A stretch of 64,000 bases of DNA from the IMG/VR virus record IMGVR_UViG_3300028992_000036. One strand, given 5' to 3'. The notes under the pieces were generated by a model. It was given only the letters and a program-made list of their open reading frames with translations. It did no database searches and was not told the origin of the DNA. Source of the DNA: a virus. Taxonomy: Duplodnaviria > Heunggongvirae > Uroviricota > Caudoviricetes. Positions within the stretch are counted from its first letter, which is position 1. Every line of letters starts with the position of its first letter. The position numbers were made by a program, and so were the translations under genes. Below, in pieces: positions 1 through 64,000 of the stretch.

Positions 1-76
1 GTTACCACCAAACGAATCGGAAAATCGATACTGGAAAAAACTCTAACTCGGTGGCCAGTTTTTGTTGACCACTTCA
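1..76 (+). mobile_element. IS3-family (IS911-like) insertion sequence, right end only; element continues beyond window start
   Basis: nt 1-76 is ~93% identical, in inverted orientation, to 55777-55852 (terminal TGAAGTG... plus transposase OrfB C-terminus ...[10 protein letters not shown]). Family name is from memory of IS911/IS3-group transposase motifs, not a search. Confidence 0.6.
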
Positions 77-820
77 ATCTCCGATCTCGCCAAGCAGGAA
101 AATGTTGCCACGAAGGCCAGAGAACATACCTCCTTCGTTACTTTTACCGCTATGGCCAGAAGCGCCGCTACGCCGCCCGCTACCACCATCGCCACTTCCA
201 GATGTACGAACGCGTACCGGCTTGCTAATCAGTTGCTGACGTCCGATAACTTCGTCCATCTGCTCACGAACCTTTTTCAGTCCCTCGGCAGCCTGACTCG
301 TTGTGACACCCCAATTACTGAGTCGCTTCGTCGTGGTATTAAGGCGCGTATTCATGCCACTCACGGACGCAGAGGCTTCTTTGACCTCCGTACCAAAGCG
401 GCTTGCGCTTTTGCTTGCATAGGTCGCCCAATCAGAGAAATCATTTAGCTCTGATTGCACTTTACGTAATGACGCGGTGAGTTTATCTACTGAAGAAGTT
501 GTCGTATCGACGCGCTCAATCAGGGCTTTAAGACCAGAATTGAGGCCGGTGATGTTGCCACGCATTTTACGCGTAGCATCTGAAGCAAGCTCAAAACCGG
601 CAGCTACATCCTGTAGTTTATCTGCTGTAGAATCGAGCTTGCTTTCCAGAACGCCAATGATACGGGCGACCGAACCCAAAGAGCGTTCAAAGGTTTGGAT
701 TTTTTGAGCAGGCTTTGTTACCTGCTCACCAAATCGAGTAAGCAGTTTCCCCGCACGATCGATTGACGCTGTAAACTGTTTGTCTTCCAGCGACAGGATA
801 AACTCTACGTTTTGTGACAT
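74..820 (-). pseudogene. tail tape measure protein, N-terminal ~250 aa only, truncated by the IS end
   Basis: Coiled-coil, Gly/Ser-rich sequence typical of tape-measure N-termini; position after the chaperone pair; stop codon TGA (74-76) is the IS terminal TGA. ATG at 820 with upstream GAGGA; track start 841 is TTG. Confidence 0.55.
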
Positions 821-827
821 TCCCTTG

Positions 828-1214
828 TCATCCTCTGCCAAATATTTGCATCAGTTGCTCTTTGGCGTCAGGGTCTGCCTTATCCTGGCTTGGATCGTAG
901 ACTTTATCTGTTACGACTGGTCTTCCAATCCTGAGTTGCAAACCCTCCATGAACGCCTTCACAGCCTCGCCATCCGCCTGGGACGCACGAGCGACTTGTA
1001 AGTTGCGGACATCCTCTTCCGCACGCAGACGGTCTATATTGCGACTGAGCATCCAGAACATCGTGAGAGGAACGTTCAGTAGCTCTAATGGCGACACGGC
1101 GTAGTGAGCAACTACACGACTGAAATAGAATCCGAGATCTATTGAGACGGTCCTTGTCCCGGATTCATCGCGGGAAATTACTTTGCCCCTTCGCCAGCCG
1201 CTTTTTCGTTTTCT
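828..1214 (-). CDS. tail assembly chaperone -1 frame extension (T-like part of a G/GT pair), putative
   Basis: The -1 frame relative to 1178..1495 is open from 1214 to 828 and overlaps the last ~12 codons of the upstream chaperone; no canonical slippery heptamer seen. Confidence 0.3.
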   Translation of the reverse strand, partial: RKRKSGWRRGKVISRDESGTRTVSIDLGFYFSRVVAHYAVSPLELLNVPLTMFWMLSRNIDRLRAEEDVRNLQVARASQADGEAVKAFMEGLQLRIGRPVVTDKVYDPSQDKADPDAKEQLMQIFGRG

Positions 1215-1495
1215 TCATCAATCACTTCCATAGCGAAGGTGAAGATCTGCTGGAGTTGCGGAACAGTCAGTTTTTCAAGAACTTCATCAGGCACTGAAGG
1301 GATAACCTTACGAACCAGATCTGCATAAGCTGTCACTTGCTCAACAGGAGACATGTTCATGAGATCTTTGCCTTCCATCTGCTTGATGGAAACGAACAAA
1401 CCTACCGTCATTTCAACGATGGGATATTCCTGACCGCCAAATTTGATGCTTTTCTTCGGAGGCAGAATGGAATCGAGATCGAGTAATTTGGTCAT
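1178..1495 (-). CDS. tail assembly chaperone (G-like), acidic C-terminus
   Basis: 105 aa; lies between major tail protein and tape measure; AAGGA RBS 10 nt upstream of ATG 1495. Confidence 0.5.
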   Translation of the reverse strand: MTKLLDLDSILPPKKSIKFGGQEYPIVEMTVGLFVSIKQMEGKDLMNMSPVEQVTAYADLVRKVIPSVPDEVLEKLTVPQLQQIFTFAMEVIDEENEKAAGEGAK

Positions 1496-1550
1496 TGGTT
1501 TAAATCCTTTTAAAAGAGAGGCTCATCCTGAGCCTCTGCTTAGTTACTGA

Positions 1551-2297
1551 TTAATCTGCGGAGTTAATCGTTACTGACTTAGTAGCCTTCTTAGAACCGC
1601 TATTGCTGGTGAAGGAGATGTTTGCAGTACCCTGCGCCACACCGCGCACAAGACCCGTTTGATCTACCGTGGCCTTTTCCTGGTCTTCGGATTCCCAAAC
1701 ACCGGTTTTGTCTGCGGCATCAGCTGGAGTGATTTCGGCTGTCAGTTGCACAGTTTCTCCAGCTTTTACGGTTGGAGATTCCGGTTTGATCGACACGGTT
1801 TTTACCGGTTTAGGGCCGCTCATTCTTCCCAGAACGCCTTCGTCATCAGGGTACGCACTGAACTGAACAGAGAACACACGAACATCATCAGACTGGTAAG
1901 TCATGGTGAAGTTACCTGCGGTCGCAGCTTTCGGGATGGTCAGAACGTAGTCGGTAGTGTCCTGCGGAGTCAGAACCAGCTCTTTGGCTACGTCGATCAG
2001 GTTGACACCCTGTGCGGAAGTGATGGTCACAGCGTTGTCGTCTTCGTTCAGAGTAGACCCCGGCATCAGATCGACCATATTTTTCAACACAGACTCGGCC
2101 AGCGGCGCAGTAATGGTAATGTTACGACCCTGCACCAGCTCGGACATAATTGTCTGCCCGTGCTGGTCGACAGTGACTTTCAGCGTTTCAGTGGCTACTT
2201 CAACCTGAACACCACCTTTGGTGTAACCCAAATCCACACCACCAAACGACACCTTACAGGCACCAAGTTTGATGTTTTTTACATGGGTATTAGACAT
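1551..2297 (-). CDS. major tail protein with C-terminal Ig-like (Big_2-type) domain
   Basis: C-terminal ...VTATDQ..ATVDQTGLV..GTA.I-type Ig repeat; position upstream of chaperones; ATG 2297 with AAGGAG RBS (track start 2333 is further upstream). Confidence 0.6.
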   Translation of the reverse strand: MSNTHVKNIKLGACKVSFGGVDLGYTKGGVQVEVATETLKVTVDQHGQTIMSELVQGRNITITAPLAESVLKNMVDLMPGSTLNEDDNAVTITSAQGVNLIDVAKELVLTPQDTTDYVLTIPKAATAGNFTMTYQSDDVRVFSVQFSAYPDDEGVLGRMSGPKPVKTVSIKPESPTVKAGETVQLTAEITPADAADKTGVWESEDQEKATVDQTGLVRGVAQGTANISFTSNSGSKKATKSVTINSAD

Positions 2298-2371
2298 TGA
2301 TGGAAAACTCCTTTTTCCGTTAATTCTACGCATTCATTGCGCTAATAGTAAGTATATACTTACCGATTAAC

Positions 2372-2755
2372 TTAATTCAATAAATAGCCAGCAAATTCAA
2401 CAGGAATGCCTGCTTCTATTAATGCTCCATCATTTTTGGGATAAATGATTGGCATCGCAATCGGTCGTACCAGTCGAAAATAAACACCACCAGATTCCGT
2501 TTCCTCTACTGGAAACATCTCAATGATTTTATTGGCTTTCTCAACCGTCGTAGTAATTGACGAACCACGCACAATGATTGTGAATGATTCGTGATAAAAG
2601 CCCTGTAGCTCATGATCGATGCTGATACCGGTATTTGGGTTAATAAGCAGGACGCCAGATTTCACATTGGCAGGCAAGTAGTGACAGAAAATGTCAGTCC
2701 CGACCGTGCCAATCTTTGCCTTCTGCATCAAACTTGCAAACGCTTCAATAAACAC
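2372..2755 (-). CDS. neck/tail-completion protein, hypothetical
   Basis: ORF in head-tail joining block; GTG 2755 preceded by GAGAGG and adjacent to the upstream stop. Confidence 0.4.
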   Translation of the reverse strand: MFIEAFASLMQKAKIGTVGTDIFCHYLPANVKSGVLLINPNTGISIDHELQGFYHESFTIIVRGSSITTTVEKANKIIEMFPVEETESGGVYFRLVRPIAMPIIYPKNDGALIEAGIPVEFAGYLLN

Positions 2756-2756
2756 A

Positions 2757-3230
2757 TTAACCTCTCGTAAATCCGGCTTTTCTGGCAGCCTCAAGAATCG
2801 CTTCTGAGAACTGCTTCTCGCTAATTTCCACCGCTCTTTCCAGAAAGTGTGGCCCAACACGGGGTTTAACACCGGCAATTGGTGGGTTTGTCACGTTCTT
2901 CATTCGAGAAAGATAACCGAGTCGGTATTTACCCAGCTCCATGTACTTAGCATAGTCACCTACTTCTACGCCCGGATGCCCCTGACGTGGTTTTGCTCCA
3001 GACACAGAAAGCTCAATACGCAGCCCTGAATAACCTTCTTTAATCACCCTGGCAAAGATGGCTGTCTCCAGAGATCCGGTTTCCAGCGGGGCCATTGCAC
3101 GGCTGAGGCGCTCAACCAAACGCGCCAGCTTTTCCATGTCCCGAATAAGATATCGCTTAAATGCTTTCTGGCTGTTGTTGAGTCTATTCCCCGCACGTTT
3201 GAACTGATGCGCATCGTATTTCAGACCCAT
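2757..3230 (-). CDS. head-tail joining protein, hypothetical
   Basis: 157-aa ORF; ATG 3230 with AGGGG RBS; overlaps upstream stop by 10 nt. Confidence 0.45.
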   Translation of the reverse strand: MGLKYDAHQFKRAGNRLNNSQKAFKRYLIRDMEKLARLVERLSRAMAPLETGSLETAIFARVIKEGYSGLRIELSVSGAKPRQGHPGVEVGDYAKYMELGKYRLGYLSRMKNVTNPPIAGVKPRVGPHFLERAVEISEKQFSEAILEAARKAGFTRG

Positions 3231-3565
3231 ATATTCGCCCCTACTTCAAGATGCCCAGGTCTTCCTCGTAGCCCCCAGCGGCGATGAACACTGGACACCT
3301 TTAATTTTTGACCTTCAAGGATCAGTACATCATCAAGTTGTACAGCCGCTTCTAAAGGGACAACTAACACAGCATCAAACAGCTCCAGACTCGCCTTACC
3401 ACGACTACCAGAGCTATCAGCACGAACTGACGATTTCTCATTACTCTGTTCGAACTTAACCACGCCGACATTCGTCTTCCTGACGAATTGTAATTGCGCC
3501 TCACCGTAAACGTTCTTTGCGCCAAAGCGGTAGATCGCAATTTCTGTTTGCCATGAAATATTCAT
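3221..3565 (-). CDS. head-tail joining protein, hypothetical
   Basis: ATG 3565 preceded by GGGAGAG RBS; track start 3661 is over-extended. Confidence 0.4.
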   Translation of the reverse strand: MNISWQTEIAIYRFGAKNVYGEAQLQFVRKTNVGVVKFEQSNEKSSVRADSSGSRGKASLELFDAVLVVPLEAAVQLDDVLILEGQKLKVSSVHRRWGLRGRPGHLEVGANIWV

Positions 3566-3644
3566 GCTCTCTCCCTGTTGTTGTCGGTCGCTCTCATTAC
3601 TGGCCAAAAAACCTTTCGACCAAAAGTAAATAATGCGACTGGCG

Positions 3645-4478
3645 TTACGCACGGCGAACAATCATACGGTTGTTGATGTAACTGACCAGCAAGCGCCAGG
3701 TACTACGAGCCACATGCACGTTTGCAGCTTTACCGGTACGGTACATGTTGGTTGTTTCACCGATGGACTCTGACAAAATGCCATCCTCTCGTGCTGCGGC
3801 TACATCATTGCCATTTGCGATCTCACACGCTTCGTTGACAACGGCAAGCATCAACGCTTCTTTGAAGTAGTCAGGGAACTCTTCAAACTTCTCCTGCGTC
3901 ATCTTTTCCCAATCGACTAAATCATGCCGGTACGCTCCATCTGCTTCCCACGGAATGTCATACACATTCAGCATATTTTGAGGGCGATCGTATCGGTCAA
4001 AGTCGATACGTAGAATTTTGCGGATTGAGAACGGTAAAGTTTTAATTCGTCTGGTAGCCTCAATGAGACGCTTGCGCATTAAGCCTTCACCATCCGACAG
4101 CAAAGTGTCCCCATTCAGCATATCGATCGCCTGCATTTGAGCATCAGCGACAGTTGCAAACGACTGTTCTGGTATCGACAGTTCAAAACTATTCAGCAGA
4201 ACATACATTTGCCGCTCTTCATGCGTCAGACCCGATGCAACAGCCTTCACAATGACGTACCGCAGATCTCGCTCTTTCTCAGAGAGCTGGTTATATTCAG
4301 CCGACACGACAACCGGAATCGACATTTGACCGCTGGTAATTTCTAGCGGCTCGCCATCAACGAGAATAGCCCCGGTGCTGTCCTTTACTGTGTAGGTGGC
4401 AGATTCGATATCCAGCACGTTGAAGGCAAATGAAAGAGAAACAGCTTCACCGCTACGATACGAGTCGATCTGCGCCAT
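3645..4478 (-). CDS. head-tail connector/adaptor-region protein, hypothetical
   Basis: 277-aa ORF; start overlaps upstream stop (TAATG), indicating translational coupling. Confidence 0.45.
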   Translation of the reverse strand: MAQIDSYRSGEAVSLSFAFNVLDIESATYTVKDSTGAILVDGEPLEITSGQMSIPVVVSAEYNQLSEKERDLRYVIVKAVASGLTHEERQMYVLLNSFELSIPEQSFATVADAQMQAIDMLNGDTLLSDGEGLMRKRLIEATRRIKTLPFSIRKILRIDFDRYDRPQNMLNVYDIPWEADGAYRHDLVDWEKMTQEKFEEFPDYFKEALMLAVVNEACEIANGNDVAAAREDGILSESIGETTNMYRTGKAANVHVARSTWRLLVSYINNRMIVRRA

Positions 4479-4912
4479 TACTCACCGCCTTGTGCTTTCA
4501 GGATGCCGTCAATCATTTCGACAATTCCTTTCGCTTTGACACCAACCTGATTACCAATAACTCGTAGACCGGCAATACCTTCGTTGTCTGCAATTGACTC
4601 CAGCTCTTCTCGTGTGAAAGTCTGGATCTGTTTGGCCGGTTCATCTGGTGTCCCACGTTTCATTGGCACAATGTCAGGCGCTGCTGGCTCGGTAATCAGG
4701 TCTGCTGTCAATTCACCACGATCACTGTATGCGGCAGACGGAGAAACATTTTTGCCCTCTACTGTTGACGCTCGCATTGAAGCACAAATCCTCTGCTGAT
4801 CGATAAAAGGCAACTCCGCTACGGATACCCCGTTCTCGAACTGAACGCCACACAGCATTCCCGAATAACCGGAAAATTGCGGTTCTAATAAAACAATTTT
4901 TGCTGGTTTCAT
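4478..4912 (-). CDS. head-associated protein, hypothetical
   Basis: 144-aa ORF; GGAGAG RBS 10 nt upstream of ATG 4912. Confidence 0.45.
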   Translation of the reverse strand: MKPAKIVLLEPQFSGYSGMLCGVQFENGVSVAELPFIDQQRICASMRASTVEGKNVSPSAAYSDRGELTADLITEPAAPDIVPMKRGTPDEPAKQIQTFTREELESIADNEGIAGLRVIGNQVGVKAKGIVEMIDGILKAQGGE

Positions 4913-4956
4913 AACGCTTTCTCTCCACTTGGGCGGCGAAAGCCGCCCAATATCGG

Positions 4957-5877
4957 TTATTCCTGTGCGGCAGTAACTTCTACAGTTGCTGTCGCTTTGT
5001 GGCTACCATCTTGGGTAGTAACCTCGATTGTGGCAGTACCAGCCGCAACACCAGTTACAACACCGGTTTCGCTGTCAACCGTTGCAAACTCGGTATTTTT
5101 GGATTCCCAAGTAACGGTTTTATTTGTGGCTCCTGCCGGCTCGACATTTGCTGTCAGCTGAACAGTTTTGTTTGCCTCAACGGTTGTGCTATTTGGGTCG
5201 ATTTCGACGCCGGTAACAGCCACAACAGGCGCAGTTACTTCCACCGTTGCAGTTGCCTTTTTGCTGCCATCTTGGGAAACGATCTCAATCGTCGCAGTGC
5301 CAACTTCTACACCAGTAACGTTCCCGCTCTGGTCTACCGTTGCCTTATCTTCATTTTTGGAAGACCAGGTAACAGCCTTATTCGTCGCATTTGACGGCTG
5401 AACATTCGCTTTCAGACTGACTGATTTCCCTTTCTCAACAGACGTTGATTCTGGCGTTACCGTTACGGATTGAACGGCTACCGGATTTACGGTGACTTCC
5501 ACTGAAGCGGAAAGCTGGGTTTCCTGATCAGTTGCAGTAATTTTTACTTTGCCTGGTGCTACGCCAGTTACTAATCCAGTGCCGTTAACGGTTGCAATTT
5601 GGTCATTGGCTGACTTCCAGGTGAATGAACTGGCACTCTTACCCATACTAATACCTGCACTAAGTTGAACAGTTTTCCCAACCAAAACTGACGGTGAAGC
5701 CGGGGTTATGTTTACGGATTGGGAGAGGGGAACCGCCTGCAAACAAGCAGATAGCTGACTTTGTTGCCGCTCGGTTAAAGGTTCATCGGAGATAGAATTG
5801 GTAAATCCGGCACGGCACATATGCCCCGTAAAATCCGAAAATGCCTCTTCCGTAATCTTCATCTTTTGTTCTGGCAT
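4957..5877 (-). CDS. head decoration protein with three tandem Ig-like (Big_2-type) domains
   Basis: Three repeats of ...ATV(D/N)..G.VTGV..G.A.I... ; immediately downstream of major capsid gene; AGGAG RBS. Confidence 0.55.
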   Translation of the reverse strand: MPEQKMKITEEAFSDFTGHMCRAGFTNSISDEPLTERQQSQLSACLQAVPLSQSVNITPASPSVLVGKTVQLSAGISMGKSASSFTWKSANDQIATVNGTGLVTGVAPGKVKITATDQETQLSASVEVTVNPVAVQSVTVTPESTSVEKGKSVSLKANVQPSNATNKAVTWSSKNEDKATVDQSGNVTGVEVGTATIEIVSQDGSKKATATVEVTAPVVAVTGVEIDPNSTTVEANKTVQLTANVEPAGATNKTVTWESKNTEFATVDSETGVVTGVAAGTATIEVTTQDGSHKATATVEVTAAQE

Positions 5878-5889
5878 TTCTCGCTCCTA

Positions 5890-5917
5890 CAAAAAGGGTG
5901 GGCGTATAGCCCACCCT
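5890..5917 (-). terminator. intrinsic terminator/attenuator between capsid and decoration genes
   Basis: GGGTGGGC-gtata-GCCCACCC hairpin followed by a T-run on the minus strand. Confidence 0.5.
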
Positions 5918-5950
5918 TTAACATAGATAACTACTTATCTACTACACTGA

Positions 5951-6826
5951 TTAAATTTTTACATTGGTCAGTGCAGCGATAGCCTTATCGTGCTTATTCG
6001 CCAGAGAGCAGTACCACTTCACACGGGTACGTACTGCGTCTTTGTTCTGTACAGTACCAATGTTTTCAACAACGATACCTGCGTTATCGCCGCCATACAG
6101 ACCAGTAACGCCGTTCTCTTCTGACAGATGCAAGCAGTAGATGCTTGCTTTGCCAGAATCAGTCGGGATGAAGTCGTTGATGATGAACGGAACGCCGTTA
6201 TGACACAGCATCGGACGACCGAAGTTCTCCATCATGATTTCAGACGGACCTACGTTTACTGTACGCAGCAGCGCACGGTAAGCACGAAGGTGCTCTGAAC
6301 GCATCATGATGCAGTCAGCACCAAGATCTTTCACCGCATCGACCAGTTCGTCGAACATAGAGAAAGTCATAGATGCACCGGCGATATCGATCTTCTGATC
6401 TGCGTGCATCAGGCGTGGAATGCCGTCAAACGCTTTGTTGTTGGTGCTGGAGTCACCCAAAATCAGATTGCGACGGAACGCACGAGCCAGACCTTTAACT
6501 TTCTGACGAACCTGAATAGCCAACTGGTTATTGGTGTCGGCCATAGTGGTTGCCAGGAATTTATCAACGTCTACGTCACCAGCCAGAATACGCAGTTTCG
6601 CAACGCATTCTTCGAAGGTTGCTGCACCTTCCGGGATGGTGTCGTTAACGTCGATGAAGGTAGCCTCACTCAGCGTTTTTTCACGGTTGTACAGATATGC
6701 CTTTGAAGTAATTTTCATAAAAGGCAGGATGGCAAACAGGTCATCGCGATCGATGATGGTTTCAATCACGCCCTGTTCAAGTTCGTTGTTAGACAGCTTT
6801 TCAGCTTCTTCACGCAGTAATGGCAT
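5951..6826 (-). CDS. major capsid protein
   Basis: 291 aa, placed scaffold -> capsid -> decoration; followed by an attenuator; AAGGG RBS. Confidence 0.6.
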   Translation of the reverse strand: MPLLREEAEKLSNNELEQGVIETIIDRDDLFAILPFMKITSKAYLYNREKTLSEATFIDVNDTIPEGAATFEECVAKLRILAGDVDVDKFLATTMADTNNQLAIQVRQKVKGLARAFRRNLILGDSSTNNKAFDGIPRLMHADQKIDIAGASMTFSMFDELVDAVKDLGADCIMMRSEHLRAYRALLRTVNVGPSEIMMENFGRPMLCHNGVPFIINDFIPTDSGKASIYCLHLSEENGVTGLYGGDNAGIVVENIGTVQNKDAVRTRVKWYCSLANKHDKAIAALTNVKI

Positions 6827-6851
6827 CTATCAATTCCCTTTGATTTAGATG

Positions 6852-7739
6852 TTACTTAAGTCCAATTTTCCCCAGACCGGAGGCCAACTTATCCATAGTC
6901 GACTTGTTCTTCGGTTGGGATATTGTGTAGGTCGATTTGGAATGTGAGCCTACACCCTGCTTGGCTTCGCTACGCATCAATGCGTCAGCTTCCGGATCTG
7001 CCCGCACAATGCGTTCAATCGCGGATTCAAACGGCAACGGCTTACCTTCACCGTCAACCAGAACAGCTCGTTCTTTATGACCTGCCGGTTTGTCATAACC
7101 CACTACGCTACCGTCTTCACCCACTTCAAAATGAGAACCGTAGATCACGCGGGCTTTTGCCGGAGTCATCAGAACTTTGTCACGTAGGAAGAGAGAGTTA
7201 CTGAAGGAAGCGCCCACGGTCATCTCGACTAATTGAGATTTCAGTGATGCGTTTTCACTTTCCAGTGCTGCATAACGTTCGTCACGCTGTGCCAGCTCTG
7301 CCTGGTGTGCTTCGATCATCTGTTTTTTAACAGCATCGAACTCACCACGACGCTCCAGTTCAGCTTGCTCCGCCTCACGACGTGCGTTTTCTGCGGCCTG
7401 TTCAGCTTCTAAAAGCTGGCGAGCACGCGCCGGGTCGATTTCACCGTACTGAGCAAGCTGATCGGCCAATGTGCGCTCTTTCTCTTTGCGCTTCATGTTC
7501 TCTTTCAGCAGTTCAGCACCAGCTTTCTTGATTTTGCGAAGTTCGGCCAGTAACTCTTCATGAGTCATGCCAGCGTATTCGTCATCACCCTTCGGCTGCT
7601 CTTTTTGTTCACCCTGCTTGTCAGGATCTTGTGTACTCTGCTCATTATCAGCAGCTACACCGCCAGCGCCCCCACGCTCATGCGCTTCAGCAACATCCAT
7701 CAGACCACGACGGGCCAAAAGCATTTGCCACAGTTTCAT
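6852..7739 (-). CDS. scaffolding protein (charged coiled-coil)
   Basis: Highly charged E/K/A/Q-rich helical sequence between portal and capsid; same AAAGGGAATT RBS context as the capsid gene. Confidence 0.55.
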   Translation of the reverse strand: MKLWQMLLARRGLMDVAEAHERGGAGGVAADNEQSTQDPDKQGEQKEQPKGDDEYAGMTHEELLAELRKIKKAGAELLKENMKRKEKERTLADQLAQYGEIDPARARQLLEAEQAAENARREAEQAELERRGEFDAVKKQMIEAHQAELAQRDERYAALESENASLKSQLVEMTVGASFSNSLFLRDKVLMTPAKARVIYGSHFEVGEDGSVVGYDKPAGHKERAVLVDGEGKPLPFESAIERIVRADPEADALMRSEAKQGVGSHSKSTYTISQPKNKSTMDKLASGLGKIGLK

Positions 7740-7760
7740 AAAAATTCCCTTTGTTACTTA

Positions 7761-9335
7761 TCACTCGTTCTCTTGAGTAGATGAGTCCCCATTCCCTCGG
7801 GGTTGATCTTGCCCGCTTTCTTGGGCTGCACCACGATCATAAGTAAGTACTGACTTATTTTCAAGGGTATTTAGATCATTTTTTGGCGGAAAATTCAAGA
7901 GATCTTTATCAAATTCCTTTTTCATCGCCTCAGTAATGTTCGGGAAAATCTTCTCAATAAGCATTTCCATCTGGTGACGACGTACAGAGTCCGGTGCCTG
8001 AAGTAATGACAGTTTCTCGGCAACAGAAAATTCATCTGTAAGGCCACGAATATCGAAACTTTCTGGATACGCAATTAAAGAGTGGTCTTCGTCCAGATCT
8101 ACCCCCATCCATTTCGCAACCAGTAGCATGATTTGGCGTTCAGCCCTTTCCAGACGCTCTGCTTTTGTGACAAGCAAGCTATTTACACGCTGGAAGTCAT
8201 ACATTTTTGCGGCACCAGATGAGTTATCAATTCCCTGTGCGTTGTCCTGCTTCGTTCGCTCACCAGCGACACCAACTGAATGGTAGATTTCGTTAATCAC
8301 CGTCTTAATCGTAGTGATGATCATCTGAGCTTGTTTCGGGTCTGGTGACAAATAAAACGGCTGGTTTCCACCTTCAGAATCGTAGGTGAAGACTCGCTTT
8401 GTGCCCATTTCAAGCACTTTAGTGTGGTTTTCATCACCAGGTAAAAGCGACTGTACCGGTATAGCCAACTGGCTAAATGTCTGATCCTGAATAATGGCAT
8501 CAAGGTTTGACAGATAGTTTGCAACCGCACGATCAAGATAAGCGATATCATCGATCAACGATGGGCTGAAATACGGTGATTCACTTTCTCCAATACAATC
8601 AACAGGAAACACAGGAACTACGCTGAGATTATGCTCACCGCTATCCTCTAAAATAACTTTTGCCTGACGGCGACCTGCTCCACCAGCGCCCTTCTTCACT
8701 TCCTCACGGAACAGATACCACTCGTTTTGTGTCCACAGACGATAACGTTGGTATTCCTGACCTGTAGAAGTAAAAGGATCTGCGTCATCACGAGCGACTT
8801 CCACAATTAACGCCCACAACATATTCCCGTCGTCGTCCCATGCCACATCCAGCATTTGCTGAGGTGAAATCCAGTAGGCGTAGGCGCGAGCATCTTTCTT
8901 TTTCTCGTCAGCTACTGACTCAACATCACCACTCATCGTGCTATCGACAACAACCCATATGCGACCGTAAATAGACGACTGCAAATCAATAGCGGCCATA
9001 AATGAGTCAATAGAGGCATTCTGGCGAGTCGCACGTTTCCAGAAATTGCGGATCTGCTCTGGTGCCTCTTCGATATTTCTATGAATGTCTTCTTTAAAGA
9101 GATATTTGTTGATGAGGTTTACCACCTCACGAGTGTGGTTGAAGCGATAAGCACGCTCAACTCGCTCCTTAAACTCCTGATCTCCCTCTTTAAAGTAACG
9201 AAAGATATTGTCTGTAAACCAACCACGCCCGCCAGCGTAAGTGCTGGCGAGGAAGTCCCAATGTTCTTTTTTCTTTTCGTATTCCGGGTGGCGTCGCGCC
9301 ACCAGATCCTTAATTTGTTTGTCGTTCAATTCCAT
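7761..9335 (-). CDS. portal protein
   Basis: 524 aa, immediately downstream of terminase large subunit, upstream of scaffold. Confidence 0.6.
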   Translation of the reverse strand: MELNDKQIKDLVARRHPEYEKKKEHWDFLASTYAGGRGWFTDNIFRYFKEGDQEFKERVERAYRFNHTREVVNLINKYLFKEDIHRNIEEAPEQIRNFWKRATRQNASIDSFMAAIDLQSSIYGRIWVVVDSTMSGDVESVADEKKKDARAYAYWISPQQMLDVAWDDDGNMLWALIVEVARDDADPFTSTGQEYQRYRLWTQNEWYLFREEVKKGAGGAGRRQAKVILEDSGEHNLSVVPVFPVDCIGESESPYFSPSLIDDIAYLDRAVANYLSNLDAIIQDQTFSQLAIPVQSLLPGDENHTKVLEMGTKRVFTYDSEGGNQPFYLSPDPKQAQMIITTIKTVINEIYHSVGVAGERTKQDNAQGIDNSSGAAKMYDFQRVNSLLVTKAERLERAERQIMLLVAKWMGVDLDEDHSLIAYPESFDIRGLTDEFSVAEKLSLLQAPDSVRRHQMEMLIEKIFPNITEAMKKEFDKDLLNFPPKNDLNTLENKSVLTYDRGAAQESGQDQPRGNGDSSTQENE

Positions 9336-9361
9336 TTGAATAACCTTAGATAATTACCTAC

Positions 9362-10618
9362 CTATCGAGAACCACCAAGAATAACACGGTTTTTGACTGG
9401 ATACCTACGATGTACTGGATAGCCCAATGCGTCTGCACTATGCTCAATGCCACCTGTCTTATCCATATCTCGTGTTCCAGGCTTGTAGATGACTTTTTCC
9501 AGTGAATCAATCAAATGCTTGCACTTCGGATCGATATACAACCGGATATCTCCAGATGCGGTCATCAGCATTCGGTTAACAGCATTAACACGATCCGCAA
9601 TTGGCGGGTGCTTTTTCGAATAATCGACACGTAAGAATCCCTTCTCTTTGAATATGTCGACGTCAGACTCCCCGCGAGCATGTTGGCGATAAGCACCTGC
9701 CGGATCTGGAAATACCGTTATCTGTGATTTCCAGCGCCAGAAGCGTCTCTCAAGCTCATCACAAACCTCTGCCGTGTTAGAGGAAAAGAGCACCAATTCA
9801 TCAATTGCCCATAGCTCACCATTTGGCTGAGGTTGCAAAATTACTGAAGACATCGGGTCAATGTTGAAGTCCTGCCCTACCCATATAGGCAACCGAGGGT
9901 TGAACTGAAGCGGTTTTACATGCACGTTACGATCGAACGGGTAGTAAACGCGCCCGGACATGTTCTCAAAGCTCGCCAGGTACTCCTGAGCGAACGATTT
10001 CGGGTCCATATCGTTCTTAGCAGCTTCAATTTCCGCCGTAGGCACAAACGGAGAATCGGCAGTTACAAACTGCCAGCTCTTCCACTGTCCCTTTCTTTGC
10101 AGCTCTACGTTCTGGCCTATAGTCCACAGTTTGTGAAATTCCGAGAAACCTTTTGGCGTACCAATGATAAGTGCACCGCCGCGTGTCGATGAAAGAGTAG
10201 GTCGTAACACCTTGTACCAGGTGTCAGCCTTCATATCCTGAAATTCATCAAGCACTACAAAATGCAACGCTACGCCGCGCAGAGTGTCAGGCTTATCAGC
10301 ACCTTTGAGGGCGATCTCCGAACCGTTCTTCAACACGATTGTCATCGTGGTGTCGTTCTTTTTCCTAACCCACTTACGAGGCAGAACTTCCTGTAGATCG
10401 TCCCACAAAATCTGGCGAGCCATCTGGTAAGTAGGAGCGACATACCAGACCCTTTGCTTTTTTTCCTTTGCCGCCGCACGAATAATAGTGGAGATCGACA
10501 ACCGGGATTTTCCCCAGCGTCGACCAGCACAAACAACTTTAAATCGATGCGGAGACTGGAAGACTTTCATCTGTCCAGAATGCAGTTGCACAAGACTGAG
10601 CGAGGACGGGATTGCCAT
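9362..10618 (-). CDS. terminase large subunit
   Basis: Walker A VVCAGRRWGKS, Walker B HFVVLDEF, C-terminal nuclease-type region; start overlaps small-subunit stop (TAATG). Confidence 0.8.
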   Translation of the reverse strand: MAIPSSLSLVQLHSGQMKVFQSPHRFKVVCAGRRWGKSRLSISTIIRAAAKEKKQRVWYVAPTYQMARQILWDDLQEVLPRKWVRKKNDTTMTIVLKNGSEIALKGADKPDTLRGVALHFVVLDEFQDMKADTWYKVLRPTLSSTRGGALIIGTPKGFSEFHKLWTIGQNVELQRKGQWKSWQFVTADSPFVPTAEIEAAKNDMDPKSFAQEYLASFENMSGRVYYPFDRNVHVKPLQFNPRLPIWVGQDFNIDPMSSVILQPQPNGELWAIDELVLFSSNTAEVCDELERRFWRWKSQITVFPDPAGAYRQHARGESDVDIFKEKGFLRVDYSKKHPPIADRVNAVNRMLMTASGDIRLYIDPKCKHLIDSLEKVIYKPGTRDMDKTGGIEHSADALGYPVHRRYPVKNRVILGGSR

Positions 10619-11250
10619 TATTCGTCCTCCCCTTCACTTCCATCATCTGTCGCATCAAATTCGCTTAGAGCTTCTTCTTCCAACGTCTCAAGCAATTCGT
10701 CATCGATGATTTCAGGCTCGTCGTCTTCCTGACGTAATTTCGCCACCTGGGAAGGCGTAAGCTCACCAAATACCAGATTCGGAATTTCTTCCTCGTCATT
10801 TTCCGCATGATCCATGCCCAATGCTTTGGACGAAACTTCAAAGCATTTTGCAAGGGTATTACTGGCTCTCTGTAAGCTCTTGAGAGAATCCTCAATCGCC
10901 CCTAAAGGCTTACCCTCACGTTTGGCCGTAGTGACTTCGACCATCACCATCTGCCCCAACGCATACGCCCAGCCGTCATAACGTGTACGACGTTCTTCTA
11001 TCTTTTCCGCACGGGCTTTAGCGCGAAGCTCTGCGTCAGATTTAAGAGACTCACGAACCATCTTCCCAACAGAGTCCGCGCCTTTCTCTAATCCTCGCTT
11101 TTTGAAATGTCTGGAGAGTGTTTCACGACGAATGCCGTACTCTTCCTCCAGCTTTGAGAGTGTATATTCGCCTGACGTCCATTTGGCTTCAGCTTCGGCC
11201 CACTCCGCTGGTGTCAGGCGAGTTTTTACCTCGTCTTTTTCGACCGTCAT
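10618..11250 (-). CDS. terminase small subunit, putative
   Basis: 210 aa, N-terminal HTH-like region, acidic C-terminus, directly upstream of and coupled to the large subunit. Confidence 0.5.
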   Translation of the reverse strand: MTVEKDEVKTRLTPAEWAEAEAKWTSGEYTLSKLEEEYGIRRETLSRHFKKRGLEKGADSVGKMVRESLKSDAELRAKARAEKIEERRTRYDGWAYALGQMVMVEVTTAKREGKPLGAIEDSLKSLQRASNTLAKCFEVSSKALGMDHAENDEEEIPNLVFGELTPSQVAKLRQEDDEPEIIDDELLETLEEEALSEFDATDDGSEGEDE

Positions 11251-11366
11251 AGATCCCTCTAAAACACACAGAGCGCGTCCATGCGCTCTAAAACAACTTG
11301 TTTACTGCATTTTCTAACCAACTTGTTTTCTGGGTTGTTTAATTAGGTCTGGGCATGTCTTATTAA

Positions 11367-11422
11367 GCCTGCTTCCGTATATATTTAATAAGTTACTTAT
11401 TATTTATATATACAGAAGCAGG
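11367..11422. repeat. 56-bp palindromic element (17-18-bp arms, AT-rich loop), copy 1 of 2
   Basis: GCCTGCTTCCGTATATAT ... ATATATACAGAAGCAGG; near-identical copy at 36864-36922 with the same single arm mismatch. Confidence 0.55.
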
Positions 11423-11446
11423 TCTTTAAATAAGCTCCCAGACCGA

Positions 11447-11713
11447 TTACATCACCAGTAACTTCGCTTTGGCTCGACCTAAAGTGGTTAACCCAAGAGT
11501 TCGGCGGTGATAGCGATTGTCACTGCGTTGGCGCGTATGCCCTTTCTCCACAAGCCCCTTTTTTATCAGAGCGCGAATTGAGAACTGGATACTTTGCTTG
11601 GTTGTCTTGTACGGCAAAACTTCAAGCAATTCGTCCAGATCAAGTAGATAACCTCGCTCATAACCGAGATTGAGCGTTTTGATGATGTCCTTTTGTTTAT
11701 CGGTTAACGTCAT
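11447..11713 (-). CDS. small winged-helix DNA-binding protein, putative regulator
   Basis: 88 aa; AAGGA RBS 8 nt upstream; helix-turn-helix-like segment; basic C-terminus. Confidence 0.4.
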   Translation of the reverse strand: MTLTDKQKDIIKTLNLGYERGYLLDLDELLEVLPYKTTKQSIQFSIRALIKKGLVEKGHTRQRSDNRYHRRTLGLTTLGRAKAKLLVM

Positions 11714-11722
11714 GGCAAATCC

Positions 11723-12613
11723 TTATGCCGGTAAAGCAATTTCTAACGGTTTATCCAAAGGTTGTTTGTCGAATGCCAGCAGTGGCAGCGTGTCAGGCAG
11801 TCGACGACCAAAGTCAGGGTTTCGATACACCCCATACAACGGAGACGTAAAGCTCAGGTTGTGAATGTCCTTGAGCAACTTCACAATGCTGGCCTCGTCC
11901 ACCAGACTGTCGGCAATGTCCTGAATCGTCGTGCCACGATTCCGCCCAGCTTTTGCCAGGGAACTGTTCTTGTGGTAGTCCGCCACCAGATCACGCAGTG
12001 CACGGCGACGACGAGACTCGCTCATTGCGAACAACTCTTTGACGATCGCCTCGTTATCACCCGGGTCGGAACGGAAATGGCGCTGGAATACACGCAGTGC
12101 ACTTTCATAGCTCTTCGGTCGCTCAGGGCGGATGAACTTAAACCCTGCTTTCATGGCGAAGGGATTGTATTTGCTCATCGAGGACTGGATCTCAATGATT
12201 GGCCGGTCATGCATCCTGCTAACCAGGTTAATCATTCGATAAGAGACGCCTACGCCACGATACTGAGTATCCACAACTGAGCGACTGATCACCGCAAAGT
12301 TGTTATTCACGTACCGACCCCAGTACTGGTTAGCCACGGTGGTATTAGTGGTTGGTTTCAACTTAGGAAACATGCGGTGGCGAGGTGCCAACAGTAGTTT
12401 CGGGTAAGCCATAACCACGACGCCCACCAGACGGTCATCAAGTTCGCAGCGATAGTAAGTTGGCGCGAAAGGTTTGCCGTCTGTTTTGTAGTGAAGCGAC
12501 TTAAGAGCGTGCCAGTCCTCTACAGTTCCCTTTGTAACAGTCATTCGCTCCAGAAAGTCCAGATGACGCGGAAACTCTTCAGGGCGGTAGCGTTTAATGA
12601 TGATGTCCGTCAT
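11723..12613 (-). CDS. hypothetical protein, coupled to upstream ATPase
   Basis: 296-aa ORF; start overlaps upstream stop (ATGA). Confidence 0.4.
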   Translation of the reverse strand: MTDIIIKRYRPEEFPRHLDFLERMTVTKGTVEDWHALKSLHYKTDGKPFAPTYYRCELDDRLVGVVVMAYPKLLLAPRHRMFPKLKPTTNTTVANQYWGRYVNNNFAVISRSVVDTQYRGVGVSYRMINLVSRMHDRPIIEIQSSMSKYNPFAMKAGFKFIRPERPKSYESALRVFQRHFRSDPGDNEAIVKELFAMSESRRRRALRDLVADYHKNSSLAKAGRNRGTTIQDIADSLVDEASIVKLLKDIHNLSFTSPLYGVYRNPDFGRRLPDTLPLLAFDKQPLDKPLEIALPA

Positions 12614-13275
12614 GAATGGACCTCATCGTGACTACCATTGTGATATTCCACCTTCACGCGTTCTTTGTAGTGCTTGGTGATCTGCATATCCGGGCGCAGC
12701 GCGTTCTTCAGGTCTTCGTGAGTCGTCGCCACCATTACCGTCGCACCAACCTTTCGAGCGGCACGCTGGAGGTTAGACGCCACAACCTGAGCGGTTACAC
12801 GGTCGAGAACAGCGCCGAACTCGTCAGCAGCCCACACTTTAGCGCCTGACTCAATCAGTTTGGCAATCTTGAGACGATATTTCTGGCCGTCTGACATTTC
12901 AGAAGGCTTGCGAACAAACAGATATGCATCGTTCAGACCAGCCATAGATAACAACCCAAGCGCATCACTGGTCGTTTTGCCCAACTGATCGATGACGTTA
13001 ACCTCATTATCGAAGGTAAAATCATCGATGGAGGCTACAGACAGCCCTTCATCCTTCATCTGTCGTTGCAACTCGCGCAGCACAACGGATTTGCCGGAAC
13101 CGGATTGGCCGGTGATGTACACCACATCGCCCTGCTTCACTTCCAGCTCCAGATTGTCGTAAAGCGTCCACTCTTTTTCGTCCAGGCCAAGCCCGAACGA
13201 CTCAGCGATTTCCAACGTGCGCGTGGTTTTATTTACGCGTGTCTGAAACGATACGTTGATGATGTATTTGCTCAT
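12610..13275 (-). CDS. stand-alone ABC-type ATPase
   Basis: Walker A GQSGSGKS, signature-like SDGQKYRL, Walker B VWAADEFG, H-loop TTHED; no transmembrane domain. Confidence 0.6.
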   Translation of the reverse strand: MSKYIINVSFQTRVNKTTRTLEIAESFGLGLDEKEWTLYDNLELEVKQGDVVYITGQSGSGKSVVLRELQRQMKDEGLSVASIDDFTFDNEVNVIDQLGKTTSDALGLLSMAGLNDAYLFVRKPSEMSDGQKYRLKIAKLIESGAKVWAADEFGAVLDRVTAQVVASNLQRAARKVGATVMVATTHEDLKNALRPDMQITKHYKERVKVEYHNGSHDEVHS

Positions 13276-13940
13276 GCAGCCATCTCCCCGGAAGAGATCT
13301 TCTCCGCATATGCCACAAATGCGTCTACCCCGCTTTCTCCCGTCATTTCTTCCATGTGGGCAAGCAAATCACCAACAACAATGGCAGAGCCAGCAGGGAG
13401 CGTTTTAAAGCCCAATACGTCGACAACACGTACTTCTTCCGCTGCAACTTCACGACTGATCTCGGTGTGTTCATCCTTCTGTCGTTTAGTTTCTTCGCCA
13501 AGATCGATAACTAGCGAGTCGGTGTCCATTTCTTCTGTCATACTGCCAACGAGAACATTCAACTCACGCTCTTCAAAGCCGAAAACCTCGATATCGTCCA
13601 GAACAAGCGACTCAAGCTCTTTCTGTAGCTTAATTGCATCGTAATCAATGCTGGCAAGTCGGTTATCTTCAAGGCGCTTCGCACGAACCTCGTCATCACT
13701 GAGATCATCGCGAACAATAACCGGTACGCGCTCAAGTCCAGCAAAAATTGCAGCCTCACGGCGGCCGTGGCCAGTAATAATTACGTCGTTCTTATCGACC
13801 GTAATTGGCTGGTCAAATCCGCGCTTTTTAATGGCTGCGGCTAGATCTCGGATCTGCTGTTCATCATGCTTTTTGGCATTCATCTCATAGGGAATAAGAT
13901 CTGCCGGGTCGCGATATACGATTTCAAACTTTTTGGTCAT
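13272..13940 (-). CDS. ParB-like nuclease domain protein
   Basis: ParB/Srx N-terminal motif ITGHGRREAA; AAGGAG RBS before ATG 13940; coupled to neighbours. Confidence 0.6.
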   Translation of the reverse strand: MTKKFEIVYRDPADLIPYEMNAKKHDEQQIRDLAAAIKKRGFDQPITVDKNDVIITGHGRREAAIFAGLERVPVIVRDDLSDDEVRAKRLEDNRLASIDYDAIKLQKELESLVLDDIEVFGFEERELNVLVGSMTEEMDTDSLVIDLGEETKRQKDEHTEISREVAAEEVRVVDVLGFKTLPAGSAIVVGDLLAHMEEMTGESGVDAFVAYAEKISSGEMAA

Positions 13941-14620
13941 TACATACGCTCCTTGTAGTAGTCGACCAGCCACACCAGAGCCTCACCAGCGTTCTCCATT
14001 TCATTACCGGTGTTAATAGCCTGCTCTTTGATGATGTTTTTTATGGTTTCTGCAACACGATCTGACGCATCGAAAGTTACTTTGAAGCGCATGGTCTGAT
14101 GTTCCGCACCCACACGTTCGGTTTTCTCTCGTTTGTCGGTATCGACAGGCTCATCACTACCACGAGACAACGCCTCCAGTGCTTCAAGGTCGATTGCCGC
14201 CTCTTTTGCTAAAACCATCGAGATTTCGTCGTCATACGGGGCGATTTCAGACAGTTGATAGTCAAGTTCTGACTGAATTTCTTCAATGAAGCGTTGCAAT
14301 GCGATTTGGTCGTCTTCACCGTATCGCTCGTTGTCCACCAGTGACATCTGTTTAGCTACGACATCGCTAATTTTGCCCACAGAAAGCACCGGAACCGTTG
14401 AAATTCCTTGCTCAATAGCAGCACGCCAGCGATGTTCGCCGCCGAGGATTTCAAAAAATCCATCTTCAAGTTCACGAGCCAAAATTGGCTTAAAAAAGCC
14501 CAATTTTTCGATAGAACCTTTCAGTTTTTCAAAATTCTGCGCACCAACCGAATTGGTGTTCCAGGTATTCGGGCGAAGGTTGGCAACATCAACCTGCAAA
14601 ATCGTGATTTTTACATCCAT
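13940..14620 (-). CDS. ParB-like nuclease domain protein
   Basis: Motif LGGEHRWRAA; start ambiguous (ATG 14620 or GTG 14638). Confidence 0.6.
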   Translation of the reverse strand: MDVKITILQVDVANLRPNTWNTNSVGAQNFEKLKGSIEKLGFFKPILARELEDGFFEILGGEHRWRAAIEQGISTVPVLSVGKISDVVAKQMSLVDNERYGEDDQIALQRFIEEIQSELDYQLSEIAPYDDEISMVLAKEAAIDLEALEALSRGSDEPVDTDKREKTERVGAEHQTMRFKVTFDASDRVAETIKNIIKEQAINTGNEMENAGEALVWLVDYYKERM

Positions 14621-14702
14621 TTTATTGCTACAATCCACTAAGTAATCACTTACTTATTATAATAGCCAAATAACATACAAAAGGCACTAAGGAAAGAGGT
14701 TT

Positions 14703-16262
14703 ATGACTGTTCGGATTGTATCTAACGCAGTAAATGCGCTTATTTCTGGCGCAGATGACAAGGTAAAGCAACTGGTGCAGCAAATGTTGAGCTACGAAGT
14801 CGAGACTGGCGACTGGAAGGGCACAAGCACGATGTTCAACTGGAGTAAAAACTCGTTCCCTGCTGGCTTTGCCAAGCCTGTAGCGGCGAACTTGAACAAG
14901 GCGGGCATCAAATGTGTTCATATCCGCAAAGACAAAGCCCCGGCGCTTGGTAAACCAAATCCGGCGGTTAACCCATTCCCATACAATCCTGATTATGCGT
15001 ATCAGGATCAGACTGTGGAAACACTGGTTCGAGAGGGAATGATGATTGCGCAGATCGCTACTGGTGGCGGGAAATCTAACGTTGCCTGCAAAGCAGCTGC
15101 ACGTATCGGTCGAATGACATTATTTTTAACAACCCGCTCTGTTCTGATGTTTCAAATGGCCGAAAACTTCCAGAGATCCATCGACTACCGCGCCGAAAAT
15201 GGCGAACCGTGGTTAAAAGACCAAAAGGTTGGAGTCATTGGCTCGGGTGAGTTCCAGGTATCACGACATATCAACGTCGCTACAGTTCAAACTCTTGCAA
15301 GTTTCCTCGAAGAACCACCACGCGATGCAACACCAGATAAGAAAAGCTACCACCTCAAACGTCGGGAGTTGGTGAAACGCTTCCTTTCAAGTGTCTCTCT
15401 TCTTATTCTGGAAGAGGCGCATGAGTCTTCAGGCTCAAATTTCTATGACATCGCCAGATTATGTGTGAACGCAGACTATCGTCTGGCGCTTACAGCCACG
15501 CCGTTCATGAAGGATTCGACGGAAGCCAACATGCGCCTGATGGCGGTGGCCGGGCGAATTGAAATTAAAGTCACAGAAAAGTACCTGATTGATCGAGGCA
15601 TTCTGGCAAAGCCGTACTTCCTTTATCATAAAGTTGCCTACAAGCCAGACGAGGCCAGAATCAAGGCCGAACTTGCCAACAAACACCTCAATTTTAGAGT
15701 TGGTATGAGCACCGCCTACCAAAAGGCTTATCAGTTGGGGATCGTGTATAATTTGGGACGTAACGAGGCCATTGTTCGCGAAGCATTGCTCTATAAGCAA
15801 CATTCTCTCAATTGTATGACTCTGGTTCGTCTTAAACGCCACGGGCAAATCCTGATGGAAATGATGAAAGAGTCCGGCCTTAGAGTTGACTTCATCTATG
15901 GGGAATCTAACCAGGCGACAAGGCAAGCAAAGCTGAACAGTTTAGCGTCTGGAGAAATAGATGTTTTAATAGGCTCGACTATTCTGGATGTCGGTGTTGA
16001 TGTGCCAAGCGTTGGTGCGGTCATTCTTGCTGGTGGTGGGAAAGCAGAAGTTGAAATGAGGCAGCGTGTCGGTCGTGGCTTACGAGCCAAAAAAAATCAG
16101 GCAAACGTGTGTTTTATCACTGATTTCATTGACATTAGCAACAAATACCTGTTGTCTCACTCTTATGAGCGAAAACACATCATCGACACCACACCTGGCT
16201 TTGCAGAAGGTGTATTGCCTATTGATGGAGCATTCGATTTTGGAGTTCTGAAACGAGATTAG
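14703..16262 (+). CDS. SF2 DNA helicase (ResIII/DEAH-like)
   Basis: Motif I ATGGGKS, motif II LILEEAH, C-terminal helicase motifs; AAGGAAAGAGG RBS. Confidence 0.7.
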   Translation: MTVRIVSNAVNALISGADDKVKQLVQQMLSYEVETGDWKGTSTMFNWSKNSFPAGFAKPVAANLNKAGIKCVHIRKDKAPALGKPNPAVNPFPYNPDYAYQDQTVETLVREGMMIAQIATGGGKSNVACKAAARIGRMTLFLTTRSVLMFQMAENFQRSIDYRAENGEPWLKDQKVGVIGSGEFQVSRHINVATVQTLASFLEEPPRDATPDKKSYHLKRRELVKRFLSSVSLLILEEAHESSGSNFYDIARLCVNADYRLALTATPFMKDSTEANMRLMAVAGRIEIKVTEKYLIDRGILAKPYFLYHKVAYKPDEARIKAELANKHLNFRVGMSTAYQKAYQLGIVYNLGRNEAIVREALLYKQHSLNCMTLVRLKRHGQILMEMMKESGLRVDFIYGESNQATRQAKLNSLASGEIDVLIGSTILDVGVDVPSVGAVILAGGGKAEVEMRQRVGRGLRAKKNQANVCFITDFIDISNKYLLSHSYERKHIIDTTPGFAEGVLPIDGAFDFGVLKRD

Positions 16263-16264
16263 TT

Positions 16265-16543
16265 ATGAGCGAAAAGAAAACAACTTATTGTCAGGTAGCA
16301 TTGTCTGATAAGGCCAATGACAAACTTGGAAAGTTTCAAGTGAAACTAAAAGAAAAAAATATCAAAATGTCTAAGGCTGAAGTCATAAATACCATTCTGG
16401 AACAATTGACAATGGCCGACTTTGACAAGGTTATATCTTCTGTCGGGGCTTCCGCTAAGACTCGTGAGAAAATCATGCGTATCTATGAGAACTCTAATAT
16501 GACAAAGGAAGATCTCGAAACGCTATTAAGCAGATTAAAATAA
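16265..16543 (+). CDS. small putative DNA-binding/regulatory protein
   Basis: 92 aa; begins 3 nt after helicase stop. Confidence 0.35.
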   Translation: MSEKKTTYCQVALSDKANDKLGKFQVKLKEKNIKMSKAEVINTILEQLTMADFDKVISSVGASAKTREKIMRIYENSNMTKEDLETLLSRLK

Positions 16544-16569
16544 TCACGCTATCAATTAGGGAGACAAAG

Positions 16570-17034
16570 ATGAAGTCTCCCATACTGTTCACTTTCTGTT
16601 CTAAAACTATCATGAAATACTCGCTTCTCCCTCTACTAACGTTACCAGTGTTGATGCTTACCGCGTGCCAATCACGCCCAATATCAATCCATGACGCCAA
16701 ACCAGCACCGCAGGCCAAAGTGTTCAAGTATCAAAGCGCAGCGCCAGCTACGTTGGTGGTAATGAGAGACACAGGTTTTGTAGGAGCTGGATGTGATGCT
16801 TCCATTTTCATCAACGGCGAAACTGTCGCAAAACTGGCTACAGGCGAAAAAGCGACTTTCCATTTAAATGCCGGAGAATTAATTGTGGGTGCATCTCTTG
16901 AAGGTGCAGGTTTATGTGCTCTAAACCCCGCTCGTCAAGAGCGAGAAACGACTCTGAAGAATGGAGACACAAAAGCGTTCAGGGTGTTCACCAGCAATTC
17001 TGGTGACATCGACATTCTGCCAACAACTCTGTGA
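16570..17034 (+). CDS. lipoprotein, putative
   Basis: Signal with lipobox LTAC (..LPVLMLTACQ); GGGAGA RBS; alternative start at 16612. Confidence 0.5.
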   Translation: MKSPILFTFCSKTIMKYSLLPLLTLPVLMLTACQSRPISIHDAKPAPQAKVFKYQSAAPATLVVMRDTGFVGAGCDASIFINGETVAKLATGEKATFHLNAGELIVGASLEGAGLCALNPARQERETTLKNGDTKAFRVFTSNSGDIDILPTTL

Positions 17035-17038
17035 TGAC

Positions 17039-17563
17039 ATGACAACCAAAGATATTACCTACGGTATCCAAGCTGAACTCTGGCCGCGAGATTACACTAA
17101 CGTTGAAAAACTACTGATGTTCTGGCGCAGAGAACAAATTCCTGTAAGGGTCACTCTCGAAGATGGCCAGGCGTTTTGCATGTACGTTTATGGCCTCATG
17201 CCATCTCGTAACAAAGTTGACCTTTGCCCAGCCCCTTTTGACAAAGAAAATCGTATAAGGCTCCCACTTGAACGCATTAGTACAATTGAATCAGGTGTGG
17301 TTGACAGTATCGCTCACGATTTCAAAGGTCGACTAACAGTTCACCCTGATTATGTCGATAATCGGCCATCACGCCGCGATTTTTTTGCAATTTGCAACCA
17401 AGCCTACAAAGCAAACAAATCTATAAGGGTGTACATGGCGGATGGCCGTGAAATTGAGGGGGTGTCAGCAGGCGCAGATGCTTGTCAGGTTACACTACGT
17501 GTCGAGAACGGTAGAAAAATAGTTGTTTTGTTCGATTGGGTTGAACGAATTTTGCCTTTTTGA
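17039..17563 (+). CDS. hypothetical protein
   Basis: 174-aa ORF from ATG 17039, directly after the lipoprotein stop. Confidence 0.4.
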   Translation: MTTKDITYGIQAELWPRDYTNVEKLLMFWRREQIPVRVTLEDGQAFCMYVYGLMPSRNKVDLCPAPFDKENRIRLPLERISTIESGVVDSIAHDFKGRLTVHPDYVDNRPSRRDFFAICNQAYKANKSIRVYMADGREIEGVSAGADACQVTLRVENGRKIVVLFDWVERILPF

Positions 17564-17566
17564 GTT

Positions 17567-17875
17567 ATGAAATCGATATTGTTACCACCATTATTTTTAC
17601 TTTGCTCAGTTACGGCAAATGCAATGGACTATAAGCCTGTCATTCAGTCGCTGATGAATGACGTGTGCTCAACGTCTCAGAATGTATCAGTTTGCATGTA
17701 TCAATTTTCGGCAGCCGTAAAAGCAGGAAAAGCGATAGGTGAGAATGTGGAACTGTGTAAGAAAGTGGCAAATGAAGAAAGGGCAATGTTGGATTGCGAA
17801 TCTAGCGAGTCATCGGCACAGTTCGTTGATGCGCTATTTGACACCAATCGTAAGGCTGTAGAGTCTGTTCAATAA
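17567..17875 (+). CDS. small secreted protein, putative
   Basis: N-terminal signal peptide MKSILLPPLFLLCSVTANA; 102 aa. Confidence 0.4.
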   Translation: MKSILLPPLFLLCSVTANAMDYKPVIQSLMNDVCSTSQNVSVCMYQFSAAVKAGKAIGENVELCKKVANEERAMLDCESSESSAQFVDALFDTNRKAVESVQ

Positions 17876-18064
17876 ATCTATAAGGTTAATAACCGGCTAA
17901 GTCCGGCTATTATTTTTCACATCACTTCTTTATATCTACAAATCAAATAACCTAAATATATATAAGGTCTAAAGCCGCAATCGATTATTTATTTAGGGAA
18001 CACCTTCGACGATCTCGCTTTTATTTCTAGGACTTTCATCCCTGCAAAAAATTTTAAAAAAACA

Positions 18065-18092
18065 CTTGCAATCTATTTTCGCGTATCGATAA
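18065..18092 (+). promoter_or_regulatory. sigma70-type promoter candidate for the AT-rich moron
   Basis: TTGCAA - 16 nt - GATAAT, ~70 nt upstream of ATG 18159. Confidence 0.4.
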
Positions 18093-18158
18093 TTGAACTC
18101 GTCGAAAGCGAAGACGCTAACGACAATAAATTTTAAATTTACATAAGGAAAAATTATC

Positions 18159-18809
18159 ATGGCTAACATTATCATTTCTAAAAAATCCATCATTGAAGCT
18201 GCTTCCATTGTATCCGATGAACTGCGCGAAAAAGCAGATCTGGCAACTCAAACATATAACGAACATTATAAAAATGGTACGCACACTAAAGCAGACAAAG
18301 CAAATATGCAAGCTGCGACCACTAAACTTGCTTACTTCATCAACAACGTCGTAAACGCAGTAGAAGACGAAAAATTATGCTCTGTTTTCTACTATGCGAT
18401 TAAAGCAAGCAAACAAGCGCCAGAAGTATTTTTCCGTGATGCAATGACTAATAGTTATTCTCTGGAAAAACTGGTTTATCTGGTTAAATCAATTAAATCT
18501 GGTAAATGCGTTTATTCCATCGCTGATATGTCAGGATCTCGTGTATTCGCTTTAATCGATATGATTAACGACGAGATCGACACGTTCACCAATGGCGCTG
18601 TTTTCGATTTAATGAATGAAGCTAAAAAAGCGTGCGAAATTAAATTGGACGCTGGCTATACTCAAGCCAACCAGTTGATCAATCTTTGCGAACGTCTTGG
18701 ACTTGTTGAGAAAGTCAAAGGAATGGGAAGCGCAAAAGCTGGTACACAGCAATATCGCTTTATCAAGAATGATTTCTACAATTATTTAGCTGATGCTTTT
18801 AAAGCGTAA
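18159..18809 (+). CDS. hypothetical protein in AT-rich moron
   Basis: 216 aa; AAGGAAAAA RBS; markedly lower GC than flanks; followed by a hairpin at 18819-18839. Confidence 0.5.
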   Translation: MANIIISKKSIIEAASIVSDELREKADLATQTYNEHYKNGTHTKADKANMQAATTKLAYFINNVVNAVEDEKLCSVFYYAIKASKQAPEVFFRDAMTNSYSLEKLVYLVKSIKSGKCVYSIADMSGSRVFALIDMINDEIDTFTNGAVFDLMNEAKKACEIKLDAGYTQANQLINLCERLGLVEKVKGMGSAKAGTQQYRFIKNDFYNYLADAFKA

Positions 18810-18859
18810 TTAATGGAATCAAGCGCCCACTATGGGCGCTTTAAAGGAGCTTTAAAAAA

Positions 18860-19063
18860 ATGGTCAGCTATGACAAGATCCGCGCAAAGTATCGCGCAAA
18901 GTATCGCGCTTATAAACTGGAATTAATCGATGATTTGATCGCGCAACGCGACCAATTAAATTTTACGTTTTCTGATTTGCTTAACAGCAAGCGAGATTGC
19001 AAGCGCAAACGTGAATACTTACGTTTAAGCGCATTAATCGGAAAACTTCAAAATTCTATTTAA
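18860..19063 (+). CDS. small basic hypothetical protein
   Basis: 67 aa; AAAGGAG RBS; contains a tandem 12-nt repeat encoding AKYRAKYRA. Confidence 0.4.
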   Translation: MVSYDKIRAKYRAKYRAYKLELIDDLIAQRDQLNFTFSDLLNSKRDCKRKREYLRLSALIGKLQNSI

Positions 19064-19084
19064 TTTTTTTTAAGGAGCTTAATC

Positions 19085-19315
19085 ATGTTTGTTCTTATCG
19101 CTGGCGTTAACGTCCATAATGAATATTATGTTAATCGCATCGCTGGGATCGCTGGTTACGCTGGGCGCGCAGTCGAGCTTATAGATGAAACGACGCGCAA
19201 AATTGACTTATTGAGCGACCAGGAGCGAAAAAAAGCAGACGTGAACGACGCTGATATATTTTTAATGTTAAAAGCGTTTGTAGAAATGGGATTTAAAATC
19301 AGTTTACACAAATAA
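19085..19315 (+). CDS. small hypothetical protein
   Basis: 76 aa; AAGGAG RBS 7 nt upstream. Confidence 0.4.
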   Translation: MFVLIAGVNVHNEYYVNRIAGIAGYAGRAVELIDETTRKIDLLSDQERKKADVNDADIFLMLKAFVEMGFKISLHK

Positions 19316-19320
19316 AATCG

Positions 19321-19346
19321 AGCGCCCACTATGGGCGCTTTTTTTC
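19321..19346 (+). terminator. Rho-independent terminator
   Basis: AGCGCCCACTATGGGCGCT hairpin + TTTTTTT; same hairpin (no T-run) at 18819-18839. Confidence 0.6.
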
Positions 19347-19367
19347 GTTTCCAATACACCTACCATA

Positions 19368-19392
19368 ACGCGCCATCATTGGCGCGTTTTTA
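19368..19392 (+). terminator. second hairpin terminator
   Basis: AACGCGCCA-tcat-TGGCGCGTT followed by TTTTT. Confidence 0.45.
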
Positions 19393-19804
19393 TTGTCTTT
19401 AACTCACTCCAACAACATAAAAATAAGCGCCAAAATAACGCCATAGACGCGCTTTTATATCCTTACCAGTACATGCCCATTACTTAACACATTAACGCGC
19501 TTAAAACGCATTATATTGCGCTATAGAGTATGGTTAATCATTGGCTTTTAGTCTTGCTATGTGATCCGCGTTTATTTGTCGGTGCGGATCGGCATTTTGT
19601 TTTGTTCTGTATCCGCTCGCGTATTATGTGCGCGTGATTTTTCACATAATCACACCACTTAATCACGTATGTGATTATGCTACGAAAGAAATCTGGATGT
19701 CTCAGGCGACGAAAGTCATCATAATTTCCCCCGCTCACCTGTCCGACAACCGCTGGTTGGATTCCACCAGCTTCCCGATGTTTTTTCTACACAAAGGCGA
19801 ATGC

Positions 19805-19921
19805 AGCCGTTTCCCGAAAAAATCCTGGCCGTTCCCCGTCGGCTCATGAATACGTTCCTCGCCGTTTCTGAAAATTTCCCTGCGGCAGCTGGTGGCTATA
19901 GAGAAAGGGCCGTTTCTGGCC
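19805..19921. repeat. iteron-like direct repeats (GCCGTT(T)CCC(C)GAA family), cluster 1
   Basis: 4-5 copies at ~20-22 bp spacing in a convergent intergenic region. Confidence 0.45.
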
Positions 19922-19931
19922 CTCTTCTCAG

Positions 19932-20414
19932 TTACACGCCATCAAGGATGTGGATGCGGTTGCTTGCGTATACATTCAGCATAAAGTTAGCGCAAAACAG
20001 TTTCCATGTATCAACGCCAGCGGTATACGTAATGTTTTTGCATTTAATTGCATTGTTGGCGATCCGCATCCCCTGCGATACTGCTTCATCGTCGGAAAAT
20101 TTGAACGACGATTGAGTTTTAATCCAGACAGAAATCTGCGTAGCGAACTCAATCAGCTTGGACTGGCAGAATCGCCCGGAGCGCACCGGAAAGACGAACG
20201 TTCCGAATCCAGAATTTACCACATATGCTTTCTCAAATACCCGCGAGTAACGACGATTGCCAATGATGTCGCGTGCAATAATGCATTTTTCTTGTGCTGA
20301 CAGTTCTACCGTCTCATTGTCGCGCCATGCACCAAGTACTCGTTTTTCAATGTCAGAGAACGTTACAGCGATATTGCCATGTGCGGGTGCGTTTACAGTA
20401 GCGATAAAATTCAT
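19932..20414 (-). CDS. hypothetical early protein
   Basis: 160 aa; AAGGA RBS; motif A upstream at 20435-20467. Confidence 0.5.
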   Translation of the reverse strand: MNFIATVNAPAHGNIAVTFSDIEKRVLGAWRDNETVELSAQEKCIIARDIIGNRRYSRVFEKAYVVNSGFGTFVFPVRSGRFCQSKLIEFATQISVWIKTQSSFKFSDDEAVSQGMRIANNAIKCKNITYTAGVDTWKLFCANFMLNVYASNRIHILDGV

Positions 20415-20764
20415 GATTAATTCCTTATCGTAAATAACAAATTGTTTTCTTGTTGGTGTTAATTATCGTTGTACGAATAAGGCGTCAAAGTGGAAAGTTG
20501 CGGTAGCCGGACGGGAACAGGTGGGTTTGTCGGTTGCCTGGAGGTAAGAGGTTGGTGTTATTAGCCTGAGGGAAACAGGATGGTCATTTAAGACCACCAA
20601 TGCTGGTGGCCTTAATAATTATCGCCCGATTACGCTAAGGATCTTTTCCTCAACTGATTTGTTGTTGCGACTAAACTGCCTTGCGTATCTGATGACAGAA
20701 GAGGCGTTTTGCTTTCTGACCATCTCGGCTCTTTCCTTCAGGCGTTTCTTGAAATCGCCCATAT

Positions 20765-21139
20765 TTACCACCAGGCGCAGAAGGTCAGTCTGTTATTGTG
20801 AAAGTCGTGGTTCTTAATCAGATCTTCCACAAGCTCTTTCAACTGCCCCACATCATGCCAGTAACCTTCGTCGTACTCCTGACTGCCGAAGAAAAAACCT
20901 TCCCGAGTAGGCAAGTACTCTTCGCAATTGCTTTCGTTTATGTGCATCAAATGAGCTTTCAGAAGACAAATGTCATTCATCGTTAATTCTAAAAGCTCAC
21001 AATTTTCGACTTCACCTACGTTGCGCTCCATCCACCCAACGAGCGCATTGAACTTACGGAAGTAAGCAACCTGCTTTCTGGATGCCTCGTTATTCAGATC
21101 GTTTTTAGGCTGTGTCTCGATATAGATATCAAGTCCCAT
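20765..21139 (-). CDS. small acidic hypothetical early protein
   Basis: ATG 21139 with AAGGAAA RBS; motif A core at 21196-21210. Confidence 0.5.
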   Translation of the reverse strand: MGLDIYIETQPKNDLNNEASRKQVAYFRKFNALVGWMERNVGEVENCELLELTMNDICLLKAHLMHINESNCEEYLPTREGFFFGSQEYDEGYWHDVGQLKELVEDLIKNHDFHNNRLTFCAWW

Positions 21140-21256
21140 GATGGTTTCCTTATTAACTTGCTTCAGTAAAATCATTTTCACAAATCAGATAAGGCAGAAA
21201 ACAAATTGTTATCGGGCTTAATAAAATGGCGCGGTTTACGCGCCATTTAAAGAGGA

Positions 21257-21652
21257 TTAAGCGAATACGCTTTCAGGGATTAAGGTGTCGGCAGGAATGC
21301 CAGAGGTAATGCGCAGGCCGTACTGACCAATCCAGGTAGTGTTGGTATTCAGGCTGGAGGCGAATACGGTGTTAACCATATTCATCATGGTTTCAAACAC
21401 CTCTTCATCAACCTGGCGGAAGTAGTTCTCGATTTTCAGCAGCAGCGGGTCAGTTGCATCGAGAATGGACTGGTATTGAGTCGCGTACTCGCCGCCGGAG
21501 GCATCACCTTTACGCACGATCGTACTGGCCTGGACTTCGGCACCAGTTTCGGTGTTGTACGTAACAACGGTAATTTTTGCCACATTCTTACCTTCGGCGG
21601 TTTCAGAGGCATAGTAAACATCAACTGTCAGTTTTTCGCGTTTAACGGTCAT
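21257..21652 (-). CDS. hypothetical protein
   Basis: 131 aa; GGAGAG RBS; preceded by motif B (21695-21716) and a terminator. Confidence 0.5.
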   Translation of the reverse strand: MTVKREKLTVDVYYASETAEGKNVAKITVVTYNTETGAEVQASTIVRKGDASGGEYATQYQSILDATDPLLLKIENYFRQVDEEVFETMMNMVNTVFASSLNTNTTWIGQYGLRITSGIPADTLIPESVFA

Positions 21653-21716
21653 TTCACTCTCCGTAGTGTCTTGATTATTTTTCTATTTTATAATCGTAGG
21701 TATGTACTTACAATAC

Positions 21717-21744
21717 AAAAAAGCCCCGTAAGGATGGCGGGGCT
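21717..21744 (-). terminator. Rho-independent terminator
   Basis: GCCCCG-taaggatgg-CGGGGC hairpin followed by TTTTTT on the minus strand. Confidence 0.5.
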
Positions 21745-21778
21745 GTCGTACGGTCGACTAATTACCACTTGCACATTA

Positions 21779-22090
21779 TCAGGCTATTGCCATCACTGAT
21801 GCTCTCTGAATTTCTTGCTGGGCCACGCGGTTAACTTCCATCAAAGCCAGTTCGAGCTGATGTTCCGGCCACATTCTTTGAAATGCCATCCAGCCTTTTC
21901 CACGCTGGCGACGAACATTCATTACATAACGAGTAAAGGTGTTTTTATCGAAAGACACCGCTGTTTCACGGAACAGACGAATAGAGGTTCCATTGGCAAC
22001 GATGTCCAGCAAAGTTAATTGAGCAACCAGCGCAGGCTTCTCTTTTCTCTTCTGGTCTTTGTCCAGACCAAGAACCAATGATTTTTTCAT
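21779..22090 (-). CDS. small basic hypothetical early protein
   Basis: ATG 22090 with GGAG RBS; motif A at 22102-22135. Confidence 0.45.
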   Translation of the reverse strand: MKKSLVLGLDKDQKRKEKPALVAQLTLLDIVANGTSIRLFRETAVSFDKNTFTRYVMNVRRQRGKGWMAFQRMWPEHQLELALMEVNRVAQQEIQRASVMAIA

Positions 22091-22244
22091 CACAACTCCG
22101 TAAACAACTTGTTTTCTCAATGGCGTAAATAATACCAGTAAGAAAACGGCTACAAAGCATATTGATCAGGTGTATGAGCGATATGCAGGTTCTTCCCTGC
22201 GGCTACAGATGAAGTTAAGCCAGCATTGCTGGCTTTGGTTGGGT

Positions 22245-22574
22245 TTACTCGAATACTTCAAGAAACTCCTGAACGTCCCAATGCTGGACGAGGTGAAGAT
22301 AGACCTTAGAAATCACGTCATTTTCGCTATCGCATGTGAAGTAGTACTTCTGGCTGCGGTTGTATGTGTCCACACAAAATTCGCTCATATCCATAAAGTC
22401 AGCATCTTCACCCATGTCGCAAATCATCAAAGCAGGTGCATCATCACGAGTCATCAGCTCCAGCACCCATCTTGAATTAATCAGAGTGGAAGACCAACCT
22501 TCCAGCTCATAGAACTGGTCAAACTCTTTTTGAGTTAATTTCTTGATTTGGTTGATGTCGATATTTGCAAACAT
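22245..22574 (-). CDS. small highly acidic hypothetical early protein
   Basis: ATG 22574 with AAGGA RBS; motif A directly upstream (22586-22620); D/E-rich composition. Confidence 0.5.
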   Translation of the reverse strand: MFANIDINQIKKLTQKEFDQFYELEGWSSTLINSRWVLELMTRDDAPALMICDMGEDADFMDMSEFCVDTYNRSQKYYFTCDSENDVISKVYLHLVQHWDVQEFLEVFE

Positions 22575-22929
22575 AAAGCAATCCTTAAACAACATGTTTT
22601 CTTGATGGTGTTATTATCGCAATAACGCACAGGCGAAAAAGGATTTTATTCCGGTGAATATGGTTTTGGCAGTGAGTTTTCAGGTTCAGTACCGAGTATA
22701 CTTTTTACATTATTCTGATTTAGTGGCCGAAGGTGGCTGGTGGGCAGAATAATCCTCTCCCCGAAAACCTACTGAAATCGATTGTGACCCGTTGGCTGTC
22801 TGGCACAATTACGCTGTAGCTGGGCATTCAGAGGGAATCCAGCGGTAAGCAAGTCCGCCTACGTGAGCGCCTCTCTTCTTCCCGCACATTACAGGTGGGT
22901 AGCCGCAACTCTCCCTCTCGCTATACCGG

Positions 22930-23075
22930 TACGCCGCCGTTCCTGAACCGGCATCGAGCCTTTTCCCGAAATCCACACAGGCAACTCGACCGTTTCCCTG
23001 AAAACCTCCAGCCGTTCCCCGAAGGCAACCCAGCCGTTTCTGTAGCGGGATGCAACCTTTTCCCTGTATGGACCG
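22930..23075. repeat. iteron-like direct repeats (CCGTT(T)CCC(T)GAA family), cluster 2
   Basis: About six copies at ~21-bp phase; same family as 19805-19921. Confidence 0.45.
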
Positions 23076-24136
23076 AAGGCTGACCGTAGGGGTGTTACGG
23101 GGGATAAAATCAGGAGTTGAATAAATACGAAAAAGGAGGCGACACCCCTCCTTCCCTCCCCACTTATACATACCTGGCTTCTTCGCTATACATGTTGTGT
23201 TTTATCTGTCTCAACCTCTCTATAGGCGTTAATGCTCACTCCTTCCAGAATGTTCTATACGGCAACTATTTCTGTTGGTGAATTGGGTGTGTTGTTCTCT
23301 CTGTCGGTGTATGTGGTTTCGTTCGTTTTGCGGTGGTTCTTCTATGGGGTGTTCTCGTCGTTTTGGTGATTGTTCTTCTCCGTGTATGGAGTAATGGCAG
23401 GTGGGCGATTCCTTTCGTTGTTGTGTTTGAGTTGTTTGTCTGGAGTGTGTGAAAGGCTTTTGCAGTTATTCGTGTATTGGGTAATGGCATTTCCCGTGAT
23501 TGTTGTGTTTCGTGTCTTTTGGGATTGAGAGAAACCTTGCGGTTACAGGCTTCGTTGGGGTTTCAGTGATTCTGGTGTTCTTCGCTGTTTGGGGAATGGC
23601 GTGTCGTGGGTATCGCGCGTATGAATGTTTTCGGATTGCCTGTGAAAGTTAGGTTGGTTGTCCGGTAGCCTGGGGAGAAGAGGTGGGTCTTTTCGGTAGC
23701 CTGCCATAAAGAGGTTGGTTGTTTTTGGAAATGGCATTTGTGTTATTTAGTTGTTTTGTTATGCCTGAAAATAAGTTGTTTATATGGTTGTGTAACGCAA
23801 CGGGAGCGATTTTGAGCGTGTGTTTTTGTTGGTAGTATGTTGGGTCGTCTGTGGTGAAAATTGGACGCTGTGGCGCTGTCTGCTGCGTAGAGTTACGGGT
23901 ATAAGCAGTGATGTGTGAAAACGTCAATTTTTTAGACCAAATCGGGTGAAAGCGTTGATGTTTCGTTGATCTGTTATTCAGTTGTTTTCTTGATTGTATA
24001 AACAACTATAACTTATTGATATTTAAGGATGTGATTGCGGGTATGGAAGAAGAGTAGTGGCGATCAACGGATTCTTATAGAAAAGAATCAAATTGTGACC
24101 GCCATTATCAACTGATTGATTTGTTTACTTGTGTAG

Positions 24137-24535
24137 TCAGTTCTCGAAATGAATAGGGTCAACGTAATGCCGCTCACCGCTTTTACCATTACACAGCACT
24201 GTAACTTTCGCCTTTTCACTCCAGGCTGAGTATAGAAAGTTCCCATCAGGTTGAACATGGTAACGAGAGAAGTAAACATCGCCGACTGAGGCGTCGAACA
24301 TGTTCCTATCTTTTTCACTTTGGGCAAGCGAGATGGATATCACCGAATTCCCATTTGGGGAAACGATTTTAAATTTATTCCCTATATCCATAACAATATT
24401 GTAACCAGGTAATTGCTTGTGTGTTTCCGGATCTATTTTCATGCATCGTGGGTACACGATAGTGTTAGGCTCTTCAACTGGCGTGGCATTAGCAGAAAGC
24501 ACAAAAAATATTAGTGCCAATGGTGCATATTTCAT
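24137..24535 (-). CDS. small secreted protein, putative
   Basis: Signal peptide MKYAPLALIFFVLSANA; GAGGGA RBS; 132 aa; low GC. Confidence 0.5.
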   Translation of the reverse strand: MKYAPLALIFFVLSANATPVEEPNTIVYPRCMKIDPETHKQLPGYNIVMDIGNKFKIVSPNGNSVISISLAQSEKDRNMFDASVGDVYFSRYHVQPDGNFLYSAWSEKAKVTVLCNGKSGERHYVDPIHFEN

Positions 24536-24735
24536 TTATCCCTCACAATTTCCAATTTTCCAGACCATCGTCTATTTCAGCGTCAGGGTGGAATTGTACC
24601 GCATCAAATCCTACATCGAGCACCTTTCGAATGTTCTTGATGGTTAGACTGGCCCCCTGAATCTCCAGACAACCAGTATCACTTAAATAAGTGATAGTCT
24701 TAATACTAGTTTTTAGACTAGTCATTGGAGAACAG

Positions 24736-25101
24736 ATGATTGATGTCTTAGGGCCGGAGAAACGCAGACGGCGTACCACACAGGAAAAGATCGCAATTGT
24801 TCAGCAGAGCTTTGAACCGGGGATGACGGTCTCCCTCGTTGCCCGGCAACATGGTGTAGCAGCCAGCCAGTTATTTCTCTGGCGTAAGCAATACCAGGAA
24901 GGAAGTCTTACTGCTGTCGCCGCCGGAGAACAGGTTGTTCCTGCCTCTGAACTTGCTGCCGCCATGAAGCAGATTAAAGAACTCCAGCGCCTGCTCGGCA
25001 AGAAAACGATGGAAAATGAACTCCTCAAAGAAGCCGTTGAATATGGACGGGCAAAAAAGTGGATAGCGCACGCGCCCTTATTGCCCGGGGATGGGGAGTA
25101 A
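24736..25101 (+). CDS. insC: IS2 transposase OrfA (InsC)
   Basis: [32 protein letters not shown]... recognised as IS2 InsC. Confidence 0.85.
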
Positions 25102-25964
25102 GCTTAGTCAGCCGTTGTCTCCGGGTGTCGCGTGCGCAGTTGCACGTCATTCTCAGACGAACCGATGACTGGATGGATGGCCGCCGCAGTCGTCACACTG
25201 ATGATACGGATGTGCTTCTCCGTATACACCATGTTATCGGAGAGCTGCCCACGTATGGTTATCGTCGGGTATGGGCGCTGCTTCGCAGACAGGCAGAACT
25301 TGATGGTATGCCTGCGATCAATGCCAAACGTGTTTACCGGATCATGCGCCAGAATGCGCTGTTGCTTGAGCGAAAACCTGCTGTACCGCCATCGAAACGG
25401 GCACATACAGGCAGAGTGGCCGTGAAAGAAAGCAATCAGCGATGGTGCTCTGACGGGTTCGAGTTCTGCTGTGATAACGGAGAGAGACTGCGTGTCACGT
25501 TCGCGCTGGACTGCTGTGATCGTGAGGCACTGCACTGGGCGGTGACTACCGGCGGCTTCAACAGTGAAACAGTACAGGACGTCATGCTGGGAGCGGTGGA
25601 ACGCCGCTTCGGCAACGATCTTCCGTCGTCTCCAGTGGAATGGCTGACGGATAATGGTTCATGCTACCGGGCTAATGAAACACGCCAGTTCGCCCGGATG
25701 TTGGGACTTGAACCGAAGAACACGGCGGTGCGGAGTCCGGAGAGTAACGGAATAGCAGAGAGCTTCGTGAAAACGATAAAGCGTGACTACATCAGTATCA
25801 TGCCCAAACCAGACGGGTTAACGGCAGCAAAGAACCTTACAGAGGCGTTCGAGCATTATAACGAATGGCATCCGCATAGTGCGCTGGGTTATCGCTCGCC
25901 ACGGGAATATCTGCGGCAGCGGGCTTGTAATGGGTTAAGTGATAACAGATGTCTGGAAATATAG
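25059..25964 (+). CDS. insD: IS2 transposase OrfB (InsD), DDE catalytic domain
   Basis: GTG start; [23 protein letters not shown]... recognised as IS2 InsD; overlaps insC in the -1 frame. Confidence 0.85.
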
Positions 25965-26165
25965 GGGCAAATCCAATGGTTTGCTATGTGACACCGTAAT
26001 CACGCAGCTTTTCTTCCCTCCCCTGACTCCCCCATACTCCGTTTCTGTACCCAATTGAGTCCGAGATTGTATGGTGCTCGAAACAGATATTTGGTAGACA
26101 CTCAGAGTCATGCTGTGTAACGAGGGTAGGGCTACTAACTGTCGTCTTATACAATTTGGTGAGTT

Positions 26166-26414
26166 TCAGCATTTTACCACCCCGTTCGGAAACAACTCAT
26201 TCGCCGTAGTTGATATAACCTCCCAATTAACGCCGACATCAGCGTTATGGCATTGTCTGATTTTTTGCATCACCTGTACGCATTGTTCATCAGTGAGATC
26301 TGTCCTTACTTCAGCAATATCTTCTTTGTGCCACATAACCATGAGTAAGGGTTCGTCTTCTGGATAGTTTTTCAGTTTCTCGATGATTTCTTTTGCTGTT
26401 CCAAACATCTTCAT
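26166..26414 (-). CDS. small acidic hypothetical protein with two upstream motif-A copies
   Basis: 82 aa; GGAG RBS; motif A at 26419-26453 and 26467-26486 links it to the phage-like early genes. Confidence 0.45.
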   Translation of the reverse strand: MKMFGTAKEIIEKLKNYPEDEPLLMVMWHKEDIAEVRTDLTDEQCVQVMQKIRQCHNADVGVNWEVISTTANELFPNGVVKC

Positions 26415-26520
26415 CTCCTAAACAATTTGTTTTCTTATATGACTTATTATCTCAATCAACAAAAGGTAGAAAACAAATTGTTTTAGAGTTTGTTAAAGTC
26501 AGAAGGGGTTGTGTCTATAT

Positions 26521-26546
26521 GAAAATGCCCGGCGTGTTGCCGGGCA
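26521..26546 (-). terminator. metG intrinsic terminator
   Basis: GCCCGGC-aacac-GCCGGGC hairpin followed by ATTTT on the minus strand, ~25 nt after the metG stop. Confidence 0.5.
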
Positions 26547-26567
26547 TTGCGAAGAGAGGTTGTTTAA

Positions 26568-28601
26568 TTACTTAACCTGGTGGCCAGGTTTAGCACCAGC
26601 ATCCGGGCTTAACAGGAAGATATCTTTCCCGCCGGGGCCAGCAGCCATCACCATGCCTTCAGAGATACCGAAGCGCATTTTACGTGGTGCCAGGTTAGCC
26701 ACCATAATGGTGTGACGACCAATCAGTGCCTGTGGATCTGGATAAGCGGAACGGATGCCTGAGAAGACATTACGCTTTTCACCACCGAGATCCAGCGTCA
26801 GGCGAAGCAGTTTGTCAGAACCTTCTACAAACTCTGCGTTTTCAATCAGCGCCACGCGCAGGTCAACTTTGGCGAAGTCGTCAAAGGTGATAGTTTCCTG
26901 AATCGGGTCGTCAGCCAGTGGGCCAGTTACCGGTGCGGCTGTGGCTTTCACTTCTTCTTTGGATGCTTCCACCAGTGCTTCAACCTGCTTCATATCGATG
27001 CGGTTATACAGTGCCTTGAACGGATTCACTTTATGGCCCAGCAGCGGTTGCTGGATACCATCCCAGGTCAGTTCTGTATTCAGGAATGCTTCTGCACGTT
27101 CAGTCAGTTTCGGCAGTACCGGTTTCAGGTACGTCATCAGCACGCGGAACAGGTTAATGCCCATAGAGCAAATCGCCTGCAGATCGGCATCGCGTCCTTC
27201 CTGCTTTGCCACCACCCACGGAGCCTGTTCATCAACATAGCGGTTAGCCAGGTCAGCCAGTGCCATGATTTCACGGATAGCTTTGCCAAATTCGCGGCTT
27301 TCCCATGCTTCGCCAATCACTTCAGCGGCATCAGTAAAGGTTTTGTACAGTTGCGGGTCAGCCAGTTCGCTTGCCAGCACGCCGTCAAAACGCTTGTTGA
27401 TAAAGCCTGCATTACGGGAGGCCAGGTTAACCACTTTGTTAACGATATCGGCATTCACACGCTGAACGAAATCTTCCAGGTTGAGATCGATATCATCAAT
27501 GCGCGAAGAGAGTTTCGCAGTGTAGTAGTAACGCAGGCTGTCGGCGTCAAAATGATTCAGCCAGGTGCTGGCTTTAATAAAGGTGCCGCGAGACTTGGAC
27601 ATCTTCGCGCCGTTCACCGTCACATAGCCGTGAACAAACAGGTTGGTCGGCTTGCGGAAGTTGCTGCCTTCCAGCATGGCAGGCCAGAACAGGCTGTGGA
27701 AGTAAACGATATCTTTGCCGATGAAGTGGTACAGCTCGGCGGTGGAGTCTTTCTTCCAGTATTCGTCGAAGCTGGTAGTGTCGCCGCGTTTGTCGCACAG
27801 ATTCTTGAAGGAACCCATGTAGCCAATCGGCGCGTCCAGCCAGACGTAGAAGTATTTGCCCGGTGCGTTCGGAATTTCAAAACCGAAGTAAGGTGCGTCA
27901 CGGGAGATATCCCACTGTTGCAGGCCAGATTCAAACCACTCCTGCATTTTGTTTGCCACCTGCTCCTGCAACGCACCGCTGCGGGTCCATGCCTGCAACA
28001 TTTCGCTGAAAGAAGGCAGATCAAAGAAGAAGTGTTCGGAATCACGCATTACCGGTGTAGCGCCAGAAACCACTGATTTCGGCTCGATCAGTTCCGTCGG
28101 GCTGTATGTCGCGCCGCAGACTTCACAGTTATCGCCGTATTGATCCGGCGCTTTACATTTCGGGCATGTGCCTTTTACAAAACGGTCCGGCAGGAACATG
28201 CCTTTTTCCGGGTCGTACAGCTGAGAGATGGTGCGGTTTTTAATAAAACCGTTCTCTTTCAGGCGAGTATAGATAAGCTCGGACAACTGACGGTTCTCTT
28301 CGCTGTGCGTCGAGTGATAGTTGTCATAGCTGATGTTAAAGCCTGCGAAATCAGTCTGATGTTCCTGACTCATTTCGCCAATCATCTGTTCCGGTGTGAT
28401 ACCAAGCTGCTGTGCTTTCAGCATGATTGGCGTACCGTGGGCATCGTCGGCACAGATGAAATTAACCTCGTGGCCGCGCATTCGCTGGTAACGAACCCAG
28501 ACATCAGCCTGGATGTGCTCCAGCATATGGCCGAGGTGGATTGAGCCGTTAGCGTACGGCAGCGCGCACGTCACCAGAATTTTCTTCGCGACTTGGGTCA
28601 T
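26568..28601 (-). CDS. metG: methionyl-tRNA synthetase
   Basis: Protein from [29 protein letters not shown]... with class I HIGH motif (HLGH) and KMSKS; 677 aa; track ORF over-extended by 43 codons. Confidence 0.95.
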
Positions 28602-28758
28602 AGTAGGCATTACTTCTTTGTAGTGAAAAGGGGCTTGATAGTAACAAAATGGCCTTATGTCTGCCATGTGATAACAGCATTTCTCATAAATGATTAAATG
28701 TCGTAGCTGGAGTACACTACAAGGCGACAATTGCGCAAATTAAAATAAAGGAGACGGG

Positions 28759-29859
28759 ATGAGCGAGTCCAAATCGCCGGATGCCCTGAGAGCAATGGTA
28801 GCCGGTACGCTGGCTAATTTTCAGCACCCAACCCTGAAACACAACCTGACTACGCTTAAAGCGTTACACCATGTTGCGTTGATGGATGACACACTGCATG
28901 TCGAACTAATCATGCCTTTCGTGTGGAATAAGCCTTTTGAAGACCTGAAAGAGCAATGTAGTGGTGATCTGCTCCGTATCACTGGCGCAAAGGCTATTGA
29001 CTGGAAGCTGTCGTACAACATTGCCACGCTTAAGCGCGTCAAAAACCAACCAGGCATTAATGGCGTTAAGAACATTATCGCCGTCAGCTCAGGCAAGGGC
29101 GGCGTGGGTAAATCCTCCACGGCGGTAAACCTGGCACTGGCGTTGGCTGCTGAAGGTGCGAAAGTTGGTATTTTGGATGCCGATATCTATGGTCCATCAA
29201 TTCCAACCATGCTGGGCGCGGAAAACCAACGTCCAACCTCACCGGACGGTACTCACATGGCACCTATCATGTCTCATGGCCTGGCAACCAACTCTATTGG
29301 TTATCTGGTCACCGACGACAATGCAATGGTGTGGCGTGGACCGATGGCCAGCAAGGCGCTGATGCAGATGTTGCAGGAAACACTGTGGCCTGATCTGGAC
29401 TATCTCGTTCTCGATATGCCACCGGGCACTGGTGATATTCAATTGACGCTGGCGCAGAACATTCCTGTAACTGGTGCGGTTGTGGTAACTACGCCGCAAG
29501 ACATCGCGCTGATCGATGCGAAGAAAGGCATTGTGATGTTCGAAAAAGTCGAAGTGCCGGTACTGGGTATCGTTGAAAACATGAGTGTGCATATTTGCAG
29601 TAACTGCGGTCATCACGAGCCAATTTTTGGCACCGGTGGCGCACAGAAACTGGCCGAGAAATACAACACGCAGTTGTTAGGCCAAATGCCACTTCATATC
29701 TCTCTTCGTGAAGATCTGGATAACGGAACACCAACCGTTATTAGTCGTCCAGATAGTGAATTTACGGCTATTTATCGTGACCTCGCAGATCGCGTTGCTG
29801 CCCAAATGTATTGGCAAGGTGAAGTAATACCTGGCGAAATCGCATTCCGCGCAGTGTGA
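28759..29859 (+). CDS. apbC: Fe-S cluster carrier ATPase ApbC/Mrp
   Basis: P-loop [12 protein letters not shown], CxxC region ICSNCGHHE; divergent from metG as in E. coli; GGAG RBS. Confidence 0.9.
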
Positions 29860-29866
29860 TAAAAAG

Positions 29867-29995
29867 GTGGTGCTTTTGCCGTTACGCACCACCCCGTCAG
29901 TAGCTGAACAGGAGGGACAGCTGATAGAAACAGAAGCCACTGGAGCACCTCAAAAACACCATCATACACTAAATCAGTAAGTTGGCAGCATCACC
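29867..29995 (-). mobile_element. IS1 remnant (left terminal ~127 bp incl. IRL and first 22 codons of insA)
   Basis: Reverse complement reads GGTGATGCTGCCAACTTACTGATTTAGTGTATGATGG...; InsA N-terminus [24 protein letters not shown]; ends 8 nt after the apbC stop. Confidence 0.8.
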
Positions 29996-30104
29996 GAGCG
30001 CCAGCGGCGAACATATGAGCTTCGGAAATACTAGACATTCTTAACTCCGTTGTTTTCTAGTTGTGGTTATTTTCACAAATAAGAAAAGATAGAAAACAAT
30101 TTAT

Positions 30105-30135
30105 TTAAGGCCACAACTTATGGCCTTTATTTATT
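30105..30135. terminator. bidirectional hairpin terminator candidate
   Basis: GGCCA-caactta-TGGCC hairpin flanked by T-rich runs on both strands. Confidence 0.4.
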
Positions 30136-30157
30136 CATGCCGAAGGATTTGTAGCGT

Positions 30158-30538
30158 CTAATTGCCGGATAAAATGGGGTGAGGTGCTTGCCAGTAGGCT
30201 CCACCGTTCCATGTGAACCCCATGCGAATAAGAGTGTTTATTGCGGCTTTGGTAGACTCCGATTCGACACTGGCTTTACGAAACTCTTGAACCTCTTTCG
30301 CCAACTTGTATGTAATTGTGCAGGGGACGATTGCAGCCCAGCCTTTCTCATGACTGTTAATGACCATCTGGATGTGACCATCCAGAATAGGTTGATTAGG
30401 CATGTTATTGAAAATGTCTGCCTGTTTTTGAATGTGAAGAAAAAGCCTTGCCAGCGCCATTTGCTCACTACGAGACAAGGGATTATCAAGAGGGCTTTTT
30501 GCAAAAGCTGCTATACGCTGTGCATCAATGCCAAACAT
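30158..30538 (-). CDS. hypothetical protein
   Basis: 126 aa; start overlaps upstream stop (TGATG). Confidence 0.45.
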   Translation of the reverse strand: MFGIDAQRIAAFAKSPLDNPLSRSEQMALARLFLHIQKQADIFNNMPNQPILDGHIQMVINSHEKGWAAIVPCTITYKLAKEVQEFRKASVESESTKAAINTLIRMGFTWNGGAYWQAPHPILSGN

Positions 30539-31242
30539 CAGCGCACCTCACCATCTTTATGGCTGGAGTTAACTTCCGTCATTAAATGTCTGACGTAATC
30601 GACAAGAGAGCCGCCTGGTGGAATCTGGCATTCCTCAACTAACTGGAAGTAGATATCCGCTGCATTACGTGTATTGCTACCCGCGCATATTCTTTCTTCC
30701 CGAAGTGCATGAAGCTCGTTGATCAAACGGTCACACTCTCCGTTACGCTGATCCACAACGGCCTCAAGCTCTGCGACGCGTTCACCTGGCGTCTTACCTT
30801 CTTTGCGTTGGATGGTAACGACGAAATCGCCAATTGCAGGGACGTTGTAATCCAGCTCAAGGTAGTTTTTGGCACCGCTGCGGACGAACTCACCCGCGAA
30901 CATGGTGGCGAACATCGCAGAGGCCACTTCTCCGTTGAAAAGTGACTCCAGATCTAACGGAGTCCCGGCAGCAAGAGCCTCTTTTGCTGTATCCATTGCA
31001 TCCATGAACCGATCAAACTCACTAGCGCGCTTTTCCAGGTCTTTCCATTGCTCGCTCCAACGTTTGGCAACGAAGTCTATGAATGTTTTCGCGGATTCAT
31101 CAAAATTCCCCTCAAACTTAACGATGCCTTTATCAATAATGATCTGGCCTACCGCATCCTCTGCATAACCTTTCAATGTAAACTTGAAAGGAAAATCGGA
31201 ATGGCCTGTGACGTTAAAATGCTCTAACTGGAGGTTGCTCAT
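30538..31242 (-). CDS. hypothetical protein
   Basis: 234 aa; AAGAGA RBS. Confidence 0.45.
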   Translation of the reverse strand: MSNLQLEHFNVTGHSDFPFKFTLKGYAEDAVGQIIIDKGIVKFEGNFDESAKTFIDFVAKRWSEQWKDLEKRASEFDRFMDAMDTAKEALAAGTPLDLESLFNGEVASAMFATMFAGEFVRSGAKNYLELDYNVPAIGDFVVTIQRKEGKTPGERVAELEAVVDQRNGECDRLINELHALREERICAGSNTRNAADIYFQLVEECQIPPGGSLVDYVRHLMTEVNSSHKDGEVR

Positions 31243-31303
31243 GTGTTTTTCTCTTATCGTTTAGTAACTACATTCTTACATAAATTAAGTAAGCATTTAC
31301 CTA

Positions 31304-32989
31304 TCATTTAACGCGTTTGAAAACGTATACGCTGACTGTGATCCCTGTGTCTTCAAACTCGTTGGTAAACGACTTCCCTCTGGCATAAACGTAATTATCC
31401 ATCGTCATCCAGTCCAGTATTGGCGCAGTGCCCGGCAATACTGCTACAAGACGCCCGCCGACTTTCAGATGCCCCAGCGCAGCCAGCGTGTGCTCTCTAT
31501 GACGACCAAGCGAGTACGGCGGGTTCATAACGATTTTGTCGAACTGATAACCTGCGTTGTCCTCAGACCACTTTATGAAGTCGCAGCAAATCGTGTTCGT
31601 ATACCCTTTTCCACGCAGGATATCAGCGAAGAGAGGTGCGATTTCTATGCAGGTAACATCTTCCAGATCGGCGTCAATATAGGCCAGAAGATCCCCACGT
31701 CCGGCTTGAGGCTCCAACAGCTTCTCACCAGGCTTCAATTCAGTGGCTCTTGCAACGTACTCAGCAATCAAGCGTGGGGTAGGGTAGAACTGGTGTGATT
31801 TTGTATCCGGTATTAAACCGGTAGCCACAATCGTATTTAGCGTATGGCCGATGTCATACGGGAACTGCCAGTGCTTTTTCTCCTGCACGCCGCCAATGAA
31901 GCTCAGTGTGCGCTCAAGCTCTTCCACCTGCGACTTCTGGAGAGCTGAATCAGAGAAGTACCATACACCTTTGTCTTTGCTCAATCGCCCGTCACGAAGC
32001 GCAGTGCGAACCGGCACGGAGATCGTCTTCTGGATTAAACCGAACTGCTTTGGTGCCCGTGTTTTTGGCGCAGTTCGGCATGGCGCGGGGATTGCAGCAG
32101 GCATACTGTAAGCCAGCACCTCATTCAACTTCCAGGCCACGTCAGGATGTATTTCAAAGTGAACGTTGCCGTTCTTGAACATCTTCACGCGCATCAGATT
32201 TCCATCGACGTTCATCCAGTCACCGGTCTGGCAGTCGTTTGCCCGATACGCAGCTGATAGCACCTCAGCAGTGCGGTTGATGGTAATAAATTCTTTGTGC
32301 GCGAAGAAATGAAGCAAGACACGCAGATCGTCGATGTAGTCCTCTTTGCGATAGTTCACGCTAACGCTGTCCCGCCAGAAATCAGAAATGCAGTCAGCGA
32401 TTATCAGCCGCTCGCTGAAACCATTTGTCTTATTTGTCTTGTGCACAGGACTCAGCGCCTTAAACAAGCCATACACGCGCTCAGAGAGATATTTGTGCCT
32501 GTCATTCAGCAAATTAAGCATCGTGGGTATGACCGTTTCTGCTTTGAACTCCGGTACACCAACGAACTCTTTAACCTTCATCTGGTAGCCGGTTCTGTCA
32601 GTTTTGATGACTTCCTGTTTGCCCTCTATAAACTGCTCGCGCCACTCATCTCGACGGGAAGCTGGCATGATCAGCAAAACGTTAGTCATGTCCGTGACCT
32701 TCCTCCAGTACTCGGCCCAAATATTCTGTTTCACCCATTCCAGATCGACTTTATCCAACCAACCTCGATTTAAACGCGAGCGATCTTCATCTGGTCGATG
32801 GTTTAGTTTCAGCAGGCGATTAATCATGTTGTGGCGTTCGTCGCCATAAACGAAGTTGTGAACCTGATACATGAAGGCGATCTCTTTCTCGCACTCGGCC
32901 ACAATTTCGTGGATAACGTTCATTTCCTGACGATAATCGATAGCAGTGTTTGAGCTGGCATCGTCGATGATGGAAAGGGCTGTATTCAT
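31304..32989 (-). CDS. orphan N6-adenine DNA methyltransferase with large N-terminal domain of unknown function
   Basis: C-terminal FYPTP, motif I EPQAGRGDL, motif IV NPPY; ~400-aa N-terminal extension; motif A at 33001-33035. Confidence 0.65.
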   Translation of the reverse strand: MNTALSIIDDASSNTAIDYRQEMNVIHEIVAECEKEIAFMYQVHNFVYGDERHNMINRLLKLNHRPDEDRSRLNRGWLDKVDLEWVKQNIWAEYWRKVTDMTNVLLIMPASRRDEWREQFIEGKQEVIKTDRTGYQMKVKEFVGVPEFKAETVIPTMLNLLNDRHKYLSERVYGLFKALSPVHKTNKTNGFSERLIIADCISDFWRDSVSVNYRKEDYIDDLRVLLHFFAHKEFITINRTAEVLSAAYRANDCQTGDWMNVDGNLMRVKMFKNGNVHFEIHPDVAWKLNEVLAYSMPAAIPAPCRTAPKTRAPKQFGLIQKTISVPVRTALRDGRLSKDKGVWYFSDSALQKSQVEELERTLSFIGGVQEKKHWQFPYDIGHTLNTIVATGLIPDTKSHQFYPTPRLIAEYVARATELKPGEKLLEPQAGRGDLLAYIDADLEDVTCIEIAPLFADILRGKGYTNTICCDFIKWSEDNAGYQFDKIVMNPPYSLGRHREHTLAALGHLKVGGRLVAVLPGTAPILDWMTMDNYVYARGKSFTNEFEDTGITVSVYVFKRVK

Positions 32990-33130
32990 AATTACACCAT
33001 TAAATAATTTGTTTTCTGATTGGTGTAATTATCGCAAACTTGAAAAGGCATAAAAGCTGCATTCATAGGCGTTACAGCAGATTTAAGGCGTAAAAATGGG
33101 GGCTGTCGCCCCCTGTCGACTGGTGCTGTA

Positions 33131-33697
33131 TTAGAGTGCGTATTGCGTTTTGTGCGGCTGCTTATTCAAGTCATGGCGATGCGTGAGCTCCCGCATCATG
33201 TCTTCAAGGCGACTCTTTGTGTCGTCGAGCTGGTCGGCCATTGCACCTAAAAGCTGGCGAACGGCCATCGGATCGTCGCTGTTTAGTGATGGCATTTTAG
33301 AACCTGCTTTAGAAGACATAAGGTTGATTGCAGACATCAACATCGTTAGAGAGGATTTAAGCCCGGCAATTTCACGATCTTTGCTGGCAATAATCGTCTC
33401 ACTTTTGTTACCGTCATCAGTTTCTTGAGTCTCGCTCACCATATCCAAAGTCGCTTGCAACTTATCAGCTCTCTCTTTTTCAGCAAGGTAATGAACACCG
33501 AAATGGTGTGCCAAAGCTACAATCTGAGTTGGCTCTTCAAAGGTGGAATTAAAATTAAGTATTGTAAACAGTCTCTCAAATATGGAAACGTCTTCTATTC
33601 CTCGAAGAATGGCTAACATTTTGACCAGTTCATTAGCATCCATTTCTTCGAATAAGGCGTTTTGTTCATCAGCTATCGCTTTGCATTTCTTGCACAT
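33131..33697 (-). CDS. hypothetical protein
   Basis: 188 aa; motif A at 33714-33750. Confidence 0.4.
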   Translation of the reverse strand: MCKKCKAIADEQNALFEEMDANELVKMLAILRGIEDVSIFERLFTILNFNSTFEEPTQIVALAHHFGVHYLAEKERADKLQATLDMVSETQETDDGNKSETIIASKDREIAGLKSSLTMLMSAINLMSSKAGSKMPSLNSDDPMAVRQLLGAMADQLDDTKSRLEDMMRELTHRHDLNKQPHKTQYAL

Positions 33698-33994
33698 GTG
33701 TTTTTCCTAATGCTTAAACAAGTTGTTTTCTTATTGTCTTTATTGTGATGTGGCATAAAAGGGGAGCAAGCTAAACGTAAAGGTGCAAACTCTCTATTTC
33801 GGTCAACGAAACACAAGGGCCATTTGGCCCTTGTCATTAACACTTTGCTTTACGAACTAACGGATAAGCGAAGTAGATCGCCAAACCAATGAGGACGCCA
33901 TCAGAAATGACAGACATCATCTTTCCCGTAAAATCCACCAACACCGCCATCACCAGAAGAGCAATGACGATCACAAGCCGGAATCTCTCAAGCA

Positions 33995-34420
33995 TTAGAG
34001 ATAAGCATCCAGTGACAACTGAAGCGCCTGGGCGATCTTTTTCAGTGCCTGCTCTTCTTGTTCACCAATGCCGTCCTGATCGGCAATATCAAGGCACAGA
34101 CACAGAACATCGACCGCCTCTGGAGTACCCGCAATATCAGACAGCTCACGAATAGCCTGTGCATTAGCAGAACGAGGGGACGCTTCGTAACGAGCACGGA
34201 TATTGGCGCTCATTTGGGCAATTTCACCAGCAAACGGAGAAAACGCAGGCAGAGCTGCAATTGTCTTCTCAAGAATGGCAATTTCTTTTGCGTCACATGT
34301 GCCGTCGGCATAGGAGATCATGTACGCGCCCCACACGGTGGCCTCAACCGCATCACGGTTCTCCATTTTTTTGACTTCGATAACAGCTTTACGAGTTTTC
34401 TTTTTGAAGAAACCTAACAT
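33995..34420 (-). CDS. TerB-like domain protein, putative
   Basis: 141 aa helical protein resembling TerB-like modules; motif A at 34443-34475. Weak assignment. Confidence 0.35.
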   Translation of the reverse strand: MLGFFKKKTRKAVIEVKKMENRDAVEATVWGAYMISYADGTCDAKEIAILEKTIAALPAFSPFAGEIAQMSANIRARYEASPRSANAQAIRELSDIAGTPEAVDVLCLCLDIADQDGIGEQEEQALKKIAQALQLSLDAYL

Positions 34421-34513
34421 GTGCTTTCCTTTTATTATTTGTCAAAACAAGTTGTTTTCTAATTACATAAATTGCTTACGCAGAGATGGTCAATGCATAT
34501 GCACTAACAGCCG

Positions 34514-34702
34514 TCAGAAATAACCAAGTACCGAACCAACTGGAAAAACAAAAATCCCAACTACACGAGCCAAGGTCATGCCAGCCTGAAACTGGAGATC
34601 GCCAGAGCAAACAAGTTTTATAATGTTCGATACCCAACCGGCGGCCATAAGGGCAAGAATTGCCAGCCAAATTTTTCCAAAGTGATTTGAAAACCAGTTC
34701 AT
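34514..34702 (-). CDS. small membrane protein (two predicted TM helices)
   Basis: 62 aa hydrophobic; AAGGCGG RBS; start overlaps upstream stop. Confidence 0.4.
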   Translation of the reverse strand: MNWFSNHFGKIWLAILALMAAGWVSNIIKLVCSGDLQFQAGMTLARVVGIFVFPVGSVLGYF

Positions 34703-34950
34703 ACAACCGCCTTAGTCACAGCATGATCCTGAGTAACTGGATGAACTTGAGGTATCGCATCCACCGCCATCCCATCCAGAGTGACAGGACGCTCCACTGG
34801 AGTGGTGGTAATTGTCGTCGACGAAGGTGTGGTGATGGATGAATCCGGCATCAAAAGGCTCTGACCGGCTGGAACGGCTACCGTCGCCAGTGAAACTATA
34901 ATGAGAACGTAGGCCATTGGTTTCAGCCTCTTTCTTTGAAAATTTTCCAT
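34699..34950 (-). CDS. small membrane-anchored Ser/Thr/Pro-rich protein
   Basis: 83 aa; hydrophobic segment AYVLIIVSLATVAVPAG then STP-rich tail; AAGGA RBS. Confidence 0.4.
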   Translation of the reverse strand: MENFQRKRLKPMAYVLIIVSLATVAVPAGQSLLMPDSSITTPSSTTITTTPVERPVTLDGMAVDAIPQVHPVTQDHAVTKAVV

Positions 34951-35206
34951 TCGAACTGTCCTTGTTGTTTTTCTCCTTCACTAAAGGCCGTGCATTTTTC
35001 GCTTCGCGTGAAGAACCAGAGGCAACAATCGCCCCCACGTTCGCAACAACTGACGCTTGATTATCTAAACGTTCATTCAGCAACCGAACGGTAGTCTCTA
35101 GTTCATCAAGGCGTGACATAACACGACCGCTAAATAATTCGGCCAAAATTTGACGTAAAGAACGAGGACGTTTAGTTACAGAAGTGAAATAGGTTTGACG
35201 TGCCAT
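34712..35206 (-). CDS. hypothetical protein; C-terminal half overlaps 34699..34950 out of frame (possible frameshift or sequencing indel)
   Basis: N-terminal ~85 aa look protein-like; remainder is low-complexity typical of out-of-frame translation. Confidence 0.3.
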   Translation of the reverse strand: MARQTYFTSVTKRPRSLRQILAELFSGRVMSRLDELETTVRLLNERLDNQASVVANVGAIVASGSSREAKNARPLVKEKNNKDSSNGKFSKKEAETNGLRSHYSFTGDGSRSSRSEPFDAGFIHHHTFVDDNYHHSSGASCHSGWDGGGCDTSSSSSYSGSCCD

Positions 35207-35354
35207 GTGGACTCCATCCAGTGTCAGAAAGAGTTGCGGCTGGCGATTGCCAGCCGCCTTTCTCGTTCCATCCTGGAACTGTGTCTTACCGACACATTGT
35301 CATCCTGACGCCGATAAGATACATGATTTAAAATGATAGGTAAACACTTACTTA

Positions 35355-35945
35355 CTATTTATTATAAACAAAACCAATATCTTTCTTGTGAGGCATATCT
35401 GCTGCTGAAAAAGCTGCGATCTTCGCGAGTCGATCACATATTTCATTTTCACGATGCCCGGCGTGACCTTTAACCCACTTCCAGCGAACATTATGTCGAC
35501 TTGCGGCCTCATCCAGACGCTTCCACAGATCAACATTCTTTACCGGTTTTTTGTCAGAAGTCATCCATCCATTGCGTTTCCACCATTTCATCCACTGTGT
35601 CATGCCGTTTTTCAGATACTGGCTATCAGAGTGCAAAATAACGTTGCATGGATATTTCAAACGCTCCAGCCCGATAAGTGCCCCCATCATCTCCATGCGG
35701 TTATTGGTGGTGCTATGAAAACCATCTGAGAACTCGCGTTCCTCACCACGATACTGGAGAACGATACCGTAACCGCCCGGGCCACCCGGATTTTTAAGGC
35801 AAGAGCCATCACTAAAGATTTTCACGGTTTTAAGCTGGGGATTGAACTCTACGACAGGCGTTGTGGGATTGGTGCGGGGGGAATTTTTGTTTTTGGCTTT
35901 TTTGCGAGTTTTTGCTTGCGATCGGGCTGGTGTCTTCGTCGTCAT
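35355..35945 (-). CDS. ribonuclease HI homologue with basic N-terminal extension
   Basis: FSDGSC...[11 protein letters not shown]...HSDSQY...VKGHAGH motifs closely resemble E. coli RnhA; CAGGAG RBS before ATG 35945. Confidence 0.75.
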
Positions 35946-36527
35946 ATAAACTCCTGAATCAAGCGCCGCGCCGATTTTTCCTCGCGCGTGCGCACACGCG
36001 TGCGTGTTAATAATTATTAAAATAAACAAATTACTTCCCAGAACAGGTTTTTATAAACCTGAACTGAACGAACGAAGTGAGTGAAGTTCACCTCGAACGA
36101 AGTGAGAGGTTGTCTTTTCAGGTAATACTCTCCCAGGGAGGTGAGTATAAAAATCTCTCACCAACCTGGTCGTTTCATAACCTGAAAAGTTATGGTCTAA
36201 GTCTACTGCCAGCTTAGACTTGGGAAGTTATGGATGACAGCACCCCAGAACCGAGATCTTCCCACACTTTATGAAGGGGAGTACTGGATTCAACCTCTCG
36301 AAACACCCCAGACTCGACAATCATAAAGTGACCCTTGTCTCTGCTCACTTTGGTTCCCCCTTCCCCGACACCTAAACGGCACCAGTTCTACGCTGGTAGT
36401 GAGCTTTTTTAAACCTGACGCCAGTGACGCTTACCCCCACCCATCAGGTCGAGTCTCCAGTCTACGACTGGAAACTATCAGATCTTAGCACTTACAATTC
36501 ACTTTATGAATAGTTTGTACTTATCTA

Positions 36528-36758
36528 TCATTGTGATTGATTATTTTCTCTACCATGTAGTTGAACATTCAAGGCAAACACCTCATTGATCAACTCACCT
36601 AAAAGCTGTTCAACAAGTTCGCGATGCTCGCCAAGATGCAAGCACTTAATTGCCCATTCGTACAAGTTGAAAGCCTGCTCACGATCTTTCATCATTTCAC
36701 GAGCCTGGGCCAGAAAATCGCTCTCTACGAGCGCAACGACATTAGTCGGGTATGACAT
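36528..36758 (-). CDS. small hypothetical protein
   Basis: 76 aa from ATG 36758 with AAGGA RBS. Confidence 0.4.
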   Translation of the reverse strand: MSYPTNVVALVESDFLAQAREMMKDREQAFNLYEWAIKCLHLGEHRELVEQLLGELINEVFALNVQLHGRENNQSQ

Positions 36759-36863
36759 GTTGGTTTCCTTAAAGTGGTTCATAAAATCGATTTTAAAGCG
36801 TCTGGGAAGGGGTTCTAGTGGATTCTGTTGTGATGTTCAGGTCTGGAGTCTCTGATACAAAAC

Positions 36864-36922
36864 AGCCTGCTTCCGTATATTAATAATTAATATGTAGTTA
36901 TTTATATATACAGAAGCAGGCT
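36864..36922. repeat. palindromic element, copy 2 of 2
   Basis: AGCCTGCTTCCGTATAT ... ATATATACAGAAGCAGGCT; same arms and same mismatch as copy 1. Confidence 0.55.
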
Positions 36923-36943
36923 AATTACAGACGCCAGAACAAA

Positions 36944-37537
36944 CTAAGCAGCCTTCTTTGATGGTCTTTTTTTCCTGATCACATTCGCAGGATCATACCC
37001 TCCCAGACTTTTCATGACGTCCAAAGGGATCTTGCTTATAGAGTGCCCAGCGTCCTGACAGAATCCTCGAAAAACAACGAGCATACTGCCACCTGGGTTG
37101 ATGTTTACTTCTACCTGACCCAGATTTACGTCAGGCTCGACAAACGCTACGCGGCCACCAGACAGAATAATCGTCTCATTCGCACACTCTGTTGCACGCT
37201 CATACCACTTTGTATCTAGGGATTGAGGAATTAGCATCACTGTTGTAACTCCGCGAGCCTGCTCACGTATAGCCGCATCAATCCAGGGGTAGATTTTGGA
37301 GTAGGGTGGATTGAGGAAGGCAATTGTACCTGGCTGTCCCCATTCAGATTTCAAAGCATCACGCTCAACGCCTATGAAATTAGGCAGCTTTGCATTGTCC
37401 TTGTTGCAGGCAACGTCAACATCAAATGTCACTCCAAGATAACGTTGAATGGCAGAAAACAGCCAGTCAGGTGTTCTCCAGAGGTCACGAAGAGAGTTGT
37501 CACGCTTTCGCTGTTTGATTTTTTCGGCTGCAATCAT
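36944..37537 (-). CDS. phage-type Dam-family N6-adenine DNA methyltransferase
   Basis: NPPYS motif in a short ~197-aa protein typical of small phage Dam-like methylases; motif B immediately upstream. Confidence 0.7.
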   Translation of the reverse strand: MIAAEKIKQRKRDNSLRDLWRTPDWLFSAIQRYLGVTFDVDVACNKDNAKLPNFIGVERDALKSEWGQPGTIAFLNPPYSKIYPWIDAAIREQARGVTTVMLIPQSLDTKWYERATECANETIILSGGRVAFVEPDVNLGQVEVNINPGGSMLVVFRGFCQDAGHSISKIPLDVMKSLGGYDPANVIRKKRPSKKAA

Positions 37538-37596
37538 CTTCTTTCTCGATAGGTAAGTAAATACCTATTTTTGCATTTGATTTTATGTCTGGCAAT

Positions 37597-37646
37597 CAAA
37601 TAAAACGCGCCAGAAATGCAAACGAGAAGCTCTCTGGCGCGTTTTT
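37597..37646. terminator. bidirectional intrinsic terminator
   Basis: CGCGCCAGA ... TCTGGCGCG stem with T-runs on both strands. Confidence 0.5.
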
Positions 37647-37720
37647 GTGGTGCTGGGTATGTGATTGGCTTACCCAGTACTATAAAGCTCTCTATGGGCT
37701 TTATTTTAAGTAGGGGAACG

Positions 37721-38530
37721 TCATCCAATAGTGTACTCCGCGACAAACTTCTTAACGATCGGTGATTCTTCGTTCAATGTTAGATTTCCACCGTCTCTAA
37801 CGGCAATTCCTGTCGCTGGAAATACAGCCATCATTTGCCCAGCCTGAGTTGACGCAGTGTTAAGCGGATACGGTTTTTCTGGATTGCTCATTAAAGCAAT
37901 CTTAATACTATTACTTGTAGCCTTCTTTTCTGTGAGAAGGTGTCTCATGGAAATTACCGTGTAAACACTAATATCTGGACCTCCGCTAAACCAATTAAGA
38001 AGGTTTAATATCTTATCCTTTGCTTTGACAGGCGCGTTATCGTAAGCGTCTAAGAAAATATCTTTTTCTAAGCCCGCTTTATTGAAAAACGAATCATCTT
38101 TATCACTTAAAGTAAAACGAGGACCTCTTGCAGTACGAGCTTTTTTATTTGTATTGCTATCATTTGACTGTTGAACTTTTAATTCATCATTAACCTCAAC
38201 ACACTCTTCAACCTCAATAAATCCCAATTGTTCTGGCTCGTTTTCGGCAGCTTCAACACTTTCAGCGTTAATTACGTTTATAGGCTCATGCGCTAACTCC
38301 AACTCATTTAAAGCAGAGCTGAAATCACCTGCTTTTTCTTCATTGAAAAGTTCTTCGGCAACATCATCAGAACTCATGGCTACGCCAGCATCTAGGCCGA
38401 GCAGCAGATCGTCAATATCATCAGTATTTTCAACCTGTGCAGCTTTTTTTACTGGTTCATCAAGTGATTGCAACATGGCTGTCAGCTCGTCCAGATCATC
38501 ATTTGTCATTACATTTTCAACCGAACTCAT
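37721..38530 (-). CDS. acidic hypothetical protein
   Basis: 269 aa, N-terminal half D/E-rich; GAAGGAG RBS. Confidence 0.45.
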   Translation of the reverse strand: MSSVENVMTNDDLDELTAMLQSLDEPVKKAAQVENTDDIDDLLLGLDAGVAMSSDDVAEELFNEEKAGDFSSALNELELAHEPINVINAESVEAAENEPEQLGFIEVEECVEVNDELKVQQSNDSNTNKKARTARGPRFTLSDKDDSFFNKAGLEKDIFLDAYDNAPVKAKDKILNLLNWFSGGPDISVYTVISMRHLLTEKKATSNSIKIALMSNPEKPYPLNTASTQAGQMMAVFPATGIAVRDGGNLTLNEESPIVKKFVAEYTIG

Positions 38531-38688
38531 GTAAGTCTCCTTCTGTTTGGTTACATTTGCGTTTCGATGGCTGCATTTTGACTAAACCTATCAGGCGGAA
38601 AAGTATTAAATACAGGCAGAAAATGATTGAAAGGCGACTGTTCTTTAAAAAAAAGCCTACTTTAAACTTTTTAAAGTAGGCTTTTGTT

Positions 38689-39246
38689 TTACACAATTTC
38701 AGAGGGTAATTTAAAAAATCCGTACTTATTACGTGCCTTAAAGAAGCATTGCATCATTAAGTTTGTGTCATATAAGGCACTATGTGCTTTGGCATGATCG
38801 TATATAAAGCCAAGAGAGAAGGCCAACTCTTCAAGGCGGGGACGTTTACCGTCTTCTGTGGCCCACAATCCCGATAACATAGTATCTATAACAGGAACTT
38901 CTGGCAGTCTTACTCCATACCCTGAAAACTCGTGTCGAATAAATGGTATATCAAATGCTTCGCCGTTATGAGCAACCCACACACTACATGCCCCCATATA
39001 AGCGCCAATTTCGCTGGCATGATTTGACAACAAAGGTTCAGCTGCGAGCTGTTCCAATGAAATGCCATGAACGGCTTGAGCTTTCGGATCTATGTTTCTG
39101 CGAGGGTTAAAACGCATCTCCAGACTATCAATATGTCTCTGTGTCTCCAGTTCATAGCGGGTAATTGCGATTTCAATAATTTTATGACCAGCAAGGAAAT
39201 CCAGTCCCGTAGACTCGATATCGATGCCTGCAACAATCGTTGTCAT
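38689..39246 (-). CDS. DnaQ-like 3'-5' exonuclease (DEDDh)
   Basis: Exo I GIDIESTG, Exo III HSALYD; AAGGAG RBS. Confidence 0.7.
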   Translation of the reverse strand: MTTIVAGIDIESTGLDFLAGHKIIEIAITRYELETQRHIDSLEMRFNPRRNIDPKAQAVHGISLEQLAAEPLLSNHASEIGAYMGACSVWVAHNGEAFDIPFIRHEFSGYGVRLPEVPVIDTMLSGLWATEDGKRPRLEELAFSLGFIYDHAKAHSALYDTNLMMQCFFKARNKYGFFKLPSEIV

Positions 39247-39255
39247 CAGAACTCC

Positions 39256-39675
39256 TTACAACTTCTTAGCGCCCTTAAGTAGTGCGCTACGTACAAATTG
39301 AGCCGCTTTTTTCAAAGTTTCTTCACTGGTTTCACAGACAATCGGATCTTTCCACTTACCTGACACAGTGTTGAGAATATTGATTTGGTTGCTATCCAGA
39401 CAAACAGAGATATAAAGCACTGTGCCACCAGCCAGCATCAAATGCATAGGAAACAGAGGCTTTTTACTGCCTTCACTGAACTGAGACATGGCGATGTTAA
39501 TGGCTTCACCCACTTGTGTACCAACAAGCCCCTGCGCAGTTTCGAATATGGCACGAATAGCCAGACGAGCCTCTCGATCGCTCATAAGCGACCGGGAATG
39601 TTCGTCCGCTACACGAATCAAAGCCTCTGTTGTTTTCCGATCCAGTTCATCTTCAAGCAACATTTCACTAAACAT
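39256..39675 (-). CDS. hypothetical protein
   Basis: 139 aa; AAGGA RBS. Confidence 0.45.
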   Translation of the reverse strand: MFSEMLLEDELDRKTTEALIRVADEHSRSLMSDREARLAIRAIFETAQGLVGTQVGEAINIAMSQFSEGSKKPLFPMHLMLAGGTVLYISVCLDSNQINILNTVSGKWKDPIVCETSEETLKKAAQFVRSALLKGAKKL

Positions 39676-39736
39676 TTTTTATCCTTAACCCATTTTGAGA
39701 GTTTTATTGTCGCAATGTCGAAGAGGCGAACAATTT

Positions 39737-40381
39737 CTAATGAACGGTCACTCGGCCACAGAACCGGTTTTCTATCTTTTCTACAGCGTTATCTAGCATT
39801 CTCATCACTGATCTGGCTCTTGCTTCAACCGTGCGATATCGGTTGGAAACGACGAAGGTTTGCAGATCTCCCCTTTGCGGATGCAGGTGAATTTTTGTCA
39901 GTTCCCCGCACATCAACGCATCAATACGAGCGACATACAGACGGTCTAATGATGCTCGTTGTGATCGCAAGTAATCTCGCTCTGAGAGAGCGACTCCCGG
40001 GCGTAAGCCAGCAATGGCGTTAAAGTTTGAAATAGCAGTTTTGTGGCAAAACTTTTCGATATCGAGGGCTAACTCAATACACCGATCTTCATTTGTATGG
40101 CCGACCAAATCCAACGTGTAGGCCATAACATCAGCAGGTGTGCGATCGATAACAAAGCCTTCAACACCACGCGTAAGTAGCTCTATATGCTTTGCTATTT
40201 CCATTTGAATCTGAAGCCGCTCATATAGAGGCATAGAATCACCTACTCGAACACCGAGGCGGCTCATCAAACTTCCGACACCAGCATCCACGTAAGGGAT
40301 TCCGTAATGTTTGTCGATATATTTAGCCAGGGTTGTTTTCCCACTGCCCTGAGCACCAGTGATCCCAATCCGGTAATCCAT
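39737..40381 (-). CDS. P-loop NTPase, putative (deoxy)nucleotide kinase
   Basis: Walker A GITGAQGSGKTT near the N-terminus; coupled to DHFR (TAATG). Confidence 0.5.
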   Translation of the reverse strand: MDYRIGITGAQGSGKTTLAKYIDKHYGIPYVDAGVGSLMSRLGVRVGDSMPLYERLQIQMEIAKHIELLTRGVEGFVIDRTPADVMAYTLDLVGHTNEDRCIELALDIEKFCHKTAISNFNAIAGLRPGVALSERDYLRSQRASLDRLYVARIDALMCGELTKIHLHPQRGDLQTFVVSNRYRTVEARARSVMRMLDNAVEKIENRFCGRVTVH

Positions 40382-40857
40382 TACGACCTTCTGTATACGA
40401 TCTGCGAAAAGCCAGGCTCTTCCTCGCTGGCTCGTTGGGTATAAGCTGTTTCAACAGGCACAAAGCCTAAGTTACGCATCATGCTTGCCGGGAAGAATGC
40501 ATCGGCGTTTGGTACATCAATGCCGATGTGGGAGAGCCAAATCTCTTCAACATGCGGCATGAATAGCGAGTAAATTTGTTCCCCGCCAATCACCCACACA
40601 GGCTCTGGTAATCGCAACACATCATCCACACCAGCAGGGTAGAATCCATTTGGTACAAAGCCATGAGAGCGCGTCAAAACGAGGTTATGACGCTCTGGAA
40701 GAGGGCGTTTGAGACTTTCCATCGTTTTACGCCCCATAACGACAGTGGCGTTTTTGGTGAGTCTCTTAAATAGCTTCAGATCGGTAGAACAACGCCAGGG
40801 GAGTTCATTCGCTATGCCGATCTCATAGTTACGGCCAACAGCAGCGATCATCTTCAT
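40381..40857 (-). CDS. dihydrofolate reductase
   Basis: DHFR pattern ..IAAV..IG....LPW....DL..FK..T....VVMGRKT.ES...PLP.R.N.VLTR ... VIGGEQIY; 158 aa. Confidence 0.8.
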   Translation of the reverse strand: MKMIAAVGRNYEIGIANELPWRCSTDLKLFKRLTKNATVVMGRKTMESLKRPLPERHNLVLTRSHGFVPNGFYPAGVDDVLRLPEPVWVIGGEQIYSLFMPHVEEIWLSHIGIDVPNADAFFPASMMRNLGFVPVETAYTQRASEEEPGFSQIVYRRS

Positions 40858-41267
40858 TTGCTCACCTCATAGATGACCGGTCGATGGTGAGAGTCGGCTA
40901 AAGCGGCACGGAGTCGAGGATCGTGCACCAGCGCAGCGATAAGCAGATCGCCTTTATGCTCCGCTAATGTGCGCTTAATATGCTTCTCATAACTGGTGCC
41001 ATTCGGTACGAGATGAAGCCAGTCATAATCAACGCCAAAATCTTTCAGCCATCGTTTAGTTGGCGCTTCAAGAGTTTCAGAGCGGCTACTGATAAGCACC
41101 ACTTCAGCCCCTGAGCGAGCAAAACCACGCAACATACGGCTGGTGGGGAAAATGAGTTCATCACCGGCAATGAATTGGCCTGCATCCGAGTCAGATACAG
41201 ATTTACGATGGCTGGTATTTGCCAGCACACCTTCAATTTCGCATAAGACATACATACCTCTTGCCAT
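40854..41267 (-). CDS. hypothetical protein
   Basis: ATG 41267 two nt after the thyA stop; track start over-extended. Confidence 0.4.
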   Translation of the reverse strand: MARGMYVLCEIEGVLANTSHRKSVSDSDAGQFIAGDELIFPTSRMLRGFARSGAEVVLISSRSETLEAPTKRWLKDFGVDYDWLHLVPNGTSYEKHIKRTLAEHKGDLLIAALVHDPRLRAALADSHHRPVIYEVSK

Positions 41268-41268
41268 A

Positions 41269-42372
41269 TCACACCGCCACTGGAACCTTGATCCACGGTA
41301 GAGGGGCATAGCCAAGAATAAGAATCTCGTCCCATTTGAAATCATCCAGCTCAGACCATTCATTAGGGAATATAACGACCGGATCTGAATGCTCTGGAGC
41401 CTGTCGTTGCATTAGCTCACACACACCTTCCATGTGGTTGTTGTACAAATGCACGTCAAAGCCAAAATGCACAAATGCACCGGCCATGTGACCCGTAATC
41501 TTCGCGAGAAAATGAGTGAGAATGCCATAGCCAGCAATATTGAATGGCATACCAACAAAAGTGTCTACGCTACGCTGTACGAGGCAGGAGTTGAGGATGC
41601 GTTTGGGGATTCCAAGTTCATCCAGTTCAGTTTCAGTAACACTGCCGTCCATCTCCAGATCGTATAGCATCTTGGTGTAGATAGACTCATAACCGAGGCG
41701 ACTGTGTTGAAGACCAATGTCAGTTGCCATCGTTAAACGGGTTTCAAAATCCAGTTCACGACTCCACAAAGAGAAGACAAAGTGGCAAGGTGGCAGTTTC
41801 ATATCCTCAAGCTCGCCTACGTTCCATGCGTTAAGCATGATGCGACGATCGGTAGGGTTCGTGCGCAGTGTATCGACAATACGCTGTAGCTGATCGATTT
41901 CACGGGACAGCACTACGCGATCTTCACTGATACCCAGGTATCCCTCGACTTTGTACCCGCGTTCACGGAAAGTAGCGATCTTGCTCAGATATTCACTATG
42001 GCTCACGATGCGGGTATCTTCCCATCGACGCCACTGCTTACCGTAAACCGGCCCCAAATCGCCATTCTCATCGGCCCATGCATCCCAAATCTTAACGCCG
42101 TTATCCTTGAGAAATTGGATGTTGCCCGTGCCTTTCAGATACCACTCAAGTTCGACAAGCAGTGGCTTAAGATTTACCGCCTTTCCAGAAATAAGCGGCA
42201 CAGTCCCACCAGTAAGCATGTAGTAAGAGGGAACGTAGCAGGTGCTTAAAGTACCAGTGCCTGTGCGATCATCAGCCTGCACGCCGCTTTTAAGCACCGT
42301 CTCAATAACTTTTGCATACGATGCGTTTGTTACCTGACCGTTCGTATGCTCACGATTCAAAAGGAGTGACAC
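41269..42372 (-). CDS. thyA: thymidylate synthase with two insertions relative to canonical ThyA
   Basis: DRTGTGT, WADENGDLGPVYGKQWR, AWNVGEL, catalytic PPCH, PFNIAGY (Asn suggests dUMP specificity), C-terminal PLPWIKVPVAV; ~367 aa vs ~264 in E. coli; GTG 42372 with GAGG RBS. Confidence 0.8.
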   Translation of the reverse strand: MSLLLNREHTNGQVTNASYAKVIETVLKSGVQADDRTGTGTLSTCYVPSYYMLTGGTVPLISGKAVNLKPLLVELEWYLKGTGNIQFLKDNGVKIWDAWADENGDLGPVYGKQWRRWEDTRIVSHSEYLSKIATFRERGYKVEGYLGISEDRVVLSREIDQLQRIVDTLRTNPTDRRIMLNAWNVGELEDMKLPPCHFVFSLWSRELDFETRLTMATDIGLQHSRLGYESIYTKMLYDLEMDGSVTETELDELGIPKRILNSCLVQRSVDTFVGMPFNIAGYGILTHFLAKITGHMAGAFVHFGFDVHLYNNHMEGVCELMQRQAPEHSDPVVIFPNEWSELDDFKWDEILILGYAPLPWIKVPVAV

Positions 42373-42543
42373 AAAAACCTCACAAAGATAAGTGACCACT
42401 TATTCATTAAGTGAGTTTACATTTATTGAGGGAACAAGGCCAGATAGATAAAAAAATGGTGGCCATAGGCCACCAAAAACGAATAGTTGTTTCAGAAATT
42501 TAACGCGCCAGCGCAATATACACAGATAGATAACTACCTACAA

Positions 42544-43413
42544 TTATTTTTTGATCATTCCGTACATTGCTGAGGCTTTAGCTTGCTCAACAAAGGAGGA
42601 TAAATCGACATCACTATAGGTTGGAGACTTCAGAATCTTTCCATCGGAAATTCGAAAACCGATCATCTTATCGGTGCCATCAGCATGGCGAAATCCCAGG
42701 TCAGAAGAGTCGTATTTGCAGTTGGCCACAGCATGGCGACGCTCTTCGGCATCTGCAGGCCATAATTTTGTCATGTTGGACCGATGAATTTCGCCAACCA
42801 GCTCGACGACATTGATACCGAGAAAATCAGCCAGTCGATAAGTCATCATGCACGCCACATAGATTTTGTTCATTACACGGCGCAGTTCCTGAATCAGCTC
42901 AGAATCCTTAACAGTCTTCTTCTCAAGTTTATCTGCCAGCTCTTCGAGCATACATGACGCCTCACGAGCTTCCTGAAATGGCATTGCCATATCATCGAAA
43001 ACAGTGTTACCAGGCACAAAAATTGTCTGCATAAAGCGATCAATGCTCTGTTCCTGCGTGTAATAAGTCATGCCGGTAGAAATACCACCTTTGATGGCGA
43101 CCATCGTACCAACACCAACGTATAAAAAGTCGGCCATTGCATCCAGCAGTTGCTCAATATCCCCATTCATTGCGGCTGGAATACCTTCCACTACAGCTTC
43201 TTCATGAATCAGGCTTGCACGGAGACGAAGCAGCTCTGGTGTCGGCATAACGCGTCTCGGATGCTGGAAGAGTTCATGAAACTGATCGACCATCTTGTAA
43301 ATACTTTCAGTGGCTACACCATGGCCTTCATGCAATTCATATGGTTCTGGCTTAAATCCAATGAGTCGATCGGTGGCAAGTTTCAGGTGGTCAGTCAGTT
43401 TGGTAAAGTTCAT
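42544..43413 (-). CDS. MazG-like nucleotide pyrophosphohydrolase, putative (tandem repeat)
   Basis: Two EExxE...D-type helical segments; weak assignment; GAAGGA RBS. Confidence 0.35.
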   Translation of the reverse strand: MNFTKLTDHLKLATDRLIGFKPEPYELHEGHGVATESIYKMVDQFHELFQHPRRVMPTPELLRLRASLIHEEAVVEGIPAAMNGDIEQLLDAMADFLYVGVGTMVAIKGGISTGMTYYTQEQSIDRFMQTIFVPGNTVFDDMAMPFQEAREASCMLEELADKLEKKTVKDSELIQELRRVMNKIYVACMMTYRLADFLGINVVELVGEIHRSNMTKLWPADAEERRHAVANCKYDSSDLGFRHADGTDKMIGFRISDGKILKSPTYSDVDLSSFVEQAKASAMYGMIKK

Positions 43414-43490
43414 GCTAGTTTTGTTCCTTCTTAATTCTTGTGATCCATTGTGGCCCAGCGTTGCCAGGCCACATAATGCTTTGTATCGGT

Positions 43491-44633
43491 TTACAGGTCT
43501 GCAAACTGGCTTAGAGAAGCCTTATCCACGGTAGAATCGATCTGACCTACCAGATATGTGCTTTGCTCTGCCTCTTGTGGTGCAATTTGCAGTGTGTCGG
43601 TTAACAACCACTTGTTCATCCAGACCAGCGGGTCAGTGGTAACTTCTGGAAATAAAGCCTTCAGGCCAAGACGATTCATAGCCAGATTGGTGCGGTATTT
43701 TACATAGGTTTTGAGAATATCCGCGTTTAAACCAATCATCGAACCGTCTTTGAAGAGATAGTCTGCCCAGTTCATTTCTTGTTCGGCGACTGATTTCATG
43801 GTGTCGTAAATGACGTTTTCTTCATCAGCAGCAATCTCTTTCCACAATAAACCTTCGCGACCGGTACGCATGAAGCGGATCATGCGTTCAGTTCCTTCGC
43901 AATGCAGAGCTTCATCACGGGCAATAAAGCGCATAATTTTGGTGTTACCCTCAAGCAACTTCCGTTCACCAAAGGCAAACGTACATGCAAAACTTACGTA
44001 GAAACGGATCGCCTCAAGCGCATTAATGGACACCAACGTGCGGAAAAGCTGACGATGCAAAGGGTATGGCTCCCAGCCATATTCATTTACGTACAGACGC
44101 TCAAATTCCTTCTCACCTAACGACTGGCGCTCGCAGGTCATCCCATAAAGCCTGTCATATTCAGCAGAGATACTGATCGCTCGGTTGATGATTTCTTCAT
44201 CCGTAACAATACCGTCAAAAACAATGCTCGGATCGTCCACCATGCCACGAATAATGTGGGTGTAGCTGCGGCTATGGATAGTCTCAGAGAAAGACCACGT
44301 TTCAACCCACGTTTCCAGTTCAGGAATAGAGATAAGCGGCAGCAGCGTTGCATTTGGGCTACGTCCCTGAACTGAATCGAGTAACGTTTGATAACGGAGA
44401 TTGCTCAGAAAAATGTGACGTTCGTGGTCCCGCAGCTTCGTGTTGAAGTCGATACGATCGCTCGAAATATCAACTTCTTCCGGCCGCCAGAAGAAAGACA
44501 ATTGACGTTCAATCAACTTTTCAAAATCACGGTATTTTTGCTGATCGTAACGTGCCACGTTGACAGATTGTCCGAGGAACATAGGCTCTTTGGTTGCATC
44601 ATTAGCACCCAAACGGAACGTTGAATATGACAT
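43491..44633 (-). CDS. nrdB: ribonucleotide reductase class Ia beta subunit
   Basis: Strong similarity to E. coli NrdB pattern ([40 protein letters not shown]-terminal ...QIDS.VD); ATG 44633 with AAGGA RBS. Confidence 0.85.
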
Positions 44634-44738
44634 GTGTTTTTCCTTTTTCTTTTTTATGTGTTTAAACAAGTTGTTATCTTATTTGTTTAAACAAGGCTTA
44701 CAAATCAAAGAGAAGGTGGGGATACACCCCACCATATG

Positions 44739-47054
44739 TCAGATTTTGCAGGCTCCGTCGCACTCATCTTCTGGCTCGACGGCTACAGCTTGCGTCAGTG
44801 GATTCTGCGGTTCGTCGTCATCACGCTTTCCTGCCCCATCTCTGGTGTTGTGGTAGTAAAGCGTTTTAACTCCCATCTTGTAGGCGAGAAGCACATCTGA
44901 CAGTAGCGTCATCATTGGGACTTTATCGCCTTCAAAGCGAGAAGGGTCATAGTTGGTATTGGCTGAAATAGCCTGGTCAAAGAACTTCTGGATGATCGCC
45001 ACCTTTGTCAGATAGCCGCGGTTGTCCGGCATATCCCACAGGTATTCATACTGTTCCTTCAGTTTTTCAAACTCAGGCACGACCATCTTGACGATGCCGT
45101 CCTTAGAAGATTTCACTGACACCGGGCCACGAGGCGGTTCGATGCCGTTGGTGGAATTAGTGATCTGGCTGGAAGTCTCGCATGGCATTTGTGCCGTCAG
45201 TGTGGAGTTGCGAAGGCCGTATTTTGCAATACGTTCACGCAGTTCTTCCCACGGCATCTTTAACTCAAAGTTGGTTTCGCCACTTTCGTCTAATGAAGAA
45301 CGGTAATGGTCGATCGGCAACTGACCAATTGCGTACTTGGTCTGCTCAAACCAGTCACACTCACCTTTTGCTTCAGCAAGTCGGCAGCTGGCATCAAGAA
45401 GGTAATACTGGATAGCTTCGAACGTTTCATGCACCAGTTTATTGCCAGCGGTATCAGAATAACGAACGCCATTTTTTGCCAGGTAATAAGCAAAGTTGGT
45501 TACACCAATTCCCAAGCTACGACGAGCTTTGGCAGGCACTTCGGCTGCCTCCATCGGATAGTCTTGATAATCCAGTAACGAATCCAGTGCAGCAACGGCA
45601 TAGAACGCCACCTCTTTAAGAGACTCCAGTGAACGGATGGCTCCGAGGTTAAAAGCGGATAAAGTGCATAGCGCGATCTCACCGTTCGGGTCGTCGGTAA
45701 ATGCCAGTGGACGGGTGGGTAGGGTGATCTCCATACACAGGTTTGACTGGCGGACAGGTGCAAGAGCAGGAATGAAAGCGCCATGCTCATTAATATGATC
45801 GACGTTCGCAATATAAATTCGGCCCGTGGACGCTCGTTCCTGCATCAGAGATGAGAACAGCTCAATGGCAGGTACTGACTTCTTGCGAATTGAATCATCG
45901 GCTTCGTATTTATGGTACAGCTTTTCAAACAGATCCTGGTCTGTGAAGAAGGCTTCGTACATATCAGGCACATCATGCGGGCTGAACAGAGTGATGTTCT
46001 CGCTTCTGACGAGTCGACGGTACATCAGACGGTTACTCATGACACCGTAATCAAGATGGCGAACGCGGTTTTCATCGATACCACGGTTATTTTTCACCAC
46101 CAGCAGACTTTCAACTTCAAGATGCCAAATCGGGTAAAACGCTGTTGCTGCGCCACCACGGACACCACCTTGCGAGCAAGATTTAACAGCAGTCTGGAAA
46201 TGCTTCAGGAATGGAATAACTCCGGTATGGGTGGCTTCACCATTGCGGATCTCGCTGCCCAGCGCACGGATACGGCCAAAACCAATACCAATTCCAGCAC
46301 GACGTGAAACGTAGTCGATAATTGCGGCTGAAGCTGCACTAATCCCTTTCAGACTATCGCCAGACTCAATCAGCACACAACTGGAGAACTGACGGGTTGG
46401 AGTACGGACGCCGGCCATGATTGGTGTGGGCAGAGACAGTTTGAACGTACTTGTAACGTCATAGAAACCTTTGACCATCTCCATACGTGTTTTGCCAGCG
46501 CAGTCGTCTTCCCAATTCTGGAACAGACACATGCCCACCAGCATATAGATATGTTGCGGCCCCTCATGAATCTCACCAGTAACACGGTTTTGAACGAGGT
46601 ATTTGCTTTGCAATTGCACCGTAGCCGCATAGCCAAAAAGATCGTCACGTTTAGGCTTAATGTAATTGCCGAGTTCTTCGATCTCTTCAAATGAATAATG
46701 TGTCAGCAAATCCTTGTCATAAACGCCCTTGCTAACGTTCTTGATAATGTGTTGGTAGAAGTTCGGATAGTCGTAACGACCGAAGGCATCTTTGCGGATT
46801 TTAAAAATGTTCAGGCGGGCAGCCACCTGCGAGTAATTTGGTGCATCTGGTGAGATCAAATCAGCGGCAGATTTAACCAAAGCCTCATGCAACTGGCTGG
46901 TGGTAATCCCATCAAAAATGCTGGCCGCAGCTCCCATTGCTACAGCGGATGCGCTTACACCACGAATGCCTTCTACGCCATACATTACGACGCGGTTGTA
47001 TTTTTCTTCGGATAACGGCTCTGTTTGGCCGTTACGTTTTACGATGCTTATCAT
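44739..47054 (-). CDS. nrdA: ribonucleotide reductase class Ia alpha subunit
   Basis: Near-collinear with E. coli NrdA (LVQNRVTGEI, PTPIMSGVRTPTRQFSSCVLIE, SQGGVRGGAAT, NLC.EI.LPT, C-terminal CxGACKI). Confidence 0.9.
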   Translation of the reverse strand: MISIVKRNGQTEPLSEEKYNRVVMYGVEGIRGVSASAVAMGAAASIFDGITTSQLHEALVKSAADLISPDAPNYSQVAARLNIFKIRKDAFGRYDYPNFYQHIIKNVSKGVYDKDLLTHYSFEEIEELGNYIKPKRDDLFGYAATVQLQSKYLVQNRVTGEIHEGPQHIYMLVGMCLFQNWEDDCAGKTRMEMVKGFYDVTSTFKLSLPTPIMAGVRTPTRQFSSCVLIESGDSLKGISAASAAIIDYVSRRAGIGIGFGRIRALGSEIRNGEATHTGVIPFLKHFQTAVKSCSQGGVRGGAATAFYPIWHLEVESLLVVKNNRGIDENRVRHLDYGVMSNRLMYRRLVRSENITLFSPHDVPDMYEAFFTDQDLFEKLYHKYEADDSIRKKSVPAIELFSSLMQERASTGRIYIANVDHINEHGAFIPALAPVRQSNLCMEITLPTRPLAFTDDPNGEIALCTLSAFNLGAIRSLESLKEVAFYAVAALDSLLDYQDYPMEAAEVPAKARRSLGIGVTNFAYYLAKNGVRYSDTAGNKLVHETFEAIQYYLLDASCRLAEAKGECDWFEQTKYAIGQLPIDHYRSSLDESGETNFELKMPWEELRERIAKYGLRNSTLTAQMPCETSSQITNSTNGIEPPRGPVSVKSSKDGIVKMVVPEFEKLKEQYEYLWDMPDNRGYLTKVAIIQKFFDQAISANTNYDPSRFEGDKVPMMTLLSDVLLAYKMGVKTLYYHNTRDGAGKRDDDEPQNPLTQAVAVEPEDECDGACKI

Positions 47055-47061
47055 GTATCAC

Positions 47062-47092
47062 CAAATAAAGAGGGCCACTATATTTAGTGGCC
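47062..47092 (-). terminator. hairpin terminator/attenuator in nrdA leader
   Basis: GGGCCACTA-aata-TAGTGGCCC followed by TCTTTATTT on the minus strand, 15 nt upstream of the nrdA ATG. Confidence 0.45.
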
Positions 47093-47127
47093 CATGTTAA
47101 TAGATAAGCACTTACCTATCAATGAGA

Positions 47128-47697
47128 TCAAATGAGAGACTTGAGAACATCGCGCACCTGGCGAAACTGATCTGTTTGCATACCGGTATGGATGGCAGCC
47201 ACCGCATCAGCCAAATGTTCGTTTTTGTTCACGAGAACATCCTGTCCAGATTGCTTACGACGCAGCCACGGTGCTTTAGGGTGTTTTTTCGTAGCCCACT
47301 GGATAATCTCTTCTTTCGATGTAGTAAGTTTATTGCCAACAAAATGCTTGATTTCGTTTGGAGTGACCTGGATCAATGGCTTATCCACACACGCAAGTAC
47401 ACCGATACAAATACCGTAAGACGTCTGCGAACGAGAGTTTTGGCTCCCAACCGGTAGTTCACAAAAAACCATATTCGCCTTATCAATGATTGGCTTCGCA
47501 ACACGCCATATTTCACTGGCACGGCGCAGATCGTCACTGTTCACACGAACGGTCTTTTTGTTACTCCCCGCTTTAGTCTCAACAAGAGTAAGGCCGTGAA
47601 TCTCAAGTTCGTCCGTTTCAAGGTCTAAAGTGCCCACAGCAAGCCCAAAGTTGCTCATAGAGGGATCAACACCAACTACGCTGATTTTTTTACTCAT
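47128..47697 (-). CDS. RuvC-like Holliday junction resolvase
   Basis: N-terminal VVGVDPSMSNFGLAV and C-terminal HLADAVAAIHTG resemble RuvC catalytic motifs; AAGGAG RBS. Confidence 0.65.
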   Translation of the reverse strand: MSKKISVVGVDPSMSNFGLAVGTLDLETDELEIHGLTLVETKAGSNKKTVRVNSDDLRRASEIWRVAKPIIDKANMVFCELPVGSQNSRSQTSYGICIGVLACVDKPLIQVTPNEIKHFVGNKLTTSKEEIIQWATKKHPKAPWLRRKQSGQDVLVNKNEHLADAVAAIHTGMQTDQFRQVRDVLKSLI

Positions 47698-47706
47698 ATA
47701 GTCTCC

Positions 47707-48450
47707 TTACCATGTTCCCCATAGAGGGTTTTCCAATAATCTCGCCTCCAACGAATTGGCTACTATTGCCGTTTGCAACGTTGGTTGGGGATAGTTTGCA
47801 AAGTCTGAATACTCATTTTCCTGCGTGACACGTTTATCTACGGCATGTTTAACGCCACTTGCTATGAAATGACGCATGATGCCCAACAGCCTCCGACTGT
47901 CTGCACTATCGTTTGCTAAAACATGAGGGAGCTGAAGTTCGATTTCTACCATTTCTCCATACTTACCAACAAACTGTAGTTTGTCCGCACTGTACTTTTT
48001 ATCCCTCCTTTGGATAAGGAAACCAGTAAAAGCATCACCTGGCGATGCCAAACTATCCACCCGCTTATTGGCAAGTCGAATAAGGTTCGTGAAAGCCATA
48101 CAGTGATGCGCACCCATTCCCCCAAAGAACCCTTCGCTATTAATGTTAAGATCTTCAGTTTCATGGGATGCAATAAACCCAGGCCCGACGTTGGGAAGAT
48201 ATCCCCCCTCAACAAAAGGATTAATCAGGATCGGCGCAATACATCCAGGTGGTAGTGATTTCAAACTTTGCATCAATGGTGTCTCGGATATTAGACCAAG
48301 CAACGCGGCGAATTGTACTCCGTCAATATTGTTGCTGCCCCATAGAATACGTGGAGCCGCACCATTGGAAGTATGCCCATTGATCAGTTTTATCGACTGC
48401 ATCACTGCAAATACCTGCAAAAACTGCGAGCGGCTTAATTTAAACGACAT
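47707..48450 (-). CDS. hypothetical protein
   Basis: 247 aa; AGAGGGG RBS; overlaps upstream gene end by 10 nt. Confidence 0.45.
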   Translation of the reverse strand: MSFKLSRSQFLQVFAVMQSIKLINGHTSNGAAPRILWGSNNIDGVQFAALLGLISETPLMQSLKSLPPGCIAPILINPFVEGGYLPNVGPGFIASHETEDLNINSEGFFGGMGAHHCMAFTNLIRLANKRVDSLASPGDAFTGFLIQRRDKKYSADKLQFVGKYGEMVEIELQLPHVLANDSADSRRLLGIMRHFIASGVKHAVDKRVTQENEYSDFANYPQPTLQTAIVANSLEARLLENPLWGTW

Positions 48451-50356
48451 AGCTGCGCCCCTCTTTAACTTCCAGCGTAATAGTTTCCCGGAACCATGAC
48501 TTCATCTCTTTATGGGAGATAATCAGCACAGTACCTCGCTCGCGAGCTTTGGACTCCAGAATACCCATGAGGCGTTCAAGACCGGCTGTATCGAGTGCAT
48601 CGTCAATTTCGTCGCCGATAAACAAATCGATGTTTTTACTCGCCCGGTTACTAACCAGATCCTGCAATGCCAAAGAACACGCAATGCGAACCTTCCGCTT
48701 CTCACCACCAGAGAGGGTTTGGAACGACTTACTTGAACCTTTCTTCTGCACACTAATGTTGAATTTGTCGCGATACTCACCTTTTTTAGTGACATCCATC
48801 GTCGACCACTCAGCAGTAATATTCCCGTCAGACAACGTATTGAGATACTCGGCAGTGCGTGTATTCAGGAAAGGCGTAACAGACGTCAAAATATGAGAAC
48901 GCACCCCGGCAGGAGAGTAGACCTGACGAGCTTTTTCCAATAGCAACGTTTGTTCCTGAATAGCCTTCAACTCATCTTTTAAGGACTTGAAGGTAGACTT
49001 ACTGGATACCAGGTTATCTTCGTGTCTGGCGATAAGAGCAATAAACGGATTAATCTCTTTTGATATACGATCGACCTCAGTACGAGCACGAGTCACAAGA
49101 GACTCAATAGCAACAACCTCCTTCTCACGATGACGCAAAGATGAGAGTTGTTTCGTAAGCTCTTCAATCCGGGCAATGATAGCCGTTACATCAGGTGTCG
49201 TTTTAACAAGGGCAGACTCAATGCTTAACGCTTTCTCAAGATTCGTTTTGTGTTTAGCCATTGCCTCTGCAAGTGTCTTCGCCTGACCAATTTCCTGACG
49301 TGCTTGTTCAATGAAATTCTCCTTCACCGTTGATAGATCTTCTTCGCAGTAGGCTTTGCCACAAGTAGGGCATGGTGATCCCACTTTAGTACCAACCTCT
49401 TCTGCTTTGGTCTTAAAATTACGCGCGCGGCTCATTGCATCAGCCTGACTATTTTCTGTAGCTTTGATGCTTGCCCGAATATCAGTTATCGCACCACGAA
49501 CTTTGAGCAACTTGGCGTCATGTTCTTCTTTTGAGGCTAACTTTTTGCGCTCACTTTCGATTGCCTTCTCGGTATCACGGATCTGTTCGGGAAGAGTGCG
49601 GATCTCAAGTTCAACTTCCGTTAACTCAACTTCGGCACTGGCCAGCCCAGCCAGGGCATCGTCATAACGTTTAGAACGCTCTTGCTCCCATGATTCAGAG
49701 GAGGCTTTCGCTGACTCAATTTCTGACTGTGTTGCCTCAATGGTCGAGATTGTCGACTCCAATTTGGTTTTAACCACATCCATACGTGCGGCAGCTGCAT
49801 TAGCTCGCTCACGAGCAATAGCGTAGGCGCGTGTCAGTCTGTCAACGCCAGCGGCTTCTTCTACGATGGTTTTGAGGTTTTTGTCGGACATTCCAGGTAA
49901 ATCTGGCATAGCTTCTTGGCTCGCATAGATGGAAGCCATGAAAACCTCTTTAGATGCACCGATCAGACGCTCGACGAACTCTTGCGTCAGCGCATCTTTG
50001 CCTTTCGTCATATCGCCGTCTTCACCACGAACGATAAGCCGATTTTTGAACTCTTTGTGTTTACGGTGACGAATGATCGCATATCTCTTGCCTTCATCCT
50101 CGATGGTTACTGCAACACGACAGTTCTTTTCATGGTCGGTAGACAACACATCGTCCCCCTTCACACCATGAGCTGTTTCGCCATAAAGACACCACATCAG
50201 GCTATTCATTAGCGTTGACTTTCCAGAGCCATTACTTGATGCGGAACTATCATCACTATTAACACCCTGAATGAGCACTAAACCACGCTGATCTAACTCG
50301 ACCTCCGCGCTGGCGATAGCCATAAAATTCTCAACCTGGAGCTTTAAAAACTTCAT
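48440..50356 (-). CDS. SbcC/Rad50-like recombination ATPase
   Basis: Walker A NGSGKST, long coiled-coil with central CPTCG hook-like motif, C-terminal LSGGEKRK and Walker B DEIDDALD. Confidence 0.8.
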   Translation of the reverse strand: MKFLKLQVENFMAIASAEVELDQRGLVLIQGVNSDDSSASSNGSGKSTLMNSLMWCLYGETAHGVKGDDVLSTDHEKNCRVAVTIEDEGKRYAIIRHRKHKEFKNRLIVRGEDGDMTKGKDALTQEFVERLIGASKEVFMASIYASQEAMPDLPGMSDKNLKTIVEEAAGVDRLTRAYAIARERANAAAARMDVVKTKLESTISTIEATQSEIESAKASSESWEQERSKRYDDALAGLASAEVELTEVELEIRTLPEQIRDTEKAIESERKKLASKEEHDAKLLKVRGAITDIRASIKATENSQADAMSRARNFKTKAEEVGTKVGSPCPTCGKAYCEEDLSTVKENFIEQARQEIGQAKTLAEAMAKHKTNLEKALSIESALVKTTPDVTAIIARIEELTKQLSSLRHREKEVVAIESLVTRARTEVDRISKEINPFIALIARHEDNLVSSKSTFKSLKDELKAIQEQTLLLEKARQVYSPAGVRSHILTSVTPFLNTRTAEYLNTLSDGNITAEWSTMDVTKKGEYRDKFNISVQKKGSSKSFQTLSGGEKRKVRIACSLALQDLVSNRASKNIDLFIGDEIDDALDTAGLERLMGILESKARERGTVLIISHKEMKSWFRETITLEVKEGRSYVV

Positions 50357-50585
50357 ATAACACCTTTGATACCGTGTGTTAGCTTTTGACCTTCTTTCAA
50401 TCTGAACTCCGTATGCGCCGGGAAGGATCTGCGCCTCAATACGCCTTTTCTGGTTAACCTTCCAAGATAAAACGCTACGGGATTTCCTTGTGGCGGGTAG
50501 GGCTTGTGAAACATCACCGTCTGGCCTCGTTCAAGTCTTTTCATCGTGATGGCAAAGTCTCGAAAGCTCCCATAACGACTTTGCC

Positions 50586-51671
50586 TCACACAGCCTCCGA
50601 ACTCTCCGCTTCGGTGAGGATTTCCTGACACAAAATATCCAACTTGCTCAGATCAAATCCGCCGTCAGTATCGTGGACAATCTTGCAATAAGCAGATACC
50701 GACTCTCCCAGGCTATCGATTTTGCTGGTTTCCGTTGTGCTTGCTGTCCCTTCCATCATTGATGACTTACGGATGAAGTTGCACACGACACCTTTTGCAC
50801 CCATTGTTTTGAGGATGTTCTGGTACTTAATGCCTTCTTCATCGTTCTCAATTACGGCGCGGAAACGCACGTAGTTGCCGCGAATTTGGTCATCGGCAAC
50901 ATAATCTTCCAGGTTAATGAATTTAGGCGCACTGGTTTCGTAGTGACTGAAACTGCCGTCCGGGTTTACGATCATGTAACCAGCCAGAGATCCAACATCT
51001 CCCCAATTTTGATGGGTCAGCGCACCGACACTGATAACTCCAGGAATGACCTCTTTGTGGTTGTGGTAATGCCCACTAAGCACGAGACGAAAGCCGATAT
51101 CCTTTAACTCCTGCGCATCGATACCGACGTCAGGCATTGTTGGAATGGCTTTGTTAATGGATGTATGGATAACAACGTCATGGTTATCACCTTCTACGCT
51201 CTTACGTAATGCTTTCAGATCGCTGATAAGCTCCGCATGATTGTTACGCCAGCTAATCAGGTGGACAGTCACATCACCAATTTTTATTGAGTGTGGGCGC
51301 TTGCCACATACGATTACCACGCCGATAGAACTCAGCGATGCTGCTGCGTTGGCGCTATATACTGAATCGTTGGTTTCAAGATCGTGATTACCGGCCAGCA
51401 TTACTACTGTCAGATCAAGCTCGTTGATAATCCACTTGTACGTTTCAGTTACGTAATGCAAAACAGAAGGGGACACAGTTCCTCGGACGTGAAATGTATC
51501 ACCGGCAACCAACATGTACTTACAACCGGCCTTCTTCATGGCGATGGCTGCTTCTTTCGTTGCTTCCAACTGTATTTCAAGTCTGGAGTTAAGCCCCTCT
51601 GCGTTCGTCGTGGAGAACGCATCCCATTTGTGGTAGTGGCAGTCAGAAATGACGCCGTATGGCAAAGTCAT
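50586..51671 (-). CDS. SbcD/Mre11-like nuclease
   Basis: Calcineurin-like phosphoesterase motifs DCHYH, GDTFH, GNHD, GHYH; AAAGGAAA RBS. Confidence 0.8.
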   Translation of the reverse strand: MTLPYGVISDCHYHKWDAFSTTNAEGLNSRLEIQLEATKEAAIAMKKAGCKYMLVAGDTFHVRGTVSPSVLHYVTETYKWIINELDLTVVMLAGNHDLETNDSVYSANAAASLSSIGVVIVCGKRPHSIKIGDVTVHLISWRNNHAELISDLKALRKSVEGDNHDVVIHTSINKAIPTMPDVGIDAQELKDIGFRLVLSGHYHNHKEVIPGVISVGALTHQNWGDVGSLAGYMIVNPDGSFSHYETSAPKFINLEDYVADDQIRGNYVRFRAVIENDEEGIKYQNILKTMGAKGVVCNFIRKSSMMEGTASTTETSKIDSLGESVSAYCKIVHDTDGGFDLSKLDILCQEILTEAESSEAV

Positions 51672-51925
51672 GTGTTTTTCCTTTGTGGTTATTTTGATAC
51701 AAATTTTAAGAGCAATGAGAAGGTAAACAACTATGCATAACGGTATGTTAGGAATGAAACGAGCGTCTTAATATACAAAACTTATAAGTAAGTATATACC
51801 TATTTATTGTGGCGCAACTTTGCTTGTCTGTATGACTAAAAATAAGACAGGATCACTGTAGAACGCTATGAGAGCTATTTTGAGGAGGCGTAGATTCTAT
51901 CTACGCCAATATACGATCTGGAGGG

Positions 51926-52570
51926 TTACAGCGCGTCAGTGGGCTTTTTACGCGCTGCGTTTATGCTTATGACGCCAGCTTTTGGACGTGGGTCAACAAG
52001 GTTAAGCTCTTCTTCGCTGTGGTATTCGAGGTCGAACTCACGTTTTACATGTCTGATGTAGATTGCGGTGAGCAGGCTATCTTTGGTCAGAAAGTGTCCG
52101 TAGGATTTGCGGATCACTTCTTCTACCTTCTCGATTTTCTCACCACCCATACAGAGATGATTAAACCGGCTGTGTTTCCGCAACATTTCGTCTACTGGGC
52201 CTGAGTAAACCTTGTCTACTTTCCCAAAACGGATGATTTTCCCTGTGTCTGCGGATACGAGGCAAATCAGCTTGTCTGGTGATAAACGATCTCGCCACGT
52301 CACACCTGAACGGAGTGTGTTGAAGTAGGGAGCATCCAATCCGATGATCGGTTTACGAAATGCGAGTAATGGAACGTACCTGATGCAACTGTTTAAATGA
52401 AAATTCACACCAGCCTTATCAAGTTTAATTCTGGTTTCGTAGATCGGGCACTTCGCCGCTATACCGCAGATGTCACAAAGCAACTTCTGCTTATTCAGGT
52501 TGGAATTTGATTCGATAGTGTAGGAGCCGTCTTCAAGACGACGAACCCAGCGCGTGCGTTTTAGATCCAT
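51926..52570 (-). CDS. hypothetical protein divergent from repA
   Basis: 214-aa ORF; no clear RBS. Confidence 0.35.
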   Translation of the reverse strand: MDLKRTRWVRRLEDGSYTIESNSNLNKQKLLCDICGIAAKCPIYETRIKLDKAGVNFHLNSCIRYVPLLAFRKPIIGLDAPYFNTLRSGVTWRDRLSPDKLICLVSADTGKIIRFGKVDKVYSGPVDEMLRKHSRFNHLCMGGEKIEKVEEVIRKSYGHFLTKDSLLTAIYIRHVKREFDLEYHSEEELNLVDPRPKAGVISINAARKKPTDAL

Positions 52571-52769
52571 ATGTCATTTTTCTGTGATTGTTAGCCGAGG
52601 CAACGATAACCCACCAGGTGCGCCGAAGGTAGTAAATGCCTGTTTTAATTATTCACATATCCACAGGATAGATCCTAATAAAGAGATCCATAGATAGATC
52701 CTTATATAGATCAAATAAGATCCCCGATCGCTGTAAGCCGCGCCACGACTGGTCTGAAGTCATGTTCAT

Positions 52770-52871
52770 GTATGCTGTCAGCGGTAATTGATAGTCTGTC
52801 AGCGGTTCACCGTATGCTGCCAACTGTTTTTGGTATTCTGTCAGCGGCAAATCAAGTATGCTGTCAGCGGT
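52770..52871. repeat. replication iterons, upstream set (5 copies, ~21-22 bp phase)
   Basis: (G)TATGCTGTCAGCGGT-type direct repeats at 52770, 52791, 52811, 52832, 52856. Confidence 0.7.
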
Positions 52872-52891
52872 TGAATGACAAAGGTGTCCAC

Positions 52892-53986
52892 ATGTCCACA
52901 AAAAATAAAAAAGGTAAAAATAACAAAGAAGTAGAAGATAACATCGACAACTTTGAAGAAGGTTCCCTTGAATTGTACACAGGGGAACTTGTCCCTAATA
53001 GCAACAATACAGTCCAACCAATTGCGTTGATGCGACTGGGGTTGTTCGTCCCCACGCTTAAGGGAACAAAATACAGTAAACGTAACAAGCCAAATGAGAT
53101 CGATGCTTCAAAGGAGCTTGTCCAGCTCGAAGTAGCCCGTTCTGAAGGCTATTCCGATATCAAGATAACCGGTCCTCGTCTCGACATGGATCATGATTTC
53201 AAAACGTGGGTGGGCGTTGTGCGTTCGCTGGCAGAATACGGCGAACCTAACGGTCGTGTCGAGTTAAGCATCACGAAATTTGCGAAGTTTTGTGGCTATC
53301 CATCGTCACAGATCCGCAAAACACTCCGCGACCGGCTTACAAACAGTCTTTTGAAGATCATGCGTACAACTCTGTCTTTCCAGAGAACGTATGAAGAAAA
53401 GAACGTCGACGGCTCTAACAAGATCTCGCTTCTGATGGTGCACCTCATCAATAGCGTGGACTACAACGAGCAGAAAGATACGGTGGTGTTCTATGCAGAA
53501 CCGAAGCTGGCCGAACTATATCGCTTTGACCATAAGGTTCTTTTGCAGTTAAAGGTTATCAATAAGCTACCACGCAAAGAAACAGCACAGGCTCTGTACA
53601 CCTTCATCGAAAGTCTTCCAACCAAGCCTGCGCCGGTATCGCTTGCTCGATTGCGTGCGCGACTCAATTTGAGTAGCAGGAATGTCAGCTCGCAGAATCA
53701 GACTATACGTAACGGCTTAAAAGCTCTCCAAGATTTGGGCTATCTCGAATACAGCGAGATTAAGCGTGGGCGGTCGATCTATATCCAGATTCACAGCCGC
53801 AATCCAAAACTCAAAGTCGCACCGCCAAAACCTGAAGACATCGAACCCAAAAAACCAGATGAGAAAGCCGGGGAAATTGATGCCAAACAGAACATTATCA
53901 ATAAGATAACCGAACTTTCGCAGAATTTGACGCCTGAAAATATCAAGATGATTGAGATCCTTTCCAATAGTCTCAAACTGCTTTGA
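52892..53986 (+). CDS. repA: plasmid-type replication initiator RepA
   Basis: 364 aa from ATG 52892 (AAAGGTG RBS), flanked by iteron arrays; iteron-binding initiator layout. Confidence 0.7.
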   Translation: MSTKNKKGKNNKEVEDNIDNFEEGSLELYTGELVPNSNNTVQPIALMRLGLFVPTLKGTKYSKRNKPNEIDASKELVQLEVARSEGYSDIKITGPRLDMDHDFKTWVGVVRSLAEYGEPNGRVELSITKFAKFCGYPSSQIRKTLRDRLTNSLLKIMRTTLSFQRTYEEKNVDGSNKISLLMVHLINSVDYNEQKDTVVFYAEPKLAELYRFDHKVLLQLKVINKLPRKETAQALYTFIESLPTKPAPVSLARLRARLNLSSRNVSSQNQTIRNGLKALQDLGYLEYSEIKRGRSIYIQIHSRNPKLKVAPPKPEDIEPKKPDEKAGEIDAKQNIINKITELSQNLTPENIKMIEILSNSLKLL

Positions 53987-54518
53987 TATGCTGTCAGCGG
54001 TGAAATGTATGCTATCAGCGGCTATTTTTCTGAAAAGTATGCTGTGAACGGTTAAAGATATGCTACCAGCGGTATAGTGAGATGAACGTATGCTGTGAGC
54101 GGTAAATCATCTATCACCACTCAATGCTCTGCCATACCTCCCCAGTGGTTACTAACCTCGAAGAGTGCATTCCATATAGGTTTGCGCTCACTAACATTCT
54201 ATTGCTATTGCGCTGATTGCTTGTAGTGAAAGGCATTTGTTGCCTGCTACTCCCTGATAGAATGTATGCTGTCAGCGGTGTTTTATTGAGGAATTTTTGT
54301 TTGGATATGCTATCAGCGGTAATTAATGGTATATGTCAGACCTTCGTATGCTGCCAGCGGTAATTTTGTTCTGGTTATACCCATACCGGGACACATTATT
54401 CATGCAATGTCTTAAGTATGCTGTCAGCGGTAAAAAATCGAGTAAAGTATGCTGTGAGCGGTGAGATAGACTCTCGATATGCTATCAGCGGTAGTTGATT
54501 GTGTATGCTGTCAGCGGT
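53986..54518. repeat. replication/incompatibility iterons, downstream set (~12 copies in two groups)
   Basis: TATGCT(G/A)T(C/G)AGCGGT-type direct repeats from the repA stop to 54518. Confidence 0.7.
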
Positions 54519-54565
54519 GACGACTATGAAATATGACTGCGGAACGTGCCGCAGTCAGTTTGCAT

Positions 54566-54778
54566 TTAGTGTATTTTCTTTAACAGACCCCAAAGTGTTC
54601 CGGCTTTTGTAGTCAGTTTTCCTGTTTCTGGATCGTACATACGCCATTCACGCCGCTGGTGGACGATATACCCATCTTCACGTTCCAGACGCTCAAGAAT
54701 GCCAGGCTGCTTGAAACCCTTAGCACGCCAGTAGCCGCTTGTTTTCTCGATTTCCAGACCTGCCAGTGTTAATGCCAT
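54566..54778 (-). CDS. small hypothetical protein
   Basis: 70 aa; start overlaps upstream stop (TAATG). Confidence 0.4.
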   Translation of the reverse strand: MALTLAGLEIEKTSGYWRAKGFKQPGILERLEREDGYIVHQRREWRMYDPETGKLTTKAGTLWGLLKKIH

Positions 54779-55113
54779 TACCCAACCTCCTTGCAGTCAT
54801 CGAAAAGGTAGCTGTCGTTCTTCGCGTGAACGCCGTATACATCACCCGATTTGTTGTAAACGAACCTATCTTTACCTACGCCAGATAGTTCGCCGTTACG
54901 TTTAGTGAGAAACGGGGAAGACAGGACGCGATCATCGCGTACCACATAAAACTGTTCGCCACGGTCCACAACCATCGCGCCGTAATTAGCTTTAACGGCG
55001 TTGCGGATCAGGCCGTTTTTCGCTTCGACCACAAACATTTCGCACTCATAGACATGTGTGTCCGCAAAGACGGGGAGAGTGAGCAGCGCCAGTACCAGGG
55101 CTGTTTTCTTCAT
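54778..55113 (-). CDS. small secreted protein, putative
   Basis: Signal peptide MKKTALVLALLTLPVFA; AAGGAG RBS. Confidence 0.5.
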   Translation of the reverse strand: MKKTALVLALLTLPVFADTHVYECEMFVVEAKNGLIRNAVKANYGAMVVDRGEQFYVVRDDRVLSSPFLTKRNGELSGVGKDRFVYNKSGDVYGVHAKNDSYLFDDCKEVG

Positions 55114-55289
55114 GCCACGACTCCTTTGAAAACGCCTAATGCTGAGTCGAAGACCAGTACTACGGCCAGCGCATTGATCATCACATCATTAACAGGCGCC
55201 AGCGCTTTACGGATTGCCCCTGTGAAGATGCAGTCGAGCACAAAGGCTATCGAGATAATAAGTAACGTGATATCTAATAAAATTTTCAC
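55110..55289 (-). CDS. 59-aa hydrophobic small membrane protein (below ORF-track cutoff), putative
   Basis: GTG start; MKILLDITLLIISIAFVLDCIFTGAIRK...; stop overlaps downstream ATG (ATGA); motif B-like sequence directly upstream. Confidence 0.3.
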   Translation of the reverse strand: MKILLDITLLIISIAFVLDCIFTGAIRKALAPVNDVMINALAVVLVFDSALGVFKGVVA

Positions 55290-55328
55290 GATAGGTAAAT
55301 GCTAACTTATATATTTTTGCTGTAAATA

Positions 55329-55604
55329 TCACTCAAAAGTGCTGATACCCAAAATGCGCTCAAGATGGGCCGCGTCTTCATCGCTTACCAGCATTGTGTC
55401 GTCTACGTACCAGCAGCTACCGTTGTGCCAACAAACACCGTCATCATCGATATAAATAGAATCCGCATCCATTCCTGTGTATTCAACTAGATTGCGTTCA
55501 ATTGCCGCTTGAATTTCTTCATCGTTCAGCCCGTCGCACTTGATCATGAACAACGGGTAAACGTCATAGTCGGTACTAGATGAAATGCGAACCAAAGTCT
55601 TCAT
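55329..55604 (-). CDS. small acidic hypothetical protein
   Basis: ATG 55604 with AAGGAG RBS; motif B at 55621-55638. Confidence 0.4.
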   Translation of the reverse strand: MKTLVRISSSTDYDVYPLFMIKCDGLNDEEIQAAIERNLVEYTGMDADSIYIDDDGVCWHNGSCWYVDDTMLVSDEDAAHLERILGISTFE

Positions 55605-55783
55605 GTGTTTTCTCCTTGTTGGTAAGTACTTATCTATCTTAATGGGCGCTATAAGGCGCACAATCATTGTGTTCAGGCTGGTGGAAAGAACTTCTCCAGC
55701 GTGTGGTTGATAGCCTTATCAATGTGCATCAGGTGCCAGACGACCATATCTTTGCTTCCAATGCCGCGAGTGTAGATGAAGTG

Positions 55784-56289
<506 letters not shown>

Positions 56290-56480
56290 TGGCTCGGTCA
56301 CGGCGAACTGCCGTTCAAGGTAGTTAGGGATAGCAACATGTTCATGACCACCACGTTTATACCGGTGAGTCGGCTGCTGACAGCTGACCAGCCCCAGCTC
56401 CTTGGCAATTTGACGTCCTTTCAGGCCTGGTGACCCACCTAATAACTCTGAGACTGCCTTCAGCAAACCATCACTCCTTT

Positions 56481-59400
56481 CTACCTACCCACCATTCGTT
56501 GCATACTTTGCGTCCACGAGGCTTTAAATGCTGAATCTCCTGCGAACAACTTGTAGAGCTCAAGTTCATCTTTACGGCGTTGCAGCATGATTTCCTTGAG
56601 CATTTTTTCGAAGGCCAAATTTCGATTATGGGGATCTGGGTTGTTTTTGTATTTCGATTCGAAGTCAGGGTGATTGCGGATACTTTCAGCGATGTTCACG
56701 AACTTAACCTTTTGCTCTTCAGGTGTGGCACTCCAGCCCTGGAACCATCGCTCATTAAATGTGCGAATGATTTCATCCAGCGGGTCAGTTTCTTTTTCAC
56801 CGCCATGCACCCCACGTGGGTTCGGATTTTGAGGATCAAGCTCCGCTTCTTGGTCACTAAGTTTAATGCTGTGGTTAAGCTTCACACGTTGCAAACCGTA
56901 TGAACTCAGATCGACAGAATCGAGAAGCTCATCAATAGCATCAGCATCGGGATCTTCCACTTTCAATTTCGGTATTAAAAACTTCAGGAACCAAAACAGT
57001 TTTTCCCAGCTGACCATTTCATAAGGCATGATAGAAGCCATCTGCCCATAGATTTTAACGAACTGTTTGGCTTTAATCTTAAAGTCCACTTTAGCTTCAG
57101 CTTCAAGATCTAGTTCATGGTCAAACCGCGCTGCGGCAATATCAATGATTGGACTGAGTGTTTGGGCGTCTTCATTCTTGAAATAACGCGTCACAAAGTC
57201 TTCAACTTCATACCACTCGTACACACCGACATCGTCCATTTCATCTTTCAACTCGTGCAGTACGTTTATATCTGTAGCTTGGGACAATGACGTTGCTGTA
57301 TAGAAAGGATCGAATGCTGATTGAATATCTTCAACCGAGTTGAAAAAATCCAGGATAAACAAGTCTTCTGTTTTCTTCCCTAGCTTAGGTGCACTGCGAT
57401 TGAGCCTAGATAGCGCCTGAACACACAAGACACTGGCGAGCTTCTTATCTACATACATGGCGCAAAGCTTAGGCTGGTCAAACCCAGTCAGATACTTGTT
57501 AGCAACCACTAAAAGTCGATACTCATCGGTATCAAACATATCTTTGGTATCTGACTCGGCAAAACCATTAATATCTGCTTCGGTATATTCAATACCATCA
57601 ACTTCTTTGGTTCCTGAGAAAGCAATGGCAACTTTAAACGGGTTTCCTTGCTCCTCAAGTATTCGCCTTATCGCTTTGTAGTATCGAATGGCCGCCTCAA
57701 TATTTTGAGTGACCACCATTCCTTTACCTTTACCTTTGAGCTTTTTCGTATTCACGACATGCGGAACAAAATGCTCCAGCATAATCTCTGCCTTGATATC
57801 AATTGTTTGCTGGCTTCGTTCTACATAAGCTCTGAGTTTTTTCTGCGCCTTTTTGGTATCAAACTCAGGGTTATCAGCAATTGATTTCTCAATCTCATAA
57901 TAACTTTTGTACGTCGTATAATTTGCCAGCACATCCAAGATGAAGCCTTCTTCAATGGCTTGTTTCATCGAATACAAGTGAAACGGCTTGTAAGAGCCAT
58001 CTTCTTGGCGTTGACCAAATTTCTCCAAAGTGCTGTTTTTTGGTGTCGCTGTAAATGCCAGGTACGACGCATTCCCGCGCATCTTACGCGATCTCATCGC
58101 CTGAAGGATTTTATCCTGAGCATCTTCTGCCTCTTCGACTTCAGACTTGCCCATCGCTCGGTTCATATTGTCATGCGCCGAACCAGACTGTGAGCTGTGT
58201 GCTTCATCGATGATCACTGCAAAGCGCTTGTCACTAAGATCGGCGATACCATCAATAATGAACGGGAATTTCTGAATCGTCGTTATAATAATCTTTTTGC
58301 CATTCTCCAGCGCCTGCTTAAGCTCAGAAGACTTATTCGCTGGGGCAATAATGTTCTTTACTTCAGAAAACTCTTTAATGTTATCCCGCAGCTGCTTGTC
58401 CAATAGGCGTCTATCGGTGACCACAATCACAGAGTCAAACAACGGCTGCTCCAAGCTTTTTCCGCCTGCCACATCAGACGAAGCAGGATAGGTTTCAATT
58501 AGCTGATAAGCTGCCCAGGTAATCGAGTTAGACTTACCTGAACCGGCTGAGTGTTGAATTAAGTAAGTCTGACCGACACCGTGCTGGGCGGCATGGTCTA
58601 CTAATTTTCTCACCACATCCAATTGATGGTATCGAGGAAAGAACAGGGTTCGCTTGGGTAATGGATCTTTGCTTGACCCATCCAGACGCACAAAATGCTG
58701 AATAATATTCGCCAAGCTGTCTTTAGTGAATACTTCTTGCCATAGGTATGCCGTTTTATGGCCAGATGGATTCGGCGGGTTGCCTTGTCCAAGATTGTGA
58801 CCTTTATTGAACGGCAAGAAGAATGTACTGCTACCTGATAACTTGGTGGTCATATACACTTCGTCGGTATCGACCGCCATATGCACTAGGCAGCGGCCAA
58901 AGGTCAGCAATGGCTGAGTTGCATCCCGATCATCTCGATACTGCTTTTGGCCGTGATAACGTGCTGTTTGCCCGGTCCATGCGTTCTTCAACTCCAGCGT
59001 TATCAAGGGTATTCCGTTGATAAACAATACCATGTCGATTTCTTGTAGGGGATTTACCATGGAATAGCGCACTTGGCGAGTACAACTAAACACGTTATCT
59101 GCAAAGTTTTGCTTTACCTTCTCACTACTACTTGCCAAAGGGGCTGGATAGAGCAAATTGAAATGAGCATCGTCTACGCTTAGCCCTTTCTTAAGTAAAT
59201 GAAGAATGCCATGCTTCTTAATCAGTCGGTCAAATCGTTCGAGTAACTTACGTTGCCAATCTGAGGGGTTGTTCTTTTGCAGTTTGGCCAACTCTACTTC
59301 TTGTGTCTTTTGCAGAAATTGCCAGAAAAAACGTTCATCAATGGCATATTGCATATTAAAGTCACTAGCAGCACCAATGAAGTATCCAGCACCCAGTGAC

Positions 59401-59498
59401 TGCTGACTCAGCCCCTCTTTGAGCTCTTCAGTACTGATCCCAGCCAGACATTTCTCAATGGCCGACTCTAATGCTTGTTCATTGGTTTGACTGACCAT
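56481..59498 (-). CDS. hsdR: type I restriction enzyme R subunit
   Basis: N-terminal nuclease motif D..(13)..ELK, helicase motif [13 protein letters not shown] box VIIDEAHSS; 1005 aa; AAGGGA RBS. Confidence 0.85.
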
Positions 59499-59512
59499 AA
59501 TTGTAAGTTCCC

Positions 59513-60676
59513 TTAATCAAAATTCTTCTGTTTCATTGCCTCAGCCGCTTTTTGCAGCGGTCCTTTTAAGGCTTTTTCTAACTTTGTCATCTGCTCTAAG
59601 TGCCACGCAACCGCTTGGGGCCAAGTCTCTTTGTTAAACCCGTCAGCTTTGGTCGAAAACTGGATACGGCAAGATTTCTTCTCATCCAGCCTCATCCACT
59701 CAAGTTCTGCACCAAAAGTATGCTCAATGTCTTGTTTGGACTGACTCAACAAATCAAAAAGGTATTTATTCTCTTCGGTAACCCCACGGCTGATCCAAAG
59801 CTCTACTCGAAGCTCTTTTTGCAGAAATATCAGGTTATACGGACATCCACTTAGCCCTGAGCCTGCTGATAACCAATGATCTTTGCTTGGGCTAATGTTG
59901 TTATAGAGTTGGCAAGAGCTTTTCTGAAACGCCTCTAAGGCACGCTCCCAGTACTCGCGACGCACGGTATGGCGGTTTTTTAGTACCACTTCGGTGGTTT
60001 TTTCTTCCGCTTCCTTGGCATTAATGCCGATCATCAACTCTTTCGCTTCTGGCGTTGGAATGATCTGGTCAATATTAATCAGTAGCTGTTCACCCAGTGA
60101 ATAAGGCGTGATTTTGAAGCAGGCAATGCTAATGCCTTGACCCAATAACCACAGCGCGGTGCTGGTCACTTCTTTGCGAAAGTTTGCCGCAACTAACATA
60201 ATGCGCTGGCTGTTACCCAGGTTGAGCTTTAACTCATCGAGATCGGGCGCATCCAAAAACTCACATATTCTAGCAGAGGCACTTGCAGGGGTATTAAACA
60301 AGTCAACCTCTCCTGTTACAGGCTCATAGCGGTCTAAGTACTGCTGGTAAATTTCAACGATTTGCGCTTTGGTTAAACTTGCGCAGTAGGAGGCATATTT
60401 AAGCGCCTGCCACACCACATCGCGGCCACTGTCGTCCAGCTTGTTTTCAATAATGACCAAGTTGCCATCTTTATCCAGTGCCAGTAAATCTAAGCGTTCA
60501 CGGGTGTCATCAAAGCCATCGAACTCTTTTTGAATAATCAGCAGCTCTTCACCCAGTGCGGAAGGCTCGTGTGCCAACCATTCCTGAAGATTTTTGCGCT
60601 CAGTAAAGCCCAACTCACTGAATCTCTTCGTCTTAACCGGACTAATCCTGTTGGTCTGATGATTTACCGTGAACAT
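59513..60676 (-). CDS. PD-(D/E)xK-like domain protein embedded between hsdS and hsdR
   Basis: N-terminal DLLALDKDGNLVIIENK (D..E.K) nuclease-like motif; no P-loop; 9-14 nt gaps to hsdS and hsdR. Confidence 0.5.
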   Translation of the reverse strand: MFTVNHQTNRISPVKTKRFSELGFTERKNLQEWLAHEPSALGEELLIIQKEFDGFDDTRERLDLLALDKDGNLVIIENKLDDSGRDVVWQALKYASYCASLTKAQIVEIYQQYLDRYEPVTGEVDLFNTPASASARICEFLDAPDLDELKLNLGNSQRIMLVAANFRKEVTSTALWLLGQGISIACFKITPYSLGEQLLINIDQIIPTPEAKELMIGINAKEAEEKTTEVVLKNRHTVRREYWERALEAFQKSSCQLYNNISPSKDHWLSAGSGLSGCPYNLIFLQKELRVELWISRGVTEENKYLFDLLSQSKQDIEHTFGAELEWMRLDEKKSCRIQFSTKADGFNKETWPQAVAWHLEQMTKLEKALKGPLQKAAEAMKQKNFD

Positions 60677-60685
60677 ATTCGCTTC

Positions 60686-62014
60686 CTATTGCTCAACCAT
60701 TTCTGGGGTGATCTTGATTTTTCCTGTCACGGCGCTGTTGATCAGGGTGGTTTTATATTCTTTAAGCTTTTCGATTTGTATTTTTTGATACTCTATAGCT
60801 CGCTCAACATCACCATTTAATCTGTTAATGTACGTAATAATTCCATCTCGTTCATTTTTAGAAGGGGGGAAAGGCACAAAAATGCTATTAAGATTCCCCA
60901 CTGTAAGCTGATTAATTGTTGATGTAAGAAATGTCCCTGATAACATTTTGAAAACATCACTATTTAGAATGCAAAATAAATACTCATTGTGTTTAGATCT
61001 GAATACCGTAGTAAAGGCCCCGAAGCTGTTTCCCTCATCAGCGTCAGATACAAATGCACACTTGCCAATTAGGTCTCGACTTCCATTCCTGGAGCATATC
61101 AAAATATCACCTTTTTTAAGCTTTAAGTGCTCAGGAATAAAGCAATTGACATAAACATTTTCCTTTTCACCATACTTAAACTTCCCTTCGTATAAGTTTG
61201 ATGATCGCGCAACTAGAGTTCCGCCTTTTTCATCACTTAAATCATTTGGCGAATAAGTTAACCCAATGATCGATTTACCAAGATATTTTAACCTCTTAAC
61301 GTCCCAATGCGCTGGAATCTTACCAATCCAATCCACACCGGAGTCTTTCATTGGCACATTGGGATCAAGCCCTTGGGTCACCGCCTGTTGGATGATGATC
61401 TGCTTACGCTCTTTCAGCAGGCTAATTTGCTGCTCTTTGATCGAAATCGCTTCGTCGATTAGAGCGGTTTTCTTGTCGAGGAAGCAGGCAATTAGAAGTT
61501 GTTCCTCGGTTGGTGGCAAAAATACCAAGGCTCGTTTTAATTGAGGCCAATATAGGTTTCTCTGAATTGTTCCTACACCTTTTGAGCTAACTAAGTAATT
61601 AGCCACCATTGCCCCATCTCTGAACAGATAGTTACCAAAGCGGGGAACTATATCTTCCGATAAAGAAAGAACTAAGTAAGCTGGGCTGACTATTCCTCGG
61701 TAATCAGAAACACCGACTGAACCACGCCAAGCTTGCTGATTATTTAAAACAAAGTCACCTGGATCTACCAACTGATACTTAGTCAGATCCGAACTGGTTG
61801 TATTTGTACGTTTTGCATCAACGTCATCGAATTTTATTACTCCTTTGTCCAAATAGACTGATAGAAGCTCTTCATTTTCATTATTAGAAATAGATTTTAA
61901 TTTTGATTTTGCGCACAAAGGAAATGAATTCCAGTGAACTGGTATGGCCCCTATCCATTCAACACCTGAATCTTTATAAGCCTCATATTTCGGCATTTCA
62001 GAAATCTTCATCAT
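60686..62014 (-). CDS. hsdS: type I restriction-modification specificity subunit
   Basis: Two target-recognition domains each beginning KDSGV(E/D)WIG.IP.HW, separated by conserved helical spacer. Confidence 0.8.
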   Translation of the reverse strand: MMKISEMPKYEAYKDSGVEWIGAIPVHWNSFPLCAKSKLKSISNNENEELLSVYLDKGVIKFDDVDAKRTNTTSSDLTKYQLVDPGDFVLNNQQAWRGSVGVSDYRGIVSPAYLVLSLSEDIVPRFGNYLFRDGAMVANYLVSSKGVGTIQRNLYWPQLKRALVFLPPTEEQLLIACFLDKKTALIDEAISIKEQQISLLKERKQIIIQQAVTQGLDPNVPMKDSGVDWIGKIPAHWDVKRLKYLGKSIIGLTYSPNDLSDEKGGTLVARSSNLYEGKFKYGEKENVYVNCFIPEHLKLKKGDILICSRNGSRDLIGKCAFVSDADEGNSFGAFTTVFRSKHNEYLFCILNSDVFKMLSGTFLTSTINQLTVGNLNSIFVPFPPSKNERDGIITYINRLNGDVERAIEYQKIQIEKLKEYKTTLINSAVTGKIKITPEMVEQ

Positions 62015-62020
62015 AACGAC

Positions 62021-64000
62021 TTACCCCTGAACCTTTTTTACTTCCGCACCAAGAATCTGCGCAATCAAACCTTCGGCTTTTTGTTCTAGGTTGATGATGT
62101 CGGTTGCGACCTCTTCTAAACTACGCAGCGGTTTATGACGGTAGAAATACTTATTGAAGCTGATTTCATAGCCAATTTTTACCGTATCTAGGTTTATCCA
62201 TGCTTCATCGACATGAGGCTTCACTTCATCTAGGAAGTACTGGTAAATGCTTTGCTTTAATGGAACAGATTCTGTATCTCGCAGGTCTGAATTGGTCTCG
62301 TAAGTGATATACTCGCCTTTTTTACCGCCTTCTGCTGAAGGAACGGGGTAATAACCAAAATCTGGCAAGTCAGCGACTTCACACTCATAGCGCTCCAGCA
62401 GGTCGTTTAATTTATCACCCGTTAATTTAACTACCTTTTTAACCACTTTCTTGGCGGTTTCGTCATACCAGCTCACCGCGTGAAGAATGGCATTTTTCTC
62501 AGGTGCTGAAAGCTTAATAGCATGGGCTTTTAGCGATTTATCAACTTGGGTTTTAAAGCTATTGAAGTCATCAAATTCAATGCTACCGATGTCAGCCATC
62601 AGCGTTTGTGCAGTTTCAAGCAATGCTTTTAGCGCCAGCCAGTGTTTCACATCAAGCAGTTTGGCCTTAGCCTTAGCATTGAGACTGATGTCGTTATCTT
62701 CACACCAAGAAAGAATGTCTTTCTCGATGGATTTTAAGAAGCTCTTTTTCTGATCTGACCCGTAGCCAGTTTTTTCGTAAACACGTTCGCCGTGCTCTGC
62801 GTACACGTACTCCATCACTTCACTAAGTTGCTTATCAAAACGCAGTGGGGCTATGGCATCTTGAGTAAACTTGGCTTTGCGGCGATCTGGGCGCTCGATA
62901 GTGACTTTGTAGTAGCCAAAATCGTCATTGCTGAATACCTTACTGGCGATGCCAACAGGATCATTGTTTGCATCCAGTGCTCTTTCAACATCCTTACACG
63001 CGAGGTAAGTATCGGTAATTTCCGTGATGTGCTCAGGCGCAAATTCGCAGTTTTTGTTACCTAAGTTCTTGCGCAACTTACGGTAGAGCAAGCTGGCATC
63101 AATTAATTGCACCTTACCTTTACGCGCCTCAGGTTTATTGTTGTTCAACACCCAAATGTAAGTGGTAATGCCAGTGTTATAGAACAGGTTATTAGGTAAC
63201 TGAACGATGGCATCTAGCATGTCGTTTTCAATGATGAAGCGACGAATATTACTTTCGCCACCGCCCGCATCACCGGTAAAGAGCGATGAGCCGTTATGAA
63301 CAGAGGCAATCCGGCTGCCTAATGGACTTACGCTCGGATCTTTCATCTTGTTGACCATCTCCATTAAGAAAAGCAGCTGGCCATCACTCGAACGTGGCGT
63401 GGCATCCACCACTTCGAGATTTCCCCAATAGTCTTTCAGGCTAACCTTAAAACGCGGGTCAATCACATCGCTGCCGTCTTTAATGTACTTCTGTTCAGAC
63501 GCCCAACTCTTACCGTATGGCGGGTTAGACAACATAAAGTCAAAGCGAGAAGCCGCAAACTCGTCGGTAGACAAGGTTGAGCCTACCTTGATGTTCTCAG
63601 GGTTGTTACCTTTGATCATCATGTCCGATTTACAAATCGCGTAGGTCTCGTCATTGATCTCTTTGCCGTAAAGGTAAATATCTCGGCTGTCGTTCGGGTA
63701 TTTCTCTTCAATGAAGTTTTGAGATTCAGTGAGCATACCACCGCTACCACACGCAGGGTCGTAAACGGTCATGGTCAATGGTAGCTGCTCTTTCACTGGG
63801 TCAAAAACCAAGTGTGTCATCAGCTCAATCACTTCCCTAGGTGTAAAGTGCTCACCGGCTTCTTCGTTATTCTCCTCGTTGAACTTACGGATCAACTCTT
63901 CGAACACGTACCCCATACCCAGGTTAGTAAGGGCTGGCATCTTGTTGCCATCTGGGTCTTCGATCGTTTCATGAGTTAAGTTGATGTAAGGGGAAACAAA
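62021..64000 (-). CDS. hsdM: type I restriction-modification methyltransferase subunit, N-terminus beyond window end
   Basis: Motif I DPACGSGGML, motif IV NPPYG; reading frame stays open upstream of the first Met to nt 64000. Confidence 0.85.
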   Translation of the reverse strand, partial: FVSPYINLTHETIEDPDGNKMPALTNLGMGYVFEELIRKFNEENNEEAGEHFTPREVIELMTHLVFDPVKEQLPLTMTVYDPACGSGGMLTESQNFIEEKYPNDSRDIYLYGKEINDETYAICKSDMMIKGNNPENIKVGSTLSTDEFAASRFDFMLSNPPYGKSWASEQKYIKDGSDVIDPRFKVSLKDYWGNLEVVDATPRSSDGQLLFLMEMVNKMKDPSVSPLGSRIASVHNGSSLFTGDAGGGESNIRRFIIENDMLDAIVQLPNNLFYNTGITTYIWVLNNNKPEARKGKVQLIDASLLYRKLRKNLGNKNCEFAPEHITEITDTYLACKDVERALDANNDPVGIASKVFSNDDFGYYKVTIERPDRRKAKFTQDAIAPLRFDKQLSEVMEYVYAEHGERVYEKTGYGSDQKKSFLKSIEKDILSWCEDNDISLNAKAKAKLLDVKHWLALKALLETAQTLMADIGSIEFDDFNSFKTQVDKSLKAHAIKLSAPEKNAILHAVSWYDETAKKVVKKVVKLTGDKLNDLLERYECEVADLPDFGYYPVPSAEGGKKGEYITYETNSDLRDTESVPLKQSIYQYFLDEVKPHVDEAWINLDTVKIGYEISFNKYFYRHKPLRSLEEVATDIINLEQKAEGLIAQILGAEVKKVQG

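What the first reader, a model, noticed from the sequence alone, without database searches (positions are those of the whole stretch)
22621..24136. 1.5-kb non-coding, strand-skewed tract with phased iterons and ~100-bp degenerate repeats
No credible ORF exists here; the only ORFs are low-complexity translations. The plus strand is strongly G+T-rich. It contains about six CCGTT(T)CCC(T)GAA repeats at ~21-bp spacing (22930-23075) and four TGTnTTGGGnAATGGC units about 85-140 bp apart (around 23380-23730). Phased iterons plus skew suggest a replication origin, a packaging site or a structured non-coding RNA locus.
Basis: seen in the sequence. Interest (0 to 1): 0.6.

Follow-up and report, generated by a model that had tools for sequence, protein, structure and literature searches.

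The report
Conserved repeat-rich non-coding region, phage-plasmid
This is a real, uncharacterised 1.5-kb gene-free control region kept by every member of the SSU5/pHCM2 family of phage-plasmids of E. coli, Salmonella and Klebsiella; it carries a phased array of protein-binding repeats next to a strongly strand-skewed tract, and is most likely a DNA-level element such as the origin used for lytic replication, not a structured RNA.

Summary
The window is an SSU5/pHCM2-type phage-plasmid of E. coli. Bases 22596-24136 are truly non-coding. All three observations hold. There are six CCGTTTCC-type repeats in strict 22-bp register. Four ..GGGTAATGGC units follow. G+T reaches 72% on the plus strand, but only in 23180-23900.

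The gap occurs, with the same architecture, in about 750 related plasmids and phages, down to a Cronobacter relative whose neighbouring protein is 37% identical. It diverges about half as fast as synonymous sites. The skew looks selected, not mutational.

No conserved RNA structure exists on either strand, and Rfam finds nothing. A second, paralogous iteron cluster lies 3.2 kb to the left, so the two clusters bracket a block of small early genes. The plasmid's own P1-like origin is elsewhere and uses different iterons. Repressor-operator promoter modules point leftward into the ORF-less tract, which ends in a purine tract and hairpin just before the iterons. The region is silent in a lysogen.

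Best model, about 30% confidence: a transcription-activated lytic origin or other cis-acting nucleoprotein site. Rivals: a Rho-type untranslated leader or insulator, a looping or centromere-like platform, an unstructured long RNA, or small peptides. It is uncharacterised and of moderate interest.

The parts
22587..22621 (-). Promoter and operator of the first early gene: extended -10 TGcGATAAT (22621->22613) followed by the palindrome AAACATGTTGTTT (22599->22587).
   Evidence: 95% conserved across lineages. The same module precedes 8 other minus-strand genes.
22736..22743 (+). Chi site GCTGGTGG.
   Evidence: Exact match. Present at the equivalent place in most lineages.
22782..22809 (+). Rightward promoter-like site TTGTGA-16-(TGg)CACAAT, pointing into the iterons.
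   Evidence: Best-scoring conserved sigma-70-like site; present in 15 of 21 representatives. In the SSU5/pHCM2 lineage an 80-aa plus-strand ORF takes its place.
22937..23064 (+). Array of six iterons (core CCGTTTCC) with spacing 22/31/22/22/22 bp.
   Evidence: The spacing pattern is identical in the representatives examined (E. coli window and L004, E. fergusonii L005, Salmonella Typhi pHCM2 L008), which are about 67-73% identical to the window overall. Klebsiella has three cores at 22-bp spacing plus a fourth, weaker match 42 bp on, and Cronobacter has 3.
23084..23134 (.). Conserved block GTTACGGGGGAT plus a moderately A+T-rich stretch (..TTGAATAAATACGAAAAA).
   Evidence: 72-84% column identity. 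A+T is 0.675 in 40 bp, below the window's 99th percentile of 0.75. GAATAAATACG is also kept in Cronobacter.
23130..23165 (-). Purine tract GUGGGGAGGGAAGGAGGGG and a hairpin, followed by a U-rich tail (terminator-like) on the minus-sense RNA.
   Evidence: Terminator scan. Ten consensus pairs, 95.8% of cells paired, 2 pairs with compensatory changes, and 35 of 120 cells are G-U, which pair only on this strand. Shuffles already give 94%, so the support is modest.
23180..23900 (.). Keto-skewed tract: G+T about 71% on the plus strand, so a leftward RNA would be C+A-rich, with C/G of 2-6 between about 23300 and 23990.
   Evidence: The skew is present in all 12 lineages compared. The polymorphism spectrum erodes the skew, which implies selection.
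23383..23735 (+). Four ..GGGTAATGGC units (23383, 23473, 23585, 23720). The longer units resemble an iteron fused to GTAATGGC.
   Evidence: There are 4-6 copies in other lineages and 4 in Cronobacter.
23659..23724 (+). Two tandem 31-bp repeats, CGGTAGCCTGGGGnnnAGAGGTGGGT.
   Evidence: About 80% conserved. Three more copies lie at 20497-20584.
23769..23800 (-). Operator palindrome AAACAACTTATTT with an upstream -10-like element; a leftward promoter/operator module with no gene behind it.
   Evidence: The block is 69-88% conserved.
23898..23927 (-). Leftward promoter-like site TTGACG-18-TATACC.
   Evidence: Present in 18 of 21 representatives. It lies inside the best-conserved right-hand block.
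23922..24112 (.). Right-hand control block: five CGTTGAY motifs, a half operator and -10-like module (23976-24001), and the inverted repeat TGGCGATCA (24058-24066) / TGACCGCCA (24096-24104). Conservation stops at about 24116, where variable accessory genes begin.
   Evidence: Read from the sequence and alignments.
19807..19920 (+). Second, paralogous iteron cluster (19807, 19829, 19862, and an iteron core inside the terminator hairpin at 19910). It is flanked by a minus-strand Chi (19764) and a plus-strand Chi (19888) and shielded by terminators on both sides.
   Evidence: These are the only two clusters in about 110 kb of the genome examined.

Best explanation
The tract is a conserved cis-acting control region of SSU5/pHCM2-family phage-plasmids that works mainly at the DNA level. 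I commit to it being the origin, or origin-plus-enhancer, used for lytic replication.

Shown:
- Six iterons sit on one face of the helix.
- A paralogous second cluster lies 3.2 kb away.
- These iterons differ from those of the plasmid RepA origin.
- The region is universally retained and under purifying selection.
- There is no coding and no conserved RNA fold.
- Leftward promoter/operator modules carry the same palindrome as the early promoters.
- The region is silent in a lysogen.

Inferred:
- A phage DNA-binding protein coats the phased iterons. One candidate is the strongly conserved 216-aa winged-helix protein at 18159-18809.
- When the repressor that binds the AAACAAnTTGTTT operators is lost, the leftward promoters near 23900 and 23790 fire.
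- They transcribe 650-750 nt of ORF-less DNA whose skew keeps both the RNA and the displaced strand free of hairpins.
- The transcript ends in a conserved purine tract and hairpin about 55 bp before the iterons.
- It thereby activates or primes initiation, in the manner of lambda transcriptional activation, ColE1 RNA II or T4 R-loop origins.
- The element encodes RNase HI and a helicase that the phage Cyrano record annotates as UvsW, which would suit such a mechanism.
For: - Phased iterons: spacing of 22/31/22/22/22 bp is kept in representatives about 67-73% identical to the window, and in-register pairs occur 5 times against 0 expected.
- Only two clusters exist in about 110 kb examined, and the two are paralogous.
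- The plasmid origin is elsewhere: repA at 52772-53986 with 13 GTATGCTGTCAGCGGT iterons and a GATC cluster. A lytic origin is therefore still unassigned.
- The gap is core to the family: 839 plasmid records match it and 745 match the neighbouring gene, with matching genus counts. A relative at 37% protein identity keeps every module.
- Divergence in the gap is about 0.36, against about 0.66 at third codon positions of the neighbouring gene.
- The skew is maintained against the polymorphism flux.
- Leftward promoter/operator modules have no gene behind them.
- A hairpin and purine tract sit at the end of the tract.
- The region is silent in the Cyrano lysogen: CYRAN_103 is at the floor and CYRAN_104 at about background.
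- An IS100 sits inside the gap in a defective 52-kb derivative, so the gap is dispensable for plasmid maintenance.
- rnhA and a DEAD/DEAH helicase are encoded.
Against: - No initiator gene lies beside the iterons, and none is annotated anywhere in the element.
- The replication genes lie tens of kb away around the circular element.
- The A+T-rich stretch next to the iterons is short and unexceptional, and GATC is depleted.
- DnaA-box and IHF-like matches are not conserved (sequence reading).
- A C-rich, G-poor untranslated RNA is an ideal Rho substrate, which would oppose R-loop priming.
- Hairpin covariation is weak, because a purine arm opposite a pyrimidine arm pairs almost regardless of sequence.
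- Transcription in the lytic cycle has not been observed.
- The winged-helix match is generic.
- The Chi orientation switch sits at the second cluster, not at this one.
Confidence: 0.3

Rival explanations
1. Untranslated leader acting as a Rho-dependent attenuator or insulator. Leftward transcripts, either read-through from the accessory genes expressed in lysogeny or transcripts from the in-gap promoters, enter about 650 nt of unstructured C-rich, G-poor RNA. This is a giant rut site. Rho then releases them at the hairpin, which keeps the early gene block tightly off unless an antiterminator acts.
For: The C/G ratio is 2-6 in every 78-nt window between about 23300 and 23990 in minus sense, and flips to 0.5 over the last 120 nt. 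The tract has no ORF and no structure. A hairpin ends the tract. In the lysogen the upstream gene CYRAN_102 is expressed at 57, while CYRAN_103, just downstream of it, is at the floor of 5. The skew is selected.
Against: A rut site needs composition, not conserved motifs. Yet GGGTAATGGC, the 31-bp repeats and the phased iterons are kept even in Cronobacter. Each downstream gene has its own operator-controlled promoter, so an upstream barrier is largely redundant. The drop in expression already occurs at the conserved inverted repeat at the right edge. A 22-bp phase has no meaning for RNA.
Confidence: 0.2
2. A non-replicative nucleoprotein platform. The two paralogous iteron arrays, bound by one phage protein, pair with each other. 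They either loop out or silence the block of five early genes they bracket (19932-22595), or they serve as a centromere-like or handcuffing site.
For: Exactly two clusters exist, in the same orientation, and they bracket the early block in all lineages at 3.2-4.6 kb apart. They are phased on one helical face. Both are shielded from incoming transcription by hairpins. A conserved winged-helix protein is encoded nearby, and partition protein TubR is among its fold matches.
Against: The ParA-like partition genes are far away, at about 47 kb in the reference plasmid CP057685.1. Repression is already explained by the palindromic operators. This reading gives no role to the 700-bp skewed tract.
Confidence: 0.2
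3. A trans-acting, unstructured long non-coding RNA made early in the lytic cycle. It would act as a sponge or decoy for an RNA-binding protein or small RNA through its repeated GCCAUUACCC / ACGGAGAAGAA motifs.
For: Promoter modules have no ORF behind them. Same-strand motifs recur 4-6 times. The RNA is predicted to be open. The element encodes a FljA-like RNA-binding regulator.
Against: There is no match to known sponge logic. GGA motifs are few and are lost from the E. coli copies. (ARN)n runs were not noticeably enriched on inspection, which was not quantified. The GcvB-complementary stretches fall in unconserved columns. No expression was seen in lysogeny.
Confidence: 0.08
4. Small hydrophobic peptide gene or genes on the plus strand (type I toxin-like), for example the open frame 23283-23369 (..FSLSVYVVSFVLRWFFYGVFSSFW*).
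For: The frame is open in most lineages, with frame-preserving indels of 12 nt and 2+1 nt. A rightward promoter-like site lies upstream.
Against: Codon positions show no bias (26/25/34 extra alleles, p 0.42). The start codon is not conserved (ATG, ACG or TTG). Four E. coli-lineage variants have the frame broken, three by an in-frame stop and one by a frameshift. With 14% A, an open frame of 47 codons has a chance probability of about 0.1.
Confidence: 0.05

Closest known systems
ori-lambda (lambdoid phage origin)
   Same: Several direct repeats, each with internal dyad symmetry (GTTTC..GAAAC here), sit about two helical turns apart. An A+T-richer stretch and then a palindrome follow. The origin depends on nearby transcription. 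(The lambda features are from established knowledge; the features here are.)
   Different: ori-lambda lies inside its initiator gene O, whereas here no initiator gene is adjacent. This element has six repeats rather than four. Lambda has no equivalent of the 700-bp keto-skewed tract, the GTAATGGC units or a second distant cluster.
Satellite phage P4 ori plus crr
   Same: Two separated clusters of the same short iteron, a few kb apart. (The P4 arrangement is from established knowledge; here.)
   Different: The iteron sequence is unrelated. No alpha-type primase-helicase initiator has been identified here. Whether both clusters are required is untested.
ColE1 RNA II and T4 oriF/oriG R-loop origins
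   Same: A promoter far upstream makes a long untranslated transcript that ends at the initiation zone. A G-rich RNA segment lies near its end. The element encodes RNase H and a helicase annotated as UvsW in the phage Cyrano record.
   Different: RNA II is highly structured, whereas this RNA is predicted to have no conserved structure. No R-loop or primer has been shown, and the C-rich RNA should attract Rho.
P1-type plasmid replicon (oriR-repA-incA), present in the same window
   Same: An iteron-based control region in a phage-plasmid.
   Different: The iterons differ (GTATGCTGTCAGCGGT against CCGTTTCC). That replicon has repA between its iteron sets and a GATC cluster; the finding has neither.
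Rho utilisation (rut) regions, such as lambda tR1
   Same: C-rich, G-poor, unstructured, untranslated RNA upstream of a release zone.
   Different: It is about ten times longer than typical rut sites and carries conserved sequence motifs and DNA-phased repeats.

Membership tests
Iteron-type replication origin | Three or more direct repeats in helical register | tested here: met
   Six cores at 22/31/22/22/22 bp, with the register conserved across lineages.
Iteron-type replication origin | Adjacent A+T-rich DNA-unwinding element | tested here: inconclusive
   The best adjacent 40-mer has A+T of 0.675, against a window 99th percentile of 0.75. The A+T-richest part (23987, 0.825) is not conserved.
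Iteron-type replication origin | Cognate initiator gene next to, or overlapping, the repeats | tested here: not met
   The neighbouring genes are small proteins of unknown function. No Rep or O-like family was found by Pfam, PHROGs or PDB searches. The nearest predicted DNA-binding protein, a 216-aa winged-helix protein, is 4 kb away.
Iteron-type replication origin | Host-factor sites (DnaA boxes, IHF, GATC clusters) | tested here: not met
   There are 2 GATC in 1.5 kb, against 4.5 per kb in the window as a whole. The one-mismatch DnaA box and the IHF match are not conserved.
Iteron-type replication origin | Supports initiation of replication | not testable with these tools
   This needs marker-frequency analysis or an origin-cloning assay.
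P1-like plasmid origin of this element (RepA iterons) | Carries the RepA-binding iteron | tested here: not met
   The RepA iterons GTATGCTGTCAGCGGT occur only at 52766-54518.
Structured non-coding RNA (any Rfam family) | Match to a curated covariance model | tested here: not met
   No hit at gathering thresholds on the whole window, and none at E<=1 on 22400-24300.
Structured non-coding RNA (novel) | Conserved secondary structure with covariation | tested here: not met
   Consensus energies are 0 to -9.3 kcal/mol per 120 nt on both strands. Only one short terminal hairpin is conserved.
Rho-dependent terminator / rut region | At least 80 nt of untranslated, unstructured RNA with C>G | tested here: met
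   C/G is 2-6 between about 23300 and 23990 in minus sense. The tract is non-coding and has a weak fold.
Rho-dependent terminator / rut region | Transcribed in that sense and released by Rho | not testable with these tools
   Only promoter-like sites are available. The lysogen data show silence.
Phage packaging site (pac/cos) | Lies at or next to the terminase genes, or at the virion DNA ends | tested here: not met
   The terminase genes are at 9362-11250. The tract is internal in all deposited phage records.
Type I toxin-antitoxin (small hydrophobic peptide) | Small ORF under protein-level selection | tested here: not met
   There is no codon-position bias, the start codon is variable, and some variants have in-frame stops.

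The most novel reading that the evidence does not exclude
The family has evolved a new kind of cis element, in which selection keeps about 700 bp keto-skewed so that neither DNA strand nor the transcript can fold. This would create a long, permanently open track that delivers an untranslated RNA, as an R-loop primer or as a Rho-loading track, to a phased iteron array. The second iteron array 3-4 kb away would act as its partner. Such a structure-free origin or switch has no described counterpart in phages or plasmids.
Probability: 0.15. Interest if true: 0.75.

Novelty: new variant of a known kind. Interest (0 to 1): 0.5.

Why it matters
SSU5/pHCM2-type phage-plasmids are common in clinical E. 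coli, Klebsiella, Enterobacter and Salmonella Typhi, and they can carry resistance genes. How they switch from plasmid maintenance to lytic replication is not known, and the paper searches run here found no description of this region. A 1.5-kb non-coding segment that is as conserved as the neighbouring proteins is the obvious place to look for the lytic origin or the switch. The phased iterons and the operator palindrome give concrete handles for genetics and for ChIP or EMSA experiments. The selected strand skew is an unusual feature, and it may show how a long unstructured tract is used in cis.

Tried and rejected
- **Rfam:** no hits on the whole window at gathering thresholds, nor on the gap at E<=1.
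- **Global and local RNA structure:** nothing on either strand in single sequences or in a 21-sequence alignment. Only one terminal hairpin is conserved.
- **Coding potential:** rejected on substitution periodicity, indels and the lack of conserved ORFs. The one attractive small plus-strand ORF was rejected on codon-position counts, its variable start and in-frame stops.
- **Binding sites for the plasmid RepA:** rejected, because the iterons are different.
- **Chi decoy or cluster:** Chi-like octamers are not enriched in the skewed tract.
- **GcvB, Hfq or CsrA sponge:** the complementary or motif stretches are not conserved.
- **RfaH ops resemblance of CGGTAGCCTG:** it lies on the strand with no downstream genes, so I treat it as chance. 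This rests on recalled knowledge of ops and was not tested further.
- **Helical (10-11 bp) periodicity or curvature in the skewed tract:** none above shuffled controls.
- **Mutational origin of the skew:** per-site C>T and G>A rates are similar and the net flux erodes the skew.
- **Similarity to the E. coli fliC 5' UTR, the target of FljA:** only a 12-mer at the second cluster, E 0.038, and probably chance.
- **Homologues outside the family:** the distant phage search found only SSU5-like elements. The one genome-contig scan was wasted on too loose a pattern and returned only chance hits.
- **Literature:** nothing on this region.
Full report
**What the window is**

The 1.9 kb around the finding is 100% identical to E. 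coli plasmid pRHB17-C18_2 (CP057685.1) and 92-96% identical to Escherichia phages Cyrano, CMS-2020a and PhiR41_1. It also matches Salmonella phage SSU5.

The window is therefore an SSU5/pHCM2-type phage-plasmid of about 110 kb. It holds structural genes at 1-14 kb, a plus-strand block at 14.7-19.3 kb, and small minus-strand genes at 19.9-22.6 kb. The gap follows, and then come variable accessory genes. Relative to CP057685.1 the window carries an extra IS2 at about 24600-25964.

**Checking the observation**

- **Non-coding.** The gap 22596-24136 lies between minus-strand genes 22245-22595 and 24137-24535 and has no credible gene. Substitutions against eight homologues show no three-base periodicity anywhere in 22660-24100. 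The adjacent gene 21779-22120 gives p = 1e-11 to 1e-17. Alignments are full of indels that are not multiples of three.
- **Skew.** G+T peaks at 0.717 in the 700-nt window starting at 23301 (z = 7.4), and no other part of the window exceeds 0.60. The skew is confined to about 23180-23900; the left third is not skewed.
- **Iterons.** The six short repeats are real. Cores sit at 22937, 22959, 22990, 23012, 23034 and 23056, with spacing 22/31/22/22/22. Two cores exactly 22 bp apart occur five times in the window against zero in 100 shuffles.
- **GTAATGGC units.** The four ..GGGTAATGGC units lie at 23383, 23473, 23585 and 23720.

**Conservation**

- The gap matches 839 PLSDB plasmids in distant mode. 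The matches come from Klebsiella, Escherichia, Enterobacter, Salmonella (including Typhi pHCM2), Citrobacter, Cronobacter and Shigella.
- The neighbouring 103-aa protein is found in 745 plasmids with practically the same genus counts: Escherichia 220 against 224, Enterobacter 90 against 90, Salmonella 49 against 49, Citrobacter 25 against 25. The gap is therefore a core feature of the family.
- About 90 further Klebsiella hits are fragments of the right-hand third inside large plasmids. These look like recombination remnants.
- Conservation is patchy, with blocks of 75-96% column identity separated by variable stretches.
- Mean divergence in the gap is about 0.36. First and second codon positions of the neighbouring gene diverge by 0.24-0.32, and third positions by about 0.66 (computed). 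The gap is therefore under purifying selection.
- A distant relative, the Cronobacter sp. JZ38 plasmid, has a neighbouring protein only 37% identical. It still has a 1.57-kb gap in the same place, with iterons, GAATAAATACG, four GTGGGTAATGGC units, one copy of the 31-bp unit, two operators and GGGTATAAG.

**Anatomy, left to right on the plus strand**

1. The promoter (extended -10, TGcGATAAT) and operator palindrome of the first early gene.
2. A Chi site at 22736, kept in most lineages.
3. A rightward promoter-like site, TTGTGA-16-TGgCACAAT, ending at 22809 and present in 15 of 21 representatives. In the SSU5/pHCM2 lineage an 80-aa plus-strand ORF takes its place.
4. The six iterons.
5. A conserved block and a modestly A+T-rich stretch.
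6. A purine tract plus hairpin that reads as a terminator on the minus strand.
7. The skewed tract, with the GTAATGGC units and two tandem 31-bp repeats.
8. A right-hand control block holding:
   - an operator palindrome at 23769;
   - a promoter-like TTGACG-18-TATACC facing left, present in 18 of 21 representatives;
   - a half operator;
   - five CGTTGAY motifs;
   - an invariant inverted repeat at 24058-24104.

Conservation stops just beyond this block, where the variable accessory genes begin.

**Context that bears on function**

- **Operator regulon.** The palindrome AAACAAnTTGTTT occurs at 14 sites in the window against about 1.5 expected. It sits 8-13 nt after the -10 of minus-strand promoters that precede real genes. 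This looks like the operator of a repressor. The two modules inside the gap have the same orientation but no gene behind them.
- **Second iteron cluster.** A paralogous cluster lies at 19807-19920 in another conserved 600-bp non-coding region. These are the only two clusters in about 110 kb of the genome examined, and both are present in all lineages. Together they bracket the five small early genes.
- **The plasmid's own origin.** It lies elsewhere and is of the P1 type. A RepB-family gene at 52772-53986 is flanked by 13 GTATGCTGTCAGCGGT iterons and a cluster of six GATC.
- **Expression in the lysogen.** In the published LF82/Cyrano transcriptomes the spurious CDS covering the right part of the gap (CYRAN_103) is at the detection floor. 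The one covering the iteron part (CYRAN_104) is near background. The gene just upstream (CYRAN_102) is expressed (PMC9928086, S1 table). The region is therefore silent in lysogeny.
- **Dispensable for plasmid maintenance.** A defective 52-kb derivative carries an IS100 inside the gap.

**RNA or DNA?**

- Rfam finds nothing.
- Single-sequence folding gives z = -1.2 for the minus strand and +1.0 for the plus strand.
- RNAalifold on 21 diverse sequences gives near-zero consensus energies on both strands.
- The only conserved element is the terminal hairpin on the minus strand. It has 95.8% of cells paired, two compensatory pairs and many G-U pairs that would be mismatches on the other strand. Because one arm is all purine and the other all pyrimidine, shuffles already reach 94%.
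- A structured RNA is therefore not supported. A strict 22-bp register conserved across lineages, while the spacer sequence changes, argues for a protein array on double-stranded DNA.

**The skew**

- Within four clades, per-site C>T and G>A rates are similar.
- Polymorphisms that remove G or T from the plus strand outnumber those that add them, 171 against 101 (counts summed).
- The skew is thus being eroded by mutation and must be maintained by selection.
- A leftward RNA would be 40% A, 33% C, 13% G and 14% U, with C/G of 2-6 between about 23300 and 23990. The ratio flips to G>C in the last 120 nt.
- Neither DNA strand, nor the RNA, can form hairpins.

**Interpretation**

I commit, at about 30% confidence, to a cis-acting DNA element for the lytic phase. 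Most probably it is the lytic origin or a part of it.

The case for it:
- phased iterons that are distinct from the RepA iterons;
- an A+T-richer stretch and a palindrome beside them;
- shielding by hairpins;
- silence in lysogeny;
- dispensability for plasmid maintenance;
- a distant partner cluster;
- repressor-controlled promoters that would send an untranslated, structure-free transcript up to the iterons on induction.

The element encodes RNase HI and a DEAD/DEAH helicase that the phage Cyrano record annotates as UvsW. Both enzymes handle R-loops. The steps from protein binding onward are inferred, not shown.

The weaknesses:
- no initiator gene nearby, and none annotated in the element;
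- no strong unwinding element and no GATC or DnaA clusters;
- a C-rich untranslated RNA should be a Rho target.

**Rivals**

- A Rho-type untranslated leader or insulator between the expressed accessory genes and the silent early block (0.2).
- A looping, silencing or centromere-like platform formed by the two iteron arrays (0.2).
- A trans-acting unstructured RNA (0.08).
- Small hydrophobic plus-strand peptides (0.05). The frame is open and its indels preserve the frame, but there is no codon-level signal, the start codon is variable, and some variants have in-frame stops.
- A packaging site is unlikely.

**Comparison with known systems, and novelty**

The region resembles ori-lambda in having phased dyad-symmetric repeats, an A+T-richer stretch, a palindrome and a dependence on transcription. 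It resembles P4 ori/crr in having two separated clusters. It resembles ColE1 and T4 R-loop origins in having a long untranslated transcript ending at the initiation zone.

It fails the membership features that could be tested for an iteron origin, namely an adjacent initiator gene and host-factor sites. It also has features that none of these systems has: a selected 700-bp keto-skewed tract and dispersed GGGTAATGGC units.

The paper searches run here turned up no description of the region. I rate it a new variant of a known kind, of moderate interest.

Noticed in passing
window 16961-17563 (+): A 200-aa ORF (about 174 aa annotated) matches Pfam PF03614, 'Repressor of phase-1 flagellin' (FljA), at E 2.5e-84. 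It also has a weak Hfq-like C-terminal hit (E 0.001, below the cut-off). A 'transcriptional regulator' of the same size is annotated at the syntenic position in phage Cyrano and in the distant Cronobacter plasmid, but homology was not tested. It may repress host flagellin, or act on the element's own RNAs.
   Followed up: partly
window 11291, 11316, 20435, 21199, 22102, 22587, 23769, 26420, 26471, 30094, 33002, 33716, 34445, 44664: The palindrome AAACAAnTTGTTT occurs at 14 sites against about 1.5 expected. Most sites lie 8-13 nt downstream of a GATAAT-like -10 of minus-strand promoters. This looks like the dispersed operator regulon of the phage repressor, comparable to the scattered C1 operators of P1.
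   Followed up: partly
window 19316-19931: A second conserved non-coding region of about 600 bp. It holds two plus-strand terminators, inverted repeats around 19640-19680, and the second iteron cluster. That cluster is flanked by a minus-strand Chi on its left and a plus-strand Chi on its right in all lineages. This is the orientation expected on either side of a bidirectional origin, or one that shields the cluster from RecBCD.
   Followed up: partly
window 52650-54520: A P1-like plasmid replicon. A RepB-family gene at 52772-53986 has about 4 GTATGCTGTCAGCGGT iterons upstream and about 9 downstream (incA-like), plus six GATC sites at 52671-52726.
   Followed up: partly
whole window: Chi (GCTGGTGG) is strongly over-represented: 13 sites against 1.7 expected. 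One-mismatch variants number 85 against 39 expected. At least one Chi (20602) forms part of a terminator stem (CCACCAatgcTGGTGG at 20596-20609); close plus/minus Chi pairs in other lineages suggest the same.
   Followed up: partly
window about 24600-25964: An IS2 insertion, with TnpA and TnpB above the NCBIfam cut-offs. It lies between the 132-aa gene and the DUF1380 gene and is absent from the otherwise identical CP057685.1.
   Followed up: yes
window 20497-20584: Three further copies of the 30-bp CGGTAGCCTG..GAGGTGGGT repeat lie just upstream of the promoter of the gene ending at 20414. This position suggests an activator-binding array. The core CGGTAGC resembles the RfaH ops element but sits on the strand with no downstream genes.
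   Followed up: no
window 19835-19846 (minus strand) and E. coli K-12 fliC 5' UTR (L151): An exact 12-mer, TGAGCCGACGGG, is shared between the fliC leader and the second iteron cluster (E 0.038), followed by GGAAAC-like sequence in both. It is probably chance, but notable given the FljA-like gene.
   Followed up: partly
L152 (CP057422.1), locus 7046-8847: A 52-kb plasmid derived from this family, much smaller than the usual ~110 kb, carries IS100 inserted in the left part of the gap, at or near the first iteron.
   Followed up: no
window 26568-28730 and 28759-29859: The accessory region next to the gap encodes a full-length methionyl-tRNA synthetase and an ApbC/MinD-like ATPase. The latter is expressed in the Cyrano lysogen.
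   Followed up: no
window 22245-22595 (-): The first early gene downstream of the gap (116 aa, phrog_7645) has a weak sequence match to a plant multicystatin (PDB 4lzi, E 1.5e-4). This hints at a cystatin-like protease-inhibitor fold.
   Followed up: no

What the first reader, a model, noticed from the sequence alone, without database searches (positions are those of the whole stretch)
26166..30010. Chromosomal metG-apbC pair embedded between phage-like modules, with an IS1 remnant at the junction
metG and divergent apbC are core housekeeping genes, yet phage-like genes with motif-A promoters lie immediately beyond the metG terminator, and a 127-bp IS1 left-end fragment sits 8 nt after the apbC stop with its intact terminus facing phage-like DNA. 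With IS2 at 24645-25975 and inverted IS911-like ends at 1-76 and 55777, this points to IS-mediated capture or cointegration. It could also be partly a scaffolding artefact.
Basis: partly seen in the sequence, partly recalled or inferred. Interest (0 to 1): 0.7.

Follow-up and report, generated by a model that had tools for sequence, protein, structure and literature searches.

The report
Phage-plasmid's long-kept metG–apbC cargo
The methionyl-tRNA synthetase gene and its neighbour apbC are not a stray piece of chromosome or an assembly error: they are an old, intact, inherited cargo module of a common E. coli phage-plasmid family, and the insertion-sequence scars beside them are later, unrelated accidents.

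Summary
The window is colinear, end to end, with a closed circular 113-kb SSU5/pHCM2-like phage-plasmid (pM160133_p3), apart from one extra IS2. The same metG–apbC block sits at the same backbone site in about 215 of about 216 such plasmids among 5,426 complete E. coli genomes. It is also in about 200 PLSDB plasmids (E. coli, Shigella, E. albertii, E. fergusonii) and four phage genomes, including Cyrano/pLF82. So it is not a scaffolding artefact.

The IS1 stub is found in only 8 genomes. There it replaces neighbouring phage genes through a microhomology deletion. IS2 is a private insertion with a 5-bp duplication. Neither element made the capture.

Both genes are intact and under strong purifying selection (dN/dS about 0.02). 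apbC forms a deep lineage specific to these plasmids. It is saturated at synonymous sites against every chromosome, and no chromosomal donor was found. It is shared with a second, very divergent phage-plasmid lineage at the same left junction.

metG stays about 94% identical to E. coli chromosomal metG and is visibly mosaic (PHI p=0.0005). This points to repeated gene conversion with host copies.

The family is known and the genes are annotated, but none of the papers searched discusses this cargo. Moderate interest.

The parts
24645..25975 (+). IS2 (1331 bp), a private secondary insertion. The 5-bp target duplication ATGGT lies at 24640-24644 and 25976-25980.
   Evidence: Sequence read. pM160133_p3 has the uninterrupted site. 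An IS2-family transposase is annotated under the match (H4).
26166..26414 (-). Phage-plasmid backbone gene (DUF1380 family, counterpart of SSU5_104). It is the left neighbour of the cargo block.
   Evidence: RefSeq annotation of the identical plasmid. 75% nt match to SSU5. No Pfam or NCBIfam hit.
26417..26486 (-). Backbone promoter/operator region with two copies of the palindrome AAACAAnTTGTTT (26420-26432 and 26471-26483). This is the last stretch that is homologous to SSU5.
26487..26567 (-). 3' flank of the captured metG, with a hairpin terminator at 26525-26547 followed by a T run. It is unlike the E. coli, Citrobacter or Salmonella flank, but is shared by both phage-plasmid lineages. This is the ancestral left junction.
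26568..28601 (-). metG, methionine-tRNA ligase, 677 aa. It is intact (HLGH at 22, KMSKS at 333, C-terminal tRNA-binding domain), 98.8% aa and about 94% nt identical to E. coli K-12 metG, and mosaic.
28602..28758 (.). Divergent intergenic promoter region. About 50 bp next to metG are conserved with chromosomes; the rest is specific to the phage-plasmids (64% identity to E. coli).
28759..29859 (+). apbC (mrp), Fe-S cluster carrier ATPase, 366 aa. It has Walker A GKGGVGKS at 112 and CxxC at 280, and belongs to a deep clade specific to these phage-plasmids.
29866..29995 (-). IS1 left-end remnant (about 128 bp). Its inner end is fused to the left arm of the apbC terminator at the microhomology GG(T/C)GGTGC. 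Its intact terminus is at 29995.
29996..30038 (-). First 14 codons (MSSISEAHMFAAGA) of an SSU5_099-like HD / RelA-SpoT-like gene, cut off by the IS1.
30039..30137 (-). Promoter/operator left orphaned by the truncation (palindrome at 30094-30106), plus the terminator of the next backbone gene (30107-30127).
30158..32989 (-). Backbone genes to the right: 381-nt and 705-nt hypothetical genes, and the DUF4942 / SSU5_095-like methylase-type gene.

Best explanation
**What it is.** The window is an SSU5/pHCM2-like phage-plasmid of the Escherichia branch (the pLF82/Cyrano, pECOH89 and p09EL50 family). The metG-apbC block (26487 to about 29890 in the ancestral form) is an old cargo module of that branch. 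One capture took a divergently transcribed chromosomal gene pair, with both terminators, into the variable early/accessory region between two operator-controlled backbone units. The block has been inherited ever since.

**What it most likely does (inferred).** Both genes encode fully functional proteins. They give the lysogen extra copies of MetRS and the Fe-S carrier ApbC at plasmid copy number. apbC behaves as a moron, meaning it is expressed on its own during lysogeny.

**How the two genes evolve.** apbC has drifted with the backbone beyond the reach of homologous recombination. metG is still about 94-95% identical to host metG and keeps exchanging tracts with chromosomal metG by gene conversion, so it evolves in concert with the host gene.

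**The IS elements.** The IS1 stub is a later scar in a small sub-lineage. An IS1 landed in codon 15 of the SSU5_099-like gene. A microhomology deletion then removed the inner part of IS1 and the phage genes between it and the apbC terminator. IS2 is a still later simple insertion.
For: **Shown here**
- Full colinearity with a closed circular plasmid, and SSU5 homology on both sides of the block.
- The plasmid-type block (>=95% identity) is in 215 records of the 5,426 complete E. coli genomes (224 plasmid places in all), against 216 genomes with the matching terminase. It is therefore essentially core to the lineage.
- It is in 202 PLSDB plasmids, 203 of the 208 matching records being non-mobilizable, and in 4 phage records. 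SSU5 lacks it.
- All 13 copies examined are intact and keep the catalytic motifs. Equivalog scores are 1020 against a cut-off of 587, and 759 against 348.
- dN/dS is about 0.02.
- apbC has dS >= 1.3 against every chromosome and 119 fixed differences from E. coli. No chromosomal ApbC is above 95% aa identity.
- A second lineage, with a backbone only 75-82% identical, has the same left junction. Its ApbC shares derived residues and the 3-residue N-terminal shortening.
- metG has only 9 fixed differences from E. coli. At 150 sites the plasmid copies are polymorphic and one allele equals the chromosomal one.
- Identical tracts of 190-300 nt have chance expectations of 1e-3 to 1e-4. PHI gives p=0.0005 for metG and p=0.46 for apbC.
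- The last 100 nt of metG, next to the end of homology, stay plasmid-specific in every copy.
- The IS1 junction is in 8 genomes only and sits at a microhomology.

**From the literature (PMC9928086)**
- Cyrano has about 5.5 copies per chromosome and produces virions.
- CYRAN_99, which is apbC, is transcribed 9-fold above prophage background in lysogens.
Against: - The benefit to host or phage is inferred, not shown.
- In LF82, the plasmid metG (CYRAN_100) is transcribed only about 1.6-fold above background, so a dosage role for MetRS in lysogeny is weak.
- No Fe-S client or translation-related partner on the plasmid was identified.
- The gene-conversion inference rests on 12 closed copies and 4 chromosomal alleles. 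The metG copies of lineage 2 come from short-read drafts and could be partly chimeric; one search shows such a suspicious contig.
- Chromosomes of other Escherichia species (E. albertii, E. fergusonii, E. marmotae) could not be compared, so some 'plasmid-specific' metG alleles may simply come from them.
- Dating by dS assumes that plasmid and chromosome clocks are comparable.
Confidence: 0.75

Rival explanations
1. One reading: the pair was picked up recently through IS1, IS2 or IS911 activity (a composite transposon or a cointegrate between chromosome and phage-like DNA).
For: An IS1 end abuts apbC, and IS2 lies 590 bp beyond metG. IS elements are frequent on this plasmid.
Against: - The IS1 junction is in 8 of about 215 carriers.
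- The common form has no IS at either junction.
- IS2 has its own 5-bp duplication and an empty site in a 100%-identical relative.
- The block is about 10% (metG-apbC overall) to 18% (apbC) diverged from any E. coli chromosome.
- It is shared with a lineage whose backbone is only 75-82% identical.
Confidence: 0.03
2. Scaffolding or assembly artefact: a chromosomal contig wrongly joined to phage-plasmid contigs.
For: The window contains a 37-N gap and IS ends.
Against: The arrangement is identical in hundreds of closed circular plasmids and in phage genomes. The N gap lies 26 kb away, inside an IS911 fragment. The sequence differs from the chromosomal copy by about 10%.
Confidence: 0.01
3. Neutral passenger: the block has no selected role. 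metG stays intact only because conversion from the functional host copy keeps repairing it, and apbC hitch-hikes.
For: Conversion of metG is supported. Plasmid metG is weakly transcribed in LF82 lysogens.
Against: - apbC receives no conversion (PHI p=0.46, 119 fixed differences). It is nevertheless intact, has dN/dS of 0.02-0.06 across saturated synonymous divergence, and is expressed.
- A 3.4-kb useless block in a capsid-limited genome would be expected to be lost. Yet about 215 of 216 plasmids keep it, while the genes next to it turn over freely.
Confidence: 0.12
4. Homology anchor: metG is kept because about 2 kb of near-identity to an essential host gene lets the phage-plasmid recombine with the chromosome. 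This could allow integration, allele shuttling between Escherichia species, or transduction of neighbouring markers.
For: Mosaic metG shows that exchange happens. The plasmid encodes its own RecA. One IMG/VR contig has a chromosomal flank, a hybrid metG and phage-plasmid genes.
Against: No terminase match lies on any of the 5,426 chromosomes, so stable integration is rare or absent. The IMG/VR contig has the signature of a repeat-induced assembly chimera. This view does not explain apbC.
Confidence: 0.09

Closest known systems
SSU5/pHCM2-like phage-plasmids of Escherichia (pLF82 = phage Cyrano, pECOH89, p09EL50, PhiR41_1)
   Same: The whole window is colinear with such a plasmid. It has the same replication/partition, DNA-metabolism and siphovirus structural modules, and the same metG-apbC block at the same site.
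   Different: This copy belongs to a small sub-lineage with the IS1 scar and the loss of the umuD-like to SSU5_099-like genes. It carries a private IS2, and its tape-measure gene is split by an IS3-family element. SSU5 itself has other small genes at this site.
Phage morons and auxiliary metabolic genes that recombine with host copies (for example cyanophage psbA). This comparison is recalled from general knowledge, not tested here.
   Same: A host-derived, functional, conserved gene is carried by a temperate or virulent phage. apbC is expressed independently of the lytic programme, and the phage and host copies show intragenic mosaicism.
   Different: Here the genes are an essential aminoacyl-tRNA synthetase and an Fe-S carrier on a plasmid-prophage. 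One of the two genes has escaped exchange, while its neighbour has not.
Plasmid-borne second aminoacyl-tRNA synthetases that confer inhibitor resistance (for example MupA/MupB IleRS)
   Same: An extra synthetase gene on a mobile replicon.
   Different: The plasmid MetRS is 98.8% identical to the host enzyme, with 8 conservative substitutions. It matches the ordinary MetRS equivalog, not an 'exception' model. There is no sign of a resistant variant.
IS1-flanked composite transposons and IS-mediated cointegrates
   Same: An IS1 end lies next to captured chromosomal genes.
   Different: There is a single truncated IS1 end, no second copy and no target duplication around the block. IS1 is absent from more than 95% of carriers, and the junction is a microhomology deletion.

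Membership tests
SSU5/pHCM2-like phage-plasmid | Circular plasmid replicon with replication initiator and partition genes | tested here: met
   The window is colinear with closed circular pM160133_p3, which carries a RepB-family initiator and ParB-type partition genes.
SSU5/pHCM2-like phage-plasmid | Complete siphovirus structural and packaging module, and nucleotide homology to SSU5 | tested here: met
   Terminase, portal, capsid and tail genes are annotated. There is 68-88% nt homology to SSU5 on both sides of the block. The tape-measure gene is interrupted by an IS in this copy, so this particular element may be defective.
SSU5/pHCM2-like phage-plasmid | Produces virions and lysogenises as a plasmid | not testable with these tools
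   Reported for the relative Cyrano/pLF82: virions by qPCR and EM, and 5.5 copies per chromosome (PMC9928086).
Methionine-tRNA ligase (NCBIfam NF001100 equivalog) | Full-length score above the curated cut-off | tested here: met
   1019.8 bits against a cut-off of 587, covering 4-677 of 677 residues.
Methionine-tRNA ligase (NCBIfam NF001100 equivalog) | Class I signature motifs HIGH and KMSKS, and the C-terminal tRNA-binding domain | tested here: met
   HLGH at 22 and KMSKS at 333 in all 13 plasmid copies. PF01588 covers 581-674.
Methionine-tRNA ligase (NCBIfam NF001100 equivalog) | Aminoacylation activity | not testable with these tools
   Inferred from 98.8% aa identity to E. coli K-12 MetRS.
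ApbC/Mrp Fe-S cluster carrier (NCBIfam NF008669 equivalog) | Full-length score above the curated cut-off | tested here: met
   759.3 bits for the window copy and 693.6 bits for lineage 2, against a cut-off of 348.
ApbC/Mrp Fe-S cluster carrier (NCBIfam NF008669 equivalog) | Deviant Walker A GKGGVGKS and the cluster-binding CxxC motif | tested here: met
   Both are present in all plasmid copies, including lineage 2.
IS-mediated capture (composite transposon or cointegrate) | IS copies at both ends of the captured block, present in carriers generally | tested here: not met
   There is one truncated IS1 end on one side only, in 8 genomes. The ancestral junctions are IS-free.
Simple IS2 transposition | Full-length element, 5-bp target duplication, and an empty site in a close relative | tested here: met
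   The element is 1331 bp, ATGGT is duplicated, and pM160133_p3 is uninterrupted.
Prophage moron | Transcribed autonomously during lysogeny and not needed for the lytic cycle | not testable with these tools
   Literature only. CYRAN_99 (apbC) is 9-fold above prophage background in LF82, and CYRAN_100 (metG) is about 1.6-fold above (PMC9928086).

The most novel reading that the evidence does not exclude
An essential host gene (metG) has been carried by a temperate phage-plasmid lineage for a very long time and evolves in concert with its hosts' chromosomal copies through recurrent gene conversion. Its neighbour apbC crossed the divergence threshold and became an isolated, phage-plasmid-specific paralogue. 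The block would then be a standing recombination bridge between phage-plasmids and Escherichia chromosomes. It could move metG alleles between species, and sometimes anchor larger exchanges; the extra der gene in one plasmid and the different chromosomal-type genes after apbC in lineage 2 hint at this.
Probability: 0.45. Interest if true: 0.6.

Novelty: new member of a known kind. Interest (0 to 1): 0.4.

Why it matters
About 4% of complete E. coli genomes carry this phage-plasmid, and therefore a second MetRS and a second, divergent ApbC. No paper found here comments on this.

For annotation and surveillance, plasmid contigs carrying metG/apbC should not be binned as chromosome. Short-read assemblies can also form chimeras at metG.

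For biology, the locus is a clean natural example of two adjacent captured genes with opposite fates: one is continually homogenised with the host copy, the other is isolated. It is also a tractable system, since Cyrano/LF82 and PhiR41_1 propagate in the laboratory. It can be used to ask what a phage-plasmid gains from an extra synthetase and Fe-S carrier.

Tried and rejected
1. **Donor search.**
   - A genome-contig scan with MetG found nothing closer than E. coli itself (about 90% nt over the block).
   - A 5.8-billion-protein search with ApbC found no chromosomal protein above 95% identity.
   - No donor was identified.
2. **Flanks.** The metG and apbC terminators and outer flanks match no E. 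coli, Escherichia sp., Citrobacter or Salmonella flank.
3. **Link to a plasmid toxin.** I considered a link between MetRS and a plasmid-borne tRNA-targeting toxin, such as the KacT-like GNAT toxin listed for Cyrano. No such gene is annotated on pM160133_p3, so I dropped the idea.
4. **Integrated copies.** No terminase match lies on any chromosome. The chromosomal DUF4942 match I inspected is a CRISPR spacer.
5. **IMG/VR contig.** One contig appears to join chromosome and phage-plasmid at metG. The break falls at the shared identical tract, with a 10-nt gap, so I treat it as a probable assembly chimera.
6. **Consensus scans.** The sigma-70 and terminator scan of the block gave counts no higher than shuffled sequence.
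7. **Non-coding stretch.** Rfam and tandem-repeat scans of 20-34 kb found nothing.
8. **Literature.** Searches combining SSU5, phage-plasmid or pHCM2 with metG, MetRS or apbC returned nothing relevant. One search failed on syntax.
Full report
**1. The observation**

- metG occupies 26568-28601 on the minus strand. apbC occupies 28759-29859 on the plus strand.
- Eight bases after the apbC stop begins a reverse-complemented IS1 left end of about 128 bp. Its intact terminus ends at 29995.
- IS2 is a full 1331-bp copy at 24645-25975, flanked by a 5-bp duplication ATGGT.
- A 37-N gap lies at 56253-56289.
- The 'motif A' is a palindrome, AAACAAnTTGTTT. It is found 10 times in the window against 0.34 expected. 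Two copies lie in the promoter region of the gene left of metG, and one lies just right of the IS1 stub.

**2. What the window is**

A 9-kb query around the finding is 100% identical, apart from the IS2, to the closed circular 113,428-bp plasmid pM160133_p3 of E. coli. I fetched the whole plasmid and aligned it. The window is colinear with it from end to end:
- window 77-24645 corresponds to plasmid 61950-86518;
- window 25976-52891 corresponds to 86513-113428;
- the window then runs across the plasmid origin, 52892-56252 corresponding to 1-3360;
- window 56290-64000 corresponds to 3402-11112.

The N gap replaces 41 bp inside an IS911 fragment.

The plasmid has a RepB-type initiator and ParB partition genes. 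It has a large DNA-metabolism set (nrdAB, thyA, dfrA51, dnaE, primase, helicase, ligase, recA) and tRNA genes. It also has a complete siphovirus structural module, so it is an SSU5/pHCM2-like phage-plasmid. The scaffolding-artefact reading is therefore excluded.

**3. How common the block is**

- Among 5,426 complete E. coli genomes every chromosome has metG-apbC, at about 90% identity to the window.
- In addition, 215 records, all plasmids, carry a copy at least 95% identical to the window.
- The terminase of this phage-plasmid is found in 216 genomes, never on a chromosome. Essentially every member of the lineage carries the block.
- PLSDB holds 202 plasmids with it (E. coli, Shigella sonnei, E. 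albertii, E. fergusonii). Of the 208 matching records, 203 are non-mobilizable.
- Four deposited phage genomes have it, including Cyrano (the pLF82 phage-plasmid) and PhiR41_1. SSU5 itself matches only 67 nt of the flank. pLF82, p09EL50 and pECOH89 all carry it.
- None of the papers I could search mentions it.

**4. Boundaries and the IS elements**

Compared with SSU5, backbone homology stops at 26486 and resumes at exactly 29996, the base after the IS1 terminus.

On the left, the stretch 26487-26567 contains the metG terminator. It resembles no chromosomal flank examined.

On the right, the relatives examined that lack the IS1 stub all show apbC followed by its own hairpin terminator and then a umuD-like S24 peptidase gene. 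In Cyrano, FDAARGOS_1287 and pMTY12368, Ea22-type small genes follow. No IS is present.

The apbC/IS1/backbone junction of the window occurs in only 8 genomes. Alignment shows the join lies in the left arm of the apbC terminator, at a short microhomology with the IS1 interior, GG(T/C)GGTGC. Beyond the IS1 terminus lie the first 14 codons of an SSU5_099-like gene.

The simplest history has two steps. First, IS1 inserted into that gene. Second, a microhomology deletion removed the inner IS1 and the phage genes up to the apbC terminator.

IS2 is a private simple insertion, because the 100%-identical relative has the empty site. The IS911-type pieces lie in the tape-measure gene and beside a type I restriction-modification module. 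None of these elements made the capture.

**5. The genes are functional and constrained**

- MetG scores 1020 bits against the MetRS equivalog (cut-off 587). ApbC scores 759 bits (cut-off 348).
- All 13 plasmid copies examined are full length. They keep HLGH, KMSKS, the Walker A motif and CxxC.
- Plasmid MetG differs from K-12 MetG at 8 of 677 residues. dN/dS against chromosomal genes is about 0.02 for both genes.

**6. Two neighbours with opposite histories**

apbC is about 82% identical in nucleotides to E. coli, Citrobacter and Salmonella alike. Its dS is at least 1.3 against every chromosome, and it has 119 fixed differences from E. coli. No chromosomal ApbC among 5.8 billion proteins exceeds 95% aa identity.

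That search also turned up a second 366-residue ApbC, 81% identical, in E. coli draft assemblies.
- Its contigs are a phage-plasmid whose backbone is only 75-82% identical to the window.
- The left junction (backbone operator, then metG terminator) is the same.
- The two ApbC proteins share derived residues and a 3-residue shorter N-terminus.

So the pair was already in place in the common ancestor of two deeply diverged lineages, and apbC has diverged along with the backbone.

metG behaves differently.
- It is about 94% identical to E. coli chromosomal metG (dS 0.28).
- The plasmid copies are as far from each other (dS up to 0.27) as from the chromosome.
- metG is more variable among lineage-1 plasmids (94.4-97.9%) than the adjacent intergenic region (mostly 99.4-100%; 95.5% in one plasmid) and mostly more than apbC.
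- There are only 9 fixed differences from E. coli. At 150 sites the plasmids are polymorphic and one allele equals the invariant chromosomal allele.
- Individual plasmids carry 190-300-nt tracts identical to a chromosomal allele, where sister plasmids have 6-10 differences per 100 nt. Expected numbers of such runs are 1e-3 to 1e-4. Some tracts are shared by independently sequenced plasmids and by a phage genome.
- The PHI test gives p=0.0005 for metG and p=0.46 for apbC.
- The last 100 nt of metG, next to the end of homology, remain plasmid-specific in every copy. This is expected if conversion needs homology on both sides.

I conclude that plasmid metG repeatedly exchanges sequence with host metG. 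There are three caveats. The sample is modest. Other Escherichia species could not be included. The lineage-2 metG comes from short-read drafts, where chimeras at this repeat are plausible.

**7. Function**

What is shown is presence, integrity, constraint and near-universal retention, while the neighbouring genes turn over.

From the literature (PMC9928086):
- Cyrano is kept at about 5.5 copies per chromosome and makes virions.
- Its apbC (annotated there as a septum-site protein, CYRAN_99) is one of 13 morons, transcribed 9-fold above prophage background in LB.
- Its metG is only about 1.6-fold above background.

My best reading is that apbC is a lysogeny-expressed auxiliary gene supplying extra Fe-S carrier capacity. 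metG would be a functional second MetRS whose main expression may come with the leftward phage transcription with which it is co-oriented. Both points are inference.

The plasmid MetRS is not a resistance-type variant. The neutral-passenger and homology-anchor readings remain possible at lower probability.

**8. Comparison and verdict**

The element is a member of a known family, Escherichia SSU5-like phage-plasmids. The sequence is already public and annotated.

What is not in the literature I could search:
- the block is core to the lineage and old;
- its two genes have opposite evolutionary fates;
- the IS1 stub is a derived deletion scar.

This is a new member of a known kind (host-derived auxiliary cargo on a temperate phage), of moderate interest.

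Noticed in passing
L092 6699-8171 (pZ1323HEC0016-2, NZ_CP148383.1): One lineage-1 phage-plasmid carries a third housekeeping gene, der (ribosome-biogenesis GTPase), directly after apbC. It is 91.4% nt identical to E. coli chromosomal der and is the only record at >=99% identity to itself among 5,426 genomes.
   Followed up: partly
L094-L097 (E. coli draft assemblies, e.g. DAFUVE010000025.1): A second, deeply diverged SSU5-like lineage has metG-apbC at the same left junction. A different set of chromosomal-type genes follows: a BOF/YgiW-like gene, hok, cytochrome c peroxidase, cytochrome b562 and a restriction-modification S subunit. No closed representative is in PLSDB.
   Followed up: partly
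window 32282-32314: A 33-nt stretch of the DUF4942 gene matches, at 100%, a spacer in a chromosomal CRISPR array of E. coli AST85 (H186). Some E. coli therefore carry immunity against this phage-plasmid.
   Followed up: no
window 11291, 20435, 21199, 22102, 26420, 26471, 30094, 33002, 33716, 34445: The palindrome AAACAAnTTGTTT occurs 10 times against 0.34 expected, across roughly 11-34 kb of the window. The three sites flanking the cargo block lie in intergenic promoter regions. It is probably the operator of a phage-plasmid regulator.
   Followed up: partly
window 29996-30106: A 14-codon stump of an SSU5_099-like HD / RelA-SpoT-like gene, with its now orphaned promoter/operator. If active, the promoter would transcribe through the IS1 stub, antisense to apbC and sense to metG.
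   Followed up: partly
window 1-820: The window starts in the last 76 bp of an IS3-family element that splits the tape-measure gene, as in pM160133_p3. This copy is probably unable to make infectious virions.
   Followed up: partly
window 23170-24020: About 1 kb of non-coding, strongly G/T-skewed sequence (GC skew +0.28, AT skew -0.34). It is 68% conserved in SSU5 and has no Rfam match and no tandem repeat. Its function is unknown.
   Followed up: partly
L003 (CP170191.1, 'Enterobacter hormaechei B56' chromosome): Its metG-apbC is identical to E. coli K-12 (dN = dS = 0). The record is probably mislabelled or contaminated.
   Followed up: no
L130 + L135 (IMGVR_UViG_2740892421_000017): The contig reads, in order: chromosomal flank, hybrid metG, phage-plasmid apbC, 6 kb of phage-plasmid genes, a partial chromosomal metG, then chromosomal apbC. 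The switch falls at the tract shared by both metG copies, so it is probably an assembly chimera. A homology-anchored integration cannot be excluded.
   Followed up: partly
phage records OQ572407.1 (Pseudomonas phage Y5), CAKLQF020000011.1 and CAKLQH020000007.1 (Acinetobacter phage MD-2021a): These 'phage' records also contain metG plus mrp at about 68% nt identity. They could be host contamination or independent captures of the same pair. I did not examine them.
   Followed up: no
window 55.8-64 kb: A type I restriction-modification system (R, S and M subunits plus a DUF4268 gene) sits next to the truncated IS911, as further accessory cargo.
   Followed up: no

What the first reader, a model, noticed from the sequence alone, without database searches (positions are those of the whole stretch)
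31304..32989. Orphan N6-adenine methyltransferase with a ~400-aa N-terminal domain of unknown function
The catalytic motifs FYPTP, EPQAGRGDL and NPPY are all in the last ~170 residues; no cognate nuclease or specificity subunit is adjacent. A second, Dam-type orphan methylase lies at 36944-37537. The N-terminal domain may direct target selection or have a separate anti-defence role.
Basis: partly seen in the sequence, partly recalled or inferred. Interest (0 to 1): 0.5.

Follow-up and report, generated by a model that had tools for sequence, protein, structure and literature searches.

The report
Solitary phage-plasmid adenine methyltransferase with DUF4942
This is a real, already catalogued but uncharacterised gene of SSU5-like phage-plasmids: a stripped-down DNA adenine methyltransferase fused to a conserved unknown-function domain (DUF4942), which on its own is the first gene to enter new hosts on many conjugative plasmids.

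Summary
ORF 31304-32989 (-) encodes 561 aa, with FYPTP, EPQAGRGDL and NPPY at residues 401-492. The window is ~100% identical to E. coli plasmid pM160133_p3, an SSU5-like phage-plasmid, where the gene is annotated 'DUF4942 domain-containing protein'.

The C-terminal 166 aa are a minimal gamma-class (TaqI/EcoKI-like) N6-adenine methyltransferase core with no recognition domain of its own.

The N-terminal ~395 aa comprise:
- a variable helical segment;
- a DUF4942 core (residues 83-303);
- a basic linker;
- a variable small alpha/beta domain.

No solved structure resembles the N-terminal part.

No nuclease or specificity partner is conserved beside the gene: none in 77 genomic loci, in SSU5-like elements down to 46% identity, or in IncHI2 plasmids.

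DUF4942 is as conserved as the catalytic core, so it is not a hypervariable recognition domain. It also occurs alone (YdiA/Hp22, ~282 aa) as the oriT-proximal leading-region gene of IncI1 and other plasmids. The methyltransferase core occurs alone as IncF YdcA.

Best reading: a solitary self-protective or epigenetic DNA m6A methyltransferase whose DUF4942 module supplies substrate or partner targeting. Activity and target are untested. It is ordinary as a kind and a modest lead on DUF4942.

The parts
31304..32989 (-). Whole gene: 561-aa DUF4942 + methyltransferase protein (stop codon 31304-31306)
   Evidence: ORF listing. 100% identical to WP_032328874.1 'DUF4942 domain-containing protein' on pM160133_p3. 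Full-length match to PHROG 6263 'DNA methyltransferase', E 1e-298.
32744..32989 (-). Residues 1-82: poorly conserved N-terminal helical segment. Residues 1-17 are disordered in the model.
   Evidence: AF2 models. Mean pairwise identity 0.27 with no invariant column.
32081..32743 (-). Residues 83-303: DUF4942 core, including a family-specific beta-hairpin insert at about residues 122-143
   Evidence: Pfam PF13708, 72 bits against a cut-off of 25. hhalign to the stand-alone DUF4942 family gives 99.5% probability, E 1.4e-22, over residues 86-303. 35 of 221 columns are invariant.
32018..32080 (-). Residues 304-324: basic extended linker (pI 11.1) containing invariant R305 and F316 and nearly invariant K314
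   Evidence: Alignment invariants, charge calculation, and no secondary structure in the AF2 model.
31805..32017 (-). Residues 325-395: small variable alpha/beta domain directly in front of the catalytic core, with a conserved IGG motif at 365-367
   Evidence: AF2 secondary structure at pLDDT about 90. Mean pairwise identity 0.30. PHROG 9133 (profile of 1259 positions) matches residues 328-560 as one unit.
31307..31804 (-). Residues 396-561: minimal gamma-class N6-adenine methyltransferase core with no recognition domain after it
   Evidence: Foldseek matches only class I methyltransferases. The family profile hits M.TaqI at 6.2e-10 and EcoR124 HsdM at 3.9e-6. 31% identity, E 2e-14, to the 187-aa IncF YdcA.
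31775..31789 (-). Motif X, FYPTP (residues 401-405): the TP cap of the helix in front of the Rossmann fold
   Evidence: Q400, F401, Y402, P403 and P405 are invariant. This feature defines EcoKI/TaqI-like adenine methylases (PMC5512222).
31688..31714 (-). Motif I, EPQAGRGDL (residues 426-434): the SAM-binding loop
   Evidence: P427, A429 and G430 are invariant. It aligns with M.TaqI LEPACAHGPF.
31514..31525 (-). Motif IV, NPPY (residues 489-492): the catalytic loop
   Evidence: N489, P490 and P491 are invariant and position 492 is Y or F. It aligns with M.TaqI NPPY.
33098..33113 (-). Terminator-like hairpin plus T-run ending the upstream 188-aa gene. The methyltransferase gene therefore probably has its own promoter in 32990-33097.
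   Evidence: Terminator scan and the upstream sequence. The promoter itself is inferred, not detected by the scan.
30158..31242 (-). Two downstream genes of unknown function (234 aa and 126 aa, overlapping stop/start), probably co-transcribed but not obligate partners
   Evidence: ORFs. No Pfam, NCBIfam, PADLOC or PDB match. They are lost from relatives once methyltransferase identity falls to about 69% or below.

Best explanation
The gene encodes a solitary (orphan) DNA N6-adenine methyltransferase. It is a backbone gene of SSU5-like phage-plasmids.

Shown:
- The last 166 residues are a minimal TaqI/EcoKI-like (gamma-class) catalytic core with intact SAM-binding and NPPY motifs. The core has no recognition domain of its own.
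- The first ~395 residues are built around a DUF4942 core that is as conserved as the catalytic core.
- The order DUF4942 then methyltransferase is fixed across hundreds of sequence clusters.
- No nuclease or specificity subunit travels with the gene.

Inferred:
- The enzyme methylates the element's own DNA. This would protect it from restriction when it enters or replicates in a new host, or mark it epigenetically.
- Because the core lacks a recognition domain, substrate engagement must come from the N-terminal part.
- The conserved DUF4942 module would provide a constant function: binding DNA in a structure-dependent rather than sequence-variable way, or binding a host or replication factor.
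- Whatever sequence preference exists would reside in the variable small domain directly in front of the core, or in the variable first 82 residues.
- DUF4942 alone is the oriT-nearest leading-region gene of IncI1 and other plasmids. This suggests the module acts in the first minutes of establishment in a new cell.
For: Gene and motifs.

Catalytic residues are invariant in 27 homologues spanning 33-86% identity to the query.

Fold and family:
- Foldseek matches class I methyltransferases only.
- The family profile hits M.TaqI at 6.2e-10 and EcoR124 HsdM at 3.9e-6.
- The TP-capped helix plus NPP(Y/F) is the signature of EcoKI/TaqI-like adenine methylases (PMC5512222).

Fixed architecture: a search with the N-terminal part alone found 604 cluster representatives. 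Nearly all of the top 150 are 500-590 aa, with the N-domain first and about 160 aa after it. The distant Paracoccus homologue has the same order.

No partner:
- In 77 genomic loci, no neighbour family occurs in more than 10 loci and none is a nuclease.
- Flanking genes change within SSU5-like elements while the gene persists from 46% to 100% identity.
- The IncHI2 homologue is also solitary.

Mobile-element restriction:
- 247 of 256 E. coli matches lie on plasmids.
- 4690 PLSDB plasmids and 213 phage records match.
- At least 566 IMG/VR contigs match.

Relatives of the core in counter-defence settings:
- IncF leading-region YdcA.
- Giant polyvalent phage proteins.

Orphan methyltransferases are among the most enriched leading-region functions (PMC11541004).

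DUF4942 conservation equals that of the core: mean pairwise identity 0.51 against 0.48, and 16% against 15% invariant columns. Residues 1-82 and 325-395 are variable, at 0.27 and 0.30.

Stand-alone DUF4942:
- hhalign to the stand-alone family gives 99.5% probability, E 1.4e-22.
- It sits next to oriT in IncI1 plasmids, oriented like ardA and psiAB.
- It lies in leading regions of two other plasmid types.
- It is the 24th largest leading-region-enriched family in Samuel et al., with median position 1 from oriT.
Against: - No experiment bears on activity, substrate or motif for any member of this family; none turned up in the literature searches.
- The core also resembles rRNA and tRNA amino-methyltransferases such as RsmC-like, Erm/KsgA and TrmN. 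A DNA substrate is therefore probable, not proven.
- A phage-plasmid injects double-stranded DNA. The leading-region logic of conjugation does not transfer directly to it.
- The stand-alone DUF4942 works without any YdcA-like methyltransferase nearby. DUF4942 may therefore have a function unrelated to methylation.
- The element also carries a Dam-type methylase and a type I HsdM. The need for a third protective methylase is not obvious.
- Inter-domain contacts could not be inspected, because only summary statistics of the models were available.
Confidence: 0.6

Rival explanations
1. Two-in-one counter-defence protein. DUF4942 is an independent anti-defence or establishment effector, for example a direct inhibitor of a restriction or other defence protein. 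It is merely fused to a promiscuous methyltransferase, as in the polyvalent proteins of phages and plasmids. The two halves would act separately.
For: DUF4942 exists alone (~282 aa, thousands of copies) as the first leading-region gene, oriented like ardA, klcA and psiB, with no methyltransferase beside it. The methyltransferase core exists alone as YdcA. The core's relatives sit inside giant polyvalent proteins (PMC5512222). The high, non-TRD-like conservation of DUF4942 fits a fixed target. pESBL Hp22 is dispensable for transfer between laboratory strains, as are ArdA, KlcA and M.EcoGIX.
Against: The fused order is invariant across nearly all of the top 150 cluster representatives. A conserved linker joins the parts, and a confident single-body model was obtained (pTM 0.71). 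Both points suggest an integrated enzyme rather than beads on a string. The domain is neither acidic nor DNA-mimic-like, with pI 7.2 fused and 6.0 alone. The TRD-less core still needs something to hold its substrate.
Confidence: 0.2
2. Epigenetic housekeeping enzyme of the phage-plasmid. The methyltransferase marks the element's DNA to regulate its own replication, partition, the lysis-lysogeny switch or packaging, in the manner of Dam or CcrM, rather than to evade restriction.
For: The gene is a conserved backbone gene across SSU5-like elements of many genera, at 46-100% identity. It sits in the DNA-metabolism block with rnhA, a DnaQ-like exonuclease, dfrA, thyA and nrdAB, about 20 kb from a Rep3-type initiator gene. 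High conservation of the N-terminal domain would fit a fixed target.
Against: The same architecture occurs in unrelated contexts with different replication systems: IncHI2 plasmids, P2-like Aeromonas phages and prophages of Beta- and Alphaproteobacteria. Its nearest relatives are in leading regions and polyvalent proteins, which are typical of counter-defence.
Confidence: 0.12
3. Not a DNA enzyme. The NPPY core methylates RNA (rRNA or tRNA m6A/m2G) or a protein glutamine, as do RsmC, RlmF, TrmN6 and HemK, which share the motif.
For: The structure and profile searches also return TrmN, Trm11, RsmC-like, Erm/KsgA, HemK and METTL5. NCBIfam gives only sub-threshold hits to a generic methyltransferase and Erm(37). 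In homologues, Pfam hits to MTS (PF05175) are as common as hits to N6_Mtase.
Against: The best profile hit is the DNA enzyme M.TaqI, by three orders of magnitude over the best RNA enzyme. The QFYPTP helix cap is typical of type I and TaqI-like DNA methylases. PADLOC type II methyltransferase and mad2 models match, and PHROG families named DNA methyltransferase match. The distribution is exclusively on mobile elements.
Confidence: 0.06

Closest known systems
M.TaqI / EcoKI-HsdM-like gamma-class N6-adenine DNA methyltransferases
   Same: Class I Rossmann fold. An N-terminal helix capped by a TP motif, a motif I glycine loop and NPPY, in the order X-I-IV. M.TaqI is the best profile hit in the PDB, at E 6.2e-10.
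   Different: There is no recognition domain after the core, because the protein ends 69 residues after NPPY, and no HsdS partner. In its place a ~395-aa N-terminal region built on DUF4942 precedes the core.
IncF leading-region YdcA ('putative adenine-specific DNA methylase', 187 aa)
   Same: Homologous minimal core with NPPF: 31% identity, E 2e-14, over residues 400-517. Plasmid-borne and orphan.
   Different: YdcA is the core alone. Its upstream neighbour YdbA is DUF3560 and is not related to the N-terminal region here.
YdiA / pESBL Hp22: stand-alone DUF4942 proteins (~282 aa) of IncI1 and other conjugative plasmids
   Same: Homologous to residues 86-303 (hhalign 99.5%, E 1.4e-22). Shared conserved positions include W95, T102, M108, W116, P146, T156, L179-S180, T185-N186, D221-L222, H277 and N289.
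   Different: No methyltransferase domain and no beta-hairpin insert. It sits first after oriT in the leading region and is a leading-region-enriched family of unknown function. It is dispensable for transfer in laboratory matings.
M.EcoGIX / M.BceJIII single-strand-specific plasmid methyltransferases (Fomenkov et al. 2020, PMC7736820)
   Same: Orphan m6A methyltransferases of mobile elements that protect incoming DNA from restriction. This is a possible functional analogue.
   Different: Those are beta-class enzymes with DPPY. The protein here has the gamma order with NPPY, so it belongs to a different family. The two families share only the methyltransferase superfold.
DarB-type methylase-helicase modules of polyvalent phage/plasmid proteins (Iyer et al. 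2017, PMC5512222)
   Same: An EcoKI/TaqI-like adenine methylase core. PHROG profiles of 1,259-3,925 positions match residues ~396-522 at E down to 2e-19, and PHROG 9133 matches residues 328-560.
   Different: No SF2 helicase is fused, and the protein is not a giant multi-domain one. The N-terminal partner is DUF4942, not LPD36 as described there.
Salmonella phage SSU5 'putative DNA modification methylase' and the IncHI2 DUF4942 protein (e.g. pYD786-1 WP_042973242.1)
   Same: Full-length homologues, at 92% and ~31% identity, with the same architecture and solitary status.
   Different: No difference in kind. All are uncharacterised.

Membership tests
Gamma-class (TaqI/EcoKI-like) N6-adenine DNA methyltransferase | Class I SAM-dependent Rossmann fold | tested here: met
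   In the AF2 model (pLDDT 83), residues ~400-561 match TrmN, HsdM (2okc), M.BseCI, CamA and others by Foldseek at E ~1e-7.
Gamma-class (TaqI/EcoKI-like) N6-adenine DNA methyltransferase | Motif order X (TP-capped helix), then I (glycine loop), then IV NPP(Y/F) | tested here: met
   FYPTP at 401-405, EPQAGRG at 426-432 and NPPY at 489-492, invariant in the family. The definition is taken from PMC5512222.
Gamma-class (TaqI/EcoKI-like) N6-adenine DNA methyltransferase | Significant sequence similarity to archetypes | tested here: met
   Family profile against PDB: M.TaqI 6.2e-10 and EcoR124 HsdM 3.9e-6. The single sequence alone gives only E 0.08.
Gamma-class (TaqI/EcoKI-like) N6-adenine DNA methyltransferase | Target-recognition domain C-terminal to the core, or a separate HsdS subunit | tested here: not met
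   The protein ends 69 residues after NPPY, and those residues complete the Rossmann sheet. No S subunit is adjacent or conserved.
Gamma-class (TaqI/EcoKI-like) N6-adenine DNA methyltransferase | Transfers methyl to N6 of adenine in DNA | not testable with these tools
   Needs methylome sequencing or an in vitro assay.
Pfam DUF4942 (PF13708) | HMM score above the gathering threshold | tested here: met
   72.2 bits against a cut-off of 25, residues 140-295. All 15 family members tested match. Profile-profile homology to the stand-alone family gives 99.5% probability.
M.EcoGIX / M.BceJIII single-strand-specific methyltransferases | Beta-class enzyme with DPPY motif IV | tested here: not met
   The paper states beta family and DPPY. 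The protein here has NPPY, with motif I upstream of motif IV and a TP cap.
M.EcoGIX / M.BceJIII single-strand-specific methyltransferases | Promiscuous (SAY) m6A on single strands, with protection on entry | not testable with these tools
   No biochemical data for this family turned up.
Restriction-modification system component (type I, II, IIG, III) | Fused or adjacent cognate nuclease and/or specificity subunit | tested here: not met
   No nuclease domain in the protein. Neighbours have no such match. No conserved neighbour across 77 loci or within the phage-plasmid lineage. The type I system at 56481-63940 has its own HsdM and HsdS.
DarB-like methylase-helicase module of polyvalent proteins | Adenine methylase fused C-terminally to an SF2/SNF2 helicase, with LPD36 N-terminal to it | tested here: not met
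   Only core similarity, from PHROG hits. The protein ends after the core, with no helicase. The relation of residues 325-395 to LPD36 was not established.
Phage Dam-type N6-adenine methyltransferase (for the second gene, 36944-37537) | Match to PF05869 / TIGR01712 above cut-off | tested here: met
   PF05869 at 131.6 bits against 28.1. TIGR01712 at 113.2 bits against 97.05.

The most novel reading that the evidence does not exclude
DUF4942 (YdiA) is one of the largest leading-region-enriched gene families of plasmids and is typically the first gene after oriT. On this reading it is an autonomous establishment module whose function is tied to DNA adenine methylation. Its obligate fusion to a recognition-domain-less gamma-class core in phage-plasmids, IncHI2 plasmids and prophages would act as a 'Rosetta stone'. 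The fusion would reveal that DUF4942 targets entering or newly replicating DNA, or a host replication or defence factor, in a structure-dependent rather than sequence-dependent way. The result would be broad protective methylation analogous to M.EcoGIX but evolved independently.
Probability: 0.25. Interest if true: 0.6.

Novelty: new member of a known kind. Interest (0 to 1): 0.37.

Why it matters
Orphan methyltransferases are a main way for phages and plasmids to escape restriction, and SSU5-like phage-plasmids are common carriers of accessory genes in Enterobacterales. This particular gene is already catalogued, so the finding itself is ordinary.

The useful point is the link it provides. 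The unknown-function domain fused to the methyltransferase is the same domain that many conjugative plasmids send first into a recipient cell, and it has no assigned function. The fusion gives a concrete, testable hypothesis for that family: it targets or assists DNA methylation or another early protective step. It also offers a compact two-part protein in which to test this.

Tried and rejected
1. Membership in the M.EcoGIX family was my first lead from memory. It is rejected, because that family is beta-class with DPPY.
2. A split-gene hypothesis held that IncF YdbA, just upstream of YdcA, is the counterpart of the N-terminal domain. It is rejected: YdbA is DUF3560 and shows no similarity.
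3. A known recognition domain or a nuclease in the N-terminal region was sought and not found.
   - Pfam at E up to 10 on 15 members gives only DUF4942.
   - PADLOC and NCBIfam give nothing there.
   - Profile searches of PDB sequences give nothing.
   - BFVD gives three weak hits, probably distant DUF4942 proteins.
4. The conserved histidines H183 and H281 were considered as a metal site. This is rejected, because the stand-alone family has Y and R at those positions.
5. Neighbouring genes were considered as partners. This is rejected, because they are not conserved.
6. The type I R-M system in the window was considered as a cognate. It is rejected: it is 23.5 kb away and complete in itself.
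8. Literature searches for DUF4942, ydiA and SSU5 or pHCM2 methylases gave no functional data. No supplementary expression table was held for the pESBL early-transcriptome paper.
Full report
**Observation**

The minus-strand ORF 31304..32989 starts at ATG and encodes 561 aa. All lie within the last 161 residues. The gene is not a chance ORF. It is 100% identical to a RefSeq protein, WP_032328874.1, annotated 'DUF4942 domain-containing protein'. Full-length homologues extend from 99% down to about 31% identity.

**Where the window comes from**

The region is ~100% identical to E. coli plasmid pM160133_p3 (113 kb). Its relatives are ~100-113-kb elements classed as phages and plasmids alike. Salmonella phage SSU5 is 92% identical and annotates the gene as a 'putative DNA modification methylase'. 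Escherichia phages Cyrano and CMS-2020a and several Klebsiella phage-plasmids also match. The window is therefore part of an SSU5-like phage-plasmid.

In E. coli complete genomes the gene occurs in 251 of 5426 genomes, with 247 of 256 places on plasmids. The surrounding block holds DNA-metabolism genes:
- RNase HI, a DnaQ-like exonuclease and a TerB-like protein;
- dfrA51, thyA and nrdAB;

**Anatomy**

An AlphaFold2 model built on a 27-sequence alignment is confident (mean pLDDT 83, pTM 0.71). A second model of residues 1-396 alone agrees with it (pLDDT 82). Five parts can be told apart.

| Residues | Part | Mean pairwise identity | Invariant columns |
|---|---|---|---|
| 1-82 | helices, start disordered | 0.27 | 0/82 |
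| 83-303 | DUF4942 core | 0.51 | 35/221 |
| 304-324 | basic extended linker (pI 11.1) | 0.39 | 2/21 |
| 325-395 | small alpha/beta domain | 0.30 | 4/71 |
| 396-561 | catalytic core | 0.48 | 25/166 |

The conservation figures come and the charge calculation. Pfam matches residues 140-295 at 72 bits against a cut-off of 25. Profile-profile alignment extends the DUF4942 core to residues 86-303. The linker contains invariant R305 and F316.

**The catalytic core**

Foldseek with the full model finds only class I methyltransferases, including TrmN, HsdM, Trm11, M.BseCI and CamA. A profile of the core from 14 family members hits M.TaqI best, at E 6.2e-10. The next hits are another DNA adenine methylase, an RsmC-like rRNA enzyme and EcoR124 HsdM. 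The QFYPTP motif caps a helix and is followed by the glycine loop and NPPY. That arrangement is the signature of EcoKI/TaqI-like gamma-class adenine methylases as described by Iyer et al. (PMC5512222). These residues are invariant across the family, so the enzyme is under selection to stay active. The core has no recognition domain. The protein ends 69 residues after NPPY, and those residues complete the Rossmann sheet.

The core has three other kinds of relative:
- the 187-aa YdcA of IncF leading regions, at 31% identity and E 2e-14;
- the methylase modules of giant polyvalent phage proteins, matched by PHROG profiles of up to 3925 positions;
- the mad2 and type II methylase models of PADLOC.

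It is not a relative of M.EcoGIX, which is beta-class with DPPY.

**The N-terminal region**

Nothing known matches it beyond DUF4942.
- Pfam at E up to 10 on 15 members gives only DUF4942.
- Sequence profiles find nothing among PDB chains.
- The viral structure library gives three weak hits only.

A search with residues 1-395 against 1.84 billion cluster representatives finds 604 relatives. Nearly all of the best 150 are 500-590 aa, with this region first and about 160 residues after it. A distant Paracoccus plasmid protein (479 aa) has the same order. The architecture is therefore fixed.

DUF4942 is as conserved as the catalytic core, whereas recognition domains of methyltransferases are normally the most variable part. 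The variable parts here are residues 1-82 and the small domain just before the core.

**Solitary status**

The immediate neighbours of the gene have no family or structure match: the 188-aa protein upstream, and the 234-aa and 126-aa proteins downstream. A terminator-like hairpin at 33098-33113 separates the gene from the upstream one.

- Genomic loci. Across 77 loci from Alpha-, Beta- and Gammaproteobacteria, no neighbour family occurs in more than 10 loci. The recurrent ones are backbone genes of IncHI2-like plasmids or prophages: a Dam methylase, a ParB-like protein, a CI-like repressor and a YqaJ recombinase. None is a nuclease.
- Phage-plasmid lineage. The gene persists from 100% down to 46% identity, while its flanking genes are replaced below about 69%.
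- IncHI2 plasmids. The homologue there is also solitary.

The window does contain a complete type I R-M system at 56481-63940 (hsdR, a DUF4268 gene, hsdS and hsdM). It lies 23.5 kb away and has its own methylase and specificity subunit.

**The two halves occur separately**

Stand-alone DUF4942 proteins of about 282-295 aa are abundant in Enterobacterales; one 90%-identity cluster alone has 9732 members. They are homologous to residues 86-303 (hhalign 99.5%, E 1.4e-22).

In IncI1 plasmids the gene sits directly beside mobC, oriT and nikA, oriented like ardA, psiA and psiB. In pESBL-EA11 it is the ORF called Hp22 (68947-69795). Transposon sequencing classed Hp22 as dispensable for maintenance and transfer in laboratory matings, like ArdA, KlcA and M.EcoGIX (PMC4288162).

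The same stand-alone gene lies among KlcA, DUF1380, DUF905, ParB, PsiB and PsiA genes in a Pantoea plasmid. It also lies between PsiA and a NikA-like relaxase module in a metagenomic plasmid.

In the supplementary table of Samuel et al. (PMC11541004), 'DUF4942; YdiA' is leading-region-enriched family 24. It has 2171 members, an FDR p of 0, a median position of 1 from oriT and lies on the expressed strand. A second such family is number 76. No YdcA-like methylase accompanies the stand-alone gene in the plasmids inspected.

**Interpretation**

Shown:
- a conserved, intact gamma-class adenine-methyltransferase core;
- no partner genes;
- exclusive association with mobile elements;
- a fixed fusion to a conserved module that is autonomous elsewhere.

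Inferred: the protein methylates the element's own DNA for protection or epigenetic marking. Because the core lacks a recognition domain, the N-terminal region engages the substrate. DUF4942 would provide a constant function, either structure-dependent DNA binding or binding of a host factor. The variable segments would provide any sequence preference.

I give this 0.6. The rivals are:
- independent action of the two halves as a small polyvalent counter-defence protein (0.2);
- a regulatory epigenetic role in the phage-plasmid's own life cycle (0.12);
- a non-DNA substrate (0.06).

No experimental data on any member turned up.

**Verdict**

As a kind of system, an orphan methyltransferase on a phage-plasmid, this is known, and the gene is already catalogued. 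The added value is that the 'unknown' N-terminal domain is identified as DUF4942/YdiA. That is the oriT-proximal leading-region family of unknown function, and its fusion to a recognition-domain-less methylase gives a testable hypothesis for the family.

Noticed in passing
window 56481-63940 (-): A complete type I restriction-modification system on the phage-plasmid. It comprises hsdR (1005 aa, 56481-59498), a DUF4268 gene (59513-60676), hsdS (60686-62014) and hsdM (62021-63940; PF02384, E 1.3e-60). The element therefore carries at least three adenine methylase genes.
   Followed up: partly
window 26568-29945: The chromosomal housekeeping genes metG (methionyl-tRNA synthetase) and apbC/mrp, with an IS1 remnant, are inserted in the phage-plasmid backbone. 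The same block, at 96-100% identity, is on about 200 PLSDB plasmids, including other ~110-kb phage-plasmids and 62-kb E. albertii plasmids.
   Followed up: partly
L085 6722-7570 (IncI1 plasmid pMTY10828_IncI1-I); L172 948-1796 (pESBL-EA11 Hp22): A stand-alone 282-aa DUF4942 protein is the gene nearest oriT on the leading side of IncI1 plasmids, co-oriented with ardA, psiA and psiB. It is uncharacterised and dispensable in laboratory matings.
   Followed up: yes
L003 4506-6477 (IncF plasmid pN12CTX-TC-COL-1): In the IncF leading region the minimal methylase YdcA (187 aa) directly follows YdbA (453 aa, DUF3560). Samuel et al. list DUF3560 as another leading-region-enriched family, labelled 'methyltransferase domain protein' by structure search. 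A possible YdbA-YdcA functional pair was not examined further.
   Followed up: partly
window 36944-37537 (-): The second orphan methylase is a phage Dam-type enzyme (PF05869, TIGR01712). It is kept together with the DUF4942 methylase in many but not all SSU5-like relatives: 24 of 67 loci with enough flank. IncHI2 plasmids likewise keep a D12-class Dam near their DUF4942 methylase.
   Followed up: partly
window 40381-47054 and 48440-53986: The first stretch is a nucleotide-metabolism block: dfrA51 (a trimethoprim-resistant DHFR), thymidylate synthase and nrdB/nrdA. The second holds SbcC-like and SbcD-like genes and a Rep3-type initiator (52772-53986).
   Followed up: no
L005 (JAEWTL010000044.1, 'MAG: Bacillota bacterium'): A contig binned as Bacillota carries a 94%-identical copy of this enterobacterial phage-plasmid gene. 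This is most likely a binning artefact rather than a Gram-positive host.
   Followed up: no
window 30107-30127 and 33098-33113: Terminator-like hairpins bracket a probable three-gene transcription unit: the methylase plus the 234-aa and 126-aa unknowns. No strong sigma-70 consensus promoter was detected upstream. A TGn-extended -10 (TGCGATAAT) is visible by eye about 45 nt before the start codon.
   Followed up: no
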